A DNA stretch of 64,000 bases, from the NCBI GenBank assembly GCA_963810095.1, contig CAWEMM010000010.1, positions 64,001 through 128,000 of the forward strand, written 5' to 3'. The translations under genes were made by a program, and so were the position numbers. This DNA is from an uncultured Chloroflexia bacterium. Its GTDB lineage: Bacteria > Chloroflexota > Anaerolineae > CG2-30-64-16. Below the pieces are notes generated by a model. It had not been told where the DNA came from. It searched no databases and was given only the letters and a program-made list of their open reading frames with translations. Below are positions 1 through 64,000 of the stretch, piece by piece (position 1 is the first letter of the stretch; every line of letters starts with the position of its first letter).

Positions 1-98
1 ACTACTACGAGGCATCGGGGACAGCGGCTGTGACGCTGGAATGGGAACGGACGGGGCCGCAGGGCGATGTGCTGTTTTTGCCGTTACTCCTACGCTAG
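1..98 (+). CDS. 3' end of a probable secreted protein (PA14-like tail) with C-terminal FLPLLLR motif
   Basis: Frame from base 3 reads YYEASGTAAVTLEWERTGPQGDVLFLPLLLR*. YYE..G.A...L.W resembles the end of PA14 domains. Partial at the window edge. Confidence 0.6.
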   Translation, partial: YYEASGTAAVTLEWERTGPQGDVLFLPLLLR

Positions 99-211
99 CA
101 AAGGCACGCTTACGCAGACGCCTGGCGACCTTCGGGAGTTGTCCGAGCGCAAGCTTGGCAACCCCGAAGGTAAGCACCACATTCGAGTCTTGAATCGGGG
201 GCGCGCTCCCG

Positions 212-394
212 TTACCGCCTGGCCGGAATGAGCAGCCACAGCACCAGGTAGGGAATGAACCCGGGAAGCCCGCCTGGCACCAGCAGGATCATGAAAATGA
301 TCCGGAAGATCCACGGGCTCAGCCCGAAAAACGCGCCCAGGCCGCCACACACCCCCGCCACTACACCGTTCTGTCGTCGCAATTGATTGTTCAT
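212..394 (-). CDS. PspC-domain membrane protein
   Basis: LRR..GVVAGVCGGLG.FFG...W.FRI motif followed by a hydrophobic segment; GGAG RBS upstream of the ATG at 394. Confidence 0.85.
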   Translation of the reverse strand: MNNQLRRQNGVVAGVCGGLGAFFGLSPWIFRIIFMILLVPGGLPGFIPYLVLWLLIPARR

Positions 395-526
395 GGTCTC
401 CTCGGTCAACCTCATTGCCCGCAGGCACACAATCTCGATCTCACCTGTCTATACGCACCCCCGGTAGACAAGTTTCAGCCTGTTACCGTCGTCTGTGTGA
501 TATCGGTCATTGTCTGGCCGCTACCA

Positions 527-544
527 TTGTGGTAGATTTCACGG
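527..544 (+). promoter_or_regulatory. Rex/CRP-like palindrome TTGTGGTAGATTTCACGG upstream of the protease-focA genes
   Basis: TTGTG-N6-TTCAC core resembles the Rex consensus TTGTGAA-N4-TTCACAA. Confidence 0.35.
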
Positions 545-556
545 TTGGAAGGTGCC

Positions 557-1039
557 ATGCGAGTTCTTGTAATCGGTTACGGCAATCCCAGCCGGCAGGA
601 CGATGGGGTTGGGCTGGCGGTGGTGAATGGGCTGCGCGCCCATACGGGCCAGGCTCCGCTCGAAGAGGGGGACGACGGGTTCGACGACCTCGGCCGGGCC
701 CTGGACACGCTGTTTCTGCAGCAGCTCAGCCCGGAGTTGGCCGAGACCCTCACGGAGTACGATCACGTGGTGCTGGTCGACGCCCACTTCGGCATCTATC
801 CCGAGTTGGTCCACCGGGCCGTGCTCGATCCACACGTCGACGCCGCGATCGTCTCGCATCACTTCAAGCCCGGCACGCTCCTGGCGCTTGCCGGACAGCT
901 GTACGGTCACGCACCGACCGCGGAGCTGATCTCTGTGCGCGGTTACGCCTTCGACTTCACGTCCGAGCTCAGCCCCGAGACGGCAGCCGGCGTAAAGCAA
1001 GTCATCGAAGAACTGGCCGGTCGCTTCGGCCAGACCTGA
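557..1039 (+). CDS. hydrogenase maturation protease (peptidase A31)
   Basis: VLVIGYGNPSRQDDGVG, VDA and SHH motifs. Confidence 0.9.
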   Translation: MRVLVIGYGNPSRQDDGVGLAVVNGLRAHTGQAPLEEGDDGFDDLGRALDTLFLQQLSPELAETLTEYDHVVLVDAHFGIYPELVHRAVLDPHVDAAIVSHHFKPGTLLALAGQLYGHAPTAELISVRGYAFDFTSELSPETAAGVKQVIEELAGRFGQT

Positions 1040-1091
1040 ATCTATCCGGCCGTGCGCGGCCCATCCCCCACCTGTCACGGAGAGATATTAT

Positions 1092-1953
1092 ATGGCTAAC
1101 TCTGAGATCAGTGTCGACGCGTTGATGCCCGCCGAAATGGCGGCCAAGGCCGAAGCCACGGGCATTCGTAAGGCCGGCATGAACCTGTCCATCATGGCCG
1201 TGATGTCGATGCTGGCCGGCGCGTTCATCGCCGCCGGGGCATTTTTCTCGACCACGATCGTCGCGGGTGCGAGTGGCGTCTTGCCGTATGGCATCATTCG
1301 CCTGCTTGCAGGCGGCGCGTTCTGCATCGGCCTCATCCTGGTGATCGTGGCAGGCGCGGAGCTGTTCACCGGCAACAACCTCATTATTATGGCTTGGGCG
1401 GACCAGAAGGTGACCACTGCCAAGCTGCTGGAGAACTGGGGGGTGGTCTGGGTCGGTAACTTCGTGGGCGCGGTGCTGACCGCACTTCTCATGTTTGCCT
1501 CCAGGCAGTACACCTTCGGCGCCGGCTCGGTCGGGTACGCGGCGCTGAGCAGCGCGAACACGAAGGCCGGGCTGGATTTTTGGCAGGCGATCGCGCTGGG
1601 CATCCTGTGCAACGCGCTCGGTCTGCATCGCCGTGTGGCTCTGCTACAGCGCCCGCACCACGACGGACAAGATCCTCTCGATCATTTTTCCCATCACCGC
1701 GTTCGTCGCCTGCGGCTTCGAGCACAGTGTGGCGAACATGTATTACATCCCGATGGCCTTGCTGATCAAGAATTATGCGCCGGAGAGCTTCTGGGCCGCG
1801 ATCAAACACGTACCGGCCGACTTCCCGAATCTGACGATACAGAACATGTTCGTCAATAACCTGATCCCGGTGACAATCGGCAATATCATCGGTGGCACAG
1901 TCATGGTAGGTCTGGTATACTGGTTTGCATATTTGCGGCCGCGCCGCGCCTGA
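1092..1953 (+). CDS. focA: formate/nitrite transporter (FocA/FdhC family), frameshift near 1620
   Basis: GAELFTGN, GNFVG, GILCN in ORF 1092..1859; FVACGFEHSVANMY and PVTIGNIIGG in ORF 1633..1953. Confidence 0.9.
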
Positions 1954-1983
1954 TTGCGGCGCCCCACATTCAGCGGAGGCCCC

Positions 1984-2211
1984 ATGCGAGCGTACGTGCT
2001 GGTGAACACCCGGGCCGGCGAAGCCATCCACATCGCGCGCGACTTACGAAAGACGCCTGGCATCGTGCGGGCCGATTCCGTTTTCGGCACGTATGATGTC
2101 ATCGCGGAGGTCGAGGCCAAGGACCTGGTTAGCCTCGGTCGCCTGGTATTCGAGGGAATTCGCGTGCAACCCGGGGTGGTCGACACGCAAACCTGCCTGG
2201 CAATCGAATAA
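1984..2211 (+). CDS. stand-alone Lrp/AsnC ligand-binding (RAM) domain protein
   Basis: MRAYVLVN...VFGTYDVIAEVE...I...PGV..TQTC; GGAGG RBS. Confidence 0.85.
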   Translation: MRAYVLVNTRAGEAIHIARDLRKTPGIVRADSVFGTYDVIAEVEAKDLVSLGRLVFEGIRVQPGVVDTQTCLAIE

Positions 2212-2214
2212 CGC

Positions 2215-2244
2215 AAAAGGTCGGGGACTTTGCCCCGACCTTTT
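2215..2244. terminator. bidirectional intrinsic terminator
   Basis: AAAAGGTCGGGG-loop-CCCCGACCTTTT between convergent genes. Confidence 0.8.
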
Positions 2245-2278
2245 CTGTCCGGCATCGCGCATCACCGCGCCTGCAGCC

Positions 2279-2791
2279 CTACCCTTTGGCGTCGCCGTCC
2301 GCTTCCGCGGCGCAAAAATCGCCTCCGGCAAGTGCCTGCAGGTTGCAGCGCATTTGCGCAAGCACGGCCACGGCGCTCGACAACTGCTCGGGCTCGATGC
2401 TGCGGATCGCCAACCGCTGGAACTCCTGGCCGCGCTTGATCAGCGACTCGACCATCGCTTCCCCTTTCGGGGTAAGCGCCACGAGCGTGAACCGGTTATC
2501 CTTCGGATCGGCGCGGCGCTGCAGCAACCCCTCCGCCTCCAACTGCTTGACCTGGCGCGTAATCGTCGCGCCGTCAACCTCGAGCCGGCGCTGCAGATCC
2601 GCCTGGCTGACCTCGCCGCGAGCATACATATCGGCGAGCATGCGCAGCCGCGACATCGCGATCCCGACGAAGCTTTCGAACGCCGTGCGCAACACGTGGC
2701 CCGTCAGCGCCAGCGATAGCAGCATGGACTCGTTCCAGTTCCCCGGCAGCAGGTTCTCGGCCAGCGCCGTCTTGTCTACTTTACTCATCAT
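2279..2791 (-). CDS. MarR-family transcriptional regulator
   Basis: SQADL...L.VDGATITRQVKQLEAEGLLQR..DP.D.R...V.LT.KG; divergent from the efflux operon; start uncertain. Confidence 0.9.
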   Translation of the reverse strand: MMSKVDKTALAENLLPGNWNESMLLSLALTGHVLRTAFESFVGIAMSRLRMLADMYARGEVSQADLQRRLEVDGATITRQVKQLEAEGLLQRRADPKDNRFTLVALTPKGEAMVESLIKRGQEFQRLAIRSIEPEQLSSAVAVLAQMRCNLQALAGGDFCAAEADGDAKG

Positions 2792-3020
2792 TTCCTCATG
2801 AAACTTCGTGGACCCAAGCACGTATAATCACTATAGCAGGAATAAACGAGCGCGTCAATAATTGGGTCTGCAATCATTGTGTGTGAAACCATTGATCGAT
2901 AAACTATTGCGAGTCAAACTGTTGCATGTGCCATAATTGACGTCGTCAAGGAACTGGGTATAATCAGGGAATGCGGCCGGATGTGAGGCCGCTTTGTAAT
3001 GCGAAGGGACAAAGACAGGA

Positions 3021-4616
3021 ATGGCAACTTCATCGTCGACGAATCTGCGGCGGCGCTCGTCGTCTCGCCGCTGGATTGTATTCGTAGTCGTGGCGCTGGT
3101 GGCAGTCGTTGCGGCCGTGCTGATTTTCGGCCGGAGCTCCAGCCGGGCGGCGACGGACTTGCCCGCGACCACCAACGTGACGCGCGGCGCGTTAACTGCC
3201 ACGGTGGCGGGCAGCGGCTCGGTCGCGGCCGAGCAGACCGTGAACCTGCCGTTTACCTCGGCGGGTACTGTGATCGAAGTGCTTGTTAAGGATGGGGAAG
3301 CGGTCAAGGCGGGCCAGGTATTGGCCAAGCTGGATGACCGGGCCGCACAGCTTCAGCTGGCTTCGGCCCAGGGCAGCCTGGACAGCGCCATGGCGCGCCT
3401 TGCGCAGGCGCAGCAGGGCAACGCGCGGACGGAAGATCTGGCGGGCGCGAACGCACAGCTGGCGGCCGCGCAAGCAAACTACGACAAAGCCACGAAGGGC
3501 GGCACGGTCGCGGATCGGGCCGCGGCACAGGCAGCAGTGAAGAGCGCGCAAGCGGCCTATGATGCTGCAGTGAAATCGGCCGGCTCCTCGTCGTCGCAGC
3601 TCGAGGCTGCGCGTGCCGCACTCGAAAAGACCACGAACGCTCTGAAACAGGCCCAAGCCAATTATGACCGTGTCGCAAGCGCGCCCGACATTGGACGTAG
3701 GCCCGAGTCCGTCGCGCTGCAAAATGCCACGGTGGACCACGAGCAGGCGCTGGCGAACTACAACGCGCTGCTGAATACGTCGGGCACGGACGCGCAGTCG
3801 CGCATCGCCTCGGCGTCGGCGCAGCTGGCGCAGGCTAGAGCCAACCTAAACAAGCTCACGCCCAGCGCGGAGGACCTTGCGGCGGCCAAGGCGAATCTCG
3901 ACCAGGCGAAGGCGACTGTGGCCAAGCTGACCGCGCCGGCGACCCAGCTCGACCAGCAGATCGCCCAGGCCGCGGTCAGCCAGGCCGAAGCAGCGGTGAA
4001 ACAGGCGGAGCTGGCGGTGGACAACACCGTGCTCAAGGCGCCGTTCGACGGACTGGTCGCACAGGTGAACGCCGTTCCGGGCAGCGCAGCGAATGCTGCC
4101 ACCGCGGCGCTGCGCCTGATCAACCGCAACCCGCTCCATGTCGATCTGCGACTGAGCGAGAACGACGTCGCGCAGGTCCAGATGGGCCAGGACGTCACCC
4201 TGACCATCCAGTCGCTGGGCGATTGGAGCACGAAGGGCCAGGTCAGCTATATCGCGCCCGCGGCCGACAACAACAACGGCCTGGTCACCTATCCCGTCCG
4301 TGTCTCGTTCGCCGACAACGACCCGCGCGTCAAAGTGGGCATGACTGCGGACTTGAAGATCGTGACCGCGCTCAAGGAAAACGTGCTCCTGGTGCCGAAT
4401 ACCGCGCTGCTGCCCAAGGGCAGCGGCCGGGTGGTGCAGGTTCCTGCACAGGATGCCAGCGGCAAGGCAACCACGCAAGAGGTTGACGTGCAAACCGGCT
4501 TGACCGACGGCACGATGACCGAGATCACGACGGGCCTGCAGGAAGGCCAGCAGATCATCGCACTGCCCAGCAACGGCGCCTCGCGCCGTGGCGGCATGGG
4601 GTTCTTCGGCGGATGA
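3021..4616 (+). CDS. MacA-like periplasmic adaptor (membrane fusion protein)
   Basis: N-terminal TM, GTV.EV.VK.GE.VKAGQVLA lipoyl-like motif, long Ala/Gln coiled coil, LKAPFDG. Confidence 0.9.
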   Translation: MATSSSTNLRRRSSSRRWIVFVVVALVAVVAAVLIFGRSSSRAATDLPATTNVTRGALTATVAGSGSVAAEQTVNLPFTSAGTVIEVLVKDGEAVKAGQVLAKLDDRAAQLQLASAQGSLDSAMARLAQAQQGNARTEDLAGANAQLAAAQANYDKATKGGTVADRAAAQAAVKSAQAAYDAAVKSAGSSSSQLEAARAALEKTTNALKQAQANYDRVASAPDIGRRPESVALQNATVDHEQALANYNALLNTSGTDAQSRIASASAQLAQARANLNKLTPSAEDLAAAKANLDQAKATVAKLTAPATQLDQQIAQAAVSQAEAAVKQAELAVDNTVLKAPFDGLVAQVNAVPGSAANAATAALRLINRNPLHVDLRLSENDVAQVQMGQDVTLTIQSLGDWSTKGQVSYIAPAADNNNGLVTYPVRVSFADNDPRVKVGMTADLKIVTALKENVLLVPNTALLPKGSGRVVQVPAQDASGKATTQEVDVQTGLTDGTMTEITTGLQEGQQIIALPSNGASRRGGMGFFGG

Positions 4617-5437
4617 ACGCGAACTTGAACGCCAGCGCGGCCACGGCCGCCTCGGGTCGCTATGCTATTGCCGAAGCGGCCGACGTGCCCGAGGGGAACA
4701 CCATGATATCTGTGCGAGACCTGTGCAAGGTCTACCACATGGGGCCGGCCGATGCGACCGCGATCGAGGTGCGGGCCCTGTGCGGCGTGTCGTTCGACAT
4801 TCGTCGGGGCGAGTTCGTCGCCATCATCGGCCACAGCGGCAGCGGCAAGAGCACGTTGATGAACATGCTCGGCTGCCTGGACACGCCCAGCAGCGGCACC
4901 TACAGCCTGGACGGCGTGGAAACGCAGAGCCTCAGCGACGACGACCTCGCACTTGTGCGCAGCACGCGGCTTGGATTCGTGTTCCAGCAGTACAATCTGC
5001 TGCCGCGCCAGACCGCGCTACGCAACGTCGAGATGCCCCTCATCTATCGGGGCATTACGGCCGGCGAGCGGCGTGAACGGGCGGAAATCGCTTTGCGGAT
5101 GGTGGGGATGGGCGACCGGATGCACCACCGGCCGAGCCAACTGAGCGGCGGGCAACAGCAGCGCGTCGCGATCGCGCGCTCGTTGGTGGGCAGCCCCGCG
5201 GTGATCCTGGCCGACGAGCCGACCGGCGCGCTCGACACCCGCACCAGCGTCGAGATCATGGACATTCTGACGAACCTCAACCGGCAGCAGGGCTTGACCG
5301 TGGTGGTTGTGACGCATGAAGCAGACGTTGCCGCTTACGCGAGCCGGGTGCTGACCCTGCGCGATGGCGCGCTGGTCGGTGACGGCAAGCGGCCGGCCGG
5401 GCTGCGGCAACCCGCGGCGGAAGGAGCTGCAGCATGA
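4613..5437 (+). CDS. ABC transporter ATP-binding protein (MacB/LolD type)
   Basis: GHSGSGKST, LSGGQQQRVAIAR, ILADEPTGALD; start may lie further downstream. Confidence 0.95.
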   Translation: MNANLNASAATAASGRYAIAEAADVPEGNTMISVRDLCKVYHMGPADATAIEVRALCGVSFDIRRGEFVAIIGHSGSGKSTLMNMLGCLDTPSSGTYSLDGVETQSLSDDDLALVRSTRLGFVFQQYNLLPRQTALRNVEMPLIYRGITAGERRERAEIALRMVGMGDRMHHRPSQLSGGQQQRVAIARSLVGSPAVILADEPTGALDTRTSVEIMDILTNLNRQQGLTVVVVTHEADVAAYASRVLTLRDGALVGDGKRPAGLRQPAAEGAAA

Positions 5438-6783
5438 CGACGTCTGTCGAGATGAAGTCGGCCAACCTGGCCGCAAACGTGACGCGTGAGCTGATGCTGC
5501 CGCCGCTGAACCCCGACCACACGGGCGGGCTCAGCTTCGGCATCCTCATCCGCGAGTCATTGGACAGCCTACTGGCGAACAAGGGTCGGGCGCTTCTGAC
5601 CATGCTCGGCGTCATCATCGGCGTGGCGTCGGTCGTCGCGCTGATGGCGCTGGGCAACGGAGCCAGCGCCGAGATCACGGGCCAGGTGGAGAGCGCGGGG
5701 ACGAACCTCATCTTTGTCATGCCCAGCTCGCCCAGCAGCAACATGCAGTTGCGCGGCCAGTCTATGATGCAGGGCACGACGCCGCAAACCCTGACGGTGG
5801 ATGATGCTTCGGCGATCGCTGGCCTGGGTCTGCCGGTCAACGGTGTGGCCTCGACCTTTAGCGGCGGCGCTGAGATGGTGGCAGCGGCCGCAAGCGCCTT
5901 TACCCAGGTCGCAGGCACGAACGCGGCCTACTTCGCGCTCAACGAGCTCAGTGCGGCGCAAGGGGCGCTCTTTACCGACGCTCAGGACCGCACGGGCGAG
6001 CCCGTCGTGGTGCTGGGTGCAAACGTCGCGAAGGACCTCTTCGGCGATGGGGAGGCGATCGGGCAAAGCGTGCGGGTCAAGGACACGATGCTGCGCGTGG
6101 TTGGCGTCTTGGCCGAGAAGGGCGGCGGCGGGTTCGGCTCGGTGGACGACCAGGCTTTCGTACCCATCTCGCTGGCACAGACGCGCCTCTTCAGCGCGCG
6201 CACGCCCGACGGCAACAGCTTCCGGGTCGCCAACGTGCTGATTTCGGCCAAAAACGCGGACGACATCCACGCGATCCAGGACCGCATCGCGGTGCTGCTG
6301 CGCGAGCGGCATCGCCTCAACCCGGACGGCAGCGAGGACGATTTCCGCCTCTTCAACCAGGCTTCGTTTGTCAGCATCCTGAACAACATCACTGGCCTGC
6401 TCACCACGTTCCTGGCGGCCATTGCGGCCATCTCGCTTCTGGTCGGCGGCATCGGGATTATGAACATCATGCTCGTGAGCGTGACAGAGCGGACGCGTGA
6501 GATCGGCCTGCGCAAGGCCGTCGGAGCGCGCGCCAACGACATCCTGATGCAGTTCATCGTCGAGGCCTTGGTTATCAGCCTGCTCGGCGGCCTGATCGGC
6601 ATGGCACTGGGCATGCTCGTTGCGCTGCTGGTGAGCGTGCTCGGCATCCTGACGCCGGTCATCACCGCCAGCTCTGTCTTGCTGGCGCTCGGCTTCTCGA
6701 TGGCAGTCGGCCTCTTCTTCGGGATCTACCCGGCCCGCCGCGCGGCCCGCCTGAACCCGATCGACGCGCTGCGGTACGAGTAG
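5434..6783 (+). CDS. MacB/FtsX-family ABC permease
   Basis: LTMLGVIIGV, GIGIMNIMLVSVTERTREIGLRKAVGA, PIDALRYE. Confidence 0.95.
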   Translation: MTTSVEMKSANLAANVTRELMLPPLNPDHTGGLSFGILIRESLDSLLANKGRALLTMLGVIIGVASVVALMALGNGASAEITGQVESAGTNLIFVMPSSPSSNMQLRGQSMMQGTTPQTLTVDDASAIAGLGLPVNGVASTFSGGAEMVAAAASAFTQVAGTNAAYFALNELSAAQGALFTDAQDRTGEPVVVLGANVAKDLFGDGEAIGQSVRVKDTMLRVVGVLAEKGGGGFGSVDDQAFVPISLAQTRLFSARTPDGNSFRVANVLISAKNADDIHAIQDRIAVLLRERHRLNPDGSEDDFRLFNQASFVSILNNITGLLTTFLAAIAAISLLVGGIGIMNIMLVSVTERTREIGLRKAVGARANDILMQFIVEALVISLLGGLIGMALGMLVALLVSVLGILTPVITASSVLLALGFSMAVGLFFGIYPARRAARLNPIDALRYE

Positions 6784-6793
6784 CAGCGCACCA

Positions 6794-6921
6794 TTTGGAA
6801 CGCGAAGTCGCGAAGGTGCACGAAGCGAGCGAACGCGGGAAGCACGAAGAACGCGAATGACGAAGCGCACGAGGGAGCGGAACCCTCGTGCGCTTCGTCA
6901 TTCGCGCGTTGGTGTTCCAAA
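6794..6921. repeat. palindromic repeat of CGCGAAG/CACGAAG units (variant of family A)
   Basis: Outer TTTGGAAC...GTTCCAAA; perfect 24-bp inner stem 6852-6875/6883-6906. Confidence 0.75.
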
Positions 6922-7100
6922 CCCATGCCCCCCTCTTTTGCCCCGTTTTGCACGATCTTTGTACAGTGTGACCGCTGTCATTGTCTCGCTGCTGCGTAGC
7001 TGATACAGTGCGCCTGCTGGCATTAGCGCGCGTGTTCACGCGGGCGCTCCAGCCTGCTCATCCGCAGACATAACTTTAAGCACACACCACCGGGGGTACG

Positions 7101-7652
7101 ATGGTTGTCGCTCCTGTTCCTGATACGCTTGACTTTGCGCCTCTGGCCGCTATTCTCGACCGCTTCGCTGCGCGTTCGGGGGCGGCTGCAACCGGTTCGC
7201 TGATCCCCATCCTCCAGGCCGCGCAGGCCGCATACGGCTACCTGCCGCCTGAAATCCTGCAGTTCATCGCGGACCGCCTCGACCTCTCCCTGGGCAAGGT
7301 GTACGGCGTCGCTACGTTTTACGCGCAGTTCTACCTGGAGAAGCGCGGGCGCCACGTGCTGCGCGTCTGCGACGGCACCGCGTGCCACGTGAAAGGCGCA
7401 CCGGCCCTGATGGGCGCGATCGAGGAGAACTACGGCATCGAGCCGGACGCGACCACCGACGATGGACAGCTGACGATGGAGATCGTCTATTGCATGGGTT
7501 CCTGCGCGCTTGCGCCGGTCGCCGTGCTCGACGGGCAGGTGGTGGGCCGGGTGAAGCGTGAGACGCTGCTGCGCCAGCTCGACCGGCAGCTCCAACTCGA
7601 CCGGCAGGTCGAGGTGGAGCGTCAATCGGGCGCGGCCAAGGCGGAGGGATGA
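7101..7652 (+). CDS. NuoE/HydC-like [2Fe-2S] subunit
   Basis: LIPILQ.AQ..YGYLP, VATFYAQF, CDGTAC...CMGSC. Confidence 0.93.
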   Translation: MVVAPVPDTLDFAPLAAILDRFAARSGAAATGSLIPILQAAQAAYGYLPPEILQFIADRLDLSLGKVYGVATFYAQFYLEKRGRHVLRVCDGTACHVKGAPALMGAIEENYGIEPDATTDDGQLTMEIVYCMGSCALAPVAVLDGQVVGRVKRETLLRQLDRQLQLDRQVEVERQSGAAKAEG

Positions 7653-10600
7653 TGGACGGCGAACGAGTGACGCAGCAACTGGACGCGCTGGGAGCCCGCC
7701 GTGCGGCCGCCAAGCGGCGTTGGGAAACCCGCACGATCGGGGCAGACCTTTACGTCACGGTCGGCATGGGCACATGCGGCCTGGCGGCAGGGGCCGACGA
7801 AGCGGTCGAGGCGATCCGGCAGGAAACGTCACGGCGCGGGTTGAATGCCGAGATCGGCCGGGTCGGGTGCGTGGGCATGTGCTCCTACGAGCCCATGATC
7901 GAGCTGCAGGCCCACGACAAGGGTCGCATGAACTACGGGCAGGCAACGGCCGAGAATATCCCCGAGATCTTCGCAGCCTACTATGACGGGGCGCCTCTGG
8001 CGAACGCCGTCGTAGTTGGTGAGGTGGTTCCGAATGCAACGGTGCATGCGGGCCACCTGCTCAATACCCTCGCCTTCGTGCATCCAAAGCAGCACGACCG
8101 CATCCCCTTCCAGCAGAAGCAGATGCGCGTCGTCCTGTCGAACTGCGGCCTGATCGATCCGGAATCGCTGGACGATTACCTGGCGATGGACGGTTATAGC
8201 GGACTCGAGAAGGCACTGTGCGAAATGACGCCCGAGGGCGTGATCGACGAACTGGTGCGCTCGGGCCTGCGGGGCCGCGGCGGCGGCGGCTTCTCCACTG
8301 GCACGAAGTGGAAGCTGGCGCGCCAGACGCAGCGCTGGCCGAAATACGTGATCTGCAACGCGGACGAGGGCGATCCGGGCGCATTCATGGACCGTTCGAC
8401 GCTCGAAGGCGATCCCCACTCGCTCGTCGAGGGGATGATCCTCGCGGGATACGCCATCGGCGCGGAGATGGGCTACATCTACTGCCGCGCCGAGTACCCG
8501 CTGGCGATCAGCCGGCTCGAGCGGGCCCTGGCGCAGGCGCGCGAGCTCGGCCTCCTGGGCGAACACATCCTTGGCAGCGACTTCTCCTTCGACATCCAGG
8601 TTAAGGAAGGCGCTGGCGCGTTCGTCTGCGGCGAAGAGACCGCGCTGATGGCCTCCATTCAGGGCGAGCGCGGGCAGCCGTGGCCGCGGCCCCCGTACCC
8701 CGCCGTTGCGGGCCTGTGGGGCCAGCCCTCCAACGTCAACAACGTCAAGAGCTACGCGTATGCCCCCCGCATCATCCGTCTCGGCGCGGACTGGTTCAAG
8801 TCCCTCGGCACCGAAAGCAGCCCGGGCACTGCCGTGTTCGCCCTCAGCGGCATGGTCAACCGCACTGGCCTGATCGAGATCCCGATGGGCGTCACGCTCG
8901 GCGAGATCATCTACGAGATTGGCGGCGGCGTGCCCGATGGGCGCAAGTTCAAGGCCGTGCAGACGGGCGGCCCGCTCGGCGGCTGCCTGCCCGAGGCGTA
9001 CCTCGACACGCCGGTCGATTTCGACTCGCTGCGCGCCGCGGGCGCGGTGATGGGCTCGGGCGGCATGATCGTGGCCGACGAGACCACGTGCATGGTCGAG
9101 TTCTCCAAGTACTTTATGAAGTTTGTCGTCGACGAAAGCTGCGGGAAGTGCCCGCCTTGCCGGATTGGCAGCACCCGCATGCTCGAGATCCTGGAGCGGA
9201 TCAGCGTGGGCAAGGGCGAACTGGCCGATATCGACGCGCTGAAGTATTGGGCCGACGGAATGCAGAAGGGCTCGCTGTGCGCGCTCGGACAGCTGGCGCC
9301 GTCTCCGGTGATGTCAGCGCTGCGCCACTTCGAAGACGAGTTCCTCACCCACATCAAGGAAGCCCGCTGCCAGGCGGCCGGCTGCCAGATGCTGGTGCGG
9401 GCACGCTGCGTCAGCGCCTGTCCGGCCAACGTGGATGTACCCGCGTACCTTTCGCTCATCGCCCAGGGCCGCTACGCCGAGGCGCTCGACGTTCACCGCG
9501 ACTCCAACCCCTTCCCTTCCATCTGCGGCCGGGTGTGCCCCGCCTTCTGCGAGACGCGCTGCCGCCGCGGCGACATTGACGAGCCGATCGCAATTCGCCA
9601 GGCCAAGCGGTTCATGGCCGACCACGAGTTCGACGTGCCCTGGACGCCGCCCAAGACCGCGCCGAGCAAGGGGATCAAGGTCGCCGTGATCGGCGCAGGG
9701 CCGTGCGGCTTGACGGCTGCCTTGCGCCTCGTGCAGCGCGGCTACCAGGTGACCGTCTTCGAGCGCATGCCGCTGCCCGGGGGCATGATGACCTACGGCA
9801 TCCCGGCGTATCGCCTGCCGCGCGAGGCGCTCTTCGCAGAGATCGAGCATATCTGGCGGTCGGGCGTCGAGTTCCGCTGCAACATGGAGCTGGGCGCGGA
9901 CTTTACCATTAAGAGCTTGAAGGACGAGGGCTACCAGGCGATTGTGCTGTCGCTCGGCGCGCACCGCAGCCGTAACCTGGGCGTCAAGGGCGAGGACAAG
10001 AAGGGCGTCTACCACGCGGTCCAGATGCTCCGGGATATTGCCTCCGACGAACCGCCCGACTTGCGCGGCAAGCGTGTGATCGTCGTCGGCGGCGGCGACA
10101 CTGCCATGGACGCGGCCCGTTCAGCGTGGCGTCTCGGCGCAAGCGAGGTTCACGTTGTGTACCGCCGCGACCGGGGTGACATGCCCGCCACGCACGAAGA
10201 GGTCGAGGGCGCGATCGAGGAAGGCGTCAAATTCCACTTCCTCGTGAACCCGGTTGCCGTTCTGGGCGACGAGTACGTGACGGGCATCCGGCTGCAGCGC
10301 CAACGCCTGGGCGAGTACGACTCGAGCGGACGCCGGAAGCCGGTGCCGGTCCAGGGGGCTGAGTTCGACATGCCGTGCGACCTGCTGATTCCCGCGATCG
10401 GGCAGATCACGTGGGTGCAGGACGAGAGCCTGGGCATTCACCGGGCGGCCACGTTCGACGTGGGCAAGGCATTCGAGCTGAATGTGCCCGGCGTCTTTGC
10501 GGCCGGCGACGCGGTGGGTGGACCGGGCACGGTGGTCCAGTCGGTCGGGCACGGCAATCTCGTCGCGAAGGCCGTCGATGCCTACCTGACAACCGGAGAG

Positions 10601-10843
10601 CTGACCGAGGTGGCGGTCAAGCCCGTGCGGCACGACATCCCGCAGTTGTACGACCTGGACAATTACGCGGATGCGCGGCGGCCCCAGCCGATCATGCTGA
10701 GCCCGGACGCCCGGCATATGCCGGGCGCGCGCTTCGACGAGGTCGAGCAGTGCTTGCCAGAGCACACGGTGCAGGAGGAGTGCAAACGCTGCCTCCGCTG
10801 CGACCTGGAATGGCTCGAACGCATCGGCGAACCGCTGGTTTGA
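7649..10843 (+). CDS. NuoF/HydB-like FMN/NADH subunit fused to a GltD/NfnB-like FAD/NADPH module
   Basis: N-terminal thioredoxin-like 2Fe-2S Cys; LRGRGGGGF, ADEGDPGAFMDR, ESCGKCPPCRIG; then CVSACPA..ICGRVCPAFCE..C, GAGPCG, GGGDTAMD, YRR, CKRCLRCD. Confidence 0.92.
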   Translation: MMDGERVTQQLDALGARRAAAKRRWETRTIGADLYVTVGMGTCGLAAGADEAVEAIRQETSRRGLNAEIGRVGCVGMCSYEPMIELQAHDKGRMNYGQATAENIPEIFAAYYDGAPLANAVVVGEVVPNATVHAGHLLNTLAFVHPKQHDRIPFQQKQMRVVLSNCGLIDPESLDDYLAMDGYSGLEKALCEMTPEGVIDELVRSGLRGRGGGGFSTGTKWKLARQTQRWPKYVICNADEGDPGAFMDRSTLEGDPHSLVEGMILAGYAIGAEMGYIYCRAEYPLAISRLERALAQARELGLLGEHILGSDFSFDIQVKEGAGAFVCGEETALMASIQGERGQPWPRPPYPAVAGLWGQPSNVNNVKSYAYAPRIIRLGADWFKSLGTESSPGTAVFALSGMVNRTGLIEIPMGVTLGEIIYEIGGGVPDGRKFKAVQTGGPLGGCLPEAYLDTPVDFDSLRAAGAVMGSGGMIVADETTCMVEFSKYFMKFVVDESCGKCPPCRIGSTRMLEILERISVGKGELADIDALKYWADGMQKGSLCALGQLAPSPVMSALRHFEDEFLTHIKEARCQAAGCQMLVRARCVSACPANVDVPAYLSLIAQGRYAEALDVHRDSNPFPSICGRVCPAFCETRCRRGDIDEPIAIRQAKRFMADHEFDVPWTPPKTAPSKGIKVAVIGAGPCGLTAALRLVQRGYQVTVFERMPLPGGMMTYGIPAYRLPREALFAEIEHIWRSGVEFRCNMELGADFTIKSLKDEGYQAIVLSLGAHRSRNLGVKGEDKKGVYHAVQMLRDIASDEPPDLRGKRVIVVGGGDTAMDAARSAWRLGASEVHVVYRRDRGDMPATHEEVEGAIEEGVKFHFLVNPVAVLGDEYVTGIRLQRQRLGEYDSSGRRKPVPVQGAEFDMPCDLLIPAIGQITWVQDESLGIHRAATFDVGKAFELNVPGVFAAGDAVGGPGTVVQSVGHGNLVAKAVDAYLTTGELTEVAVKPVRHDIPQLYDLDNYADARRPQPIMLSPDARHMPGARFDEVEQCLPEHTVQEECKRCLRCDLEWLERIGEPLV

Positions 10844-10852
10844 CTTACTTTC

Positions 10853-10925
10853 AACACAAAGACACCAAGGCACAAAGCTTTTCCGACAGCAGATAAGTGC
10901 CTTCGTGTCGTTGTGCCTTTGTGTT
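10853..10925. repeat. family A palindrome (AACACAAAG/ACACCAAGG/CACAAAG...CTTTGTGTT)
   Basis: Imperfect inverted arms of 9-nt units between the 10843 stop and the 10939 start. Confidence 0.85.
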
Positions 10926-10938
10926 AAAGAGTGCATCC

Positions 10939-13817
10939 ATGACAGTAAACCTCACGATCAATGGGCAGCGAGTTGCTGCGGCGGACGGCAGCACCATCCT
11001 GGAGGCGGCGCGGGCCAACGGCATCCGCATCCCCACGCTGTGCCACCACCCCGACCTGAGCAATGTCGGCGCGTGCCGGCTGTGCGTGGTCACGGTGGAA
11101 CGGGCGCGCGGGTTGCAGACGGCCTGCACCACGCCCGCCATCGACGGCATGGTGGTCAACACGGAGAGCGACGATGCGCGGGCCACCCGCAAGTTCGTCC
11201 TGAACGCGCTGCTGACCGACCACCCCAACGACTGCATGCGCTGCGAGGTTAACGGGGCGTGCGAGCTGCAGGACCTGGTCTATGAGTACGACGTCGAGTG
11301 GCCCGTCCATGACGGCGCACGGCACGAGTACCCGGTTAATCCCGATCCCAACCCGTTCATCTTTATCGATCGCAACAAGTGCATCCTGTGCACCCGGTGC
11401 GTGCGCGCGTGCGCGGAGATCCAGAACCGGGACGTGTGGGCCATCTCGAGCCGCGGCTTCAAGAGCAAGCTCGTGGCAGGCGCCGACCAGGACCTGCTGG
11501 CTGCGAACTGCGAGAGCTGCGGCCAGTGCGTCTCCTATTGTCCGGTGGGCGCGCTCTACGACAAAATGAGCGTGGGTCTTGGCCGGCCGACCCAGGTGAC
11601 CAAGGTCCGCACGACCTGTTCCTACTGCGGCGTGGGGTGCAACTACGATCTGAATGTCCGCAACGGCCGCATCGTGCGGGTCACAAGCGCCAGCGACGCA
11701 CCGGTGAACGGACGGGCGCTCTGCGTCAAGGGCCGCTACGGATACGATTACGTGCACCACCGTGAGCGGCTCACCCGGCCGCTGGTCCGTGCCAAGTGGT
11801 TGAATCCGGGCGAGCTGGCAGAGAAGGTGCAGAGCGGGGAGTGGACTACCCGGACGCTCGGCGCGCCCGAGCCGAAGAAGCGGAAGGGAAAGGACCTTCG
11901 GGGTCTTCAAGACCCTGAAGGTCTGGGTTCGCCCGCCGAGTACGTCGAGGTCGATTGGGACACTGCGCTCGACGTCGTGACGCGCAAGTGGGCGGCAGGT
12001 TAAGGCGGAGAGCGGGGGCGGCGCGTTTGCCATCCTGACCTCGGCCAAGTGCACGAATGAAGAGAATTTCCTCGTCAACAAGCTGGGAAGGCAGGTGTTG
12101 GGCACAAACAGCATCGACCACTGTGCCCGGTTGTGACACAGCGCAACTGTCGCCGGTCTGGCGACCAGCTTTGGCAGCGGGGCGATGACGAACTCGATCC
12201 GCGACATCGCCGAACAGAGCAAGGTCATCTTCATCATCGGCTCAAACACGACCGAGCAGCATCCGGTCATCGGCATTAAGATCCGCCGGGCGAAGCGCAT
12301 TCGCGGGGCGAAGCTGATCGTTGCGGATCCCCGCAAGATCGACATCGCGCGCTATGCGGATTTGCACCTGCGCCACAAGCCGGGCACCGACATCGCACTG
12401 CTAAACGGCATCATGCACATTCTCCTGCGCGACGGCTGGGAGGACAAAGAGTTTATCGCCAGCCGCACCGAGGGCTTTGAGGCGCTCGTCGAGACGGTCG
12501 CCAAGTACACCCCGGAAGTGGCGAGCGAGATCACGGGCGTGCCGGTCGGTCAACTCGAGCAGGCTGCGAAGATGCTGGGCGAGAACCGCCCCGGCAGCCT
12601 CTTGTACGCGATGGGCATCACGCAGCACATCGTCGGCGTGCAAAACGTCGTGTCGTGCGCCAATCTCCAAATGCTCCTGGGCAACATGGGCGTTCCCGGG
12701 GGCGGCGTGAACCCGCTGCGCGGGCAGAACAATGTGCAGGGTGCATGTGACATGGGCGGCCTGCCCAACTACTACCCCGGCTACCAGCACGTCACGGACG
12801 CGGCCGCGCAGGAAAAGTTTGAAAAGGCCTGGGGCGCACCCCTGGTGGGGAAGGTCGGGCTCACCGTAACCGAAATGCTGACGGGCGTCGAGACGGGCCA
12901 GGTGCGGTGCCTGTACGTGATCGGCGAGAACCCCATGACCTCGGACCCCGACCTGAACCACGTCAAGCACGCGCTGCGACAGAGCGAGTTCATGGTGCTG
13001 CAGGAGATCTTCCCGAGCGAGACCGCGCAGTATGCCGACGTGGTGCTGCCCGCGGCAAGCTGGGCCGAGAAGGAAGGCACGTTCACGAACACCGAGCGGC
13101 GTATCCAGCGCGTTCGCAAGGCGGTCCCACCTCCCGGTGAGGCCAAGCTGGACAGTTGGATCGTAACGCAGCTGGCGAAGCGGATGGTAGCCCTGGGTGC
13201 GGCAGCGCCCGACCCCGATGCGCCGTGGCACGACTGGGAATACGCGACCGTGCAAGACGTCATTGCCGAGATCAACGCGCTCGACACCCATCTACGCGGG
13301 TGTGACGTATGACCGCATCGAGGGCGGCAGCCAGCTTCAGTGGCCGGTGCGAGGGAAAGAGCATCCCGGCACCCCCGTGCTGCACGTGGGCCAGTTCAGC
13401 CGCGGCCTGGGTCGCTTCATCGCGGCGGAGCACATCCCGCCCGCCGAGCTTCCCGATACCGAGTACCCGCTGCTGCTGACCACGGGCCGGGTGATCTACC
13501 ACTGGCACGGTGCAGAGATGACCCGGCGGGCGTCTGGGCTGAACAAGGTGTATCCTGAGGCGCTAATCGAGGTGAGCCCCAAGGACGCGCAGGCCGCGGG
13601 TGTGCGCGACGGCGACATGATCAAACTCGAGTCGAGGCGCGGGGAGATCGTCGCGAAGGCGCAGGTGACCACCCGCGTCGGGGCAGGTCTGGTCTTCGCC
13701 ACCTTCCACTTCCCCGAGTCGGCGGCGAACTTCCTGACGATTGCCGCGCTCGATCCGACCGCCAAGATCCCCGAGTTCAAGGTGTGCGCGGTGAAGATGA
13801 GCAAAGAGACCGATTAA
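10939..13817 (+). CDS. fdhF: selenocysteine-containing Mo/W formate dehydrogenase alpha subunit with NuoG-like N-terminus; frameshifts near 11995 and 13280
   Basis: [80 protein letters not shown]. Confidence 0.92.
11893..11923. repeat. in-frame palindrome inside fdh (codes [10 protein letters not shown])
   Basis: GACCTTCGGGGTC-TTCAA-GACCCTGAAGGTC, a 13-bp stem with one G-T pair. Confidence 0.6.
12134..12168 (+). promoter_or_regulatory. Sec UGA codon (12134-12136) and bacterial SECIS hairpin
   Basis: TGA CAC AGC GCA ACT GTCGCC-GGTCT-GGCGAC; position and GGUCU loop match the E. coli fdhF SECIS. Confidence 0.88.
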
Positions 13818-13822
13818 GCCGG

Positions 13823-13855
13823 ACGTGCCCGGCGCCTAGGGGGCGCCGGGCACGT
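13823..13855 (+). terminator. GC-rich hairpin after fdh
   Basis: ACGTGCCCGGCGCC-loop-GGCGCCGGGCACGT; no U-tract. Confidence 0.55.
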
Positions 13856-13997
13856 GAAACAAGCCGGCCCGGCGACGCGTCGCCGGCACCTTGGCCCCCC
13901 CGGCCCAGGGGAAGCGGAGGGCATTCTTTGACGCTTCACCCGGCCTTTGTTATCATTCGTTAATACCCTCACAATTCGTTTTCCTCTGGAGCTGCCA

Positions 13998-14624
13998 GTG
14001 AAATTCTCATTTCTGCCCGTCGAAGGAAAGTTCTTCGACTTATTCGCCGCGGCGACGACGAACCTGCTCGACGCCGCCCGGCTTCTGCAGCGTATCTTCG
14101 AGGATTATCACGACGTCGAGGACGCCGTGGCGCAGATGACCGAGCTGGAGCACAAGGGCGACTTTATCGTTCATGAAGTCACCAACCTGCTGCCGCGCAC
14201 CCTGATCACCCCGTTCGATCCCGACGACATCCAGCGCATCATCGACGCGATCGACGACACCCTGGACACCATGCATGCGGCGGTTGGGCGGCTGGCCATT
14301 TACCAGGTGCTGGAGATTAAGAAGCCGGCGAAACGCCTTGCGAAACTGGTCGTCGAAGGCGCAACCGAGCTCGACGTGGCGATTAAGGGGCTGCAGGACA
14401 AGAAGCAGTACGCCCAGGTCAAGGAGCGCATCGTCCAGATCAACACCTTGGAAAACACGGGCGACCGGATCCTGGAAGATGGGCTGCGCAGCCTGGTCGA
14501 GCGCAGGGAAGACTTGTTCGACCTGATCCGCTGGAAAGAGATTTACGAGCTGCTGGAGCAGGCCACCGATCGGCTCGAGGACGCGGGCGACGTCATCCAG
14601 AGGATCATGATCGCCAATGCCTGA
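13998..14624 (+). CDS. DUF47 (PhoU-like) Pit accessory protein
   Basis: FFDLF, LEHKGD, ITPFDPDDI, LEN.GD, WKEIYELLE.ATDR.ED. Confidence 0.9.
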   Translation: MKFSFLPVEGKFFDLFAAATTNLLDAARLLQRIFEDYHDVEDAVAQMTELEHKGDFIVHEVTNLLPRTLITPFDPDDIQRIIDAIDDTLDTMHAAVGRLAIYQVLEIKKPAKRLAKLVVEGATELDVAIKGLQDKKQYAQVKERIVQINTLENTGDRILEDGLRSLVERREDLFDLIRWKEIYELLEQATDRLEDAGDVIQRIMIANA

Positions 14625-15639
14625 AGCCACGCTGTTCGCGGTCCTCGCGATTATCGCGATTGCCCTCATCTTTGACTTCATCAACGGGTTTCACGATGCC
14701 GCGAACTCCATCGCGACGATCGTCTCGACGCGCGTGCTGACGCCTTTACAGGGCGTCTGTTGGGCGGCCTTTTTCAACTTCCTGGCCGCGTTTCTCTTCG
14801 GCACCGCCGTGGCAAAGACGGTGGGTGCCGGGCTCGTTAATGTGAACGAGGTCAACTATCAGGTGATCTTTGCCGGTCTTGTCGGCGCGATCGTGTGGGA
14901 TCTTCTAACCTGGTACTGGGGCTTGCCCGTGAGTTCGTCCCAGGCACTCATCGGCGCCTACGGCGGCGCCGCCGTCGCAATGGCGGGTTGGCAGGTCCTC
15001 ATTCCGGCCGGCTGGATCAAGACGCTCGCCTTCATCGTGATCGCGCCCGTCCTCGGCTGGCTCTTAGGCAGCGCGTTCATGATCATCATCTACTGGCTGT
15101 TTCGGAACGCAACACCCGCCTTTGCAGACCGGTTCTTCCGCCGCGGGCAGCTGGTCTCGGCTGCTATGTACAGTCTGGGCCACGGCGGCAACGACGCGCA
15201 GAAGACGATGGGCATCATCGCCGGGTTGTTATATACCGTGCCGCAGTATCAACACCTGGTTACCAACGCGGCCGGGCAACTCTTCATCCCTTTTTGGATC
15301 GTGCTAATGGCCCATGCGGCGATCGCACTCGGCACATTGTCGGGCGGCTGGCGCATCATCCACACCATGGGCAGCAAGATCACGAAGTTGGTGCCTATGG
15401 GCGGTTTTGCCGCGGAGACGGCCGGAGCCATCACCATCTTCTCCTCCACTGCACTCGGAATCCCCGTGTCCACCACCCAAATCATCACGGGCGCCATCGT
15501 CGGGGTCGGGTCGATCCGCCGGCGTCGGGCCGTCCGCTGGGGTGTCGCCAGCCAGATCGTGTGGGCCTGGCTCCTCACGATCCCCGTCTCGGCGTTCTTC
15601 GGCGCAGGCGTGTACCGGCTGATCGCGCTGTTCCGCTAG
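14617..15639 (+). CDS. pit: PiT-family inorganic phosphate transporter
   Basis: NGFHDAANSIAT, GLPVSSS, HGGNDAQKTMG, GIPVSTT. Confidence 0.95.
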   Translation: MPEATLFAVLAIIAIALIFDFINGFHDAANSIATIVSTRVLTPLQGVCWAAFFNFLAAFLFGTAVAKTVGAGLVNVNEVNYQVIFAGLVGAIVWDLLTWYWGLPVSSSQALIGAYGGAAVAMAGWQVLIPAGWIKTLAFIVIAPVLGWLLGSAFMIIIYWLFRNATPAFADRFFRRGQLVSAAMYSLGHGGNDAQKTMGIIAGLLYTVPQYQHLVTNAAGQLFIPFWIVLMAHAAIALGTLSGGWRIIHTMGSKITKLVPMGGFAAETAGAITIFSSTALGIPVSTTQIITGAIVGVGSIRRRRAVRWGVASQIVWAWLLTIPVSAFFGAGVYRLIALFR

Positions 15640-15715
15640 AACTCTTCCTCGTCGTGGCCTCGGCTGCTCCGCAATTTCCGGCGGATCAGCGGCGGGGCCG
15701 CGGCGCGTTTGCCCC

Positions 15716-15750
15716 TTGACGCCCCTGGTGCTTAGTGATACAGTTCACTT
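15716..15750 (+). promoter_or_regulatory. sigma70 promoter of the hdr-mvh operon overlapped by an AGTGA-N6-TCACT palindrome
   Basis: TTGACG(15716)-17 bp-TACAGT(15739); TAGTGATACAGTTCACTT is centred on the -10. Confidence 0.55.
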
Positions 15751-15813
15751 AGTAGGTCCCTCTTAACAACTCACCTGGTGCGTTTCCGTGTTTGCCCGCG
15801 AAGGAGCTCGCAC

Positions 15814-16392
15814 ATGACCGATCCTTCCCCTCCGATCCTCGAGCAATTCGACTTTCTCGATGAGGTGCAGGCGCGCACCCCCGGCGAATCGCGCCTCCTC
15901 ATGTGCATCCAGTGCGGCACGTGTGGAGGTTCGTGCCCCTCTGGCGCCGACATGGAACATACCCCCCGCGGCATCTTCGCCATGATTCGAGCGAACATGC
16001 GAGAAGATGTCTTGCGGAGCAACACGCCCTGGTACTGCGTCTCCTGCTACTACTGCACGGTCCGCTGCCCCCAGGACGTGCATATTACCGACATCATGTA
16101 CACGCTCAAGCGTATGGCCGTCGAAGCGCGACTGTACGAAGAGCCGGCCGCCCCCGACTTCTCCAAAGTCTTCATCAACTGGGTCGAGAACTACGGCCGC
16201 GCCTTCGAGCTGGGCCTGATGTCGCAGCACATGCTCCGGCATAATCCGCTCGGGGTGTTTAAAATCGCCGACATGGGCTTCGGGATGGTTACTAAGGGCC
16301 GCATGGCCTTCACGCCCAAGCGCATCCGCGACATTCAGGGGCTGAAGGCGATCATTGCCCGGGCCAAAGAGCTGGAGGCGGTCCATGCCTGA
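15814..16392 (+). CDS. hdrC: heterodisulfide reductase subunit C
   Basis: CIQCGTCGGSCP and CVSCYYCTVRCP, directly upstream of hdrB. Confidence 0.92.
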   Translation: MTDPSPPILEQFDFLDEVQARTPGESRLLMCIQCGTCGGSCPSGADMEHTPRGIFAMIRANMREDVLRSNTPWYCVSCYYCTVRCPQDVHITDIMYTLKRMAVEARLYEEPAAPDFSKVFINWVENYGRAFELGLMSQHMLRHNPLGVFKIADMGFGMVTKGRMAFTPKRIRDIQGLKAIIARAKELEAVHA

Positions 16393-17419
16393 CCTCATCT
16401 ACAACTACTTCCCCGGCTGCTCCCTCGAGCGCAACGCCGAGGCCTACCACAAGAGCTCGATCGCCGCGGCCGAGGTGCTTGGCATGCACTTCCGCGAGAT
16501 CGATGACTGGAACTGCTGTGGCGCGACCGAGTACATTTCGCTACACATGCTGGCGTCCTACTCCCTCATCGCGCGCAACCTGGCTCAGGCCGTAAAGAGC
16601 GACGGTGCGCGGGACCTTGTAGCGCCCTGCAGCGCGTGTTACCTCAACCTCAAGAAGACCGACAAGTACATGCGGGGAGACCCGGTGCTGGCCGGGCGGG
16701 TGAACGCCGCACTGGCGGCGGGCGGTCTCTCCTATAAGCCCGGCTCGGTGCATGTGCGCCACCTGCTCGACGTCGTGATGGAAGACGTCGGCTGCGCCGG
16801 CATCAAGTCACATGTGACCCGGCCGCTGAAGGGCCTCCGAGTGGCGCCCTACTACGGCTGCCTCATCTCCCGACCCGGCCTGCGCGTCGACGAGCACAAC
16901 CCCGAATACCCCATGATCCTGGACGAGTTGCTCGGCTGCCTGGGTGCGCACGTGGTCGACTTCCCCCTGAAAACTCACTGCTGTGGCGGCCACATGACGC
17001 AAATCTCCGAGGGGACAGGTTTCGAGCTGATTCGCCGCCTGGTCAAGGGCGCGGCCGACTATCAGGCCGACATGATTGTAACCGTCTGCCCGATGTGCCA
17101 ACTCAACCTGGATGCGTTCCAGGGCGCCATGAACCGGTACTTCAAGACCGCCTACAGCGTGCCTGTGCTCTACTTTACCCAGATGATGGGCCTCGCGTTC
17201 GGCCTGAATGCGGAGACCTTGGGGATCGGCGCGGAGCTGGTGGACGCGCGACCGGCCTTGGCAAAGATCGGCGTCGAGGTGCCGCCGGCTGCGCCTGGCG
17301 CAACGGAAGGCGGTTCGAAGCGGAAGCGGGACGACAAGTCCCTTCCAATGCCCAAGATGCCGGCCCATAGCAGCGAGGGCGCGCCGCCGACCCAGCCTCA
17401 AGAGGAGGTTCGGCGATGA
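16385..17419 (+). CDS. hdrB: heterodisulfide reductase subunit B
   Basis: YFPGC, WNCCG, CSAC, YYGC, CCGG, CPMC (two CCG domains). Confidence 0.93.
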   Translation: MPDLIYNYFPGCSLERNAEAYHKSSIAAAEVLGMHFREIDDWNCCGATEYISLHMLASYSLIARNLAQAVKSDGARDLVAPCSACYLNLKKTDKYMRGDPVLAGRVNAALAAGGLSYKPGSVHVRHLLDVVMEDVGCAGIKSHVTRPLKGLRVAPYYGCLISRPGLRVDEHNPEYPMILDELLGCLGAHVVDFPLKTHCCGGHMTQISEGTGFELIRRLVKGAADYQADMIVTVCPMCQLNLDAFQGAMNRYFKTAYSVPVLYFTQMMGLAFGLNAETLGIGAELVDARPALAKIGVEVPPAAPGATEGGSKRKRDDKSLPMPKMPAHSSEGAPPTQPQEEVRR

Positions 17420-19476
17420 ACGCGGATCAAAACTCCGAGTCTCCTCGCATCGGCGTCTACGTGTGCCACTGCGGCAGCAACATCGCGGGCATGGTGGACT
17501 GCCCCGGGGTGGCGCAGTGGGCGTGCCCTGGTGGGGGGCAGGAAAACCTGCCCCACGTGGTGGTGGCGCGGGATAACAAGTTCATGTGCTCGAGCCTGGG
17601 CCAGGAGATGATCGAGAAGGACATCCACGAGCTCGGGCTGAACCGGGTGGTAGTGGCTGCCTGTTCCCCTCACCTGCACGAAGCCACGTTCCGGGGCGCG
17701 TGCCAGCGGGCGGGGCTCAACCCGTTCTTGTTCGACATGGTGTCCATCCGTGAGCAAGTCTCCTGGGTCAATCGTGACCCAGTGATTGCGACCGAGAAGG
17801 CCAGGGCGCTGATCTCGGGCGCCGTGCGCCGGGTGGCCCACAACGAGCCGCTCGACCCCATCACCGTCAAGATCGACCCCCACGTATTGGTGGTGGGCGG
17901 CGGGATCGCCGGCATCCAGGCCGCGCTGGAGATCGCGGACGCGGGCTATCATGTGTACCTGGTGGAGCGGGAGCCGAGCCTCGGCGGCCACATGGCCCAG
18001 TTCGACAAGACGTTCCCTACGCTCGACTGCTCGGCCTGCATCCTGACGCCGAAGATGTTCACGGCAGGCAACCACAAGAACATCACCCTGCTCAGCTACA
18101 GCGAGGTCGAGAAGGTCGACGGCTACATCGGCAACTTCACCGTGAAGATCCGCAAGCGGGCGCGCAAGATCGACACTGCCCTGTGCACGGGGTGCGGTCT
18201 GTGCGAGGAGAAGTGCCCGAAGAAGGTGGTCGATGAGGTATTCGAGGCGGGCCTGGGCTACCGGAAGGCCATCTACCGCCCGTTCCCCCAGGCTGTGCCC
18301 AAGTACCCGGTGATCGACACTGAGAACTGCACGTTCTACCAGCGGGGGACTTGCAAGGCATGTCAAAAGTTCTGCCCCACGGGCGCCATCGACTTCCAGC
18401 AGGAGGACGAGATCGTCGAGGTGAGCGTCGGGAATATCATCCTGGCCACCGGCTTCGACCTGTTCGACTGCCGCCGCATCCCCCAGTACGGCTACGGCCG
18501 CCTCGCCAACGTCTTCACGAGCCTGGAGTTCGAGCGGCTGTCGAACGCGGCCGGGCCGACAGGCGGGAAGGTAGTGCTGCGCGACGGCGTGACGGTGCCC
18601 AAGAACGTCTGTATTATCCACTGCGCGGGCAGCCGCGATCGCAACTATAACAAGTACTGCTCCGCCATCTGCTGCATGCAGTCGCTGAAATTCGCCCACC
18701 TGGTGAAGGAGCGGACCGGCGCCCGGGTCTACAACTGCTACATCGACATCCGTACCCCGGCCAAAGCCTACGATGAGTTCTACCAGCATATCATCGAAGA
18801 GGGGATCATCTTCGTGCGCGGCAAGGTGGCCGAGGTGACGGACGCCGCCCGGCTGGCGGGCGAGGAGGGCAAGCTCATCGTCCAGGTGGAAGACACGCTG
18901 GTGGGCAAGCAGCGCCGTATCCCGGTCGACATGGTGATCCTCTCCGCCGGGCTTGAGCCGCGCTTCGACGCGAAGGAAGTCGGTAAGAAATTCGGCATTT
19001 CGTGCAGCATGGACGGCTGGTTCATCGAGCGGCACCCAAAGCTGGATCCGGTCGCGACCATGACCGACGGGATCTTCATCGCCGGCGCGTGCCAGGGGCC
19101 AAAGGACATCCCGGCGGCGGTCAGCCAGGGTGCGGCCGCTGCGGCTCGCGTGCAGGGATTGATCAGCCAGCGGGAGATCACACTCGAGCCCGTGCGGGCG
19201 CGAGTGGACGAAGCGAAGTGCTCCGGCTGTCGCATCTGTAACAGCATGTGTCCCTTCAACGCCATCTCGTTCCACGAGGATACGATGGTTACCGAGATCA
19301 ACCCGGCGTTGTGCCAGGGCTGCGGCACCTGCGTCGCAGCATGTCCGGCCGGCGCGATCCGGGGCACGCACTTCAGCGACGAACAGATCATGGCCCAGAT
19401 CGAGGGCATCTTGCTGCGGAACGGTACGCAGAAGGCGATAGAAACTGGGTTTCTGAAGGAGGTGGCTTATGCCTGA
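17416..19476 (+). CDS. hdrA: heterodisulfide reductase subunit A (bifurcating FAD/FeS)
   Basis: GVYVCHCG, AACSP, GGGIAG, KTFPTLDCSAC, HCAGSRD...YCSAICC, C-terminal ferredoxin. Confidence 0.95.
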   Translation: MNADQNSESPRIGVYVCHCGSNIAGMVDCPGVAQWACPGGGQENLPHVVVARDNKFMCSSLGQEMIEKDIHELGLNRVVVAACSPHLHEATFRGACQRAGLNPFLFDMVSIREQVSWVNRDPVIATEKARALISGAVRRVAHNEPLDPITVKIDPHVLVVGGGIAGIQAALEIADAGYHVYLVEREPSLGGHMAQFDKTFPTLDCSACILTPKMFTAGNHKNITLLSYSEVEKVDGYIGNFTVKIRKRARKIDTALCTGCGLCEEKCPKKVVDEVFEAGLGYRKAIYRPFPQAVPKYPVIDTENCTFYQRGTCKACQKFCPTGAIDFQQEDEIVEVSVGNIILATGFDLFDCRRIPQYGYGRLANVFTSLEFERLSNAAGPTGGKVVLRDGVTVPKNVCIIHCAGSRDRNYNKYCSAICCMQSLKFAHLVKERTGARVYNCYIDIRTPAKAYDEFYQHIIEEGIIFVRGKVAEVTDAARLAGEEGKLIVQVEDTLVGKQRRIPVDMVILSAGLEPRFDAKEVGKKFGISCSMDGWFIERHPKLDPVATMTDGIFIAGACQGPKDIPAAVSQGAAAAARVQGLISQREITLEPVRARVDEAKCSGCRICNSMCPFNAISFHEDTMVTEINPALCQGCGTCVAACPAGAIRGTHFSDEQIMAQIEGILLRNGTQKAIETGFLKEVAYA

Positions 19477-19942
19477 GAACGACATAAACCAGGTTTCTGC
19501 CAGAAACCTGGTTTCGCCCTCATCCTTCGAGCCCGTCATCGTCGGCTTCACCTGCAACTGGTGCTCCTACCGGGCCGCCGACTCGGCCGGCATGGCCCGC
19601 ATCAAGTACGCACCGAACGTGCGGTTGATCCGGCTGATGTGTTCGGGGCGTTGGGACCCGCAATTCGTGCTCAAGGCGTTCAGCGAGGGCGCGGACGCGG
19701 TGCTGGTCAGCGGCTGCCACCCCGGCGACTGCCACTACCTGGAGCAGAACTACAAAACCATCCGCCGTTTCGAGCTGCTGAAGAAGACGTTGGCCGCCCT
19801 GGGCGTCGAAGAGGGCCGGGTGAAGCTGGTCTGGGCGTCGGCCGCCGAGGGCGCCATCTTGGCCGAGGAGATCGACCACATGGTGGCCGAGGTCAAGGCG
19901 CTGGGGCCCCTGAACTGGCCGGGAGGCAAGAATGGCAGCTAA
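19469..19942 (+). CDS. mvhD: MvhD [2Fe-2S] adaptor subunit
   Basis: FTCNWCSY.AAD, LMCSGR, GCHPGDCHY, WASAAEG. Confidence 0.93.
   Translation: MPENDINQVSARNLVSPSSFEPVIVGFTCNWCSYRAADSAGMARIKYAPNVRLIRLMCSGRWDPQFVLKAFSEGADAVLVSGCHPGDCHYLEQNYKTIRRFELLKKTLAALGVEEGRVKLVWASAAEGAILAEEIDHMVAEVKALGPLNWPGGKNGS
19486..19515. repeat. family C repeat (GAAACCRGGTTTC doublet) in-frame in the mvhD 5' end; single unit at 19441-19453 in the hdrA 3' end
   Basis: AAACCAGGTTTCTGCCAGAAACCTGGTTTC, nearly identical to intergenic 30386-30415. Confidence 0.8.
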
Positions 19943-20932
19943 CGAGGGCCAGGCGAATGGGCACAAGCCCAAATTCGCGATGTATTGGGCGGCCTCCTGC
20001 GGCGGCTGCGAGATCGCGGTGCTAAACACCCACGAGCTCATTCTGGAGGTCGACGCCAACTTCGACGTCGTCTTCTGGCCCGTCGCAATGGACGCCAAGT
20101 ACAAGGACGTCGAAGCGATGGAGGACGGCTCCATCACGCTCTGTCTCTTCAACGGCGCGATCCGTAACGACGAGAACGAGGAGATGGCCCACTTGCTGCG
20201 TCGGAAATCCCAGATTCTCGTCGCGTTCGGCTCGTGCGCCTGCGAGGGTTGCATTCCCGGACTGGCGAACCTGTACAGCAAGGAGGCCATGCTCGACACG
20301 GCCTTCAGCACGGTCACGACGGACAACCCGCTGAATCTCCGGCCGGTGATCGCATACGATATGCCCGAAGGCAAGATCGAAATCCCGTACATCTACGACA
20401 CGGTGCGCACCCTCGACCAGGTGGTGCGGGTCGACTACACGATGCCCGGTTGCCCGCCCGAGAGCCACCAGATCGCAGCAGTCGTGCAACTGGTCATCGC
20501 AGCCCTCCACGGCGAGGCGAGCCTGCCGCCGCGCGGTTCTGTGATCGGCGCGGGCAACAGCACCGTGTGCGACGAGTGCCAGCGCACGCGCTCGAGAAGG
20601 TGCTCACGGAGTTCCGGCGCATGGCAACCTACCAACCCGAGCCGGTCCAATGCCTGCTCGAGCAGGGGATCCTTTGCTCGGGGATGGCGACCCGCTCGGG
20701 CTGCAACGCCCGCTGCCCGACCGCTAATATGCCTTGCATCGGCTGCTACGGGCCGGCCGCGGGGGTGGTCGACCAGGGCGCGCGCATGATGAGCGCGGTC
20801 GCTTCGGTGATCGGGAGCAACGACCCGAAGGAAATCAGGCGTATCCTTGACGGCATCCCCGATCCTGCCGGGACGTTCTACCGTTTCAGCCTGCCCAGCA
20901 GCCTGCTTCGCCACGGGCGGACGACGAGTTAG
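19932..20932 (+). CDS. mvhG: [NiFe] hydrogenase small subunit MvhG, frameshift near 20590
   Basis: SCGGC, FGSCA, PGCPP, VCDEC in the first frame; CLLEQG..C.G..TRSGC.A.CP....CIGCYGP in the second. Confidence 0.9.
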
Positions 20933-21381
20933 CAACGGATTACACGGATTTCCGGGGCGTTTCATTGGGAGTAGCCTGTGACGCCACTGTTGTATGAGGA
21001 GCTCACCTATGCCGTGATCGGCGCGGCGATGGAAGTGCATAGAACCCTGGGGCCGGGATATCTCGAAGCGGTTTACCAGGCGGCCCTGGCGGAGGAACTC
21101 CGCTTACGCGGAATTCAGTTTGCCGAACAGAAGCCGCTGTCGGTTGTGTACAAAGGCGTCACGGTCGGCCAGTACGTGGCGGACTTTCTGGTGGAAGACT
21201 CTGTCATCCTGGAGCTCAAGGCCGTAACCACGCTTGCAGCCAACCACAAGGCGCAGGCCATCAACTATCTTGCGGCTACAGGTCTCACGTTGGCGCTGCT
21301 GCTAAACCTTGGCGCTCCATCACTGCAACACGAGCGCCTGATCCGTTTACCAAAATCCGCCAAATCCGTGTAATCCGTTGC
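20932..21381. mobile_element. putative GxxExxY element bounded by perfect 20-bp inverted repeats
   Basis: GCAACGGATTACACGGATTT (20932-20951) and AAATCCGTGTAATCCGTTGC (21362-21381) are exact reverse complements. Confidence 0.7.
20978..21373 (+). CDS. GxxExxY protein (PD-(D/E)XK-like)
   Basis: IGAAMEVHRTLGPGYLEAVY, ADFLVEDSVILELKAV, AQAINYL.ATG....LLLN. Confidence 0.93.
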   Translation: MTPLLYEELTYAVIGAAMEVHRTLGPGYLEAVYQAALAEELRLRGIQFAEQKPLSVVYKGVTVGQYVADFLVEDSVILELKAVTTLAANHKAQAINYLAATGLTLALLLNLGAPSLQHERLIRLPKSAKSV

Positions 21382-21402
21382 CAAGCGGTGTCGGAGGGAG
21401 TA

Positions 21403-22869
21403 ATGCAGAGAATCACGATCGATCCGATCACGCGGCTGGAAGGCCACGGCAAAATTACGATCTTCCTGAACGACGAGGGCGACGTTGCCAACACCTACTT
21501 CCAAATCCCCGAACTGCGCGGGTTCGAGCAGTTTGCGGTGGGCCGCCCCGTCGAGGAAATGGCGGTGATCACGAACCGCATCTGCGGCGTGTGCCCCGAA
21601 GCGCACCACATGGCCGCAGCCAAGGCGGCCGATGCCGCGTATCACGTCACCCCGCCCCGCACCGGCCGCATGTTGCGCGAACTGCTGTACAGCGCCTTCT
21701 ACTGCACCGATCACACGACCCACTTCTATGCGCTGGGCGGCCCGGATTTCATCATGGGACCGGACGCGCCGGTAGCGGAGCGCAATATCCTCGGCGTGAT
21801 CCACAAGGTAGGGCTCGAGGTCGGCGGCAAGGTCATCCAAATGCGCAAGTACGGGCACACAGTCGTCGAAATGATCGGCGGCCGCAAGGTGCACCCGTGC
21901 ACTTCGATTCCGGGCGGCGTGAGCCACGGCATCACGGAGGAGCAGCGCCGGGAGATCGAGGCGATGGGGCGATGGGCCGTCGAGTTCGCCCAGTTCACGA
22001 TGCAGGCCTTCAACGACCTTGTCCTGGGGAACGAGGTCTACCGCGACTTGATCCTTGGCGACGCCTACCTGCACCGCACCTATTCGATCGGGATGGTGGA
22101 CGAGAACAACAAGGTCAACTTCTACGACGGCAAGATCAGCGTGGTCGACCCGAACGGCGCGCGCATCGGAAAATATGCAGCGCCCGAGTACACCGACTGG
22201 ATCGCCGAACACGTCGAGCCGTGGACCTATCTGAAGTTCCCCTATCTCAAGAAGGTGGGCTGGAAGGGGTTTGTCGACGGGCCGGACTCTGGCGTGTACA
22301 TGGCGACGCCCTTGTCGAGGCTCAATGCGGCCGATGGGATGGCTACCCCGTGTGCGCAGGCGGAGTACGAGCGGTTCTATGGCACGATCGGCAGCAAGCC
22401 CGTGCATCACCGGCTGGCGATTCACTGGGCGCGGCTGATCGAGTTGATGTACGCAGCCGAGCGTTGGGTTGAGTTGGCAACCGACCCCGAGATCACTTCG
22501 CCCCACGTGCGCACCGTGCCGGACGCTACGCCCACCGAGGGCGTCGGCGTCGTGGAGGCGCCGCGCGGCACCTTAACCCATCACTACTGGACCGACGAAC
22601 GCGGGGTGGTCACGAGGGCCAACCTGGTTGTGGGCACGACGAACAACTACGCCCCGATCTCGATGTCGATCTCTAAGGCAGCCAGTACGTTCATTAAGCA
22701 CGGGACAGTTGTAACGGAGGGGCTGCTGAACCGGGTCGAAATGGCATTTCGGGCGTACGATCCCTGCTTCGGCTGCGCCACCCACAGCCTGCCCGGTCAA
22801 ATGCCGCTCGAACTGACCATCCGCGACGCGGCCGGCGAAGTCGTGCAGATTTTGCGACGCGATGGATAG
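21403..22869 (+). CDS. mvhA: group 3c [NiFe] hydrogenase large subunit MvhA
   Basis: TRLEGHG, RGFE, RICGVC (L1), EAPRG, RAYDPCFGCATH (L2) plus C-terminal extension. Confidence 0.95.
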   Translation: MQRITIDPITRLEGHGKITIFLNDEGDVANTYFQIPELRGFEQFAVGRPVEEMAVITNRICGVCPEAHHMAAAKAADAAYHVTPPRTGRMLRELLYSAFYCTDHTTHFYALGGPDFIMGPDAPVAERNILGVIHKVGLEVGGKVIQMRKYGHTVVEMIGGRKVHPCTSIPGGVSHGITEEQRREIEAMGRWAVEFAQFTMQAFNDLVLGNEVYRDLILGDAYLHRTYSIGMVDENNKVNFYDGKISVVDPNGARIGKYAAPEYTDWIAEHVEPWTYLKFPYLKKVGWKGFVDGPDSGVYMATPLSRLNAADGMATPCAQAEYERFYGTIGSKPVHHRLAIHWARLIELMYAAERWVELATDPEITSPHVRTVPDATPTEGVGVVEAPRGTLTHHYWTDERGVVTRANLVVGTTNNYAPISMSISKAASTFIKHGTVVTEGLLNRVEMAFRAYDPCFGCATHSLPGQMPLELTIRDAAGEVVQILRRDG

Positions 22870-22875
22870 TCCCTC

Positions 22876-22941
22876 TCAACACAAAGACACCGAGGCACAA
22901 TGAAACCTCACCACCTCCGTGTCTTTGTGCCTTTGTGTTGA
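22876..22941. repeat. family A palindrome
   Basis: TCAACACAAAGACACCGAGGCACAA...GTGTCTTTGTGCCTTTGTGTTGA just after the mvhA stop. Confidence 0.85.
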
Positions 22942-22964
22942 ACGAGCCTTCGCCTGAGGGGGTT

Positions 22965-23423
22965 ATGGAGTCACCGCGCACGCTCGTCCTCGGACTCGGC
23001 AATCCGATCCTGCGCGATGACGGGGTCGGCTGGCGGGTGGTCGAGGAGGCGCAGCGCCGGGCGCCGCACGTCACTGCCGAGTTTGACTGCGTGGCACTGG
23101 GCGGCCTGGCACTGATGGAGCGGCTGATCGGCTATGAGAGGGCAATCTTGGTCGACGCGATCCAGACCGCAGATGGTCTGCCGGGTTCAGTTTATCGCCT
23201 CGACCTGGACGATCTTCCAACCATGCATGCGAACGCCATCCATGACGCCTCGCTCAAGGATGCGCTCGTGCTCGGCCGGCGACTGGGCGCCGTGCTGCCG
23301 TCCCAGCTGTTGATTATCGCGGTCGAAGCTGCGGACGTGTTGAACTTTGGGGAAACGCTGTCGCCGCCGGTCGAGGCTGCCGTGCCGGCCGCTGTGGACG
23401 CGGTGCTTGCGGCGCTAGTCTGA
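22965..23423 (+). CDS. hydrogenase maturation protease
   Basis: LGLGNPILRDDGVG, VDAI, HD, GETLSPPV. Confidence 0.92.
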   Translation: MESPRTLVLGLGNPILRDDGVGWRVVEEAQRRAPHVTAEFDCVALGGLALMERLIGYERAILVDAIQTADGLPGSVYRLDLDDLPTMHANAIHDASLKDALVLGRRLGAVLPSQLLIIAVEAADVLNFGETLSPPVEAAVPAAVDAVLAALV

Positions 23424-23447
23424 GAGGGGCTGGCGCGGGTTGAGCTT

Positions 23448-23509
23448 AACCACAAAGACACCAAGAAACGAAGGTTCTGTGCCCTTCAGTGTCTTCGTGT
23501 CTTTGTGTT
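23448..23509. repeat. family A palindrome
   Basis: AACCACAAAGACACCAAGAAAC...GTGTCTTCGTGTCTTTGTGTT. Confidence 0.85.
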
Positions 23510-23572
23510 GAGTGCCTTAGGTCCACAGGGACGCGACCGGCCCAGCCCCCATCAGGATAAGGGAGGGACCAC

Positions 23573-24028
23573 ATGATCTCACCGGAGATGTTACGCCGCC
23601 ACAGGTTTTCGGGCGGGCTGCGCGATGACGAGCTGGCAGCGATTGCCATGATTGCAGAGGAGTGCGGGTATCCCGACGGGGGCATCATCTTTCGCGAGGG
23701 TGAGCGGGCCGGGCACTTCTACATCCTGACGTCAGGCAGTGTGGACCTGGTCTACGAAATCCACCATCCCGGTGGTGTCGACACGTCCTACGTCGGCTCA
23801 ATCAACACAGGAGAGCCGTTCGGCATCTCGGCGTTCGTCGAACCTTACATCTTCAATGCTACGGGGCAGGCGCACGGCGCCGTCAAGGCGATCGCGATCG
23901 ACGCGGCCGCGCTGCGCGCGCTGTCGGAAGTCGACTGCCATCTCGGCTACACGGTCATGCGGCAGGTCGCAGTCGCCTTGGCCGAGCGCCTCAACTTTGC
24001 GCGGGTGCAGCTCGCCGCGTGCGGGTGA
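23573..24028 (+). CDS. stand-alone cyclic-nucleotide-binding domain protein
   Basis: IFREGE....FYIL.SG.V, GEPFG; no HTH. Confidence 0.85.
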   Translation: MISPEMLRRHRFSGGLRDDELAAIAMIAEECGYPDGGIIFREGERAGHFYILTSGSVDLVYEIHHPGGVDTSYVGSINTGEPFGISAFVEPYIFNATGQAHGAVKAIAIDAAALRALSEVDCHLGYTVMRQVAVALAERLNFARVQLAACG

Positions 24029-24034
24029 GAAGAC

Positions 24035-24113
24035 ATAACACAAAGACACGAGAGCGCAACCGAGCCGGAGCAGGTCCGCCTTGCATCTTCGTGTCTTTGT
24101 GGCTTTGTGTTAT
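24035..24113. repeat. family A palindrome between convergent genes
   Basis: ATAACACAAAGACACGAGAG...CTTCGTGTCTTTGTGGCTTTGTGTTAT. Confidence 0.85.
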
Positions 24114-24116
24114 TTG

Positions 24117-25215
24117 CTAGCAGATCCTCGGCAGTTGTTCCCCGCTCAGCATGTCCACTACCCGCTGGCCGCCGATGCGTGAGCGGATGACGACCCGCCT
24201 GGGGTGGTCGGCCACCACTTCGCCAATAATGGCGGCCTCCCGCCCGAGCGGATGGCCGCGCATGGCGGACAGCGCAGCATCGGCCTGAGCGGGCGCCACG
24301 ATCGCAATGGCTTTCCCCTCGTTTGCCACGTAGAGAGGGTCCAGCCCCAGGATTTCACACGCGCCTCGCACGGCGTCCCCGAGTGGGATCGCGGTTTCCA
24401 CCAACCGGACGCCCACTTTGGCCGCCTGCGCAATTTCGTTCAGCGCGCTGGAGACGCCCTCCGCGGGTGGGGTCGCGCAGGACGTGCACGTGCTGGCCCG
24501 CCGCGTCGAGCACCGCAGCCACCAGCGTATTCAACGGCGCGGAGTCGCTCACCAGCTCGGTCTCGAAGGCCAAGCCCTCCCGCACCGACATGATGGCCAT
24601 CCCGTGCTCGGCGATGCGGCCCGAGAGCAAGACTTTATCGCCCGGCTGCGCGCGAAGCGGCGAAATGTCAATGCCCTCGGGGACCACGCCGACGCCGGTC
24701 GTGTTGATGTAAATGCCGTCGCCTTTGCCGCGGTCCACCACCTTTGTATCACCCGTCGCCACCGGCGCTCCAACCGACCGGGCGGCCTCGGCCAGCGATT
24801 GCACGATGCGCCAGAGCTCGTCCATCGGCAGCCCCTCTTCGAGGATAAACCCCGCGGACAGGGCGAGCGGCTGCGCGCCGCACATGGCGAGATCGTTCAC
24901 CGTGCCGTGAACGGCCAGCGAGCCGATGTCGCCGCCGGGGAAGAAGCGCGGGCTGATGACGAAGGAGTCAGTCGAGAACGCCAGGCGCGCGCCCCGGCGG
25001 AGGTCCAGGATCGCGCCGTCGTGCAGCGTCTCGTCGGCAAGAGCCTGCTGCGCCGGCCGGCCGTTTCGGAACGCCGGCACGAACATCTTCTCGATCAACA
25101 TCTGTGTAAGGCGGCCGCCGCCGCCGTGGGCGAGCGTCACCGTCGGGTATTCGTTGATCGGGATGGGACACTGCAGTGCGAACGAGGTTTGTGGCGAGAA
25201 GGTGGGAGCGCTCAT
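24117..25215 (-). CDS. hypE: hydrogenase maturation protein HypE, frameshift near 24460
   Basis: [32 protein letters not shown]-terminal LPRIC. Confidence 0.93.
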
Positions 25216-26306
25216 GCGGTCCTTCCGTAGGTGAAATAGGCCGCGCAAGCGCCCTCGCTCGACACCATGGGCGCGCCGACCGGATGATCGGGGGTGCACA
25301 GTTGGCCAAACGCGCTGCACTGGTGCGGCTTCTTCAACCCACGCATGATTTCACCGGCAATGCAGACGCTTGACTCGGGCGCGGTAATGGCGGAAACGCC
25401 GAACCGCCGCTCGGCATCGAACGCCGCATACTCGGGCCGCAGGCGGTAGCCGCTCATTGGGATCACGCCGATTCCCCGCCACTGGCGGTCGGTCGTCTCG
25501 AAAACCTCGGCCAGGATGCGCTGCGCGGCCGGATTGCCTGCGCGCGTCACCAGCCGGCTGTACTGGTTCTCCACGTCGCAGCGGCCCGCTTCCAGCGCGG
25601 CGACGGCCATGTAGATACCTTGCAGCAGGTCGAGCGGCTCGAAGCCGGTTACGATGATAGGCACGCCGTACCTGGGGGCAATTGGCTCGTACTCCCAGTA
25701 GCCCATGACGGTGCAGACGTGGCCCGCAGCGAGGAAGGCCTGCACCTGGTTGTCGGGCGAAGACAGAATGGCCTCCATCGCCGGCGGCACAAGGACATGC
25801 GAGACGAGCACCGAGAAGTTGGTCAACCCCATCTGCCGCGCCTGGTAGACGGCCATCGCATTGCCCGGCGCGGTCGTCTCAAACCCGACGGCGAAGAAGA
25901 CTACCTGCTTGTCCGGATACTTCTGCGCCAGCTTGAGCGCGTCGAGCGGGGAGTACACCATGCGCACGTCGCCGCCCTGCGCTTTAATGCTCAGCAAGTC
26001 TGTGTTGGAGCCCGGGACGCGCAGCATGTCGCCGAACGACGTGAAGATGACGCCGGGCTGTCGCGCTATCGCCAGCGCCCGGTCGATCATCTCCAGGGGG
26101 GTCACGCAGACCGGGCAGCCCGGACCGTGAACCAGGGTGATGCTGTCCGGCAGCATACGGTCGATGCCCGACTTGATCAGCGTGTGGGTTTGCCCACCAC
26201 AGATCTCCATGATCTTCCACGGCCGCGTGATCTTACGCTCGATGGCGCGCAGCAGCACCTGCGCGTCCTCCTCGCGGCGGTATTCGTCGACAAAGCGCAG
26301 CGTCAT
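25212..26306 (-). CDS. hypD: hydrogenase maturation protein HypD
   Basis: [30 protein letters not shown]. Confidence 0.96.
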
Positions 26307-26599
26307 ACCACAGCCGCGCCTTTCGGCACCTCAGGCGCCAGATCGACTTCTTCGGCCTGCATCATCTCGTCCAGTTCACCCATCTCGCGGAGCAGGGCGA
26401 AGACCTCTTCCGCTTCCTCTTCATTCAACTTGTTCAGCGCAAAGCCCGCGTGCACGATGACATAATCCCCGACCTCGGCCTCGGGCGTGTAGGCCAGGCA
26501 CACTTCTTTGGCCACTCCGCCGAAGCTCACCTTGCCCATCGTCATGCCGGCGGGGTTAGGGGTCATTTCAAGTATCTTACCCGGTACTCCCAGACACAT
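26303..26599 (-). CDS. hypC: hydrogenase chaperone HypC
   Basis: [18 protein letters not shown]. Confidence 0.96.
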
Positions 26600-26621
26600 T
26601 ATTTAAGCTCCTAACGCTTAT

Positions 26622-26663
26622 GCCACAGAGGCCGCTCGAGACGCCTCGGGTGTCCTCAGTGGC
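26622..26663. repeat. degenerate family-A-like palindrome
   Basis: GCCACAGAGG...CCTCAGTGGC. Confidence 0.35.
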
Positions 26664-26778
26664 TAGACTAATCGCAAAGTGGAACCTGGAACCTATCCGA
26701 AAAATGCTCTGGCCGGTCTCCGCCGAACCAGACGGGGCACGGTCAGAGACCGGCCCCAGCTAATTCTCGGATAGATAC

Positions 26779-29136
26779 CTAGACCTGCCGTGCGGCCACC
26801 GCCAGCTGTCCGAGGCTGACACACCCGTCGTTTGGCGGGGTCTGGCGGTGCAGCAATACCTCAAAGCCGGCCTCGGCGAGCGCCCCGCTCGCCCGCTCCG
26901 TAAGGAGGCGGTTCTGGAAACAGCCACCGCTGAGCACGACGCGCGGATGGCCCACTCCACGCGCAACATCCACGACGGCACGGACAAGACCGTTGTGAAA
27001 GCGGCCCGCGATGGTTGGGGCAGGCACGGCACGGCGCACATCTTCGATCACCGCCTGCACGACCGGCTCCCAGTCGAGCAGGATACCACGGGTGACGACC
27101 GGGCCGTCAGTGTAACTTTTGTTCCTCAGCTCAAACGCATAAGCCCCACGTTCGGATACGTCGGCGATGTACTCGAGGTGAATCGCGGCTTGCCCTTCGA
27201 AGGTCACCGTCTGTGAAAGACCGGCAAGGCTGGCGATGCCGTCGAACAGGCGGCCCATGCTCGTCGTGGCCGGGCTGTTGATACGCCGGGCCAGCATCTG
27301 CGCCAGGAGGCGCTGCTCGGCATCCCTAAAGTGACGAGCCGGCGGCACATCGAGAGCAAAGGCGCCTTCGCCGTAGATCTCGAACAGCAAGGCCAGCGCG
27401 ACTCGACCGGGTTCGTGCACGGCGGCGTCCCCGCCCGGCAAAGTAAACGGCCGCAGGTGGGCGACCCGCTCATACCCCGTCGCATCGCCCAGGAGAAACT
27501 CACCGCCCCAGATTGCACCGTCCGTGCCGTAGCCGGTGCCGTCCCAAACCACGCCCAGCGCGGGGCCGGTGACCTGGTTTTCGGCCAGGCACGCCGCGAG
27601 GTGCGCGTGGTGGTGCTGCACCCCGATCAGCGGAACGGCGAAGCGCTGCTGCTCGACGGCCCAGCGGGTGGACACGTACTCCGGATGGAGGTCGTGCGCA
27701 ATGGCCTGCGGCGTCACCTCGTACAGGCGCAGGAAGTCCGCGATAACGTGTTCGAATGCGGCGAGCGCTTCCGGGGTTTCGAGGTCTCCGATATGTTGGC
27801 TGATGAAGGCCTGGCGCCCGACACTCAGGCTGACCGTGTTCTTCAGGTGGGGCCCAACGGCCAGAATCGGCGGCGCTTCGTCCTTGAGCAAGACGGGCAG
27901 CGGCGCGTAGCCACGCGCCCGCCGCAGCAGCCTCGGGGCGCCGGCTACGACCCATGCGATGCTGTCGTCCGCATGGCGCTCGATGGGCCGGTCGTGAACC
28001 AGGAAGCCATCGACCATGTGCCCGAGCCGGTCCAACGCGCCGGCCTCGTCCGTGCAGATCGGCTCGTCGCTCAGGTTGCCGCTGGTCGCGACGACCGGGA
28101 AGCCCAACTCGGCCATGAGCAGATGGTGCAGCGGCGTGTAGGGCAGCATGACGCCCAGGGTTGGGTTGTCGGGTGCAACCAGCGGACTCACGCCGCCGGT
28201 CGCAGCGCGCCGCTCGAGCAGCACAATTGGCGCTTCGGGCGATGTGAGCAACGCCTCCGCTGCCGCGGGGACCTCGCAATGCGCCTGCACCCACGCCAGG
28301 TCGGGCGCCATGATTGCAAACGGCCGGTCGGGCCGCGGCTTGCGTTGGCGAAGCGCCGCCACTGCCGCGTCGTTCCGCGCGTCGCACATCAGGTGGAAGC
28401 CACCCAGACCCTTGACCGCCAGGGTGCGCCCTTCTCGCAGCGCACCGGCCGCCCGCGCCAGCGCGTCTGCACCGGCAACGGTTTGCGCCTTCGCGCCCTT
28501 GTTCTGCGCGTCTGCGCGCTCCAGATATCTGATCTGTGGCCCACACACGGGGCACGCGTTGGGCTGCGCATGGAAACGGCGGTCAAGCGGGTCTTCGTAC
28601 TCGTGCCGGCACGCGGGGCACATGATGAAGCGGCGCATGGTCGTGTTCGGCCGGTCGTAGGGCAGTGCCTGGATGATCGTAAAGCGCGGGCCGCAGTTGG
28701 TGCAGTTGGTGAAGGGATACCCGTGGCGCCGGTCAGCAGGATCGAAGATCTCGGCCAGGCAGTCGGGGCAAGTGGCAATGTCGGGCAGGATCAGGACGGT
28801 CTTGGCGCCCGTCTCCTCGCTGTGGCGGATTTCGAACCGCTCGTACCCCGCGGGGGCCAGCCATTCGTGGTTGAGCGACTGGACGATGGCGCGGGGCGGG
28901 ACCTCTTGCGGCAGGCGCGCCAGAAAGCGCTGTACGGTATCGCGTGCGCCTTCGACCTCGATGAACACGCCGGCTGCGTCGTTGATGACCCAGCCGCAGA
29001 GGCCGAGCTCGGTCGCCAGCCGGTACACGAACGGCCGAAAGCCGACCCCTTGCACCGCGCCGTGGATTTCGACGCCGAGCCTGGAGCGAGCGGATTCTGC
29101 GGAGCCTCCCGTTTGACTATGTGACATAATATACAT
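26779..29136 (-). CDS. hypF: carbamoyltransferase HypF
   Basis: VQGVGFRPF, CxxC zinc fingers, RRFHAQP, RRARGY, QHHHAH, DGTGYG; start may be 29127. Confidence 0.96.
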   Translation of the reverse strand: MYIMSHSQTGGSAESARSRLGVEIHGAVQGVGFRPFVYRLATELGLCGWVINDAAGVFIEVEGARDTVQRFLARLPQEVPPRAIVQSLNHEWLAPAGYERFEIRHSEETGAKTVLILPDIATCPDCLAEIFDPADRRHGYPFTNCTNCGPRFTIIQALPYDRPNTTMRRFIMCPACRHEYEDPLDRRFHAQPNACPVCGPQIRYLERADAQNKGAKAQTVAGADALARAAGALREGRTLAVKGLGGFHLMCDARNDAAVAALRQRKPRPDRPFAIMAPDLAWVQAHCEVPAAAEALLTSPEAPIVLLERRAATGGVSPLVAPDNPTLGVMLPYTPLHHLLMAELGFPVVATSGNLSDEPICTDEAGALDRLGHMVDGFLVHDRPIERHADDSIAWVVAGAPRLLRRARGYAPLPVLLKDEAPPILAVGPHLKNTVSLSVGRQAFISQHIGDLETPEALAAFEHVIADFLRLYEVTPQAIAHDLHPEYVSTRWAVEQQRFAVPLIGVQHHHAHLAACLAENQVTGPALGVVWDGTGYGTDGAIWGGEFLLGDATGYERVAHLRPFTLPGGDAAVHEPGRVALALLFEIYGEGAFALDVPPARHFRDAEQRLLAQMLARRINSPATTSMGRLFDGIASLAGLSQTVTFEGQAAIHLEYIADVSERGAYAFELRNKSYTDGPVVTRGILLDWEPVVQAVIEDVRRAVPAPTIAGRFHNGLVRAVVDVARGVGHPRVVLSGGCFQNRLLTERASGALAEAGFEVLLHRQTPPNDGCVSLGQLAVAARQV

Positions 29137-29274
29137 TATAACTCAAACCGGGCTGACTGGCAAAGGGCAGTTGTTCAGTCGCAAGATGACCTCGCGCACG
29201 CGCGTCCACAGCGCGTCCGTTCCACTTTGCGACTAGAAATCCACCCGCGTGGCCGGACAACGCCGAATGAAAAT

Positions 29275-29364
29275 AGGACACTGATTGAACGGATTCGACT
29301 GATTATCAAGATCTTGGTCCCAACGGGCAGTGCAAATCAGTTCAATCAGATAAATCAGCGTCCT
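29275..29364. repeat. family B palindrome (GGACACTGATTGAACGGATT...AATCAGCGTCC)
   Basis: Arms of 9-nt CTGATT/CGGATT units, just after the hypB stop. Confidence 0.8.
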
Positions 29365-29372
29365 TTTTCAGA

Positions 29373-30029
29373 TCAATTTTGGGCGTTCTCGCGACCCGTG
29401 AGCCAGCTCACCCATTCGTCGAGCCCCTCACCCGTGCGGCATGACACGAGGAACACGGGCGCGTCGGGGTTGGTCATCGAAACCCCGCGGCGGAAATACT
29501 CGAGGTCGAAGTCGAAGTACGCGGCCAGGTCGGCCTTGTTGAGCAGCACCGCGTCGCCGGCCGCAAACATGCCGGGGTACTTGTAGGGCTTGTCGTGGCC
29601 CTCGGGGACGCTCGCGACCACCACGGCCAGGGCCGCGCCCAGGTCGAACTCGGCCGGGCAGACGAGGTTGCCGACATTCTCGATGAACAGGACGTCGACC
29701 TCGGCCAGGGGCAAGTTCGGCAGCGCCGAGCGTATCATCGGGGCGTCCAGGTGGCAGTTGCCCCCGGTGTTGATCTGGACCGCCGGGATGCCTGCGGCCA
29801 GCACCTTTTCCGTGTCGATGCGGGATGCCAGGTCGCCTTCGATCACGGCCGGGCGCACCCCTTGCGGCAGGCGCTGCGCCGTGGACAGGATGACGCTGGT
29901 TTTGCCTGCCCCCGGCGACGCCATGATATTGACCGCCAGGATGTGGTGTTCCTGGAACGCATCGCGGTTCTCTGCGGCTACCTCGTCGTTTGCACTCAGA
30001 ATCCGTCGCCGAACGCTAATCTCCGCCAT
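29373..30029 (-). CDS. hypB: nickel GTPase HypB
   Basis: SPGAGKT, EGD, CHLDA, ENVGNLVCP, NKAD. Confidence 0.96.
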   Translation of the reverse strand: MAEISVRRRILSANDEVAAENRDAFQEHHILAVNIMASPGAGKTSVILSTAQRLPQGVRPAVIEGDLASRIDTEKVLAAGIPAVQINTGGNCHLDAPMIRSALPNLPLAEVDVLFIENVGNLVCPAEFDLGAALAVVVASVPEGHDKPYKYPGMFAAGDAVLLNKADLAAYFDFDLEYFRRGVSMTNPDAPVFLVSCRTGEGLDEWVSWLTGRENAQN

Positions 30030-30366
30030 GATCGTTAACCTCAATGCTCTCAACCCGCAACTCGCGGCCACCGGTCACCTGCAGCTTCGTTCCGCCACAG
30101 TGCGGACAGGCCGCCGGCAGCGGGGCGCGCACCTCGGAACTGCGTCCGCAGTCCCAGCACATAATTGTGGCCGGCCGGCGCTGGAAATCAAGGCTGGCCC
30201 CTTCGGCCACGGTGCCCTTGCTCAGCATGTCGAAGTAGAACTGCACCGAGTCGTCGACGATGCTGCTGAGCTCGCCCACGACGAGATGGATGGTCGTGAT
30301 CGGCCGCCCCGCCGCTGCCTCGGTCGCGATCTTGAGGATGCCTTCGGTGATGGATAGTTCGTGCAT
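30016..30366 (-). CDS. hypA: nickel chaperone HypA
   Basis: MHELSI, CWDC...CPHC, GRELRV. Confidence 0.96.
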   Translation of the reverse strand: MHELSITEGILKIATEAAAGRPITTIHLVVGELSSIVDDSVQFYFDMLSKGTVAEGASLDFQRRPATIMCWDCGRSSEVRAPLPAACPHCGGTKLQVTGGRELRVESIEVNDHGGD

Positions 30367-30384
30367 CAGGTCATTATAGCGCGC

Positions 30385-30415
30385 GAAACCAGGTTTCCGC
30401 CAGAAACCTGGTTTT
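30385..30415. repeat. family C repeat doublet
   Basis: GAAACCAGGTTTCCGCCAGAAACCTGGTTTT. Confidence 0.8.
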
Positions 30416-30461
30416 CAGCGCTCTCGCTCGCCGCAGGCGACGCCGCCCGACTGCTGATAGG

Positions 30462-30905
30462 CTAGTGCCCGTAGCTGTTGCCGGTGATGAAACCCTCGAG
30501 GTCGCGAATGGCCGTCCGCTGCTCGGAGATGATCCACTTACCGATATCGCCAATGGTCACCATGCCGGCCACTTGCCCGGCTTCGAGCACCGGCAGGTGG
30601 CGCAGCTTGCGATGGGTCATCAGCTCCAGGCACTCCTCGACCGTCATCGTGGGATCGACCGTCACCACCGGCGAGCTCATCAACTCGAGCACCCGCGTCT
30701 CCTTGGAGTGCCGGCCCATCAGGATGCACTTCCACGCGTAGTCCCGCTCGGAGAACATCCCGACCAGCTTGCCCTCCTGGAGCACGGGCAGCGCGCCGAC
30801 GTTCTTTTCGGCCATCAGCTCCAGTGCCTGAAAGACGGTGGCATAGGGACCGATGGTCCACACGTCCGAGGGCTTGTACCGCATCAGATCGCGTACGTTG
30901 TTCAC
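30462..30905 (-). CDS. CBS-domain protein
   Basis: ALELMAEKNVGALPV, G.FSERDY, RHLPV, IGD. Confidence 0.92.
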   Translation of the reverse strand: MNNVRDLMRYKPSDVWTIGPYATVFQALELMAEKNVGALPVLQEGKLVGMFSERDYAWKCILMGRHSKETRVLELMSSPVVTVDPTMTVEECLELMTHRKLRHLPVLEAGQVAGMVTIGDIGKWIISEQRTAIRDLEGFITGNSYGH

Positions 30906-30921
30906 TCGTCTGCCTCCTTGC

Positions 30922-31494
30922 TTAGCGCTGTGGACGTCCTGACTCCTCGCTCATTGCCTCCGGCCTCACTTCTTCGGTGCGGGGGGTGCCCTCGTAACCT
31001 CGGGCGCCGAGCTCCTGCTGCAGCTTTTCCACCAGGACGTCGATTTGTGCTGCCACCGAAGGAGAGGTTTCGAGTCCGATCTCGAACGACTCGGGCTGCA
31101 CGCCCCACAGTACGATGTCCGGGGGCTCGATGCCCTTAAGCTTCGCCGCAAACAGCATATCGGGCACCCCAACCTGGTGCGGCGAGATCTTCACCGACAG
31201 GAATGCGGGAACCGCTTCACCTTCCAGTCGAATCAGCGTGCCTGCCGGCTTCCCGGTTTCGACCGCATCGACGATCAAGAGAGTCTGGCAGCCCTCGAGG
31301 TAGTAGAGGAGATCCATGCCGAGAGTGCCCCCGTCGACGATCTGCACGGCCGGGGGCAGGACGTAGCGCTCTTGCAGCCGGCGGATCACGTGCACGCCCG
31401 CGCCCTCGTCAGACAGCAGCAGATTGCCGACCCCGAGGATCAAAACCGTCTGGCCCGCCGCGTCTCCGGCCGTCGAGGGCTGCTGGTCGCTCAT
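30922..31494 (-). CDS. HyaD/HybD-type hydrogenase maturation protease
   Basis: LGVGNLLLSDEGAG, DGGTLG, VDAV, SPHQ, GVQP. Confidence 0.92.
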   Translation of the reverse strand: MSDQQPSTAGDAAGQTVLILGVGNLLLSDEGAGVHVIRRLQERYVLPPAVQIVDGGTLGMDLLYYLEGCQTLLIVDAVETGKPAGTLIRLEGEAVPAFLSVKISPHQVGVPDMLFAAKLKGIEPPDIVLWGVQPESFEIGLETSPSVAAQIDVLVEKLQQELGARGYEGTPRTEEVRPEAMSEESGRPQR

Positions 31495-31563
31495 CCATAA
31501 CTCCTTGCGCCGCAACTAGCGCGGTATGAGATTTGCACCGGGTGCCGGCCCAGGGCGTTTTGC

Positions 31564-32007
31564 TCAGCGTGCATACCCGTTGCCGCTGATGTACCCTTCC
31601 AGGTCGTGAATTGTCGAGCGCTGTTCGGAGATGACCCATTTGCCGATATCGCCGATGCTCACGATGCCGGTCAGGCGCTCTCCCTCGAGGACGGGCAGGT
31701 GCCGGAACTGGCGCTCGGTCATCATCACAAGGCATTGCTCGATGCTGAAGGTCGGGTCGATCGTGACCACGGGCGAACTCATGAGCTCGGAAACGAGCGT
31801 TTCTCTGGAGTGGCGGCCCATGAGGATGCACTTGCGTGCGTAATCGCGTTCCGAGAAGATGCCGATGAGACGGCCCGCTTCGACCACCGGGAGCGCGCCC
31901 ACGTTCTTTTCGGCCATTAGCTCCAGCGCCTCATAAACGCTGGCCTGCGGGCCGATCGTCCATACGTCGCCGGATTTGTAGCGCAGCAGATCTTTGATCT
32001 TGTTCAC
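31564..32007 (-). CDS. CBS-domain protein (paralog of 30462..30905)
   Basis: Same motifs and 147-aa length; shared GDIGKW.ISEQR...DLEG.I.GN.Y tail. Confidence 0.92.
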   Translation of the reverse strand: MNKIKDLLRYKSGDVWTIGPQASVYEALELMAEKNVGALPVVEAGRLIGIFSERDYARKCILMGRHSRETLVSELMSSPVVTIDPTFSIEQCLVMMTERQFRHLPVLEGERLTGIVSIGDIGKWVISEQRSTIHDLEGYISGNGYAR

Positions 32008-32216
32008 GACACTGTCTCCTTGCTCGCCGAACGAGCGCTCGCTGCGCCGCGAGCCCTATTCTCTGCTGACAGTCAAGGTGCGCCTTCGAACCAATTGCCG
32101 TGCGTAGCCAGTGCAACTATTCTACAATACGATTACAAAGAGCGCAAGCGGGAACCGAGGCCGGTTAGCGGGCGTTCTCACAAACAGAGTTGTATTGAGC
32201 GAAGGGGAAGTGAGCT

Positions 32217-33470
32217 GTGCGGAAGTTAGGGCGGCTGCTAGCAGTTGTGTCGTTGGGGATGGCGCTTATGGCAAGGCGCAGGGTGCGCTGGGGCAGCCTC
32301 GATCCGAGCCTTTTGCCCTATACCGGAAAGCTGATGGCGCAGGCTTTGTCGCCGGTGTGGACCACTGTGGGCGCGCTGGCGGCAATCATCGGGCTGATTG
32401 CCGGCGACAAGGCGGCCGCAGTGGGCGGCGTACTGGGTACGGCGATCGTCGCCGACACGATGCGGCGGGTGTTGGCGCCGCATCACGGGTTCGAGCAGGC
32501 GTTTGGGCCGGCGTGGGACGAGCGCATTCCTGCGGCGCGCAAGGCGCATCTCCCGCGTCGTTGGAACGGCTATCTGCGGCCCGTGCGCACGGCCGGTGTC
32601 CACCGCGACGTCCCCTACGCCGTGCTGCCGGGCGGGCGGCAGTTGTTGTGCGATATCTGGCAGCCGCCGGCCGGGGTCGAGACGTCCGGCGTTGCCATGG
32701 TCTACCTGCACGGCGGGGGCTGGCAGGCGATGGACAAGGACTCGGGCACTCGGCCGTTCTTCCGCCACCTGGCCGCCCAGGGACACGTCATCATGGACGT
32801 GTCCTACCGCCTGTGTCCTGAGACAGATTTGCAGGGCATGGTCGGCGACGTCAAGCGGGCAGTGGCGTGGATGCGAGTGCATGCGTTTGAGTACGGCGCC
32901 GACCCGGACCGCATCGTGCTGGCCGGCGCCTCGGCCGGTGGGCACCTGGCCTTGCTGGGGGCTTATACGGCCGGCGTGCGGGCGCTGTCTCCATTCGAAA
33001 ATTTCGCGGACGCGGCGGTTCGCGGGGTTATTGCGTGGTATGCCCCCGCAGACCTGACCCGTTATTCGGGGGACCGGTTTCCGCGTGATTGGCCGCTGTT
33101 CGTCCGGGTGGCCCACCGGCTGGGCATGATCAATTCGCCCGACCACCTGAGTTGGGTTGACCTTGAGCGTAAGCTGCTGGGTGCGCCGATCCGGGAGGCC
33201 CGCGAGCAGGTCGCGCTGCTCTCGCCGATCACTTACGTGGGCCCACATTGTCCGCCGACGCTCATGATCTATGGCACCCACGACGGCTTGATCCCCATCG
33301 AGGACCCGCGCAGCCTGTACGCCGCGCTGCAGGAGTGCAAGGTGCCCGCCGTGTACCTGGAATTGCCGTGGGTCGATCACGCGTTTGACATGGCGGCGCC
33401 GCATTTGTCGCCTGCCGCGCAGGCCGCGTATCAAGACGTGGAGCAGTTCCTGGCGCTGATGGCGGGCTAA
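32217..33470 (+). CDS. alpha/beta hydrolase (HSL-like esterase) with N-terminal membrane segments
   Basis: HGGGW, GASAGG, GTHD, HAFD. Confidence 0.9.
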   Translation: MRKLGRLLAVVSLGMALMARRRVRWGSLDPSLLPYTGKLMAQALSPVWTTVGALAAIIGLIAGDKAAAVGGVLGTAIVADTMRRVLAPHHGFEQAFGPAWDERIPAARKAHLPRRWNGYLRPVRTAGVHRDVPYAVLPGGRQLLCDIWQPPAGVETSGVAMVYLHGGGWQAMDKDSGTRPFFRHLAAQGHVIMDVSYRLCPETDLQGMVGDVKRAVAWMRVHAFEYGADPDRIVLAGASAGGHLALLGAYTAGVRALSPFENFADAAVRGVIAWYAPADLTRYSGDRFPRDWPLFVRVAHRLGMINSPDHLSWVDLERKLLGAPIREAREQVALLSPITYVGPHCPPTLMIYGTHDGLIPIEDPRSLYAALQECKVPAVYLELPWVDHAFDMAAPHLSPAAQAAYQDVEQFLALMAG

Positions 33471-35221
33471 GCGGGATCCGAGTCGGGGTTAGGTCGGAGG
33501 GGGAGTCTGACTTCAGGCTGCAGCACGGGCAGCCAGAGATAGAACGTGGTGCCCTTGTCGAGCTCCGACTCGACGGTGATCTGCCCGCCCGCCCGCTCGA
33601 CGATCTCCTTGACGATCGACAGGCCCAGGCCGGTGCCCATGCGCGAAACCGACTTGGCGTTGTCTGCCCGGAAGAACTCGGAGAAGAGGCGGGTCATCGC
33701 CTCTTTAGGGATGCCGATGCCGGTGTCGGCGACGCCGGCGATCAGGCGGTCGCCCTCGCGGGCGAGGGTCACCGTGACGTTTCCTCCATCGCGGTTGTAC
33801 TTAATCGCGTTACTGACCAGGTTGTTCCAGAGGCTCCTGATCTGATCGGGGTTGGCCAGCACCGGAGGCAGGTCGGATCCGATATGGGTTTCGACCGTAA
33901 TGCCCCGTTCCTTGGCGCTGCCGGTTAGCAGTTCTACCTGTTCGCACAAAAGTTTCTCGATCTGGATCGGCTGGACGAGCCCGCGGGCATCTGCAGAGCC
34001 AATCCGGCCGAGTTCGAGCAGGTCGGCGATGAGGGCCAGTTGCTCCATCGCCCGGCGCTCGGCCTTTTCGAGGGTTTCGCGGACCTTGTTTTGCGGGACA
34101 TAGCCTTCGAGGATGAGCTTGAGGTAGCTCTGGATGGCCGCCACCGGCGCGCGCAACTCGTGCGTCGTGAGCAGGGTGAACTGGGCACGAACGTCTTCGA
34201 GCTCGCGGAGCTTTCGGTTGGCCAACGCCAACTCGTCGTTGAGGCGTTCGAGCTCGTGCCGCCGGGCGCTGCACTCGGCATTCGCGGCCCGCAGCAGATC
34301 GTTGAGGTCGGCCATGTGGCTGCTGCGCGTCTCCAGGCGATCGAGCGCTTCCCGCAGCCGGGCGTTGACCTGCGCCAACTCCTCGCGCCGGGCCTTACAC
34401 TCGGCATTTGCAACCCGGAGCTGCTCGTTCAATTCGCTCATGTGGCTCGACCGGTTCTGAAGCCGGTCGTATGCGGTTTGGAGTTCCGCGTAGGCTGCAT
34501 CGAGGTGCGCCCGGCTGTGGTGCAGTTCTTCATTCGCCGCCCGCAGCTGTTCGTTCAGGTGGCGCATCTCGGCCGCTCGCTCTTCCGCCCGCACCTGGTT
34601 TTCCTCCAGGTCACGAGTGCGCGAGTGGAGCATGCCGACCAGGGCACTGGTTCCCGCGGCGGCCAGGAAGGTCGTCACCGCGACGGCAACGCATTGTGCG
34701 AACGCGTAAGCGGCCGCCTCAGAGACCGCCGTTGGTTGGGGCATGAGGGGGTGATGTGGCAGCAGGCCGGCCCATTCAGAGATGACGACGGCGGAGTATA
34801 GGGCCGTGGCAAGGCCTGCCGCTCCCAGCGCCGCGCCTCGGCCGAGCAGGACAGCAGCGACAATGACGGGGAACGCATACAACGGGTAGAAGGGATTCTC
34901 CGCCCCGCCCGCAAAGTGGATGACCAAGGTCAGTCCCACGACGTCGGCGAATACCTGGAGGGCGGTGAGGCGCACCCGGGCCGCGGGGCCCGGCTCACGC
35001 GCTGCTCCATTCGAGGGCCGCATGTAAGCGAGGATGCCCAGGCTGAGGGCGGCCAGCAGGCCGAGCGTCAGCGCGAGGGGGGCCAGTTCAAGGGCAGGCG
35101 AAACCTGCGCGACGACCACGGCCAGGAGAAGCGCACCCGCCAATATAATGAGCCGCGCGATGGCAAGCCAGCGCAGTCGAGCCGCCGGAATGGAGGCCGC
35201 GCCAGGAGTGGTCTGAGTCAT
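33467..35221 (-). CDS. membrane sensor histidine kinase with long repeated coiled-coil linker
   Basis: About 6 TMs, HELRAP H-box, NLVSNAIKY, DTGIGI, GTGLGL. Confidence 0.93.
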   Translation of the reverse strand: MTQTTPGAASIPAARLRWLAIARLIILAGALLLAVVVAQVSPALELAPLALTLGLLAALSLGILAYMRPSNGAAREPGPAARVRLTALQVFADVVGLTLVIHFAGGAENPFYPLYAFPVIVAAVLLGRGAALGAAGLATALYSAVVISEWAGLLPHHPLMPQPTAVSEAAAYAFAQCVAVAVTTFLAAAGTSALVGMLHSRTRDLEENQVRAEERAAEMRHLNEQLRAANEELHHSRAHLDAAYAELQTAYDRLQNRSSHMSELNEQLRVANAECKARREELAQVNARLREALDRLETRSSHMADLNDLLRAANAECSARRHELERLNDELALANRKLRELEDVRAQFTLLTTHELRAPVAAIQSYLKLILEGYVPQNKVRETLEKAERRAMEQLALIADLLELGRIGSADARGLVQPIQIEKLLCEQVELLTGSAKERGITVETHIGSDLPPVLANPDQIRSLWNNLVSNAIKYNRDGGNVTVTLAREGDRLIAGVADTGIGIPKEAMTRLFSEFFRADNAKSVSRMGTGLGLSIVKEIVERAGGQITVESELDKGTTFYLWLPVLQPEVRLPLRPNPDSDPA

Positions 35222-35249
35222 CGGATCATCCGGGGGGGCAATGCTGCCA

Positions 35250-35726
35250 TCAAGGCACGTCGAACTGCTCGCAGATGGCCGCGTACGCCTCCTTCAAGTC
35301 AGAAAGGGCAATGATACAGTTGACCGTCGAGATCGAGGTGCTGATTGCCAGGATGTTGATGCCACGGGCCGCCAGCGTACGAAACATCCGCCCTGCGATG
35401 CCCGGGCGCTCGCGGAAGTCAGGACCGAAGATGGCGATGGATGCTACCTCGGGTCGGGGCTCGAGTGCGGCGGGCTGCATCTCAGGACGCAGCGCCTCGA
35501 CGGCGGCCAGGGCGTTCGGCAGGTCACCCCGGTCGACACACAACACCATCTGGTCGTGCTGCTCGTGATCGATCACCTGCACCACAAACTGCACGTTCAG
35601 CCCGCGCTCGCCGAGGGCATCGAGCACGGCGGCGGCGATCCCCGGCCGGTCCTTCACCGCCAGCACGCTCACACTGGCCAATTGGTCGTTCTGAATGACC
35701 CCACCCACTTTGATCTTGTCGGTCAT
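35250..35726 (-). CDS. tandem ACT-domain protein (aspartokinase beta-like)
   Basis: DRPGIAA...L...G.NV; PGIAGRMF.TLA..GINI.AISTS. Confidence 0.88.
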   Translation of the reverse strand: MTDKIKVGGVIQNDQLASVSVLAVKDRPGIAAAVLDALGERGLNVQFVVQVIDHEQHDQMVLCVDRGDLPNALAAVEALRPEMQPAALEPRPEVASIAIFGPDFRERPGIAGRMFRTLAARGINILAISTSISTVNCIIALSDLKEAYAAICEQFDVP

Positions 35727-35740
35727 TTTACCTCACTGCA

Positions 35741-36133
35741 CTAGGCGGCTGTCAGCGCGAGCAGGCGGTCGACCTGCCGCAGCAGCTCGGCCGGCGCGAT
35801 GGGCTTGGTCAGGAACGCATCGATGTGGATGCTTTCGTCGGTCGGGAACAACGCCAGGTAGTCGGTGTTCGCAATCGAGGTGACCATGACCACGGGCACG
35901 TGCTTGTAGTCGGGATCGTCCGCCATCCGCTGGCTCATGCTCAGCCCGTCGAGCACCGAGGACATGATCACGTCCAGCACGACCAGGTCCGGCTTCTCGC
36001 GGCCCAGCACTAGCATGCCCTGGTCGCTATTTCCCGCGCTCACCACCTGATAATCGGCTTTTTCGAGCACAAGTCGCGAGTATTCTACAAAGTCCGGGTC
36101 GTCGTCGACGATGAGGATTTTGGCCTTCGACAT
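35741..36133 (-). CDS. single-domain response regulator
   Basis: ILIVDDD, PDLVVLDVIM, TS, KP. Confidence 0.9.
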   Translation of the reverse strand: MSKAKILIVDDDPDFVEYSRLVLEKADYQVVSAGNSDQGMLVLGREKPDLVVLDVIMSSVLDGLSMSQRMADDPDYKHVPVVMVTSIANTDYLALFPTDESIHIDAFLTKPIAPAELLRQVDRLLALTAA

Positions 36134-36260
36134 TTGTCCACTCCCGCCGCTCGCGCGGTTTCTCAGTTGAGATGCTAGCGCCCGGAGGGGCACGCCTCGC
36201 AGCCTTTGCCGAGGCCGGGCCCCGCAAGCTCTACACGGTCCTTCTTGAACAGCCCCGGTC

Positions 36261-36290
36261 AATTAGTCTTATCTGTTCAATCAGTGTCCC
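36261..36290. repeat. single arm of a family B repeat
   Basis: ATCTGTTCAATCAGTGTCC matches the right arm at 49043-49061. Confidence 0.65.
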
Positions 36291-36299
36291 ATTTTTGAT

Positions 36300-37568
36300 T
36301 CAGTTGGCATGGATGCGCGCGACGAACTCGCTGCGGAAACGGTTTAGGCCCGAGCTGACGGGCTCGCACATCCCCGTGCCCATCGGGCAGAACGTGACAC
36401 CGGCAATGCCGCGCGTCAGTTCTTCGAGCTTGGTCAGCTCGCGACTCGTGCCGCGCCCGGCCGCGATCGTCTCCAGCGTGCGTAGCAGCTGTTCTCCGCC
36501 GACCCGGCACGGCGTGCAGCCGCCGCACGACTCGTGCACGAAGAAGCTCGTGATGCGCCGGGCCACCTCGACCATGTCGGTGGTTTCATCCATAACGATC
36601 ACGGCGCCGGTGCCCAATGCAGAGCCCGCGGCCTGGAGCGTTTCGAACGCCATAGGCGTGTCCAGTTGGTCGGCGGTCATAATCGGCGTGGACGCACCAC
36701 CGGGAATTACGGCTTTGACATTCCGGCCGAGTCGGACGCCGCCGGCATGCTCGTAAATCACCTCGCGCAGCGTGACCCCAAGCGGCAGCTCATAGTTGCC
36801 GGGGCGGTTTACATGGCCGCTCACGCAGAAGATCTTGGGCCCCTTGCTCTGGCTGGTGCCGATCGTTGTATACCACTCGGCGCCACAGCGGATGATGTGG
36901 GGGATGTTGGCCAGCGTTTCGACGTTCTGAACGAGCGTCGGTTGGCCCCACAGCCCCACCTGGGCGGGATACGGCGGCTTGAGGCGCGGCTGCCCGCGGC
37001 TGCCCTCGAGCGACTCGATCATGGCCGTCTCTTCGCCACAAATATACGCGCCCGCGCCGCGATGCACCGAGACGTCCAAGTCAAACCCGCTCCCAAGGAT
37101 GTTCTTCCCCAAAAAGCCGTGCTGATATGCGTCGGCAATGGCCTTGATCCAGCGCTTGACCCCCAGGAAGAACTCGCCCCGGATATAGACGAACGCCCGC
37201 CGCGCACCGATGGCGTATGCAGCAATGATGACGCCTTCGAGGATCGAGTGCGGATCGCGCTCGACGATCAAACGATCCTTGAATGTGCCGGGCTCGCCCT
37301 CATCCGTGTTCACGGCCAGGTACTTCACCGGGGCATCCTTCGGGATGAACCCCCACTTCGTGCCCGTGGGAAAGCCAGCGCCCCCACGGCCTCGCAGGCC
37401 TGACGCCTTGACCTCCGCAATGATCTGGTCAGGCGACATCGTCAGCGCCTTGCGCAGGGCTTCGTACCCGCCGGTCTGCAGGTAGGTAGTTATCTTCTCC
37501 GAGTTGGGCTTCGTGACCCGTGAGAGGAGCACGGGGGCCCACTGCGCCGCGCCATTGGCAGATGCCAT
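36300..37568 (-). CDS. complex-I-type NuoF (FMN/NADH, [4Fe-4S])
   Basis: LRGRGGAGFPTG, DEGEPGTFKDR, GAGAYICGEET, PGGAS, ESCGGCTPCR...C. Confidence 0.93.
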   Translation of the reverse strand: MASANGAAQWAPVLLSRVTKPNSEKITTYLQTGGYEALRKALTMSPDQIIAEVKASGLRGRGGAGFPTGTKWGFIPKDAPVKYLAVNTDEGEPGTFKDRLIVERDPHSILEGVIIAAYAIGARRAFVYIRGEFFLGVKRWIKAIADAYQHGFLGKNILGSGFDLDVSVHRGAGAYICGEETAMIESLEGSRGQPRLKPPYPAQVGLWGQPTLVQNVETLANIPHIIRCGAEWYTTIGTSQSKGPKIFCVSGHVNRPGNYELPLGVTLREVIYEHAGGVRLGRNVKAVIPGGASTPIMTADQLDTPMAFETLQAAGSALGTGAVIVMDETTDMVEVARRITSFFVHESCGGCTPCRVGGEQLLRTLETIAAGRGTSRELTKLEELTRGIAGVTFCPMGTGMCEPVSSGLNRFRSEFVARIHAN

Positions 37569-37569
37569 A

Positions 37570-38043
37570 TCACACCTCCCCCATCAGCCGTTCGAGGATG
37601 GCGTCGATCGCCGCGGGTGTCAGATTCTCGTACAGTTGATCGTTGACGCGCATGGCCGGCGCGGTGCCGCACGAGGCCAGGCACTGGACCATTTCGAGCG
37701 TGAAGCGTCCATCGGGGGTCGACTCGCCGGGGCTCAAGCTGAGCTTGGTGCCCACGTAGTCGGCGACCCTTTCCGCACCCTCGCAGAGGTAGCATGACAG
37801 GCCGTCACACACCTGGATCACGTAGCGGCCGACGGGCTCCGTGCGAAACAAGGTGTAGAAGCTGGCCGTGCTGTAGACGTCGCCTGCACGCAATCCCAGC
37901 CGCTTGGCAACCCGCTCGACGGCCTCTTTCGTGAGGTAACCCTTTTGCTCCTGCGCGATATAGAGCGCGGCCAGCAACACCGACTGCTTGGCGGGGTCGA
38001 CAATCGCCGATCCCACCGGTCTCGCTTGGGCGTCCCCGTTCAT
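37570..38043 (-). CDS. NuoE-like [2Fe-2S] protein
   Basis: AQEQKGYL, ASFYTLF, CDGLSC...CLASC. Confidence 0.92.
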   Translation of the reverse strand: MNGDAQARPVGSAIVDPAKQSVLLAALYIAQEQKGYLTKEAVERVAKRLGLRAGDVYSTASFYTLFRTEPVGRYVIQVCDGLSCYLCEGAERVADYVGTKLSLSPGESTPDGRFTLEMVQCLASCGTAPAMRVNDQLYENLTPAAIDAILERLMGEV

Positions 38044-38122
38044 CTGGACTCCTCTCTCCTCGGCGCACCGGGCAAAACGAGCGTGTCGTTGCAGGTGCCG
38101 GGACTATGCGGCTGGCTTGGAC

Positions 38123-38563
38123 TCAGGCTCCTCCCGCGGACGATCCGCCTGGAGATGGCGCCGGTCCCGAATTGCCCAAAATGCTGGCGACCTGGGCCAG
38201 TAATTCATCAGGGCTGATGGGTTTGCTGAGAAAGCGATCGACCATGGCCCGTTCGTCGGTGGGCAGAAAGCGGTCTTCGTCCTCACTGAGGACGGCGGAG
38301 ATTAGAATCAGGGGGATGTGGGCCAACTGGGGGTCGGTGCGCACGGAACGGATCATGCCTACGCCCGCCAATTCGTAGGACATCATGGCGTCGAGGAGGA
38401 CAAGATCGGGCGCGGTGGCATGCATGAGGGCCAGGCCTTCCATCGCATTGTGGGCCTCGTGGACCTCATACCCGTGCGCTTCCAGGACGATGTGCACGAA
38501 CTCACGAAAGTCCGGGTCGTCGTCGACAATGACGATCGACTGCGTCAACTTGGACACGGTCAA
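38123..38563 (-). CDS. single-domain response regulator
   Basis: IVDDDPDF, PDLVLLDAMM, KP. Confidence 0.88.
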   Translation of the reverse strand: MTVSKLTQSIVIVDDDPDFREFVHIVLEAHGYEVHEAHNAMEGLALMHATAPDLVLLDAMMSYELAGVGMIRSVRTDPQLAHIPLILISAVLSEDEDRFLPTDERAMVDRFLSKPISPDELLAQVASILGNSGPAPSPGGSSAGGA

Positions 38564-38574
38564 CTCCGCGGCGC

Positions 38575-38955
38575 TTAGTTTAGTAACTCGGCCACCTTGT
38601 TCAGCAGCACCTTGGGATCCACCGGCTTCGACAGCCAGGCGTCCATGTGCGGCTGCTGTTCCATGGGGAAGACGTGTGCGTAGGGCGTTTCGGCTATGGA
38701 CGACACCATGATTACCGGCATGAAGCGGGCGTCAGGGTCTTGGGACAGCTTCTCGCTTACATCCAGCCCGTCGAGCACCGTGGACATCATGATATCGAGG
38801 ATCATGAGGTCGGGCCGCAGGGCCTTGACCTGAGCCATGGCCTGGTTGCCATTGGCCGCGGTTACAACCTGGTAATCGTTCGATTCGAGGATCGTCCGCA
38901 TGATTTCGACGAAGTCGGGATCATCGTCGACGACGAGGATTTTGGCAGAAGACAT
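38575..38955 (-). CDS. single-domain response regulator
   Basis: VVDDDPDF, PDLMILDIMM, KP. Confidence 0.9.
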   Translation of the reverse strand: MSSAKILVVDDDPDFVEIMRTILESNDYQVVTAANGNQAMAQVKALRPDLMILDIMMSTVLDGLDVSEKLSQDPDARFMPVIMVSSIAETPYAHVFPMEQQPHMDAWLSKPVDPKVLLNKVAELLN

Positions 38956-39062
38956 CTCTGGCTTGCTCCTTGCGATATTGCGATAGTCTACCATATTATG
39001 CCACCTGTCACAAGCTCCATGCAATGACGGGCATCAGGATTGCGGGGGATCAAAGTGGATGC

Positions 39063-39137
39063 TGACCACAAAGGCTCGAAGACACGAAGCCACACGAAGC
39101 CTTTGTGAACCTTAGTGTCTCCGAGCCTTTGTGGTTA
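39063..39137. repeat. family A palindrome
   Basis: GACCACAAAGGCTCGAAGACACGAAG...CTTAGTGTCTCCGAGCCTTTGTGGTT. Confidence 0.85.
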
Positions 39138-39187
39138 ACCGCTTCGCACGTCGAGGCATGATAAAATGGCGGACGGGAGGGGATCCG

Positions 39188-39619
39188 ATGGAAGAGGAAT
39201 TGTTGGCCGTGCTCGACGCGCACCTGAAGAGCATCTGGGCCGGTGATCTGACGGCGTATCGAGCGACGACCGCAGAGGACGTCACGTTTTTCGAGTGGTA
39301 CATCAGCACCCAGCGCATCGATGGACTGGACTTTCACCTGCGTGAGACCGCGGCCCAGTTCCGGGCGGCGGAGGACCGGCGGCGTTCGGGCCAGCGTTAC
39401 GAGATCGAGCACGAGGTGCTGCAGCCCAAGATTCAAGTGTACGGCGACGTCGCGATCGTCACTTATACGCTGCTGATGCGCTACACGTCGTCCGACGTCG
39501 TGCGGCATACCGAACATAACGAAACACGGGTGTTTCACCGCCGGGCCGCGGGCTGGCAGCTCGTGCACTGCCACAAGTCGCCGATGTGGCCCGCCCCACA
39601 TGCACCGTCAGGCAGGTAG
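39188..39619 (+). CDS. NTF2-like (SnoaL/DUF4440/CaMKII-AD-like) protein
   Basis: GDLTAY, GLDFH, GDVAIVTY, ETRVF...W..VHCH.S. Confidence 0.85.
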   Translation: MEEELLAVLDAHLKSIWAGDLTAYRATTAEDVTFFEWYISTQRIDGLDFHLRETAAQFRAAEDRRRSGQRYEIEHEVLQPKIQVYGDVAIVTYTLLMRYTSSDVVRHTEHNETRVFHRRAAGWQLVHCHKSPMWPAPHAPSGR

Positions 39620-39623
39620 GTCC

Positions 39624-40387
39624 ATGTCACAACTTGCGCTTATCACGGGCGCGTCGAGCGGCATCGGCGAGGAGTTCGGCCGGCAGCTCGCCGCCCGGGG
39701 ATACGATCTCGATCTTAACTGCGCGGCGTGCGGAGCGACTGGCTGCTCTCGCCACAGAGCTGACGCAAAAGCATGGGGTGCGGGTGGAGACGCTGCCCGC
39801 GGATCTCTCCATTCCCGATTGCATTGCGGCCGTGGCAGCACGGGCGCACGCGGGCGACGTCGACCTCCTGGTGAATAACGCCGGGTTCGGCATCGGAAAG
39901 AAGTTCGCCCACGCAGGGCTCGGCGGACAGGAGGCGATGCTGTCTGTTCATATCCAGGCGCCCATGCAGCTGATGCACGCCGTCCTGCCGGCCATGATCG
40001 AGCGCCACCGAGGCGGTGTGATTAATGTCGCCTCGCTCGCGGCCTATTTCTCACTTCCGACCGAGGCCAATTACACCGCGACGAAGGCATACCTGGTGCG
40101 CTTTTCGCGGGCGGTCCACGGCGAAGTGCGGCGCACGGGAGTGACGGTGCAAGCGCTCTGCCCCGGCTTCACCGTGTCTGAAATGCACATCGATCGCCAG
40201 ACGGGCGCAATTCAAGCGGCAGGGTCCTGCGTTTCTCTGGTCAGAGGCAAGCGAGGTTGTCGGCGCGTCGCTGCATGCGTTCGATCGCCGCAAGTCGCTC
40301 TGCGTGCCCGGAGGAATCAACAAGCTGGTTTACTGGATCGGGAAGCTCGGCGTGGCCGATGTCTTTCTGCCGTACTTCCTGCGCTAG
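39624..40387 (+). CDS. short-chain dehydrogenase/reductase, frameshifts near 39710 and 40220
   Basis: TGASSGIG, NNAG, Y.ATK, LCPG spread over three frames. Confidence 0.85.
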
Positions 40388-40395
40388 CGGATTGT

Positions 40396-40424
40396 TTGAC
40401 GCCGGCCCGCTCCGCTTCTATAAT
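40396..40424 (+). promoter_or_regulatory. sigma70 promoter of the PqqD-rSAM cluster
   Basis: TTGACG-17 bp-TATAAT. Confidence 0.7.
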
Positions 40425-40494
40425 TATCGAACCTGCTCGGCAAGGGCTGCCGCAAAATCCCGCCGTTCATCGACCGGTCACTCAGGAGTAGTAG

Positions 40495-40776
40495 ATGTCC
40501 TCTCGCGATTTGCGCACGCCCGTGCGTAACCCTGCGACCGCTTCACGCGTCTTCAGTGGTGAGGCCGTCATTATCACACCCACAGAGAACACTGTTCGGA
40601 TGCTGAATGGGGTGGGCTCGCGCATCTGGGAGCTGGTTGACGGTGAGCGCACGGTCGAGCAAATCGGGGCCGTGTTGGCGGCCGAGTACGATATTCCGGC
40701 CGGCGACGCGACCGACAGCGCCGGACGCTTTGTCGACGAGCTCCTCGCCAAGGGGCTGCTCGAGCTCGCGGCCTGA
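40495..40776 (+). CDS. PqqD-family RiPP recognition element
   Basis: LNGVGSRIWELVDG.RTVEQI...L..EY......D...FV.EL...GLL. Confidence 0.92.
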   Translation: MSSRDLRTPVRNPATASRVFSGEAVIITPTENTVRMLNGVGSRIWELVDGERTVEQIGAVLAAEYDIPAGDATDSAGRFVDELLAKGLLELAA

Positions 40777-40791
40777 AGCCGGCGGAGCTGC

Positions 40792-41969
40792 ATGGACGCT
40801 TTCATCCCCTTGGAGTCCGTAACGACCGGCCCGCGCCCGTTCGAGCGTGACTACGCGGGGTGCGCGCCGGTGGAGGCGCCGGCCAACGGGTACGACACGC
40901 TGATGGCGCGGCTGCGCCGAGAGCACGTGCCCTACTCGGTCTTGTGGGAGCTGACGCACCGCTGCAATCTGAAGTGCGTGATGTGTTTCAACGAGGCGCT
41001 GGCCGAGCAAGAGCTGAGCACGGACGAATGTCTCGGCGTTCTGCGCCAGCTTGCCCAAGCCGGCGCGCTCCGGCTGACCTTCACCGGCGGGGAGATCCTG
41101 ACACGGCCCGACTTTTTTACGATTGCGCAGGCGGCGCGCGAACTCGGCTTTGCGCTCGACCTCAAGACGAACGGCACGCTGATCACGCCGGAGACCGCCG
41201 TCAGAATCGGCCGGCTCGCACCGGTACAGGTCGATATCAGCCTGCTCGGGGCTACCTCTGAAACCTTTGATGCGTTGGCCGGGATGCCGCACACGCTCGA
41301 CCGTGCGCTGCGGGGTGTCGGGTTGCTGATAGAGCAGGGCGTGCGGGTTAAGCTCAATACCCTGTTAATGACAGCGAATTTGTCAGAACAGCGGGCCATG
41401 GTTGACGTTGCCAATAAGTTGGGTGTATACTATGAGTCGGTTCTCAAGGTATCTCCGACCGATAGTGGACAGCCAAAAGCCGAGCGACACCAGTTATCGC
41501 GCGACCAGATGGTTGAGGCTGTTGTCGCGGACCAAACGCCCTTTGTTCCCAAGCCGCGCTCCGAGGAATCACGCACCTGTGGTGTCGGGTTATCGTCGTG
41601 CCTGATTAGCCCGTACGGCATCGTTTATCCCTGTATTGAGTTGCGCGTGCCCGCGGGCGACCTGCGCAAACAGAAGTTCAGCGAGATCTGGCGTAGTGCG
41701 CCGGTCTTCGTCGAACTTCGCGAGCGGCACGTCTTCGGCAACCTGCCCGATTGCCAGCGCTGCCGCTGCAGACGTACTGCGAGGGCCGGTGCGCAGGTAT
41801 TGCGCAGAAGAATCACGGCGACCTGTACGGCGGGCATACGCTGGCGTGTTGGCAGGCGCAGGCGCGCTTCATGCAGCAGCATCCCGGGGCGCCCGTCCCG
41901 ACGACGCCGTTGCTCGAACGGCAGCAGTCGTCGGACGGCAAAGCCAAGAACGGTGATATTCACGAATGA
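40792..41969 (+). CDS. radical SAM/SPASM protein, frameshift near 41765
   Basis: CNLKCVMC, TGGE, TNG; SPASM CGVG...GIVYPC...CQRC / LQTYCEGRC...AC. Confidence 0.9.
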
Positions 41970-42062
41970 CCGTTGTAACCGGCGGGCTATCGACGGTCGG
42001 TCGTCATCTGTGTTGTAAGCTGGCAGCGTTATCGTCGACGAGATTCGTCGGGGAGGTAAGTC

Positions 42063-42278
42063 ATGGATCAAGCCCTGCAAGTCGCCCATCAATCTGCGCC
42101 TGAGACTCGCAAGCCCTGGGAAGAGCCCTGCATCGTGCTCGAACGCCTGCTCCTGGTTTCTGCGCAGGACGGGGGCGGGAAGGGCGAGTCCGGCATCTTC
42201 AATCCCGGCCAGAGCGGACCCGGCGGCCCGAGCTTCATGGGCCCCCTCGGCACATCCGGGGGTAGCGGCAACTGCTAA
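42063..42278 (+). CDS. putative RiPP precursor peptide
   Basis: GGGAGGT RBS; leader-like RKPWEEPCIV motif; Gly/Pro/Ser-rich core ending in Cys. Confidence 0.7.
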   Translation: MDQALQVAHQSAPETRKPWEEPCIVLERLLLVSAQDGGGKGESGIFNPGQSGPGGPSFMGPLGTSGGSGNC

Positions 42279-42303
42279 CCTCAGAATCCTTAAGCCAACC
42301 GCC

Positions 42304-45300
42304 TTGAGTTCAGAGTCGCGGGCATGGAGTAGTCTATTGAGAGCGCCTTCGCTGCGGTGGCTTTCCGCATTGCTAGTCGTATTCGGTCTCGTACTGCCCA
42401 GTCAGTCTGTTTTTGCCGGGCCTACCGAGACCGAATTTTTGTTTGAGGTCACAACGCCTACCTTTAGCATCGGGTCCGATAACATAACCGTTCCCGGTTA
42501 TGCGTCCAACGATGCCCCCGGCGCGCCTGCCCTGCCCCTTCCAGGTCAAAACCATCGAACTCCCCTTCGACGGTGACTGGAAGGTCAGCTATGAACTCCT
42601 CGAAAGCCAGACTCTGCCCGAGAAACTCGCTGTGCGCTCGGTTCCGGTCGCAGACCTGCCGGTCGAAGGTCCGCAAAGCATCCAAAGCCGGCCCGATTGG
42701 CCCAGCGAGGCGCCCGTGGTGACGCGCCGGACCCGGCCATTTACGGCCACGACACGTATTACCCAGAGGCCCCGGTTCAGCCCGGCACAGAGGGCTGTCA
42801 ACGCGGCAGGCGCCTCCTGCCCGTCCGCGTGTTCCCGTTCCAATATAACCCGGCCGCGCAGACGGTGCTGTACCACCCCCACGTCAAGGTGGTCGTTCGT
42901 GTGAGCGGCTCGGCGCAGGGCTCGTGCAGCCAAGGAGCGGCGCCCAGCACGGGTGTTGCCGGCGCGGAGGCTATCGGGGCAGAGGCGGGTGCCCTATTGG
43001 TACGCACTGCGGAGCGCGGCATGTACGGTCTGACGTACGCCGATCTTCAAACCGCAGGCGTGCCGCTCGACACGGTCGATCCCGCAAGCTTTCGCATGAC
43101 GCTGGGAGGCCAGGCGGTTCGCCTGCAAGTGCAAACGCAGACGGCCGGCCACTTCGCGCAGGGCGACCTGGTCATCTTCTACGCCGAACCCTATACGGGC
43201 CGCTGGTCTACGACGAACGTCTATCGCTTCAGTTGGGGCCCCGACGCCGCACCGGCTGAGTCGCGCATGCTGACACGCGGGGCAGCCAAGACCGGGCCGG
43301 TTCTGACCACGGTCATCCAGTCACTGCACGTCGAGCGAAACTACGACTATTACAGCACCTACCCGGCGTCCGTCGAGGCCGACCACTTTTTCGACGCGCC
43401 ACTCAGCCTTTCGCAGAGCACGCCGTCCGCGTCCGCATCATACGATCTCGCGCTGGACGACCCCCTGCAGACGGGTACGGTCAAGATCAGCGGGTTGGTT
43501 TACGGTGGCAAGAGCCAGGCTGCGAATCCCGACCAGTCGTTCGAGCTCAAGCTGAACAGCCAGGCTGCCGGGGTGCAGCAATGGGACGGGCGAGTCGGCT
43601 ACCAGTTCTCGACGAGCGTGACCGCGTCGGCTCTGCTGCCGACCGGCAATAAGCTCTCCGTGACTGCCGCTCTCTCGCAGCTACCCGCACTGACCGACTA
43701 TTACATCTATCCCGATAGCTTCGACCTCCTGTATCCTGCATCGAGCGAGGTGGAGACCGACCGCGTCTTTGTTGCGGGGCTCGACACTAGCGCCACCGCG
43801 GTTCAGATGCAGTTCACCGGTTTCACCGGCTCCACCGTGCGGGCTTACGACGTCCGCGACCCCAAGTCCCCGGTCATACTCACAACGGTCGAAGCAGGTG
43901 CGTCGGGCCCGCCCTACAGCGTCAACGTGTGGGACTCCTGGAATGCGTTGGACAGCGCGCCGCGTATGCGCTCACCACGGACGCCGCGCTTCTCAAGCCG
44001 GCGTCGATCGAACGCGACTGGCCCAGCAACCTGAAGTCAATGACGAACTCGTACGATTACATCGCCATCGTGCACCGCAGCCTTTCCGAGCCCATTCAGC
44101 CGCTGCTCGACCGGAGGGCCCGGCACGGGCTCCGGGTCACGAAGGTTGACGTGCAGGACATCTACGATGAGTTCAACTACGGTATGCCGCATCAGCAGGC
44201 GATCCGCGACTTCCTGAACTATGCCTATCACTACTGGAACCAAGGCGAGGCGAATCGTCCGCGCTACGTCCTGCTGGTCGGCGACGGGCATTACGATTTC
44301 AAGAATGTGTTGAACAAGCCGGTGCCGAACCTCGTGCCGCCGTTCCTGATCAACGTCGATCCGTGGATCGGCGAGACTGCCGCCGACAACCGCTTTGTCT
44401 CGGTGGATGGTGCTGACGACTATCTGCCCGATATGGCCATTGGCCGAATACCGGCGTGGAATGCTGCGGACGTAGCGAGCGTGATCGCTAAGATCGTGGC
44501 GTATGAGGACGAAAATGCGCCACCGGATGCTGCCTGGCAGCGGCGTGCCGTCTTTGTGGCAGACGACGAAGAGACCGGCGCCGGCAACTTCCACGCCTTC
44601 AGCGACGAGATCATCGCCAACTGGTTGCCGCCGGCCTACGACAGCTCTAAGATCTATTATAACCCGAACAATATGCCTGTGGGGGTCGGATACACGACTG
44701 TCAGCGACATGAAGACCAACGTCAAGCAGGCCTTCAACCAGGGCGCCCTGCTGATGCAGTGGTTCGGTCACGCGTCCAAGTTCAGATGGGGGTCGTTCAA
44801 CAACCTGTGGAAGGTGTGGGATCTGCGAACGCTCGACGCCAACGTGCACCTGCCCCTGGTGCTCTCATACTCGTGCTGGTCCGGTTACTTCGTGAACCTT
44901 TTCGGGTATACGGACGGTTCGCCGGATGGCTCGGCATGGTATCAGTCGCTCGGCGAGACGGACTTGCTTCAGCCAGGCCGTGGAGCTATCGCTGACCTTT
45001 CGCCGAGCGGGCAACACGTCGGGCAGGCGCTGCAGGTGCTGAACCAGGGACTGACGAAGACGATCTTCCAGGATCGGGTCGTCGGCTTGGGCGAGGCCGT
45101 GGACGCCGCCAAGCTGTACTACTTCAGCCACAGCACCGCGTATCCTGACGTCATCGACACTTCCATCCTTTTCGGCGATCCCACGCTTAAGCTGCGTCTG
45201 CCATACCGCGCCTCTGGGCTCTCCCGAGCCGCCCGATGTCGACATCGCGCCGAAAGACGCGGCTTCGGTCCACCTCTTCTGGCGGCATCTGTCTGAGAAC

Positions 45301-45588
45301 AGCGGCTACGAGGTCTATAGGGCCGTGCGTCCCTACTTCCAACCCGGCGACAGCGGCGTCAACCCCATCGCCTACATCGACGCCGCGCCCTACGGTCCTG
45401 ACTCAGAGATTCCATACGACGACTCTGGGTACGATTACGACCCCGCTGGGGGTACGCAGCCCCGGGTACAGGTCGTTGGTGACGTGGCCAACAACTACTT
45501 TTGGGGTGTCGAGGGCCGCGCCGGCACCGGCTCGGGCATCATTAACTGGGTAGGCGAGTTCGACTTCGCGCTCACGAAGGGCAATTAA
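42304..45588 (+). CDS. secreted C25 (gingipain-family) cysteine peptidase, about four frameshifts (42540, 42725, 43965, 45210)
   Basis: Signal-like N-terminus, PG.P.LP propeptide, DIYDEFNYG, YVLLVGDG, MAIGRIP, GHAS and SC catalytic motifs, LFGDP, C-terminal GEFDFALT. Confidence 0.85.
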
Positions 45589-45633
45589 AGGTTTAGGCCG
45601 GAGAAACCGCCCCGGTTCCTCCGGCCTAAACCT
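45589..45633 (+). terminator. hairpin directly after the C25 gene
   Basis: AGGTTTAGGCCGGAG...CTCCGGCCTAAACCT. Confidence 0.65.
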
Positions 45634-45918
45634 GACCCTTCCTCAACCCCTCAATCCCCTACCGATTCGCTTGAGCTACCCCGGTCCGTCCCATCACCAG
45701 CAATCCAAGGAGACTCAACCCACCTCACAAACTCACTCAATCGATCAACCCGTACTCACAACTACCAGACGCCCACATCGCTTAGTTCGATCCGCTCAAT
45801 ACGACTCACTTACGCATGCATTCTTTACAACGGCCATTACAACCAATAAACGCTCAAATAACCACACTTACGGCTTCGTTCGATACACGAGTCAATACAA
45901 AGTTCTGATCTGTCCTGT

Positions 45919-45952
45919 GCCTGCTCCCCCCTTACTTAGCGGAGGAGCAGGC
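45919..45952 (-). terminator. hairpin downstream of the GlsB-like gene
   Basis: GCCTGCTCC...GGAGCAGGC. Confidence 0.45.
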
Positions 45953-45985
45953 CGGTGCTTCCAGGCTAGCTGGCGCACTGTTTGC

Positions 45986-46258
45986 TTAGCGCACAGTGCC
46001 CCGGCGCAGCAGGTTGACGATAGCCAACAAAACAACGGCGCCCAAGAGGGAGACCAACAGCCCAGAGAGGCTGAAGTCGCCCTGATTAATGTTGCCGCCG
46101 CCGATCAGCGGGTTGAGAATCAGGCCGGCCAGGAAGGCGCCGACGATACCGACGATGATGTTCAGCAGGGGACCCTGCTGCGCATCGGTCCGCATGATCA
46201 TGCTGGCAATCCAGCCCAACAGACCACCCACGATAATCCACACGATGAAGTTAATCAT
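45986..46258 (-). CDS. GlsB/YeaQ/YmgE-family membrane protein
   Basis: WIIVGGL.GWIAS.IM.....G...NIIVGIVGA, LGAVVLL. Confidence 0.92.
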   Translation of the reverse strand: MINFIVWIIVGGLLGWIASMIMRTDAQQGPLLNIIVGIVGAFLAGLILNPLIGGGNINQGDFSLSGLLVSLLGAVVLLAIVNLLRRGTVR

Positions 46259-46431
46259 GCTCTCTACTCTCCTTATGTTCGACTCTCGACTCACTTACGA
46301 TACTTCGCTTGAGCTCACTCAAGCTTATGTGCCAAGTATACTGCGCTCGCCAGGCTTTGGGTATCAGCAAATGCCGTAGCGTTTCATCGGCATTGCGCCT
46401 ACTCCCGTGTCAGACAAATCTTACATGTGCC

Positions 46432-46474
46432 GGAAAACAAATCGACCGGGCGCCGCCCGGTCGATTTGTTTTCC
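46432..46474 (-). terminator. perfect 20-bp hairpin after the response regulator
   Basis: GGAAAACAAATCGACCGGGC-GCC-GCCCGGTCGATTTGTTTTCC. Confidence 0.7.
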
Positions 46475-46487
46475 ACCCCGCTTGTTA

Positions 46488-46877
46488 TCAAGCCTGCAAC
46501 CCGTACTGCGCCACCCGGTCCAGCAGCTGCTCGAACTCGCTGGACTTGTCATAGAAATAGTCGGCTCCGGCCTTCTGACACTCCGAACGATAGCGTTCGG
46601 TCGCGTGGTTGGTTAACATGATGACCTTGGTCTCCGGATGCGTGCCCTTGACTTTGCGCAGGACGTCAATGCCGTTTTGCACAACGCCAACGCCCGGCAC
46701 CTTGATATCTAGGATTGCGATGTCAGGCTCGTGCTCGTCGACCAGGCGCAACGCGGACGCGGCATCCTCGGCCTGAATAACATTCTCGACCGAGTCAATC
46801 TCTGCCAGCATGGCCGCAAGCAAGCTGCGCACCACGGCGGCGTCGTCCATGACCAGCACGGTGAAGCGTTTCGACAT
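46488..46877 (-). CDS. single-domain response regulator (NarL-like receiver)
   Basis: VMDD, PDIAILDI, MLT, GAD...K. Confidence 0.88.
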   Translation of the reverse strand: MSKRFTVLVMDDAAVVRSLLAAMLAEIDSVENVIQAEDAASALRLVDEHEPDIAILDIKVPGVGVVQNGIDVLRKVKGTHPETKVIMLTNHATERYRSECQKAGADYFYDKSSEFEQLLDRVAQYGLQA

Positions 46878-47023
46878 CCGATTACCAAAATCCATCATGC
46901 ATGAATAATAAGCCCGTCTATCCCTTAGAAGTAGCAGAAGAACACTGATAAGACAATCATCTCTCGTCCTATCGGCTTGTCCGGTTTTGTCCGACAATGC
47001 ACGCGGCTTGTGCCTTAGATGGC

Positions 47024-48908
47024 CTAGGCGGGCTGATGAGGGGGCGGGCTTTCGATGCTGTACTGCCTGAGCGGCAGGCGCATCTCGACCAGCACGCCCT
47101 GGTCGGGCCCGTTGAGCACGGTGACCGAACCCCCCAACTGCCGCGCTCGCTCGCGCATCCCGACCAGCCCCAGGGAGCGGCGCCCGGGGTCGACCTGTAA
47201 GCCCTTGCCATTGTCCAGCACCTTCAGAACGAGGTCGCTGTCCGTCGTGACCATGTCCACTCGCACTTCGGTCGCTTCCGCATGCCGGGCGATGTTAGTC
47301 AGCGCTTCCTGCAAGACACGGAAGGCCGCGGTGCTCATATCCTTCGACAAGCGCTCTTCGACCACTTCGGTTTCGAGCGTTACTGCCAGGCCCGTCCGTT
47401 CGCGAAACTGCTGCAGTTGCCATTCGACCGCAGCCTCGAGGCCGAAGTCGTCCAGGATGCCGGGGCGCAAGTCGGACAGCGATGCGCCGGATTGTCTTGA
47501 TCGTTTCGTCGACCAGCGCGAAAGTCTCGCTGAGCCGTTCGCCCACCTTCTCCGGATTCGCGCGTTGCCAGCCGCTCGATCGTGCGCAGCTCCATCTTGA
47601 TGGCCGTGAGGAGCTGGCCAAGCTGGTCGTGAATCTCGCGCGAGATGCGCATGCGCTCCTGTTCCGTGCTGCGCATGAGTTCCTCGGAGAGCCGGCGCAG
47701 GTCGGCCTGGGTCTCCAGGAGCTTCGTGTTACTGATCTGCAGTTGCTCGGTGCGCTTGATGACCCGGCTTTCCAGCTCCGCGTTACAGCTGCTGCATCTG
47801 GTTGATCAGCCGGGCGTTCTCTTCGTCGCGCTCCTGCAAGGCGGCGGCCATCGAGTCGAAGGTCTGCGCCAACTGCCCCATCTCGCTGCTGTCGCCTAGC
47901 AGTCCCACCCGGGCCGAGAAGTCGCCGGCGCGCATCCGCAGCGCCGCATCGACAACCCTTTCGGTGCGACGGACGATCATGACCTCGGCGCTAATCCAGG
48001 CTGACGCCAGCGCGGCCAGCCCAATGACGGCGAGGCCGCCCAGGCTGAGGCGCAGCATCCGATCGACGCCCGAGTAGATGTAGTCTGTCGTCAGGCCGGC
48101 AAACGCATACAGATCGGGGTCCGTTCGCGAGCCGACGGGCGTAAACGAGAAGAGCCGCCGGTTGCCGCTGAGGCCGGGCGCGACGATCCAGCCCTCCTTT
48201 TCGCCTTTGGCAGCCTGGAAGATGGCGGTGCCGGCAACATCCTGCCCGACGAAGCGCTCCGGGTCGGGGTGGCGCAGCACGACGGTCCCATTCCGATCGA
48301 TCAAGATCAATGAGGCGTACTGGTAGAACTGGTTGGCGCCGATGCGCTGGGCGAGCGCGTCAACATTCAGGCCCGCGCCAATGACGGCTTGCACATGGCC
48401 ATTCGCTTCCAGCACCGGCAGCCCCACGGCAAGATTGGGGCGGCCCGAGGCAGGGCCGATTTGTACATTACCCACGGCGAACGTCTTGCTGGCGATGGCC
48501 CGCTCAAAATAGAGCTGTCCGGCAGCGGAGATCGTGCCGGACAGCGGGCGCAGCGACGGCCACGCAGCGGATCGTTCCGTCCGGTGCGGCCACACTCAGT
48601 CCCAGGAACTGCTTGCTCGTGTTAAAGAATGCCTGGAGCCGGTCTGAGCACGCGGCCGGGTCGGCGCCGGTGATCTCGGGCGTTTGGGCCAACCAGGTGA
48701 GCGAATTCTCTGTGTTGCTGATGACCTCCTGGTACTGCGTCGCCAGCAGTTGAGCCAGCGCCATGCTCTCGAGCCGGGCGCTCTCCTCGGCGCGCGTGCG
48801 CTCGAAGGCTGCAATCGTGATCACCAGGACAAAAGCGGGCAGGAGCGCGAGGAAGATGACCGCCACGAGACGGGTGCGCAGGTTGGGCAGGATGTGTCGG
48901 GTTAGCAT
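47024..48908 (-). CDS. Cache-HAMP-HisKA_3 sensor kinase, several frameshifts
   Basis: TM-Cache-TM-HAMP fragments; ER.RISREIHDQLGQ, RP.ILDDFGL, QEALTNIARHA, GLVGMRER. Confidence 0.88.
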
Positions 48909-48974
48909 GGACGCCCTCTAGTTGTCAATCATAGCACAAAACGCCGCGGCTCACTACCGAGCTGAGCTGAACTA

Positions 48975-49061
48975 GGACGCTGATGCAACTGATTAACCTG
49001 ATCTACACTGTCCTTTGGCTGAAGATCGTGATGATCAGTCCCATCCGTTCAATCAGTGTCC
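48975..49061. repeat. family B palindrome
   Basis: GGACGCTGATGCAACTGATTAACCTGATC...GATCAGTCCCATCCGTTCAATCAGTGTCC. Confidence 0.8.
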
Positions 49062-49180
49062 GATTTCATGCGGCGTTTGGCGTAGGCGCCATATCAGGCT
49101 CCGCATGTAGGGCGAGCTTCAGCTCGCCCCTATGTAGCCAGCCCGCCCTTTCCACTCGAAGGGCGCACGGTTTTCGAGCA

Positions 49181-49209
49181 TTGACGGGTCGACGGAATGC
49201 CTGTATAAT
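49181..49209 (+). promoter_or_regulatory. sigma70 promoter of the liv operon
   Basis: TTGACG-17 bp-TATAAT. Confidence 0.7.
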
Positions 49210-49445
49210 CGCCCCATCTTCGCCTGTAGCCCTGATGGCACCATTGCTTTTTCCGGCGCATGGTCTGCGCCGATCCCATCCGACAGCACCCTACTCCTTG
49301 TGCGAAAGGGGGTGACGCTCCAAAAACGACCAACGCTCCCGTCGACTGTTTCGGCTCCAGTAGTCTAGCTTCGTGTTTCAACCGAAATGGCCCATTGGGC
49401 ACGGACCCACTTGGAAAGGCCCTATCATAAGGAGGAGCGATCACT

Positions 49446-50612
49446 ATGAAGCGTCTGTTCGTACTACTGTTTGTCGTCATGCTGGTGACCGGGCTTGCCG
49501 GCTGTGCAGCGCCGGGCGCCGGCACGGGCGGCGACACCATCAAGATTGGCCTGGAAGCACCGCTGACCGGCGACTATGCCTACGAGGGTAAGGGCATGCA
49601 GAAGGCCGTGCAACTGCTGGTGGACCAGGCGAATGCTGCCGGCGGCATCAACGGCAAGAAAGTGGAGTTGCTCGTCGAGGACGATAAGGGCGATCCGAAG
49701 GAAGCCGCCCTGGTCGCCGACCGCATGGTGTCCAACAAGGTCGCGGCGGTCATCGGCGCCTACAACTCCAGCGCGACCGAGCCCGCCTCCGTCACCTACA
49801 ACAAGAACAACATCCTCCACATCACGCCCTCTTCGACCCGCGTCAGCCTGACGGAAAAAGGCTTCAAGCAGTTCTTCCGCACTTGTTTCCTCGACGACCG
49901 CCAGGGCCTCTTCGCCGCCAACTTCATGAAACAGGTGCTTGGCAACAAGACCATCGGCATCCTGCATGACAACTCGACGTACGCCCAGGGCCTCGCGGAA
50001 GAGACCAAGAAGTACGCGGAGCAGTTGGGGCTGAATATCGTCTTCTACGATGCCATCAACCCGAAGGACCAGGACTTCACCCCCGTCTTGACGAAGATCA
50101 AGGCCGCGAACCCCGAGACGGTCTACTTTACCGGCTACCACGCGCAGGCCGGGCAGTTGCTCAAGCAGGCAAAGGGCGTCGGCCTGCAAACGCAGTGGCT
50201 GGGTGGCAACGCCTCGAACAACAAGGAGATCATCGACATTGCCGGGCTCGACAATGCCAAGGGCATGATGTTCACGACCGAGCCGCTGCCGAAGGACCTT
50301 GACTATCCCGAGGCGAAGCAGTTCCTGGCCGACTACAAGGCGAAGTACAACGAGGAGGCGGAGAGCGTGTGGTGGGTCATGGCGGCCGATGCCTTCCGCG
50401 TCGTCAAGAACGCCATGGAGCAGACAAAAGGCACCGATACGACCAAGATGGCCGAATACCTCCACACCAACTTCAAGGATTTCCCGGGCATCACCGGTCC
50501 CATCATCGGCTTTGACGAGAAGGGCGACCGCCTGGGCAGCATCCACAAGGCGTATGTGATCACCGACGCCGGCGAGATTGTGCCGTACCCGAAGCAACCG
50601 GCCGTTCAGTAA
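49446..50612 (+). CDS. livK: branched-chain amino acid ABC substrate-binding lipoprotein
   Basis: Lipobox LAGC, IKIG..APLTG, NAAGGING, EDDKGDP. Confidence 0.92.
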   Translation: MKRLFVLLFVVMLVTGLAGCAAPGAGTGGDTIKIGLEAPLTGDYAYEGKGMQKAVQLLVDQANAAGGINGKKVELLVEDDKGDPKEAALVADRMVSNKVAAVIGAYNSSATEPASVTYNKNNILHITPSSTRVSLTEKGFKQFFRTCFLDDRQGLFAANFMKQVLGNKTIGILHDNSTYAQGLAEETKKYAEQLGLNIVFYDAINPKDQDFTPVLTKIKAANPETVYFTGYHAQAGQLLKQAKGVGLQTQWLGGNASNNKEIIDIAGLDNAKGMMFTTEPLPKDLDYPEAKQFLADYKAKYNEEAESVWWVMAADAFRVVKNAMEQTKGTDTTKMAEYLHTNFKDFPGITGPIIGFDEKGDRLGSIHKAYVITDAGEIVPYPKQPAVQ

Positions 50613-50627
50613 ACCTCGAATTAGACA

Positions 50628-50701
50628 CTGTTTGCGCTGCTCTGACTGATAAACGATGCCATCGGCAAGTTCGTCAGAGTCAATCAGAGCAGCGCAAACA
50701 G
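50628..50701 (+). other. long intercistronic stem-loop after livK
   Basis: CTGTTTGCGCTGCTCTGA...TCAGAGCAGCGCAAACAG, an 18-bp perfect stem. Confidence 0.65.
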
Positions 50702-50732
50702 AGTCCCTTTCTGAGTTCCCAGAGGGGTGCTT

Positions 50733-51646
50733 ATGGAGCAGTTGGCTCAGAGCTTGCTGAACGGGCTGACTATCGGCGCGTTCTATGCCCTGGTGGCACT
50801 CGGGTACACCATGGTGTACGGTGTCCTTAAGCTGATCAACTTCGCGCACGGCGACCTGTTCATGTGGGGCGCGTACCTGGGCTGGACGTTCCTGACCCTG
50901 GCGTCCTTCCTGGTGGCGAAGGCCGGCCCGTTCGCACTCGTGCCTGCGGTAATCTTCGTCATGATCACGGTCGGCCTGATCGGCGTGCTACTCGAACGCG
51001 TCGCTTACCGGCCGCTGCGCGGGCGGGCCGCTTGCCCCCCATCATCTCCGCATTGGGCGCGGCCTTCATCCTGGAAAGCGTGGCTCGCAACCTGTACGGG
51101 GCCAGCTACCTGGTCTATCCGGAAGCCGTGAACGTGCCCGGTCGCTTTCAACTGGTCGGGAGCGTGACCGGCAGCTTCACTCAGGGCTTCGTGCTGATCG
51201 CGTCGATTGCGTTGATGGCGCTGCTGTACGTCTTTGTGAACTACACGCGCACGGGCACGGCGATGCGTGCGGTCTCGCTCGACCATGACACCTCGCGGCT
51301 GATGGGCATCGACGTCAATCGCATTATTGGCATCGTCTTCTTCATCGGCCCCGCGCTGGGCGGCGCGGCAGGCATGCTCGTCGCGCTGCATTACGGCTCG
51401 TTCAACTACACCCTCGGCTGGACGTTCGGCCTCAAGGCCTTCATTGCTGCAATTCTGGGCGGCATCGGCAATATTCCGGGCGCTATGCTGGGCGGCATTC
51501 TCCTCGGCCTGGTCGAGAGCATGGGCGCGGTCTATTTGCCTGGCGGCGCGCAATGGAAGGACGTGATCGCTTACGTGATCCTCGTGCTGATCCTGATCGT
51601 CCGTCCCACGGGTATCCTGGGCGAACGCGTTGCGGAGAAGCTGTAA
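50733..51646 (+). CDS. livH: branched-chain amino acid ABC permease, frameshift near 51020
   Basis: ALGYTMVYGVL.LINFAHG, GLKAF.AAILGGIG, RPTGILG. Confidence 0.92.
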
Positions 51647-51679
51647 CGAATCCCAAGCATCCCAGTCAAGGGGGGAAGT

Positions 51680-52682
51680 GTGGCGCGAACGTCATCACTG
51701 GCGACGAGGCTGCGGCGGGTGAAGCCGGTTTATTGGGCGTTGGCCAGCCTGGCCATTGCCGTCTTGCTGCCGCTGCCCATCGGTGATTATCTGCGGTCGG
51801 TGCTCTGGCTGATCGGCATCTACGTGCTGCTCGGGCTCGGCCTCAACATCATTGTCGGCTACGCGGGCCTTTTTCAACTGGGCCATGCGGCGTTCTATGC
51901 CATCGGCGCGTATACCGCGGGCCTCCTTAACCTTTAAGCTTGGAATCCCCTTGCTGGCGACGATGCCGGTCGCCATTATCGTCGCGGGCGCAGCCGGGTT
52001 TATCGTGAGCCGGCCCATCCTGCACCTGCGCGGCGACTATCTGGCCATCGTCACCATCGCTTTCGGCGAGATCTTGCGCATGCTGCTGGTGAACAACGTG
52101 GGCGGCGTTACCGGCGGCGCGAATGGGCTTTTTGGGATCGACTCGATCGAGGTGTTCGGCTACAGCTTCGACTCCGTCCTCAGCAACTATTACCTGGTCC
52201 TCTTCTTCATTATCATTACGATCTTCGCCGTCAACCGCCTGGAGAACTCACGGCTGGGTCGGGCATGGATGTACGTCCGCGAGGATGAGACCGCGGCCGC
52301 AGCGATGGGCATCAATACGGTCCAGATCAAGGCGATCGCGTTCGTGCTCGGCTCGGCGTGGGCCGGGCTGGCGGGCGTGCTGTATGCCAGCCGCATCGGT
52401 TCCATTTCACCCGACCTGGGCAGCTTCCTCGAGTCGGTGATCATGTTCTCGATCGTGGTGCTCGGCGGCGTGGGCTCCATCCCCGGCGTCATCGTCGGCG
52501 CCATCGGCATGATCGGGCTGCCCGAGCTCTTCCGGTTCGTCAAGGACTGGCGCGATGGTTTCGTGGGCCTGGCGATGGTTCTGATGATGATCTTCCGGCC
52601 TGCCGGTCTCTTGCCCAGCCGGCGCGTCGTAGAAGAGCTCGAAACGCACGAAGTGGCTGCGCAGCAGTCCGGCGTGGTCTGA
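51680..52682 (+). CDS. livM: branched-chain amino acid ABC permease, frameshift near 51935
   Basis: GLNIIVGYAG, LRGDYLAIVT, SRLGRAW..VREDE.AA. Confidence 0.92.
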
Positions 52683-52695
52683 GGAGTGTCAACAC

Positions 52696-53466
52696 ATGGC
52701 GTTGCTTGAGGTGAACGGCCTGACGCGCTCCTTCGGCGGGTTGATGGCCGTGTCGGCCGTCGACCTGCGCATCGAGCGCGGAGAGATTATGGGCATGATT
52801 GGCCCGAATGGGGCCGGCAAGACGACCGTCTTTAACCTGCTCACCGGCATCTACCGGCCCGACAAGGGGACGGTGGTGTTTGACGGCCGCGGCCTGGTTG
52901 GGCTGAAGCCGCACGCCATTGCCGCTTCAGGCATGGCGCGTACCTTTCAGACCATCCGCTTGTTCCCCAACATGACCGTGCTGGAGAACGTGATGTCGGG
53001 CCGCCACTGCCGGACACGGGCGGGCGTATTTGGTGCGCTGATCCGGCCGTCGTCGCAGCGGTCAGAGGAACAGGCCATCCGCAGCGAGGCCGAGCGACAC
53101 CTGAAATTCATGAACATCTGGCATTTCCGCAACGAGCTGGCGAAGAACCTGCCCTACGGCGACCAGCGCCGGGTGGAGATTGCCCGGGCTCTGGCAACGG
53201 ATCCGAAACTGCTGGTCCTCGACGAACCGGCGGCCGGCCTTAACGAGCACGAGAGCGCTGAGCTGATGACCCTGATTCGCGGCATCCGTGACATGGGTGT
53301 GACCGTCTTTTTGATCGAGCATGACATGAAGGTGGTCATGGGGGTGTCAGACCGGGTGATGGTGCTGGATAATGGGCAGAAGATCGCGGAGGGGACACCT
53401 GTCGAGGTGCAGGCGAACCCCCGGGTGATCGAGGCCTACCTGGGCCGTGAGGAGGAGGAGAACTAG
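52696..53466 (+). CDS. livG: branched-chain amino acid ABC ATPase
   Basis: GPNGAGKTT, RTFQ, LPYG, DEPAAG, EAYLG. Confidence 0.94.
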   Translation: MALLEVNGLTRSFGGLMAVSAVDLRIERGEIMGMIGPNGAGKTTVFNLLTGIYRPDKGTVVFDGRGLVGLKPHAIAASGMARTFQTIRLFPNMTVLENVMSGRHCRTRAGVFGALIRPSSQRSEEQAIRSEAERHLKFMNIWHFRNELAKNLPYGDQRRVEIARALATDPKLLVLDEPAAGLNEHESAELMTLIRGIRDMGVTVFLIEHDMKVVMGVSDRVMVLDNGQKIAEGTPVEVQANPRVIEAYLGREEEEN

Positions 53467-53470
53467 CCCC

Positions 53471-54208
<738 letters not shown>

Positions 54209-54209
54209 C

Positions 54210-54307
54210 GAATGGGACGCAGAGCCGACTGATCGACCTGATTTGCTGGATGTTTCGCGGAAAGGATCAGGGAAATCAGTCCGGCCAGTTCAATCTGCGT
54301 CCCATTC
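54210..54307. repeat. family B palindrome between convergent genes
   Basis: GAATGGGACGCAGA...TCTGCGTCCCATTC with internal CTGAT/ATCAG units. Confidence 0.8.
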
Positions 54308-54311
54308 TTGT

Positions 54312-55286
54312 TTACAACTCCAGCCAGGTCCCGATCCCACGCTCCAACGCCCGGCGGTAGACGATGGGTGCGGTGGCCATGTCGTCCAGCGCCAGGCCCA
54401 GGTTGCAGCCAATCGTCCGCTCGGTCGCCGTCTCGCGGCCCGGCTTCTGCCCGGTGACCAACTCGCCGAGGCTGGCGTAGATGGGCGGGATGGACTGGAA
54501 GTAGCCGTGTTCGCGGTAGTACTCCAACTGCGGGACGTCGTCCGTGCAGAATTTGTCCACCTCCTGCAGCGCCGCACCGTCCCAGTAAGAATCGTAGTCC
54601 ACCAGTGAGGCAAACGCGCCCGGCTCCAGCCAGCCCGACTGGATGGTTGCATGAGGTTGCCGCAGAATCGGGCCGGCCGTCACCACCATGTCGCACCCGC
54701 TCACGGCGTCCCGCGGGTTGGTGACCACGGTCACCTCGAGCCCCAGACGATCCCGCATTTCTTGTGCATAGTGCACTGCGCTCTCCGGCTTGCTGTCGTA
54801 GGCCATCACCTGCCTGACCGGGAACGCACACTTGAGCGCTTCGAGATTCGTGCGGCCCTGCACCCCGCAGCCCAGGATGCCTACGGTCGAGGACTCGGGC
54901 CGCGCCAGGTAGCGGGCCGCGAGGGCGCTCGCCGCTCCGGTTCGCATGCCGGTGATCCAGGTGCAGTCCATCACCGCCAGCGGCAGGCCCGTCTCATCGT
55001 CGTTGAGGATGAGCAGCCCGCTAATATAGGGCAACCCCTTCGCCTGGTTGGTCGGGTAGCCGCTGACCCACTTCATGCCAATGGCATGGAGCGCAGGGAT
55101 ATAGGCCGGCATCGCGTGGATGAACGCGTCCGGTTGCGAATGCACGCCGGGCTTCGGGGGCATTTCCGCATGCCCGAGCCCGTGCTCGTGGAATGCGACG
55201 GCGAGTGCATCGATGATCTCGGGCATCGTGACGCCCGCGGCTTCGACGTCCGCACGTGACAGGTACAGGAGTTTTGTGGCAGACAT
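54312..55286 (-). CDS. ornithine cyclodeaminase/mu-crystallin family protein
   Basis: MPAY, KWVS, TGMRTGA, GCGVQG, GLALDD. Confidence 0.93.
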   Translation of the reverse strand: MSATKLLYLSRADVEAAGVTMPEIIDALAVAFHEHGLGHAEMPPKPGVHSQPDAFIHAMPAYIPALHAIGMKWVSGYPTNQAKGLPYISGLLILNDDETGLPLAVMDCTWITGMRTGAASALAARYLARPESSTVGILGCGVQGRTNLEALKCAFPVRQVMAYDSKPESAVHYAQEMRDRLGLEVTVVTNPRDAVSGCDMVVTAGPILRQPHATIQSGWLEPGAFASLVDYDSYWDGAALQEVDKFCTDDVPQLEYYREHGYFQSIPPIYASLGELVTGQKPGRETATERTIGCNLGLALDDMATAPIVYRRALERGIGTWLEL

Positions 55287-55408
55287 AGGGACTCCTTGGG
55301 GTTGTTAGGGCGAGGAAGCCTGCGGCGAAGACCGAGGCTGGCTCGCCCCTGCTGCATGGGCCAGAAGGTATTGTATCGTAACTCGGAGAGCCGTGTATAA
55401 TCGCTCGC

Positions 55409-56344
55409 ATGTCCCAGTCGCGCCCATCCCCGTCCCACGCCGCCGAACCCTCCCGCACCCTGCGTGGATATTTACTCGTACTGCTCGCCGCGACCATGTG
55501 GGCCTCGATCGGCGTGTTCTACAAGTTCCTGATCGACGAGCACGGCATGCAGCCACTCGCGGCCGCCGCGCTGCGCGGCGTGGCCGGCGGCCTGATCCTG
55601 CTGTTGACGCTGCTTGTGCTGCGGGCTAACCTGCGTGTTCCCCGCCGCGAATGGCCCGGGTTCCTTGCCTATGGGGTTTTCGGCGTGGCCCTGTTCTTTA
55701 TCTGCTACGTGAACGCCATTAACCTCACCGGCGTCGCGGTTGCCGCGGTGCTCATGTACACGTCGCCGGCCTGGGTCGCCGCGATCTCGTGGCGATGGAT
55801 GGGGGAGAATTTGGGCCGGCGCGGCCTGGCTGCCCTGGGCCTGGCGCTGCTCGGTGCGGCGCTCGTCGCCCAGGTCTACGACATCGCCCAGCTGCAGTTG
55901 AACTGGCTGGGCGTGCTCTTCGGGCTGGCGGCCGGCCTGACCTACGGCCTGTACAGCGTCTTCAACAAGGTGCTCGTGCGGCATAACCGGCCGTGGGTGG
56001 TGCAAGTGTACGGCTTGCTGATCGGCGCAGCCGTGCTCCTGCCGCTCACCTCGCCCGTCCAGATGGCAAAGGGGCTGGCGAGCACCGACACGCTGCTCCT
56101 GGTGATTGGGATGGGGATCGTTCCGACGCTGCTGGCGAGCATGGCCTTTGCGTTCGGGGTGCAGTGGGTGCCCGTGAGCGTCGCGGCCATCGTGGCGACC
56201 TTCGAGCCGGTCGTCGCCACGTTCTTCGGGTATGTGTTGTTTGGCGAGCGCCTGGATCCGCTGCAGTGGGTGGGGACGGCCTGCATCGTCAGCGCCGTCC
56301 TGCTGCTCCGGCCATCTCAACGGGCCGACTCAGCCGTGGCTTAA
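55409..56344 (+). CDS. EamA/DMT-family transporter
   Basis: About 10 TMs, YTSPAWV, EPVVA....LFGE. Confidence 0.92.
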   Translation: MSQSRPSPSHAAEPSRTLRGYLLVLLAATMWASIGVFYKFLIDEHGMQPLAAAALRGVAGGLILLLTLLVLRANLRVPRREWPGFLAYGVFGVALFFICYVNAINLTGVAVAAVLMYTSPAWVAAISWRWMGENLGRRGLAALGLALLGAALVAQVYDIAQLQLNWLGVLFGLAAGLTYGLYSVFNKVLVRHNRPWVVQVYGLLIGAAVLLPLTSPVQMAKGLASTDTLLLVIGMGIVPTLLASMAFAFGVQWVPVSVAAIVATFEPVVATFFGYVLFGERLDPLQWVGTACIVSAVLLLRPSQRADSAVA

Positions 56345-56378
56345 GAGGATTCCCCCGGTTCTTTCGTCCCCGCGCCGG

Positions 56379-57287
56379 TTACGGCGCAAACTCCCAGATG
56401 AGGGCCATTGCCGCAATGGTGATGAGCGCGTACTCCACCACGATGCGCCGGCGAACGCGGCCGTGCAGCGCGTGCTGCGACAGGCCGACCACGTCGTAAA
56501 ACAGGACGAGCAAGACCAGGCCCCCCGTGAGGCTGTCGAGCCGCCAGTAGTTCAGCGCCCAGGTGGCTTGCCCCAGCACCAGTCCGGTGATGCCGGCATA
56601 GAGTGCCACCATGATCGTGGGCCGATCGCTGCCCCGGAGCAGTTCCAGCGCCAGCAGGCTGCTGACGAGCAGCACTTCCGTGGCCGAGAGGACGCTGCGC
56701 GTGCGCGTGCGGTACACGACGAGGAACAGCAGCAGCGCGAGGGCATAGGTGAGGGCGTTCATGCCCAGGCGCGCCCGGCGGTAACCGCGCTGGAATGGAT
56801 CGATCGTGTAATAGATTCCTGCAAGCGCCAGCCCCAGGGTGACCCCGGCGCCAATCAGGCCCAGTACCCAGTACACTGCGGAGGGCGCAAGCGGCAGCAG
56901 GAAGATCGCGACGAGGATCAGTGCGACGGGCGCACCCCAATAGATCCAGTGACTCTGGCCGACGAGTGCCGCCCGTTCTTGCGCATCCAGCGGGTGCGGC
57001 GCGACCGGCGTTGCGCTGCTCCCGTACTCCCGCCTGCGGGCGCGACGGGTGGGCGCAGGTTCGCCCTTAGGATGTGCGCGCACCACCGCCTCCGTGCCCG
57101 AGGCCGCCAGGCCGGTCAGGAGGACGGCGAGGATCGTATTGGCCGTGATGGTCAGCGTGATCGGCGAGCCGAAGATTTCTGACGTGAAGCCGCGTTCGGG
57201 TAGGACGAGGAACTGCTGCGCTGCGAGGCCCATGAGAACGACCCAGATCATAACACTGGCGCGGTCCCGATAGTCGGTTAATGACAT
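56379..57287 (-). CDS. integral membrane protein (DUF5656-like)
   Basis: Multiple TMs, HP motif, WALNYW, EY near the C-terminus; family assignment tentative. Confidence 0.65.
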   Translation of the reverse strand: MSLTDYRDRASVMIWVVLMGLAAQQFLVLPERGFTSEIFGSPITLTITANTILAVLLTGLAASGTEAVVRAHPKGEPAPTRRARRREYGSSATPVAPHPLDAQERAALVGQSHWIYWGAPVALILVAIFLLPLAPSAVYWVLGLIGAGVTLGLALAGIYYTIDPFQRGYRRARLGMNALTYALALLLFLVVYRTRTRSVLSATEVLLVSSLLALELLRGSDRPTIMVALYAGITGLVLGQATWALNYWRLDSLTGGLVLLVLFYDVVGLSQHALHGRVRRRIVVEYALITIAAMALIWEFAP

Positions 57288-57493
57288 TGGAGATGGTTCC
57301 CTCAGAGGCTTCATTTTATCCGGCGGTCAGACCTTTGTCAAAGCAGCCGTGCTGTGACCTGGTTCGTTTGGAACAGGTGCTTGACAAGCTCTTCGAAAGC
57401 GTGATACAAAGTCTGAGGGCCAACCGGCGCGGCTCAAGATCGCCCTAAAAGGGTGGACGTCGCGGCGGGTTTGCTTCGCTAAGGAGGGCTGTT

Positions 57494-59538
57494 ATGCAGG
57501 CAAGTCTCACACCCGGGAAGCGTGCGCTCCTCATCGGCATCAACCAATATCCTAACCTCGCACCGCGGTTTCAGCTTAACGGCTGCGTCAACGATGCCTT
57601 GCTGCTGCAGAGCATTCTCACAGATCGTTTTGGCTTTGCAACCGAGCACATCCGACTGTTGTCTGACGAAAAGGCGACCCGCGACGCAATCCTGGCCGCA
57701 ATGGATGCCTTGGCCGACGAGACACAGCCGGACGATATTGTCGTGCTGAGTTATAGTGGGCACGGCTCTCAGATCCGGGATCGTGAGGGCGACGAGGCGG
57801 ACGGGCTCGACGAGACGATCGTCCCCTACGACAGCGGCCGCAGCCCGTACCCCAACCGCGACATTACGGATGACGAGATCTACCTGCGGCTGCTGCGCCT
57901 GAGCCAGAAGACGGCGAACATTACGATGATCTTCGATTGCTGCCATTCCGGGACGATTAACCGGGATGCGTTCGGCGAGGGCTCGCGCTGGGTCGACCCG
58001 GACCTCCGGGACGACGACATGCTGCCCCCGCCCACTCAGCTCGCCCCCGAGATGCTGGCAGGACTGCGCCGGGACGTGGATTCGGCCGCAGGCTGGCTCC
58101 CGGTGGCCAATCGCTATGTCCTGGTTGCAGGCTGCCGTGATGACCAGAGCTCCTACGAGTACGAAGACCGCCAGCCCGACGGGCAGCGGACGCCGCACGG
58201 TGCGCTCAGCTTCTTCCTGGGCCGCGAGATGACGGCCGCCGAACCGGGCGTCACCTATCGGGATGTGTTCGAGCGGGCCAGCATCCAGGTGACTGCGGTA
58301 CGGCCCTACCAGAACCCGCAGATGGAGGGTGCGATCGACCGCGAGCTCTTCGGCGTGCGCGACATCCAGCCCATGCGCTATGTGTCCGTCCTGCAGCGGG
58401 GCTCGAACCGGGTCACGCTGGCGGCCGGCGCAGCACACGGGATCACAACCGGGTCCACCTTCGCCGTCTACCCCGAGGGCACACGGGGAACGGCCGGCGA
58501 GGCAGCCGGGACGGTTAAGGTGACCCAGGTGCTCGCGGCCACGTCGATGGCCGACATCATGCAGGAAAGCAGCACCATGAAGATCGCGGCCGGCGCCCGG
58601 GCGGTGGAGCAAACCCACGTCTACGACGCGATGCGGCTGGGGGTCCAGGTCAGCGCTCCGGCAGGCTACGAGCGGGCAGTCCAGGAGCTCGCGGACCAGA
58701 TCAAGGCATCCGCTTCCCTGCAGTTGGCGTCCAACGAGGCCGACGCCGACATGCGGGCGTATGTCATCGCGCCCCGCCAGGCGGCGAGCGCGAGCGACCC
58801 TGCACCGCAGCTGGGCGCAGTCCGCGAAGCGACGTGGGCAGTAGTGGGACGCGATGGGCGGGTTGCGATGCCGCTGCACGCGGTGAGCGAGCCCGACGTG
58901 GCCCCTGTGCTGGTGGAGAACCTGGAGAAGATCAGCCGTTACCGAGCTGCGCTGGCACTGCGGAACCCGAACCTCAACAGCGGGCTGAAGGGGAAGATCG
59001 CGTTCACGCTGCTGCGGCAGGGGCTGGACGGGTCGTGGGAAGAGGCGCAGGCTGCGGAGGTGGGCGGAAGCGTTACGTTCCAGCAAGGCCAGAGCGCGGC
59101 CTTCCGGATCACGAGCCGGCATAACGCGCCGGTTTACTTCAGCGTGCTCGACTTCGGGCTGTCCGGCGCAATCAGCCTGCTACATCCCTACAACGCACCG
59201 AGCGCCGAGTTAGCGCCGGGGCAGACGATCGAGATCGGCACGCGACCGGGTGAGCAGATCGAGCTTTACATGCCCGACAATTTCCCGTTCATCCCCGACC
59301 CCGTGCTTGGGACCGTCACGTCCGGGGCCGAGACGTTCAAGTTGTTCGTCACGTCGCAGCGCTCGAGTTTCCAGTCGCTCATCCAGGGTGGAACCGCGAG
59401 GCCCGCGATCTCAATCCGCTCGAGAGCCTGCTGGGCATGGCGCTGACCGGCCAAGGCACGCGCGACGCGCGGCCCTTGAGCATGGGCCCGGGCGACGACT
59501 GGACCACCGCTGAGTGCTCGTTCGTGTTGACCTGTTGA
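57494..59538 (+). CDS. caspase-family (C14) protein with long C-terminal region, frameshift near 59395
   Basis: ALLIGIN.Y, L.GCVND, YSGHG, DCCHSG, HGALS; the second frame ends DDWTTAECSFVLTC*. Confidence 0.88.
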
Positions 59539-59580
59539 CCGTCGTTGGAGGTATGACGACCTGCCGCTATAATGGCCGGC

Positions 59581-59949
59581 ATGGAACTTGATGAGTTTGC
59601 CGAGCTCGTGACCGAGGCAGTGGACCTGCTGCCCGATCAGTTTAAGGAAGCGCTCGACAATGTCGAGATCGTGATTGAGGACTGGCCTTCATGGAACACC
59701 ATGCGGCTGGCCCACGTGCGCTCGAAGTACGAGTTGTTGGGGTTTTACCACGGGGTGCCCAAGACTGTGCGAAACTCGGGGTATAACCTGGTATCGCCGG
59801 ACAAGATCAGCATCTATCAAGGGCCGATTGAGGCCCAGTGCAGCTCGCCGGAAGAGGTGCGGGAGATGGCGCACCGGGTGGTGCTTCACGAGCTGGCCCA
59901 CCATTTCGGGATCGACGACGACCGGCTCCATGAACTGGGGGCGTACTGA
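59581..59949 (+). CDS. minimal zincin-like metallopeptidase (Zincin_1/DUF1025)
   Basis: LLG.Y.GVP, PDKI.IY..PI, HELAHHFG. Confidence 0.9.
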   Translation: MELDEFAELVTEAVDLLPDQFKEALDNVEIVIEDWPSWNTMRLAHVRSKYELLGFYHGVPKTVRNSGYNLVSPDKISIYQGPIEAQCSSPEEVREMAHRVVLHELAHHFGIDDDRLHELGAY

Positions 59950-59984
59950 GGTCGCCTGACCAGCTCCCACGGATGACCGAATAA

Positions 59985-60033
59985 GAAACCCGGTTTCTGC
60001 ACCGCCAGCCACGCTGGGGCGAAACCGGGTTTC
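59985..60033. repeat. family C repeat pair
   Basis: GAAACCCGGTTTC...GAAACCGGGTTTC between convergent genes. Confidence 0.75.
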
Positions 60034-60054
60034 CTTATCCTGCCGGCAATTGTC

Positions 60055-61950
60055 TTACGGCGTCGCGGACGTTGTCTTCCCCGGCACGTTCGTCCCCGGA
60101 CCGTACAGGTACACGGCTTGCCACGGCCGGTACTTGCTGACCAGCTTGTCCGCTTTCACCGTCCCGTCCCCGTAGCGAATGGTTCGGGTGACGACCGCGT
60201 CCATGCCTTCCTTGGCCCAGTCCACCTGCTTGATCTGCCCCGACTTCAGCGACGCGTCCTGCTGATAAGAAGGCGGCGGAGCGGGCTGCCGGTTACTGAT
60301 CACCGGCTCTGATATCTCCACCGTGCGATCTGGCTTGGTCCCGTAGATGGAGAACGTCAGGGTTCCTTTAGCCTCGTTCCAACTCGACTTGACCAGGATG
60401 AAATGCCCCGTGTCGTTCTTGAAGCGGAAGTCGACGTTGGGTGTGAAAATACTGGCATCCAGCCCCGGCTTGCCATACCATCCGACGACATAGCCGTGCG
60501 CCCAGCGCTCCACGATCGGGAAGCCGCCCGTGTAAGCTGCGCGGAACGCCGTGGTGGACACCTGGCAAACGCCGCCGCCGATGCCGACGGCGGTCCGGTC
60601 GCCGGCGATGACCAAGGCATCGATGAAGCCGTTGGCGGCATTAACGTCGCCGACGACGCGGTTGAACGAGAAGTCTTCGCCCGGAGCGACAACTGCATGG
60701 CCGAACTTGCCGGCTGCGTTCAGGACGTTATGAACGCGTTCGGGCGGCGAGCCCTTGTACGTGCTCGTGCCTTCGGCAACTAATTCGACGATGCCCATTT
60801 CGTCGACCCGGGTCGTGTCGATTTTCGGCTGCACGGGCGTGACGGGCAGCACGACTTCTTGCTGGGCCGGCGCGCCGTTTTCAGTTGCCTGCACGGGCGA
60901 ACTCAAGGCCGCGATCACGGCAGCGGCGCCCGCGTCAGCGTCCGCTTTCTGGCCGCGCTCGCTCGCCTGCAGGACCACGACCTTGGCGGCCTCCCGGTCC
61001 CAGTCGACGCTGCCGTCGAATGCGGGGCGGTCCAACTGCTTGGCGACTCCGGCAACGAACGCCTTGACCTGCTCCTCGTCCAGCTTGATCTCGAGGTCGA
61101 CCGACCCGTCGGGCAGTGTCGTGGGGGTGAGCGTGAGCCAGCCGCGCACCCGAGCCGCGTCCGCGGAGAATAGCTGTGGACCGCTTAGGGTATCGGCTTT
61201 GAGGACAACCGAGCGGCCGAGCACGGTCTTGGCTTTCGCCACGGCTGCGTCGACTGAGAGGATGGCCGGCCGCCGTTCTTGCCACGGCACGTCGACCACC
61301 TCGCCCCTGCCGCCGCGTACCGCTTGAGCAAGCGCCGTGCGGGTGCCTTCGATGTCCATGACTCTGCCCAGGCGACCGGGCGTGCCGGTCACCTGGAGCC
61401 CGTCGATGGTCAGCTTGCCTTCGACGGGCGCAATGTTGACTTCTTCGGCGATGCGGGCCACCACCTGGGCCTGCAGGTCCTCGTTGCGCGCCAGGACAGG
61501 CTGCACCGCAACCCCGCCCCGCATGGCCTCCCACTGGTCTGCCATGTCGCGCTGCAGCCCGTCGAACATTGCGAGCACGGACCCCGTACCGTTCGACGCC
61601 AGGCCGTGACGTCCGACGGCAAATGCCTGGCTGGCGGTCGCGCTGGTGTCTACCGAGACGCCGAGGTCCCCGGCAGAAAGGATCCACTGCTGATCGCCAA
61701 AGCGCAGTGTGACGTCCGGTCCGGGATAGGGGGTGAGCGCGTCATGCACGACCGACTCGGCCTCGTCGACGGTCAACCCGCCCAGCGGGACGCCGCCGAC
61801 GCTCACACCGGGGTAAATCTTGTCGGCATAGTGCCATTGATACCACGCGAGCAGGCTGATCGCGGCCAGCACAAGCAGGCCCGCGCTCATTACTATCGGG
61901 AAGAGACAACCTAGGCGCGCCTGGCGCCTGGGCATTGGAGTATTTGCCAT
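60055..61950 (-). CDS. VanW-family protein with peptidoglycan-binding repeats
   Basis: TM anchor, IYPGV.V.GV.LGG.T, FSFN, GGGVCQVSTT, DFRFKNDT. Confidence 0.9.
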   Translation of the reverse strand: MANTPMPRRQARLGCLFPIVMSAGLLVLAAISLLAWYQWHYADKIYPGVSVGGVPLGGLTVDEAESVVHDALTPYPGPDVTLRFGDQQWILSAGDLGVSVDTSATASQAFAVGRHGLASNGTGSVLAMFDGLQRDMADQWEAMRGGVAVQPVLARNEDLQAQVVARIAEEVNIAPVEGKLTIDGLQVTGTPGRLGRVMDIEGTRTALAQAVRGGRGEVVDVPWQERRPAILSVDAAVAKAKTVLGRSVVLKADTLSGPQLFSADAARVRGWLTLTPTTLPDGSVDLEIKLDEEQVKAFVAGVAKQLDRPAFDGSVDWDREAAKVVVLQASERGQKADADAGAAAVIAALSSPVQATENGAPAQQEVVLPVTPVQPKIDTTRVDEMGIVELVAEGTSTYKGSPPERVHNVLNAAGKFGHAVVAPGEDFSFNRVVGDVNAANGFIDALVIAGDRTAVGIGGGVCQVSTTAFRAAYTGGFPIVERWAHGYVVGWYGKPGLDASIFTPNVDFRFKNDTGHFILVKSSWNEAKGTLTFSIYGTKPDRTVEISEPVISNRQPAPPPSYQQDASLKSGQIKQVDWAKEGMDAVVTRTIRYGDGTVKADKLVSKYRPWQAVYLYGPGTNVPGKTTSATP

Positions 61951-62083
61951 AACGCTCCCTGGACGTCTCGCGCCGCCAATTGGTTTCAGCGGCGGGCGTT
62001 ATTGCTGGCGATGCTAATGGCTAATTGTATCATAGCGGGGATTATTTGACAAGAGGCGTTCTGCAAAACGCGTGGGTAACTTT

Positions 62084-62147
62084 AACCACAAAGACACGAA
62101 GGACCACAAAGTCTTTGCGCGACTTTGTGTCTTCGTGTCTTTGTGGT
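62084..62147. repeat. family A palindrome downstream of rplL
   Basis: ACCACAAAGACACGAAGGACCACAAAGTC...GACTTTGTGTCTTCGTGTCTTTGTGGT. Confidence 0.85.
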
Positions 62148-62176
62148 GCAAACCTAAGATCGCGCGTGAGCGCGTC

Positions 62177-62563
62177 TTACTTGACCTCGACCTCGGCGCC
62201 TTCGGCCTCGAGCTTCGCCTTCGCGTCGCCGGCGGCGGCCTTGGAGACGGCGGTCAGCACGGGCGCGGGCGCGCCCTCGACCAGGTCCTTGGCTTCCTTG
62301 AGGCCCAGGTTGGTCAGTGCGCGGACGGCCTTGATGACGTTGATCTTGTTGGCGCCGAAGCTCTTCAGCACGACGTCGAACTCGGTCTGCTCCTCAACCG
62401 GGGCAGCAGCCTCGGCCGCGGGGGCCGCGCCGGCGGGCATCGCACCCATCATCATGGGGGCCGCAGCGGTGACGCCCCAGCGGGCTTCCAGATCCTTAAC
62501 GAGCTGGGAAAGCTCGAGGACGGTCATCTTATCGAGTTCGGCCAACAACTCATCACGAGACAT
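62177..62563 (-). CDS. rplL: 50S ribosomal protein L7/L12
   Basis: [29 protein letters not shown]. Confidence 0.98.
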
Positions 62564-62602
62564 GAGATATCCTCCTGGTATAGTAACTGGTGTTTGATTA
62601 GC

Positions 62603-63136
62603 TTATGCTGACGGTTGCTCGAGCTGCGCAGCGCGCGCGTTGAGCACGTTCATCAACCCGCGGAGATTGCCGGCCAACACGTTGACCAGCCCGCTCATCG
62701 GGGACTGCAGGGTGCCGACGACCTGGGCTCGCAGCTGATCCTTAGTGGGCAGCTCCGTCAGGCTCTGGACACCGGCCGAATCGAATACCGACTGGCCCAG
62801 CAAGCCGCCGCGCAGCACCATGATCTTGCTGTCTTTGGCGAACTTGGTTAGCACCTTGGCCGGGGCCGCCACCTCGTCATAGCAGAAGGCGATGGCGACT
62901 GGGCCGGTGAGCAGCTCTTCGGGGGCGGGCAAGCCGACCTCGACGAGCGCACGGGCAATCAGGGTGTTCTTCGACACCGCCAGCTCGCTGTGGGCGCCGC
63001 GCAGATCACGGCGCAAGCCCTGAATCTGCTTCGTGGTCAGCCCGCGATACTCGCCGACGATGACCGCCTGGCTACGTCGTAGTTTTTCGACGTACTCGTT
63101 GACGATCGTTTCTTTCTTCTCGCGTGAGATTGCCAA
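62603..63136 (-). CDS. rplJ: 50S ribosomal protein L10
   Basis: YRGL, KNTL, L.GP, LP; TTG start after GGAGG. Confidence 0.96.
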   Translation of the reverse strand: MAISREKKETIVNEYVEKLRRSQAVIVGEYRGLTTKQIQGLRRDLRGAHSELAVSKNTLIARALVEVGLPAPEELLTGPVAIAFCYDEVAAPAKVLTKFAKDSKIMVLRGGLLGQSVFDSAGVQSLTELPTKDQLRAQVVGTLQSPMSGLVNVLAGNLRGLMNVLNARAAQLEQPSA

Positions 63137-63208
63137 GCGACATTCCTCCCTTCATCAGGTCCTTGTCTGTTTGTGCTGCCAGGCAGCAGAAACAGAACCG
63201 GTGAAAAC

Positions 63209-63246
63209 AAAAAAGCCCTCGCGCTGTGGGCAGGCGCGAGGGCTTT
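63209..63246 (-). terminator. attenuator terminator in the rplJ leader
   Basis: GCCCTCGCGC stem followed by a U-tract on the minus strand, upstream of rplJ. Confidence 0.75.
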
Positions 63247-63274
63247 GAAATACAAGTTTCAAGCACTCGGTTAC

Positions 63275-63333
63275 CGGCCTCGGCAGGCTCCCGCAGACGG
63301 GAATTAGGTCAGAGACACCTGCTGTCTTCAGCG
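63275..63333 (-). ncRNA. ribosomal protein L10 leader
   Basis: Minus strand GAAGACAGCAGG...TAA...CCTGCCGAGG, matching the L10-leader core between rplA and rplJ. Confidence 0.85.
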
Positions 63334-63370
63334 CTTCGAGCGTTTTTCGATTGTAAAATCCACACCCTGG

Positions 63371-63401
63371 AGAGCCAGGCTTCTGCTTGAAACCGGGTTT
63401 C
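63371..63401. repeat. family C repeat (degenerate pair) after the rplA stop
   Basis: AGAGCCAGGCTTCTGCTTGAAACCGGGTTTC. Confidence 0.65.
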
Positions 63402-63412
63402 GCTACGGTGCT

Positions 63413-64000
63413 TTACGCAGCGGTGGGCTTCATGGCCGAAGCGGCCAGGGTGTCGAGGCGAATGCCCGGCGCCATGGTGCTCGTCAGCGTCACACGCTTG
63501 ATGTAGATGCCCTTTGCGCCGGTGGGCTTGGCCCGGTTAACCGCGTCCATTAGCGCCGACAGGTTGTCCAGGATTTGCTCTTGCGTGAACTCGACCTTCC
63601 CGATGGGCACGTGGAGGTTGCCGGTCTTGTCGACCTTGAACTCCACACGGCCCTGCCGCGCTTCCTTGATCGCGCGGGGCAGGTCGTCGGGCTGCACGAT
63701 CGTGCCGGCCTTCGGATTCGGCATGAGGCCCCGGGTGCCCAGGACGCGGCCGAGACGGCCAACCTTACCCATGACCTGCGGCGTGGCGATCGCCATGTCG
63801 AAATCAAGCCAGCCGCCCTGAATCTTGGCAATCATGTCGTCGAGGCCGACAAAATCTGCCCCGGCCTGCTCGGCAAGCCGAGCGCCGTCGCCTTCCGCGA
63901 ACACGAGGATGCGGACGGTCTTGCCCAGGCCGGCAGGCAGCAGAACGGTGCTGCGGACCTGCTGGTCGGCGTGGCGGGGATCGACGCCCAAGCGGAAATG
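63413..64000 (-). CDS. rplA: 50S ribosomal protein L1 (5'-truncated by the window edge)
   Basis: [32 protein letters not shown]. Confidence 0.97.

What the first reader, a model, noticed from the sequence alone, without database searches (positions are those of the whole stretch)
20932..21381. GxxExxY nuclease gene inside perfect 20-bp terminal inverted repeats, inserted between mvhG and mvhA: candidate new mobile element
Seen: GCAACGGATTACACGGATTT begins on the last base of the mvhG stop codon. Its exact reverse complement ends 21 bp before the mvhA ATG. The only cargo is a 131-aa GxxExxY gene, whose stop codon lies inside the right repeat, and whose last residues (KSAKSV) are encoded by three 9-nt AATCCG-containing units. 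No target-site duplication, DDE transposase or HUH transposase is visible. Known: GxxExxY (TIGR04256/PDDEXK_3) is a PD-(D/E)XK-like family of unknown function, and mvhG and mvhA are normally adjacent. Inference: this 450-bp unit is a minimal element mobilised by its own GxxExxY protein and lands harmlessly at stop codons, analogous to RAYT-REP systems but with a different enzyme.
Basis: partly seen in the sequence, partly recalled or inferred. Interest (0 to 1): 0.9.

Follow-up and report, generated by a model that had tools for sequence, protein, structure and literature searches.

The report
Nuclease gene framed by repeat arrays
A small nuclease gene wedged between two hydrogenase genes is framed by mirror-image arrays of 9-letter repeats, and the same pairing surrounds this gene family in many bacterial phyla, so it looks like an undescribed kind of repeat-spreading system.

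Summary
A 131-aa GxxExxY/PDDEXK_3 gene (20978-21373) lies between mvhG and mvhA inside a perfect 20-nt inverted repeat. The repeat extends to 23 nt with one mismatch and contains the mvhG TAG stop.

This is not a one-off. In 114 GxxExxY loci from about 10 phyla, 86 have flanking inverted arrays of tandem 8-10-nt units. Only 1 of 250 shifted control positions does. Unit sequence follows the protein clade, not the host. Paralogs in one genome carry different units.

The window's genome also holds gene-less hairpins built from such arrays: about 25 loci of the ACGAATT type, about 100 of the ACTGATT type and at least 48 of the CACAAAG type. The first two types were not found, or barely found, in same-genus genomes. 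No Y1/RAYT transposase was found.

The mvhG-mvhA junction is empty in 4 relatives and holds a GxxExxY gene in 4 others.

Best reading (about 0.5): a REPIN-RAYT-like system run by a PD-(D/E)XK nuclease. Mobilisation by the protein is inferred, not shown.

Against it:
- There is one gene per repeat type and no target-site duplication.
- A single old insertion at this junction is not rejected (AU p 0.08).
- One congener has 120 array hits but no detected gene (75% complete assembly).

The parts
19932..20932 (+). mvhG (hydrogenase small subunit). It reads in two frames in this assembly, with the break near 20583-20593. Its TAG stop (20930-20932) lies inside the element's left arm.
   Evidence: Pfam Oxidored_q6 6.5e-23 on the N-terminal part. 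The G007 MvhG aligns at residues 9-218 in frame 1 and 223-332 in frame 3. A contig of run X3 carries an extra T after 20593 that restores R-S-E-K-V.
20929..20951 (+). Left arm. It is 23 nt long, and the perfect 20-nt repeat runs from 20932. It holds two 9-nt units (AACGGATT-A, CACGGATT-T) behind TTAGC.
20952..20977 (+). Spacer with GGGAG (20967-20971) 6 nt before the GTG start. This is a likely ribosome-binding site for the nuclease gene.
   Evidence: Read directly from the sequence. No sigma-70-like promoter was found in 20700-21600.
20978..21373 (+). GxxExxY / PDDEXK_3 gene, 131 aa. Motif G27xxE30xxY33, catalytic-type D69, E79, K81.
   Evidence: AlphaFold2 model with pLDDT 96.8. Foldseek best matches are Cas4 SSO0001 4ic1 (E 1.5e-3, TMq 0.64), the lambda-exonuclease group, 3ijm and Hjc 2wiw.
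21353..21384 (+). Right arm. It holds three in-frame 9-nt units (AAATCCGCC, AAATCCGTG, TAATCCGTT) followed by GCCAA. The inverted-repeat partner is 21362-21384. It encodes KSAKSV-stop.
21385..21402 (+). Spacer with GGAGGGAG, a likely ribosome-binding site for mvhA.
   Evidence: In the other occupied junctions an RBS likewise follows the right end directly.
21403..22869 (+). mvhA (NiFe hydrogenase large subunit)
   Evidence: Pfam NiFeSe_Hases 6e-34. Orthologues in 26 of 41 related genomes, G000 included.
22876..22941 (.). Gene-less hairpin of another type (8-nt units CACAAAGA / TCTTTGTG), directly after the mvhA stop.
23447..23511 (.). Gene-less hairpin of the CACAAAG type, between the protease-like gene (22935-23423) and the next gene (23573-24028).
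24036..24113 (.). Gene-less hairpin of the CACAAAG type after the gene at 23573-24028.
29170..29368 (+). Composite repeat that includes an ACTGATT-type hairpin with 9-nt-unit arms (core at 29281-29312). It is missing from the orthologous intergenic site in G001 and G002.
   Evidence: The edges are approximate.
49025..49056 (-). Core of a second ACTGATT-type hairpin in the window.

Best explanation
The 456-bp unit at 20929-21384 is the gene-bearing member of a family of REP-like hairpin repeats.

Proposed mechanism:
- Each arm is a short array of 2-4 tandem units of about 9 nt. The two arms are mirror images, with GC(C/A)ACG outermost.
- The enclosed 131-aa PD-(D/E)XK protein (GxxExxY family) recognises these units, probably as a dimer or higher oligomer, and cuts at or near the arms.
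- Gene-less hairpins (two arms around a 20-40-nt loop) are non-autonomous copies that the protein maintains or spreads in trans.
- The gene stays at one copy per repeat type and is passed on mostly vertically, with occasional relocation. This is how RAYT genes relate to REPINs, but the enzyme is of a different fold.

At the mvh junction the unit does little harm. It supplies a TAG stop to mvhG, has its own ribosome-binding site, and a ribosome-binding site for mvhA follows it. As RNA, its arms can close a 20-23-bp stem around the nuclease ORF.

Shown here:
- the anatomy of the unit;
- the family-wide gene-array association;
- co-variation of unit with protein clade;
- dispersed gene-less copies;
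- lineage-specific copy numbers;
- empty and filled orthologous sites.

Inferred, not shown:
- that the protein binds or cuts the arrays;
- that it moves them;
- the oligomeric state;
- the RNA consequences.
For: 1. Gene-array association.
- Best upstream/downstream inverted-repeat score is 13 or more in 55 of 76 external GxxExxY loci from about 10 phyla, against 1 of 250 shifted positions in the same loci (L057 dropped for an N run, 3 loci skipped for short flanks).
- 15 of 23 loci in own and five related genomes reach score 12 or more. 16 of 20 further relatives' loci reach 13 or more. Overall 86 of 114 loci reach 13 or more.
- Arm period among those 86: 9 nt in 47, 10 nt in 25, 8 nt in 8, 7 nt in 4, 11 nt in 1, none assigned in 1.
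- Genome-wide control in G000: an exact inverted repeat of 16 nt or more between the flanks in 13 of 5297 ORFs, and 2 of those 13 are among the 3 GxxExxY genes.

2. Layout. F[gene]R is the commonest arrangement, in 20 of 76 loci. R[gene]F was never seen. The stop codon lies inside the right arm in 11 of 55 loci, as it does here.

3. Unit follows protein clade.
- CGCAAAG/CACAAAG clade (support 99), CGCGGAC clade, ACAGGAT (98), CCGCAGATT (97), GCCACGRATT in Chloroflexota (96).
- Paralogs within one genome (G000, G015, G021, G023) sit in different clades and carry the matching units.
- The CGCGGAY unit flanks the orthologous gene in G021, G019 and G014.

4. Gene-less copies in G000.
- 11 complete ACGAATT-type hairpins plus solo arms, 38 arms in all. 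The same type frames paralog C6:1630275-1630619.
- One hairpin of our own GCAACGG type at C12:217422-217495, and an exact solo copy of the 20-mer at C7:13385.

5. Lineage-specific copy numbers.
- CACGAATTNCACGAATT: 22 hits in G000; 0 in 6 of 7 congeners and 3 in the seventh, G004. Other genomes: 69 in G017, 54 in G018, 36 in G023. The reversed control pattern gave 0 everywhere.
- ACTGATT type: 103 hits in G000 and 0 in all 7 congeners. G024 has 13, and there the repeat frames a GxxExxY gene.

6. Empty and filled sites.
- The mvhG-mvhA junction is empty in 4 relatives and holds a GxxExxY gene in 4 others.
- An ACTGATT element in the window is missing from the orthologous spacer in G001 and G002.

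7. No Y1/RAYT transposase (PF01797) was found in G000, which is 88.5% complete. The control search hit 6 of 14 reference genomes.

8. The protein keeps the catalytic set. G, G, E, D, E, K, Q and N are invariant across 13 diverse members. It folds confidently as a PD-(D/E)XK core.

9. Nine ORFs in 6 relatives carry two GxxExxY domains in tandem (268-301 aa). This hints that a dimer is the working unit (inference).
Against: - No assay or read evidence of movement exists. No contig joint skips the element in runs X1-X4, but contigs cannot show rare forms.
- G001 has 120 hits of the CACAAAG array, yet no GxxExxY gene was found there with the family model or with paralog 2 as query. The assembly is only 75% complete.
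- The commonest hairpin in G000 (ACTGATT, 103 hits) has no closely cognate gene in the assembly. The best match to the G024 gene that this repeat frames is our own gene, at 44% identity.
- Paralog 2 of G000, which belongs to the clade whose members carry CACAAAG-type units, has only a degenerate flank repeat (score 12).
- 28 of 114 loci show no repeat at the threshold.
- GxxExxY sits at the same mvh junction in G023, G022, G017 (frameshifted) and G021, and downstream of mvhG in a Thermoflexales MAG. In the careful tree our gene groups with three of these (support 82/91). A single origin of all five is not rejected (AU p 0.08; the group was named after seeing the tree). This locus may therefore be old and vertically inherited.
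- No target-site duplication was found. The divergence of spacers prevented exact mapping of insertion edges.
- Ordinary genes also lie between hairpins, so hairpins are general intergenic repeats.
- The gene is rare on plasmids: 7 of 72,556 records.
Confidence: 0.5

Rival explanations
1. Homing into hairpins. The hairpin repeats spread by some other means, and GxxExxY is a free-standing homing-type endonuclease gene. It cuts an unoccupied hairpin of its own type and is copied into the loop by repair, using the arms as homology. That would give arm-gene-arm units, and the arm type would reflect target specificity.
For: - The arm-gene-arm (F[g]R) layout is what insertion into a hairpin loop would give (20 of 76 loci).
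- Gene-less hairpins of the same type exist as potential targets.
- Unit type follows protein clade.
- Hairpins occur without a detected gene in G001, and a type without a cognate gene occurs in G000.
- Empty and filled states of one site are seen.
Against: - There is one gene against tens of unoccupied hairpins of the same type in G000. Efficient homing should fill them or select resistant ones.
- In L011, L012, L013, L056 and L058 the gene lies between two complete hairpins, not inside one.
- Paralogs are 40-64% identical, so no recent copying of the gene is visible.
- The arms are only about 20-35 nt, which is short for recombinational repair (general knowledge, recalled).
Confidence: 0.15
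2. Host-side hairpin handling, not mobility. The arrays are intergenic structural or regulatory hairpins, such as mRNA stem-loops between cistrons, RNase III sites or protein-binding sites. GxxExxY would be a cellular nuclease or binding protein that acts on them, for example by resolving extruded cruciforms. Its gene would be autoregulated through its own flanking sites. Copy-number differences would reflect ordinary repeat turnover.
For: - Four successive junctions of this operon carry such hairpins.
- The right ends are followed directly by ribosome-binding sites.
- The arms close a 20-bp stem in both the MFE and the centroid RNA folds.
- Foldseek lists the junction resolvase Hjc among weak matches (2wiw, E 0.03).
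- The gene is chromosomal, one per type, and rare on plasmids.
Against: - A housekeeping role fits poorly with the patchy presence. 9 of 41 relatives lack the gene, and several copies are broken: Herpetosiphon has an in-frame TAG and a frameshifted second copy, and the G017 copy is frameshifted.
- One repeat type has about 100 copies in G000 and none in 7 congeners, which needs active spread.
- The whole-unit RNA fold is not more stable than shuffles (z -1.56).
- There is no Rfam match.
Confidence: 0.2
3. Old resident gene at this locus. The GxxExxY gene entered the mvhG-mvhA spacer once in an ancestor of this bacterial family and has been inherited vertically, with clean losses in several lineages. 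The element at this site is then no longer mobile, whatever its origin.
For: - The gene is present at the same junction in G023, G022, G017 and G021, and downstream of mvhG in the Thermoflexales MAG L056.
- Our gene groups with L035, L011 and L056 (82/91), and monophyly of all five is not rejected (AU p 0.08).
- Every occupied junction has the same TAG-at-left-end and RBS-after-right-end design.
Against: - Both same-genus genomes whose junction was recovered (G007, G001; MvhA 89-90% identical) and G016 (86%) are empty, with a compact 10-nt spacer.
- Identity of the nuclease does not track MvhA. Against G021 it is 74% where MvhA is 68%. Against G023 it is 64% where MvhA is 85%.
- Two layouts occur at the site: a single arm pair, or two full hairpins.
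- By simple counting on identity ranks, at least 6 losses are needed against about 3 gains. This is an inference, not a tree-based reconstruction.
Confidence: 0.3

Closest known systems
REPIN-RAYT systems (REP doublets with a single-copy Y1/HUH transposase, TnpA-REP)
   Same: - A single-copy nuclease-type gene is framed by inverted copies of a repeat, and the same repeat is dispersed as tens to about a hundred gene-less palindromic elements in intergenic DNA.
- Repeat type co-varies with the gene's clade.
- Copy numbers are lineage-specific.
- No target-site duplication is seen.
The system features are from abstracts seen in the listing (RAREFAN preprint 10.1101/2022.05.22.493013; PMC8266576).
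   Different: - The enzyme is a roughly 125-aa PD-(D/E)XK protein, not a Y1/HUH transposase. PF01797 was not found in this genome.
- Each arm is a tandem array of 8-10-nt units rather than a single REP hairpin with a conserved tetranucleotide.
- Several paralogous gene-repeat pairs coexist in one genome.
- Activity on the repeats is untested.
MITEs and their parent insertion sequences, e.g. Correia elements of Neisseria (recalled)
   Same: - Short elements with terminal inverted repeats, with and without a gene.
- They insert between or at the ends of genes, are co-transcribed, and can form RNA stems.
   Different: - No DDE or other known transposase is present, and no target-site duplication.
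- There are no multiple near-identical full-length copies. The three paralogs are 40-64% identical.
- The ends are internally periodic.
Homing endonuclease genes, including the PD-(D/E)XK enzyme I-Ssp6803I (recalled, not searched here)
   Same: - A small nuclease gene sits as the only cargo at a site that exists both empty and filled.
- The nuclease fold is shared at superfamily level.
   Different: - It is not inside an intron or intein.
- Many unoccupied cognate hairpins persist next to one gene.
- No sequence relationship was tested.
23S rRNA intervening sequences with an enclosed small ORF (S23p). Only the abstract in the listing was seen: PMC4990558.
   Same: A small ORF is bracketed by inverted repeats that can close an RNA stem around it inside a longer transcript.
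   Different: - The host transcript is an mRNA operon, not rRNA.
- The ORF belongs to another family.
- RNase III processing here is only a conjecture.
Transposon ends with several binding sites for the element's own protein (Tn7, Mu), and TnsA as a PD-(D/E)XK transposition nuclease (recalled)
   Same: Each end holds several direct copies of a short site, the two ends are inverted relative to each other, and a PD-(D/E)XK nuclease takes part in end cleavage.
   Different: There is no TnsB/DDE partner, no ATPase and no target selector. The unit is 0.45 kb, not many kb.

Membership tests
GxxExxY / PDDEXK_3 (TIGR04256, PF13366) | Profile match above the curated cut-off | tested here: met
   TIGR04256 scores 144.5 bits (cut-off 35). 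PF13366 scores 139.1 bits (cut-off 22)..
GxxExxY / PDDEXK_3 (TIGR04256, PF13366) | G-x-x-E-x-x-Y motif plus the D...(D/E)-x-K catalytic motif | tested here: met
   G27, E30, Y33, D69, E79 and K81 are read from the ORF. G, E, D, E and K are invariant in 13 members; Y is nearly invariant (at least 90%).
GxxExxY / PDDEXK_3 (TIGR04256, PF13366) | PD-(D/E)XK (restriction-endonuclease-like) fold | tested here: met
   The model has pLDDT 96.8, with helix-helix then a mixed sheet. Every top Foldseek match is a PD-(D/E)XK nuclease (Cas4 4ic1, lambda-exonuclease-like 3syy, 3ijm, Hjc), but none passes E 0.001.
REPIN-RAYT system | The associated gene is a Y1/HUH transposase (Y1_Tnp, PF01797) | tested here: not met
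   The gene is a PD-(D/E)XK protein. No PF01797 match exists in the 88.5%-complete genome.
REPIN-RAYT system | A single-copy gene flanked by inverted copies of the dispersed repeat | tested here: met
   for two of the three genes in G000. 86 of 114 loci overall.
REPIN-RAYT system | A population of gene-less palindromic copies in the same genome | tested here: met
   ACGAATT type: 38 arms, of which 11 are full hairpins. Our GCAACGG type has only 1 hairpin plus 1 solo arm. ACTGATT has 103 hits, and CACAAAG has at least 48 hairpins, without clean cognate flanks.
REPIN-RAYT system | The repeat population depends on the gene and decays after its loss | tested here: inconclusive
   8 of the 9 gene-less relatives have 4 or fewer hits of each of the four patterns. 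G001 has 120 CACAAAG hits and no detected gene, at 75% completeness.
Insertion sequence / autonomous transposon | Known transposase class (DDE, serine, tyrosine, HUH) | tested here: not met
   The only ORF family hit in the unit is PDDEXK_3.
Insertion sequence / autonomous transposon | Target-site duplication | tested here: not met
   The flanks GGACGACGAG and GCGGTGTCGG share no repeat.
Insertion sequence / autonomous transposon | Several near-identical full-length copies | tested here: not met
   G000 has 3 paralogs. They are 40% and 64% identical to ours.
Homing endonuclease gene | The nuclease cuts the unoccupied allele of its own insertion site | not testable with these tools
   This needs a cleavage assay on gene-less hairpins or on the empty mvh junction.
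Known RNA family (Rfam) | Covariance-model match | tested here: not met
   0 matches at E up to 1 in 20000-22500.

The most novel reading that the evidence does not exclude
GxxExxY proteins are a second, independent class of repeat-making enzymes in bacteria. They are about 125 aa long and of the PD-(D/E)XK fold. Each reads an 8-10-nt unit through a clade-specific recognition code. Each creates and maintains its own family of array-armed hairpins across at least ten phyla. Much of the REP-like intergenic repeat content of Chloroflexota, Planctomycetota, Bacteroidota, Acidobacteriota and others would then be their product. The family would also offer a natural panel of very small sequence-specific nucleases with readable specificities.
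Probability: 0.35. Interest if true: 0.9.

Novelty: new variant of a known kind. Interest (0 to 1): 0.8.

Why it matters
GxxExxY/PDDEXK_3 is a large, widespread family listed as 'function unknown'. The only family-level statement I found is the table entry 'Unknown' in PMC3424549 (passage read). Only three papers hold the word GxxExxY, and neither of the two listed deals with its function; I read the passage of only one of them.

The work here ties the family to a concrete DNA partner that is visible in sequence alone and can be tested at the bench. Each gene names its own candidate recognition site.

If the protein acts on the arrays, three things follow:
- It explains the origin of abundant intergenic hairpin repeats in phyla where no RAYT is present.
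- It adds a second enzyme class to the REPIN-RAYT paradigm.
- It gives paired protein-site data for a specificity code.

It also matters for annotation. These elements supply stop codons and sit between cistrons of operons such as mvh, and their arms are translated into odd C-terminal tails.

Tried and rejected
No earlier notes were used.
- PDB sequence search with the protein found no relative; the best hit had E 0.98 and was unrelated.
- Complex prediction of two copies (alignment A1) returned 'no answer' with score 0.00. It is not used as evidence either way.
- Sequencing runs: no RNA holder was listed. Contigs of X1-X4 cover both junctions. They show no joint across the element and have parts without cover. 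Contigs cannot show rare excised forms, so this says nothing on mobility.
- Target-site and edge mapping by comparison with congeners failed. The spacers are too diverged to place the edges of the ACTGATT element. The second locus was not aligned.
- Promoter scan found no sigma-70-like site in the unit. The one terminator-like site is within chance.
- Rfam found nothing.
- The idea that the hairpins are classical REPINs of a RAYT was rejected for this genome: no PF01797.
- The idea that the 9-nt units are DnaA boxes was considered from memory and dropped. Only an ATCC core would match, and it was not tested.
- The quick tree of 114 rows is poorly resolved (55 of 111 inner branches open). Only starred clades are used.
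- Herpetosiphon aurantiacus DSM 785 was checked as a possible culturable model. Its copy has an in-frame TAG, and its second copy is split across two frames with a TAA inside (reported as two overlapping partial matches).
- Literature: searches for GxxExxY, PDDEXK_3, TIGR04256/PF13366, and IVS/four-helix-bundle/PDDEXK terms, and for REPIN/RAYT/nuclease, found no description of this association. Subscription journals and supplements were not searchable. The NCBIfam/TIGRFAM curator comment for TIGR04256 could not be read and may bear on novelty.
Full report
THE OBSERVATION

- The 20-mer GCAACGGATTACACGGATTT lies at 20932-20951, and its exact reverse complement lies at 21362-21381.
- Nothing else in the window matches within 3 mismatches, and none was expected by chance.
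- The repeat in fact runs for 23 nt with one mismatch (20929-20951 / 21362-21384). The TAG stop of mvhG (20930-20932) therefore belongs to the left arm.
- The only gene inside is a 131-aa ORF (20978-21373). It is a clear member of GxxExxY/PDDEXK_3: TIGR04256 1.6e-42 and PF13366 1.1e-40. It has G27xxE30xxY33 and D69...E79-x-K81.
- Its last six residues and its stop are read from three in-frame 9-nt units of the right arm.
- There is no target-site duplication.
- Contigs of public runs reproduce both junctions without a difference. They may come from the source sample.

THE SAME ANATOMY AROUND OTHER GENES

The window's genome (G000; 6.13 Mb, 65% G+C, 88.5% complete) has three GxxExxY genes.
- C6:1630275-1630619 is framed by GCCACGAATTACACGAATTG... 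and its complement.
- C6:96899-97225 has only a degenerate flank repeat.

I then scored the best ungapped inverted repeat between 250-300 nt upstream and downstream of GxxExxY genes.
- Own genome plus five relatives: 15 of 23 loci score 12 or more, and 15 of the 18 with full flanks.
- 20 further loci of relatives: 16 score 13 or more.
- 80 loci fetched from one-genome-per-species contigs with our protein as query. These are mostly Chloroflexota, and also Planctomycetota, Bacteroidota, Verrucomicrobiota, Acidobacteriota, Pseudomonadota and others. Of these, 55 of 76 score 13 or more. Three were skipped for short flanks, and L057 was dropped because an N run matched itself.
- Control: pseudo-genes shifted by 1-1.5 kb in the same loci score 13 or more in 1 of 250.
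- Recomputed together: 86 of 114 loci score 13 or more.
- Control with real genes: 13 of 5297 ORFs of G000 have an exact flank repeat of 16 nt or more, and two of those 13 are GxxExxY genes.

The arms are arrays of tandem units. The period is 9 nt in 47 loci, 10 nt in 25 and 8 nt in 8.

Where my unit pattern could read the arms, the commonest layout is forward arm, gene, reverse arm (20 of 76 loci). Some genes sit between two complete hairpins. The outward arrangement was never seen.

The right arm starts within 35 nt of the stop in 34 of 55 loci and overlaps the stop in 11. The tail feature seen here is therefore common.

UNIT FOLLOWS PROTEIN

On a tree of the 114 proteins the unit type is clade-specific (quick tree, only starred clades used):
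- C(G/A)CA(A/G)AG units in one clade of 12 (support 99);
- CGCGGA(C/T) in a clade of 5;
- ACAGGAT in a pair (98);
- CCGCAGATT in a clade of Acidobacteriota, Verrucomicrobiota and Planctomycetota (97);
- GCCACG(A/G)ATT in 31 Chloroflexota-type rows (96), which include ours.

Kin share labels, so this alone could be common descent. The telling point is that paralogs inside one genome (G000, G015, G021, G023) fall into different clades. Each carries that clade's unit on both flanks. The CGCGGAY unit frames the orthologous gene in three genomes.

GENE-LESS COPIES AND THEIR DISTRIBUTION

G000 holds dispersed hairpins of about 70-100 nt whose two arms are such arrays.
- ACGAATT type: 38 arms, of which 11 are full hairpins.
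- ACTGATT type: 103 pattern hits.
- CACAAAG type (8-nt units): at least 48 hairpins.
- Our own GCAACGG type: one hairpin plus an exact solo 20-mer.

Three CACAAAG hairpins occupy the next three junctions of this same operon.

Copy numbers are lineage-specific.
- The ACGAATT pattern has 22 hits in G000. Six of seven congeners have 0 and G004 has 3. G017, G018 and G023 have 69, 54 and 36.
- The ACTGATT pattern has 103 hits in G000 and 0 in all seven congeners. G024 has 13, and there an arm pair frames a GxxExxY gene.
- Reversed control patterns gave 0-2 hits per genome.
- An ACTGATT element in the window is absent from the orthologous spacer of G001 and G002.
- No Y1/RAYT transposase was found in G000.

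RESULTS THAT CUT THE OTHER WAY

- G001 has 120 CACAAAG hits, but no GxxExxY gene was found with the family model or with paralog 2. It is 75% complete.
- The ACTGATT family of G000 has no close cognate gene in the assembly. The nearest is our gene, at 44% identity to the G024 gene.
- Ordinary genes also lie between hairpins.
- 28 of 114 genes show no repeat at the threshold.

THE mvhG-mvhA SITE

I located mvhG and/or mvhA at 18 junction loci (G000 plus relatives).
- Empty, with the stop about 10 nt from the ATG: 4 relatives. These are G007 and G001 (same genus) plus G016 and G014.
- Occupied by a GxxExxY gene: G000 and 4 relatives. In G000 and G023 a single arm pair frames the gene. In G022, G017 (frameshifted gene) and G021 two full hairpins flank it.
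- Gene-less hairpins of other unit types: G015, G009 and G020.
- An unrelated 0.9-kb insert: G018.

The rest of the 18 loci are not classed here.

In every occupied case the left end reads TAGC(C/A)ACG, which supplies the stop of mvhG, and a ribosome-binding site follows the right end.

Of the 80 external loci only one, a Thermoflexales MAG, has mvhG upstream. Genes of this clade therefore sit in many contexts.

Nuclease identity does not track MvhA identity: 74% against 68% for G021, and 64% against 85% for G023.

A careful tree nevertheless groups our gene with three junction residents (82/91). An AU test does not reject one clade for all five (p 0.08; the group was named after seeing the tree). 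I cannot tell repeated arrival from one old arrival with clean losses. Either way, the unit is present or absent as a discrete block.

THE PROTEIN

- The AlphaFold2 model is confident (pLDDT 96.8): two helices followed by a mixed sheet.
- Foldseek finds only PD-(D/E)XK nucleases, all weakly: Cas4 SSO0001 (E 1.5e-3, TMq 0.64), lambda-exonuclease-like enzymes, 3ijm and Hjc.
- No solved relative is found by sequence.
- The catalytic-type residues are invariant in 13 diverse members.
- Nine ORFs in six relatives carry two domains in tandem. I take this as a hint that a dimer is the working unit.
- The dimer prediction job gave no answer.

HOW IT MOST LIKELY WORKS

My best reading, at about 0.5, is a REPIN-RAYT-like partnership with a different enzyme.
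- The arrays are multi-site recognition ends for the enclosed nuclease.
- The gene-bearing unit is the single master copy of its repeat type.
- The gene-less hairpins are copies maintained or spread in trans.

The association, the co-variation, the dispersed copies, the lineage-specific numbers and the empty and filled sites are shown. Binding, cutting, movement and oligomeric state are inferred.

As RNA, the arms close a 20-bp stem in both the MFE and centroid folds. The whole fold is no better than shuffles (z -1.56), and no Rfam family matches. Any role in transcript processing is conjecture.

Rivals are:
- homing of the gene into pre-existing hairpins (0.15);
- a host-side role on structural or regulatory hairpins without mobility (0.2);
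- for this locus alone, an old immobile resident (0.3, which is compatible with the family-level reading).

WHAT IS KNOWN

- The family is listed with function 'Unknown' in the PD-(D/E)XK survey (PMC3424549, passage read).
- The word GxxExxY occurs in three papers of the library, of which two were listed. I read the passage in one (PMC8934634). There it is only a neighbour annotation.
- Searches by accession and by related terms gave nothing on repeats.
- REPIN-RAYT features are taken from abstracts in the listing.
- Supplements, subscription journals and the NCBIfam curator note were not available.

VERDICT

The finding is real and generalises far beyond the window. It is best filed as a new variant of the nuclease-plus-dispersed-palindrome kind of system. 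It fails the defining RAYT feature (the Y1 enzyme) but works like that system in every respect that sequence can show.

- Interest: 0.8.
- Confidence that the gene-array association is genuine: about 0.95.
- Confidence that the protein acts on the arrays: about 0.6.
- Confidence that it mobilises them: about 0.45-0.5.

Noticed in passing
window 20583-20593 (mvhG): mvhG reads in two frames in the assembly. The G007 MvhG aligns at residues 9-218 in frame 1 and 223-332 in frame 3. One contig of run X3 (depth 2) has an extra T after 20593 that restores R-S-E-K-V as in the relative. The break is therefore probably an assembly error or a minor variant, not a dead gene.
   Followed up: yes
window 22876-22941, 23447-23511, 24036-24113: Three more gene-less hairpins with arms of 8-nt units (CACAAAGA type) occupy the next three intergenic junctions of the same operon. 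They lie after mvhA, after the protease-like gene and after the following gene. G000 has at least 48 such hairpins.
   Followed up: partly
G000 genome-wide; window about 29170-29368 and 49025-49056: A composite repeat of about 200 nt occurs about 100 times. It consists of a conserved module ending ...CCACTTTGCGAnTAGAC, a small GC hairpin (CACCCCGCG...CGCGGG) and an ACTGATT-type hairpin with 9-nt-unit arms. It was not found in any of 7 congeners. The upstream modules were not analysed.
   Followed up: partly
L062:2080-2500 (Chloroflexota MAG); G018:C378:424-645; G011:C150:2-711: Single arms are amplified in tandem with their spacer. In L062, 11 or more copies of a 38-nt 'left arm plus spacer' lie upstream of the GxxExxY gene. 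In G018, arms repeat at steps of about 39-40 nt. In G011, 13 copies repeat at 58-nt steps. The cause is unknown.
   Followed up: no
relatives, (e.g. G014:C45:41729-42484, G033:C27:56616-57389, G018:C297:9553-10311): Nine ORFs of 260-301 aa in six genomes carry two GxxExxY domains in tandem. They form a lower-scoring subfamily. Their flanks were not examined.
   Followed up: no
L021 (G018:C108), mvhG-mvhA spacer: In G018 the same junction holds an unrelated 0.9-kb insert with two small ORFs in place of a GxxExxY gene or hairpin. The ORFs were not identified.
   Followed up: no
L014, L015, L017 (G015, G009, G020), mvhG-mvhA spacer: Gene-less hairpins of yet other unit types sit at the same junction and supply the mvhG stop. 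The units are TAGACAAGG, and the 8-nt GGTAAACT / CCAATCTA. Whether GxxExxY genes of those genomes carry these units was not resolved.
   Followed up: partly
L080 / G041 (Herpetosiphon aurantiacus DSM 785, CP000875.1): Its GxxExxY gene is framed by TTTTTAGCCACAGATT... and ...AATCTGTGGCTAAAAA and has an in-frame TAG. A second copy at C1:480654-480997 is reported as two overlapping partial matches in different frames, one with a TAA inside, so it looks broken.
   Followed up: yes
Bacteroidota clade (L104, L113, L129, L133): A well-supported clade (100) of Bacteroidota genes has a flank repeat, TGTCTGAAC(T/C)ATGATT, that does not look periodic. Several members scored below threshold. This may be a variant architecture.
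   Followed up: no
C7:13385-13404 of G000: An exact third copy of the 20-mer of our element stands as a solo left arm, followed by a third unit and then an unrelated terminator-like hairpin. It lies upstream of a peptidase-like gene.
   Followed up: partly

Follow-up and report, generated by a model that had tools for sequence, protein, structure and literature searches.

Why should a NuoE/NuoF pair be encoded in the middle of a signalling operon, and which of the two acts on the other? The question is raised by seven co-directional genes on the minus strand of the window, a 64,000-nucleotide stretch of a contig from an uncultured Chloroflexia bacterium. From open reading frames and Pfam domains, the genes are as follows:

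REC1: 38575..38955, minus strand; 126 aa from the ATG at 38955; single-domain response-regulator receiver (Pfam Response_reg, E 3e-24) with DDDPDF, the phospho-acceptor Asp and the conserved Lys
REC2: 38123..38563, minus strand; 146 aa; single-domain receiver (Pfam Response_reg, E 3.7e-18), Asp and Lys conserved
NuoE: 37570..38043, minus strand; 157 aa; [2Fe-2S] thioredoxin-like subunit (Pfam PF01257, 2Fe-2S_thioredx, E 2.8e-46)
NuoF: 36300..37568, minus strand; 422 aa, short form; FMN/NADH/[4Fe-4S] flavoprotein (Pfam Complex1_51K, SLBB and NADH_4Fe-4S)
REC3: 35741..36133, minus strand; 130 aa; single-domain receiver (Pfam Response_reg, E 5.7e-20)
Double-ACT protein: 35250..35726, minus strand; 158 aa, stand-alone; two ACT domains (Pfam ACT_9, ACT and ACT_7)
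Histidine kinase: 33467..35221, minus strand; 584 aa, membrane protein; PilS-like 6TM region (6TM_PilS), long coiled coil with three similar repeats, HisKA and HATPase_c (Pfam)

From REC1 to the kinase the intergenic gaps are 11, 79, 1, 166, 14 and 28 nt, REC2 lying 79 nt upstream of nuoE. The original prediction had described this block correctly: Response_reg is the sole Pfam domain in each of the three receivers, all of which share DDDPDF; NuoF is of the short complex-I type, with EPGTFKD and GGAS; and none of the seven genes encodes a NuoG or a hydrogenase or dehydrogenase catalytic subunit. The hyp/hdr/fdh island is likewise where it was said to be, the operon being flanked by hypA, hypB, hypD, hypE and hypF, a hydrogenase maturation protease, two CBS proteins, Hdr/Mvh-like genes and NuoE-NuoF::GltD-FdhA.

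An extra NuoEF pair

Does the pair belong to respiratory complex I? NuoE scores 155 bits against TIGR01958 (cut-off 142.4) and NuoF 590.2 against TIGR01959 (cut-off 558.65), NCBIfam thresholds that the fused NuoEF of the genome's nuo operon just misses, and the best PDB matches of NuoF are the complex I NuoF 8e9g_F (M. smegmatis, E 3e-137) and 2fug_1. The genome also has a second nuoH (C2:78383-79289) and a second, partial nuoH-N cluster, for which the pair might supply an N-module encoded apart from the nuo operon. However, the nuo operon, which it had been thought might lack nuoEF, has its own fused NuoEF as well as the only complex-I-type NuoG of the genome; the pair in the signalling operon is therefore extra, in line with the original prediction. 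In the tree, its NuoF falls within one Anaerolineae-specific clade (65 tips, SH-aLRT 100), separate from the Anaerolineae nuo-operon NuoF and carried by 56 of the 300 sampled genomes of the class. Clade NuoEF is present, with no match to NuoH, in a single-contig genome that is 98% complete (G150) and in another that is 92% complete (G051). The residues that follow the N3 cysteines are CR-V/I-G-xx-R/H in the clade, resembling soluble diaphorases, versus CR-E-G-xx-W in complex I; the clade has neither this Glu nor this Trp, which 82 other complex-I-type NuoF sequences keep at 99% and 98%. An N-module of complex I is thus a highly improbable identity for the pair.

The cofactor sites are intact. 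C79, C84, C121 and C125 are invariant among 50 NuoE orthologues, as are the FMN/NADH motifs and C348, C351, C354 and C394 among 51 of NuoF; neither set shows a catalytic residue lost or altered, and a mean column identity of 75% indicates strong constraint on the clade. Judged by these residues, NuoE and NuoF together are a soluble, cofactor-complete NADH-binding flavoprotein, predicted to hold FMN, the [4Fe-4S] cluster N3 and the [2Fe-2S] cluster N1a. Its sequence marks it as a paralogue of the N-module of complex I, with a further likeness to the diaphorase parts of soluble hydrogenases and formate dehydrogenases. Basal members of the clade lie in operons of these enzymes, one as NuoE-NuoF-REC3-NuoG-like-NiFe small/large-hypABF (L171) and two as NuoE-NuoF-FdhA (L158 and L172), which implies that the clade started as a working diaphorase. 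A PF10588 search of the present genome found no dedicated NuoG-like partner for the extra pair, the only three matches all belonging to operons that encode a NuoF-type protein of their own.

The receiver beside NuoF

The neighbourhood of NuoEF, whose conservation had been singled out as worth checking, is kept across the Anaerolineae. Among the 56 clade genomes, one was left out since its contig is too short; a receiver, REC3, directly follows NuoF in 50 of the 55 that could be evaluated, with five exceptions, an arrangement that is far beyond chance. REC3 orthologues, at a threshold picked post hoc (E <= 1e-42), occur in 52 of the 56 clade genomes versus 7 of the 244 other sampled genomes, relatives in these counts not being independent. 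There are also two natural NuoF::REC3 fusions with different linkers: P0008 (575 aa) joins a complete NuoF to a REC3-type receiver, and P0007 (481 aa), cut at its N terminus, has a 9-residue linker that would keep the receiver near the C-terminal N3 domain of NuoF. These are the only two fusion clusters found, and there is a small chance that a stop codon lost via sequencing error explains them. No paper describing a NuoEF-REC3 pair was found in the literature.

REC3 is itself strongly conserved, with a mean column identity of 69% over 50 orthologues, in which D10, D11, D12, D54, T85 and K110 and the clade motif MVTSIANxDYxxLFP are invariant. The helix 4 face is the one by which receivers usually contact their partners; in the AF2 model (mean pLDDT 85.9), helix 4 is shrunk to residues 92-95, with low confidence over 91-100, and an invariant clade-specific segment stands in its place. 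Across the receivers of NuoEF loci, the acceptor Asp is kept in 180 of 182 and the Lys in 181. The predicted complex of NuoE, NuoF and REC3 scored 0.55 (runs 0.56, 0.55 and 0.11), the best of three controls 0.00, with contacts between runs agreeing by at least 71% and a partner pLDDT of at least 77. The pass mark is reached by 58 of 80 solved complexes and 2 of 110 mismatched pairs, and passing scores of 0.60 or less come from only 7 of those 80 and from both of the passing mismatches; the model thus gives weak support to binding.

Elsewhere in the cassette there is more variation. A receiver lies upstream of NuoE in 36 of 47 evaluable loci, REC1-type genes taking that position in relatives. 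The ACT protein, similar to the regulatory C-terminal part of aspartate kinases (NCBIfam E 1.7e-29, falling far short of the equivalog cut-offs), is found after REC3 and before the kinase at 36 of 46 evaluable loci. A kinase follows within 7 kb in 40 of 46 evaluable loci and is missing from six, loci of the type NuoF::GltD-FdhA/NiFe-NuoE-NuoF-REC3-rubrerythrin-like having none. Where present, it may be 6TM PilS-like, Cache+HAMP or REC-HK-Fer4_22, the last with a 4Fe-4S domain and a kinase core 49% identical to that of the window kinase. NuoEF-REC3 stays constant while the kinase varies or is absent, as would be predicted if a receiver and its effector took their input from different sensors. 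In relatives, too, the cassette is found near genes for hydrogenase, formate dehydrogenase and Hyp proteins, in keeping with the original prediction: within about 10 kb, 26 of 52 loci have FDH, hydrogenase, hyp or hdr genes, and at L118 and L121 a hydrogenase operon is interrupted by the entire block. Many relatives encode an Lrp/AsnC-REC protein whose receiver is of the REC3 subfamily. In this genome, tblastn found no homologue of it, and the only receivers of the REC3 subfamily are the operon's three, which leaves NuoEF as the operon's only non-signalling product.

Control of NuoEF or sensing by NuoEF

What is the receiver doing there? The pairing suggests a direct link between a signalling pathway and the NADH-handling machinery of hydrogen and formate metabolism, the pathway either acting on that machinery or reading its state. 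We favour, tentatively, the first of these: NuoEF and REC3 may be an NADH flavoprotein unit that is switched by phosphorylation, in a phosphorelay devoted to the H2/formate enzymes, with the relay controlling NuoEF. In one Anaerolineae clade, NuoEF would have gained a dedicated CheY-like receiver as its partner. The membrane kinase would phosphorylate the three receivers, probably with help from the ACT protein, which would sense a ligand in the cytoplasm. We infer that REC3 binds NuoEF physically and that control runs from relay to enzyme, the phosphorylation state of REC3 altering what NuoEF does. From a putative position next to the C-terminal N3 domain, the electron exit of NuoF, REC3 might affect NADH oxidation or else docking to the presumed redox partner, a NuoG-like iron-sulfur protein that belongs to the formate dehydrogenase or hydrogenases nearby. 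The outcome would be a tuning of NADH-linked H2/formate metabolism at the protein level, with the Lrp/AsnC-REC protein of many relatives as an added transcriptional output. On the other hand, the neighbouring enzymes have NAD(P)H modules of their own (NuoE with NuoF::GltD, or an FAD/NAD gamma subunit), which makes an enzymatic use for a further NuoEF hard to see; the genome's lack of a dedicated NuoG-like partner counts against this reading; and in two sister genomes (G237 and G125) REC3 has remained with the kinases and a group-3b-like hydrogenase, but NuoEF is encoded at another site.

The original prediction had the information flowing the other way, from a NuoEF exapted as a sensor of NADH/NAD+: the phosphorelay that controls H2/formate metabolism would read the redox or nucleotide state of its FMN/FeS centres. 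Its premises stand, in that the pair is extra, conserved and close to H2/formate genes, and it is additional not only to complex I but to neighbouring enzymes equipped with NAD(P)H-binding modules. The claim that NuoEF reports to the kinase is not supported as put, because the conserved partner, by adjacency and the two fusions, is REC3, and kinases vary or are missing; by two-component logic, a receiver that acts on NuoEF would account for such a pattern no less well. Sensing could still pass through the kinase or through REC3, whose role as phosphate acceptor or sink might, for instance, be gated. NuoEF does sit amid a signalling cassette, even within a hydrogenase operon, and its clade is old, monophyletic and constrained. 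The kinase fused to Fer4_22 indicates that redox-cofactor domains are wired into kinases in this system. REC3-like receivers, ACT protein and kinase also occur without short NuoEF, for example at L175, where they follow NuoE-NuoF::GltD-FdhA; REC3-type receivers must then have other targets or roles, which tells against our preferred reading, and NuoEF would be dispensable, as expected of an optional input. However, kinases with Cache sensor domains of their own need no input from NuoEF, some NuoEF-REC3 loci lack a kinase, the basal members hold ordinary diaphorase positions, and no residue change marks a dedicated sensor. Sensing is possible, but we consider it the less likely direction.

Could NuoEF simply be the NADH module of the nearby formate dehydrogenase or NiFe hydrogenase, with receivers, ACT protein and kinase as ordinary co-operonic regulators that have no link to it at the protein level? 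The operons of the basal members, the frequency of FDH and hydrogenase genes nearby and the soluble-type residues after N3 would all be explained. Yet the adjacent formate dehydrogenase and hydrogenase already have NuoE and NuoF::GltD, the genome has no DNA-binding regulator of the REC3 subfamily by the tblastn search, and neither the fusions nor a near-universal NuoF-REC3 adjacency that outlasts changes in all else would be expected. Such an arrangement is improbable. Control of NuoEF by the relay remains the reading that we prefer.

Comparison with known systems

Complex I NuoE/NuoF (Nqo2/Nqo1; PDB 2fug, 8e9g) share with the operon's pair their domains, length class and full set of FMN, NADH, N3 and N1a ligands, but are encoded in the nuo operon with NuoG, whereas the present pair has no adjacent NuoG and belongs to a receiver-paired clade that lacks the post-N3 Glu and Trp and occurs in genomes without NuoH. 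The diaphorase modules FdsGB, HoxEF and HydBC (Bfu family), with PDB 6tg9, 8oh5 and 7t2r among the NuoF matches, are alike in their post-N3 residues and in holding exactly the operon position of the basal clade members. Unlike HydB/HoxF-type subunits, the window NuoF is without extra N- and C-terminal FeS domains, and it has a receiver attached and no catalytic or NuoG-like subunit co-encoded in the window.

Conceptually, HoxBC-HoxJ-HoxA of Cupriavidus is similar: in this H2-sensing regulatory hydrogenase with its histidine kinase, a paralogue of a redox enzyme binds the kinase and so forms part of the two-component system by which its catalytic counterparts are regulated. The proteins are unrelated, however, the conserved partner of NuoEF is a receiver, and sensing by NuoEF is only putative. 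Rex, a one-component DNA-binding Rossmann repressor that senses NADH/NAD+ with no flavin or FeS centres, would share its signal and its targets in fermentative electron disposal with a NuoEF sensor, but has no homology to the NuoEF system.

The closest precedent, by analogy, is the response-regulator subunit of mycobacterial complex I. According to PMC9274095 and PMC10068793, a single-domain response regulator, the 'orphan' MSMEG_2064/Rv3143, is a structural subunit of that complex; like REC3, to which it is likened by type and gene position, it is a single-domain receiver with an intact phospho-acceptor Asp, encoded beside NADH-dehydrogenase genes and proposed to contact protein, not DNA. As described there, it touches NuoB, NuoA, NuoC and NuoI of the whole membrane complex (PMC10068793), whereas the partner of REC3, by fusion and adjacency, would be NuoF of a stand-alone NuoEF, in an operon that, in contrast to the orphan of those accounts, co-encodes a cognate kinase, two more receivers and an ACT protein.

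The operon and its surroundings

The NuoE/NuoF pair (NuoEF) and REC3, the single-domain receiver encoded directly after nuoF, probably form a functional unit within a phosphorelay that is devoted to NAD(P)H-linked H2/formate metabolism. The seven co-directional genes of the original prediction are all present on the minus strand, both in the ORF listing and in Pfam, and the neighbouring gene calls place them, as claimed, beside the hyp/hdr/fdh island. Pfam finds no output domain, or any other additional domain, on the three receivers, all of which carry DDDPDF; the NuoF is indeed short and of complex-I type, with EPGTFKD and GGAS both in place.

Genes of the operon (assigned by Pfam) and of its surroundings in the window
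38575-38955, minus: receiver REC1
38123-38563, minus: receiver REC2
37570-38043, minus: NuoE
36300-37568, minus: NuoF, 422 aa
35741-36133, minus: receiver REC3
35250-35726, minus: double-ACT protein
33467-35221, minus: histidine kinase with PilS-like 6TM region, coiled coil, HisKA and HATPase_c
32217-33470, plus: convergent esterase gene that closes the operon
24355-32007: hypE, hypD, hypF, hypB, hypA, maturation protease and two CBS proteins
16355-22869: Hdr/Mvh-like genes
10897-13312, plus: FdhA
7649-10843, plus: NuoF::GltD fusion of the formate dehydrogenase (FDH) module
7101-7652, plus: NuoE of the FDH module

The intergenic gaps from REC1 to the kinase are 11, 79, 1, 166, 14 and 28 nt, with REC2 ending 79 nt before nuoE and REC3 starting 166 nt after nuoF. 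E and F are the only nuo genes in the operon, from which NuoB, NuoA, NuoC and NuoI are absent. Scanning 33000-39700 for promoters and terminators showed no excess over shuffled sequences: one promoter-like site against an average of 1.1, and four terminator-like sites against 4.1. A search for sequencing data containing this DNA listed nine DNA data sets from five studies and none of RNA. As expected of two-component proteins, the kinase has HisKA and HATPase_c, and the receivers have the acidic pocket, Asp, Thr/Ser and Lys.

The coiled coil that links 6TM to HisKA in the kinase (approximately residues 215-345) contains three similar repeats of ~40 residues (...LNEQLR.AN.EC..RR.EL...), and the number of repeat matches varies among orthologues. 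Between hypA and the esterase gene, a minus-strand block (30462-32007) encodes two paralogous 147-aa CBS-pair proteins, one on either side of the hydrogenase maturation protease (30922-31515). The fdhA gene reads as two ORFs, of which the NuoG-like N-terminal one (10897-12003) is in another frame than the catalytic part, implying a frame change near 11980-12003; in relatives, one in-frame stop lies between the two parts. An in-frame TGA at 12134-12136, inside a 14-residue stretch of the catalytic part, looks like a selenocysteine codon.

Identity of the pair and its relation to complex I

The window NuoF scores 590.2 bits on TIGR01959, the NuoF equivalog (cut-off 558.65), and the NuoE 155 bits on TIGR01958 (cut-off 142.4), both above threshold. 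The fused NuoEF of the genome's nuo operon scores lower (541.6 and 133.4), and from sequence the orphan pair looks the more canonical of the two. The best PDB matches of the window NuoF are two complex I NuoF proteins, 8e9g_F from M. smegmatis (E 3e-137) and 2fug_1 from T. thermophilus, and all its cofactor motifs align with theirs. The FMN/NADH-binding motifs GRGGAGFP, EPGTFKD and CGEET are invariant in 51 NuoF orthologues, as are the N3 ligands C348, C351, C354 and C394; the NuoE [2Fe-2S] ligands C79, C84, C121 and C125 are invariant in 50. The hallmark of HydB is a pair of extra regions, an N-terminal [2Fe-2S] domain and a C-terminal 2x[4Fe-4S] domain. Unlike HydB of the Bfu/HydABC type, the 422-aa window NuoF has neither, its only Pfam domains being Complex1_51K, SLBB and NADH_4Fe-4S.

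After the CxxCxxC of N3, 82 other complex-I-type sequences have CR-E-G-xx-W, with Glu in 99% and Trp in 98%, a signature derived here from those sequences and not a curated definition. At the same two positions, 62 members of the clade, the Anaerolineae-specific group of short NuoF to which the window protein belongs, have V/I/T and R/H/Q instead, residues that both NuoF::GltD fusions of the window's genome (G000) share.

Does the pair supply a missing part of complex I? G000, an assembly of 16 contigs that is 88.5% complete, has five PF01512 (NuoF) matches.

PF01512 matches in G000
Short NuoF of the window operon
NuoF::GltD fusions, two: one FDH-linked, one NiFe hydrogenase-linked
HoxF-like protein, 656 aa, on contig C9, with a NuoE and a HoxU-like neighbour
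Fused NuoEF, 646 aa, in the nuo operon on contig C2

The original prediction had asked whether the nuo operon lacks nuoEF. It does not: the fused NuoEF has a NuoCD fusion on one side and NuoG (529 aa) on the other, NuoH lies downstream, and since this NuoEF is part of the operon, complex I has its own N-module. Moreover, no NuoH match was found in two genomes that carry NuoEF of the clade, G150 (a single contig, 98% complete) and G051 (92% complete). The window pair is thus ruled out as the missing N-module, and a role in complex I is left with the slimmest of probabilities.

The nuo operon (L094 and L097, G000:C2:60001-90000), in which NuoCD (603 aa) and NuoEF (646 aa) are both fusions, is accompanied by a second, divergent cluster headed by nuoH (C2:78383-79289, two frames), seemingly of membrane-arm genes only. 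The two NuoE plus NuoF::GltD modules (fusions of 1064 and 1068 aa) head the FDH in the window (7101-10843, plus) and a NiFe hydrogenase at L096 (G000:C10:52816-61854); in the latter, a 207-aa HATPase_c-only protein is encoded between NuoE and NuoF::GltD. A NuoG-like hydrogenase subunit of G000 has its PF10588 match at G000:C10:58362-58490; with the NuoG-like N-terminal part of FdhA and the complex I NuoG, it is a candidate redox partner of NuoEF.

Distribution and variation of the loci

Among 80 related loci from named contigs, 19 are at 65-84% identity, all from Anaerolineae or Chloroflexota. In 19 of 19 the NuoF gene is followed by REC3, NuoE lies upstream wherever the contig extends that far, and the ACT and kinase genes are retained where the contig allows. 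The 61 loci of other phyla (at most 58% identity) have no receiver or kinase matching the window genes. Of 300 further genomes sampled from the class, 56 have a NuoF at 61% identity or more (one match being partial), across 16 of the 62 family labels in the sample, and a clear gap separates these from the remaining sampled genomes, at 59% or less. A receiver directly follows NuoF in 50 of the 56 clade loci and does not in five (G237, G125, G004, G204 and G238); G147 was left unjudged because its contig ends too early. Counted over 52 distinct loci, the receiver follows NuoF in 49 of 51 evaluable ones, including two REC3 rows missed by the overlap rule and read from the gene table. A kinase lies within 7 kb downstream in 40/46 evaluable loci, an ACT gene is found in 36/46, an upstream receiver in 36/47, and FDH, hydrogenase, hyp or hdr genes in 26/52. 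Conservation of the neighbourhood across Chloroflexota, which the original prediction proposed as a check, was thus borne out in this class sample for the NuoF-REC3 adjacency, and mostly for kinase and ACT.

In a quick IQ-TREE search (LG+G4, 150 rows), all these NuoF sequences fall into one clade (65 tips, SH-aLRT 100), apart from the nuo-operon NuoF of Anaerolineae, the fused copy of G000 included, and from complex I NuoF of other phyla. The first split sets apart L171, which reads NuoE-NuoF-REC3-NuoG-like-NiFe small/large-hypA/B/F, and L158 and L172, which read NuoE-NuoF-FdhA with the receiver absent. Since these split first, the clade starts out in the role of NADH module for soluble hydrogenases and formate dehydrogenases. 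Elsewhere the kinase and the setting change between loci, while NuoEF-REC3 stays constant.

Forms of the locus
Common form: [Lrp-REC]-REC-REC-NuoE-NuoF-REC3-ACT-HK(6TM)
Group-3b-like hydrogenase variant (L020, L109 and others): NuoE-NuoF-REC3-HK(Cache+HAMP)-HK(Cache+HAMP)-REC-[REC-HisKA-HATPase-Fer4_22]
Kinase-less variant (L112, L113, L116): NuoE-NuoF-REC3 and a gene for a rubrerythrin-like protein, placed after NuoF::GltD-FdhA or a NiFe hydrogenase
Inserted form (L118, L121): the entire block within a hydrogenase operon, NuoE-NuoF::GltD on one side and NuoG-like-small-large hydrogenase genes on the other

At L020 the variant cassette is followed by an FAD/NAD gamma-like subunit and the small and large NiFe subunits, and at L020, L178 and L179 the phosphorelay genes are woven through a group 3b-like hydrogenase operon. 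Over the kinase core, the window kinase shares 49% identity with the REC-HK-Fer4_22 kinase of the variant loci. The latter is a REC-HisKA-HATPase hybrid with a C-terminal Fer4_22 4Fe-4S dicluster region (L020:16255-18486, L109:949-3363, L178:1634-3964, L179:12579-14819). At L020, L178 and L179, genes for a gamma-like (FAD/NAD) subunit and for the small and large subunits of a NiFe hydrogenase come next, and the part fused to the kinase resembles the beta subunit found in group-3b-like hydrogenases; the roughly 250 residues that separate kinase and FeS domain have no Pfam match. In L112 and L113 the rubrerythrin-like protein is followed by a single 773-aa protein that joins a cyclic-nucleotide-binding domain to acetate kinase and a PTAC-type phosphotransacylase (L112:5394-7715, L113:10755-13076), encoded two genes after NuoE-NuoF-REC3. 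One idea is that acetyl phosphate serves as the phosphodonor of REC3 in kinase-less loci.

An upstream receiver protein of more than 250 aa is present in 24/47 evaluable loci, and the one scanned by Pfam, at L120 (6575-7423), consists of Lrp/AsnC HTH, a ligand-binding RAM domain and REC. This architecture of about 280 aa, seen also in many of the proteins P0009-P0120, is an unusual one for a DNA-binding response regulator and is common in Anaerolineae; its C-terminal receiver is of the REC3 subfamily. By tblastn, G000 has no Lrp/AsnC-REC protein, and its only receivers of the REC3 subfamily are the three of the operon, the next best matches being at most 39% identical. The window operon therefore has no transcriptional output, and NuoEF is the one product without a signalling function.

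The tie between NuoF and REC3, and the direction of signalling

REC3 is unusually conserved: mean column identity is 69% over 50 orthologues, and these share, without exception, D10, D11, D12, D54, T85 and K110 and also the segment MVTSIANxDYxxLFP at the usual place of helix 4. In the AF2 model (pLDDT 85.9, pTM 0.83) this helix has shrunk to 92-95, with low confidence over 91-100; a PDB fold search with the model returned only generic receivers (among them RR468, RpaA and DivK), as did a PDB profile search. Over all 182 receivers of these loci, the acceptor Asp is kept in 180 and the Lys in 181. Searched against longer proteins, REC3 matched two NuoF::REC fusions with differing linkers, one of 575 aa (P0008) and one of 481 aa that is truncated at its N terminus (P0007), along with many Lrp/AsnC-REC proteins (receiver 47-58% identical to REC3) and REC-REC tandems. 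No REC::NuoE fusion was seen among 15 matches of REC2 to longer proteins, nor a receiver in the single match of NuoE, both of which are weak evidence. REC3 orthologues (E <= 1e-42, a threshold picked after seeing the data) occur in 52/56 clade genomes against 7/244 others, a contrast that is overstated because the genomes are related. Complex prediction from NuoE, NuoF and REC3, each with a custom alignment, scored 0.55 (runs 0.56, 0.55 and 0.11) against 0.00 for the best of three controls, and was graded as weak support: the pass mark was reached by 58/80 solved complexes and 2/110 mismatched pairs, and passes with scores of 0.60 or less comprised only 7 of those 80 plus both passing mismatches. 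The runs share at least 71% of contacts, with partner pLDDT of at least 77.

Some observations cut against the simple view that REC3 belongs to NuoEF. In G237 and G125, REC3 remains with kinases and hydrogenase while NuoEF is encoded elsewhere, and cassettes with REC3-like receivers lack short NuoEF at L175 (after NuoE-NuoF::GltD-FdhA), L174, L176 and L177. Strict co-occurrence of NuoF::GltD with the clade was also rejected, judging from examples among 301 rows: full-length NuoF::GltD occurs, for example, in clade-less G211, G273, G144 and G083, and clade genomes such as G125, G237, G116, G150, G278 and G299 match it over the NuoF half only.

In which direction would the signal flow? We tentatively favour a route in which the relay acts on REC3 and REC3 on NuoEF, because receiver and flavoprotein form a stable pair while the sensors vary, because the fusions join receiver to enzyme, because the basal clade members are working diaphorases, and because there is a published precedent in MSMEG_2064/Rv3143. 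The original prediction had the opposite direction, with NuoEF reporting the NADH/NAD+ ratio to the phosphorelay. On that reading, short NuoEF would be a dedicated sensor, a flavin/iron-sulfur enzyme module exapted to give a relay of several receivers its redox input; its private receiver REC3 would pass the state on, for instance through being gated as an acceptor or sink of phosphate. In favour of the sensor model, the enzymes beside NuoEF bring NAD(P)H modules of their own, which makes NuoEF redundant as a catalyst, the cassette can do without NuoEF, and FeS domains are fused to a kinase in this system; on balance the model is rather doubtful. That NuoEF is a plain diaphorase with unrelated regulators is still harder to credit.

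The minute-to-minute choice between H2 and formate disposal in fermenting and syntrophic bacteria is poorly understood, and control of the enzymes concerned is mostly put down to thermodynamics and transcription. In the present case, a widespread uncultured group has genes for an NADH-binding flavoprotein that is linked with a phosphorylation switch, in a phosphorelay next to H2/formate enzymes. If NuoEF were the sensor, it would represent a new class of NADH sensor, and H2/formate production would be tuned to the pyridine-nucleotide redox state. To our knowledge, the only case so far of response-regulator control of an NADH dehydrogenase module is a complex I subunit of mycobacteria, itself unexplained. 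If the relay controls NuoEF, the favoured direction, this would be a second, simpler and more tractable system of three small soluble proteins. Either way, the orphan NuoEF operons of this clade gain a concrete, testable context; no paper that connects NuoEF with receivers or kinases turned up in full-text searches, and Hug et al. 2013 (PMC3971608) described orphan NuoEF operons in Chloroflexi with a function that is 'unclear'.

According to two papers (PMC10068793; PMC9274095), MSMEG_2064/Rv3143 is a single-domain response regulator and a structural subunit of mycobacterial complex I, within which its acceptor Asp is occluded. Like it, REC3 is single-domain and encoded beside NADH-dehydrogenase genes. 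On the other hand, the mycobacterial type binds NuoB, NuoA, NuoC and NuoI of assembled complex I, subunits that the window operon does not encode. NADH-dehydrogenase modules that carry a response regulator are already on record, and NuoEF-REC3 of the window would be a variant of that kind.
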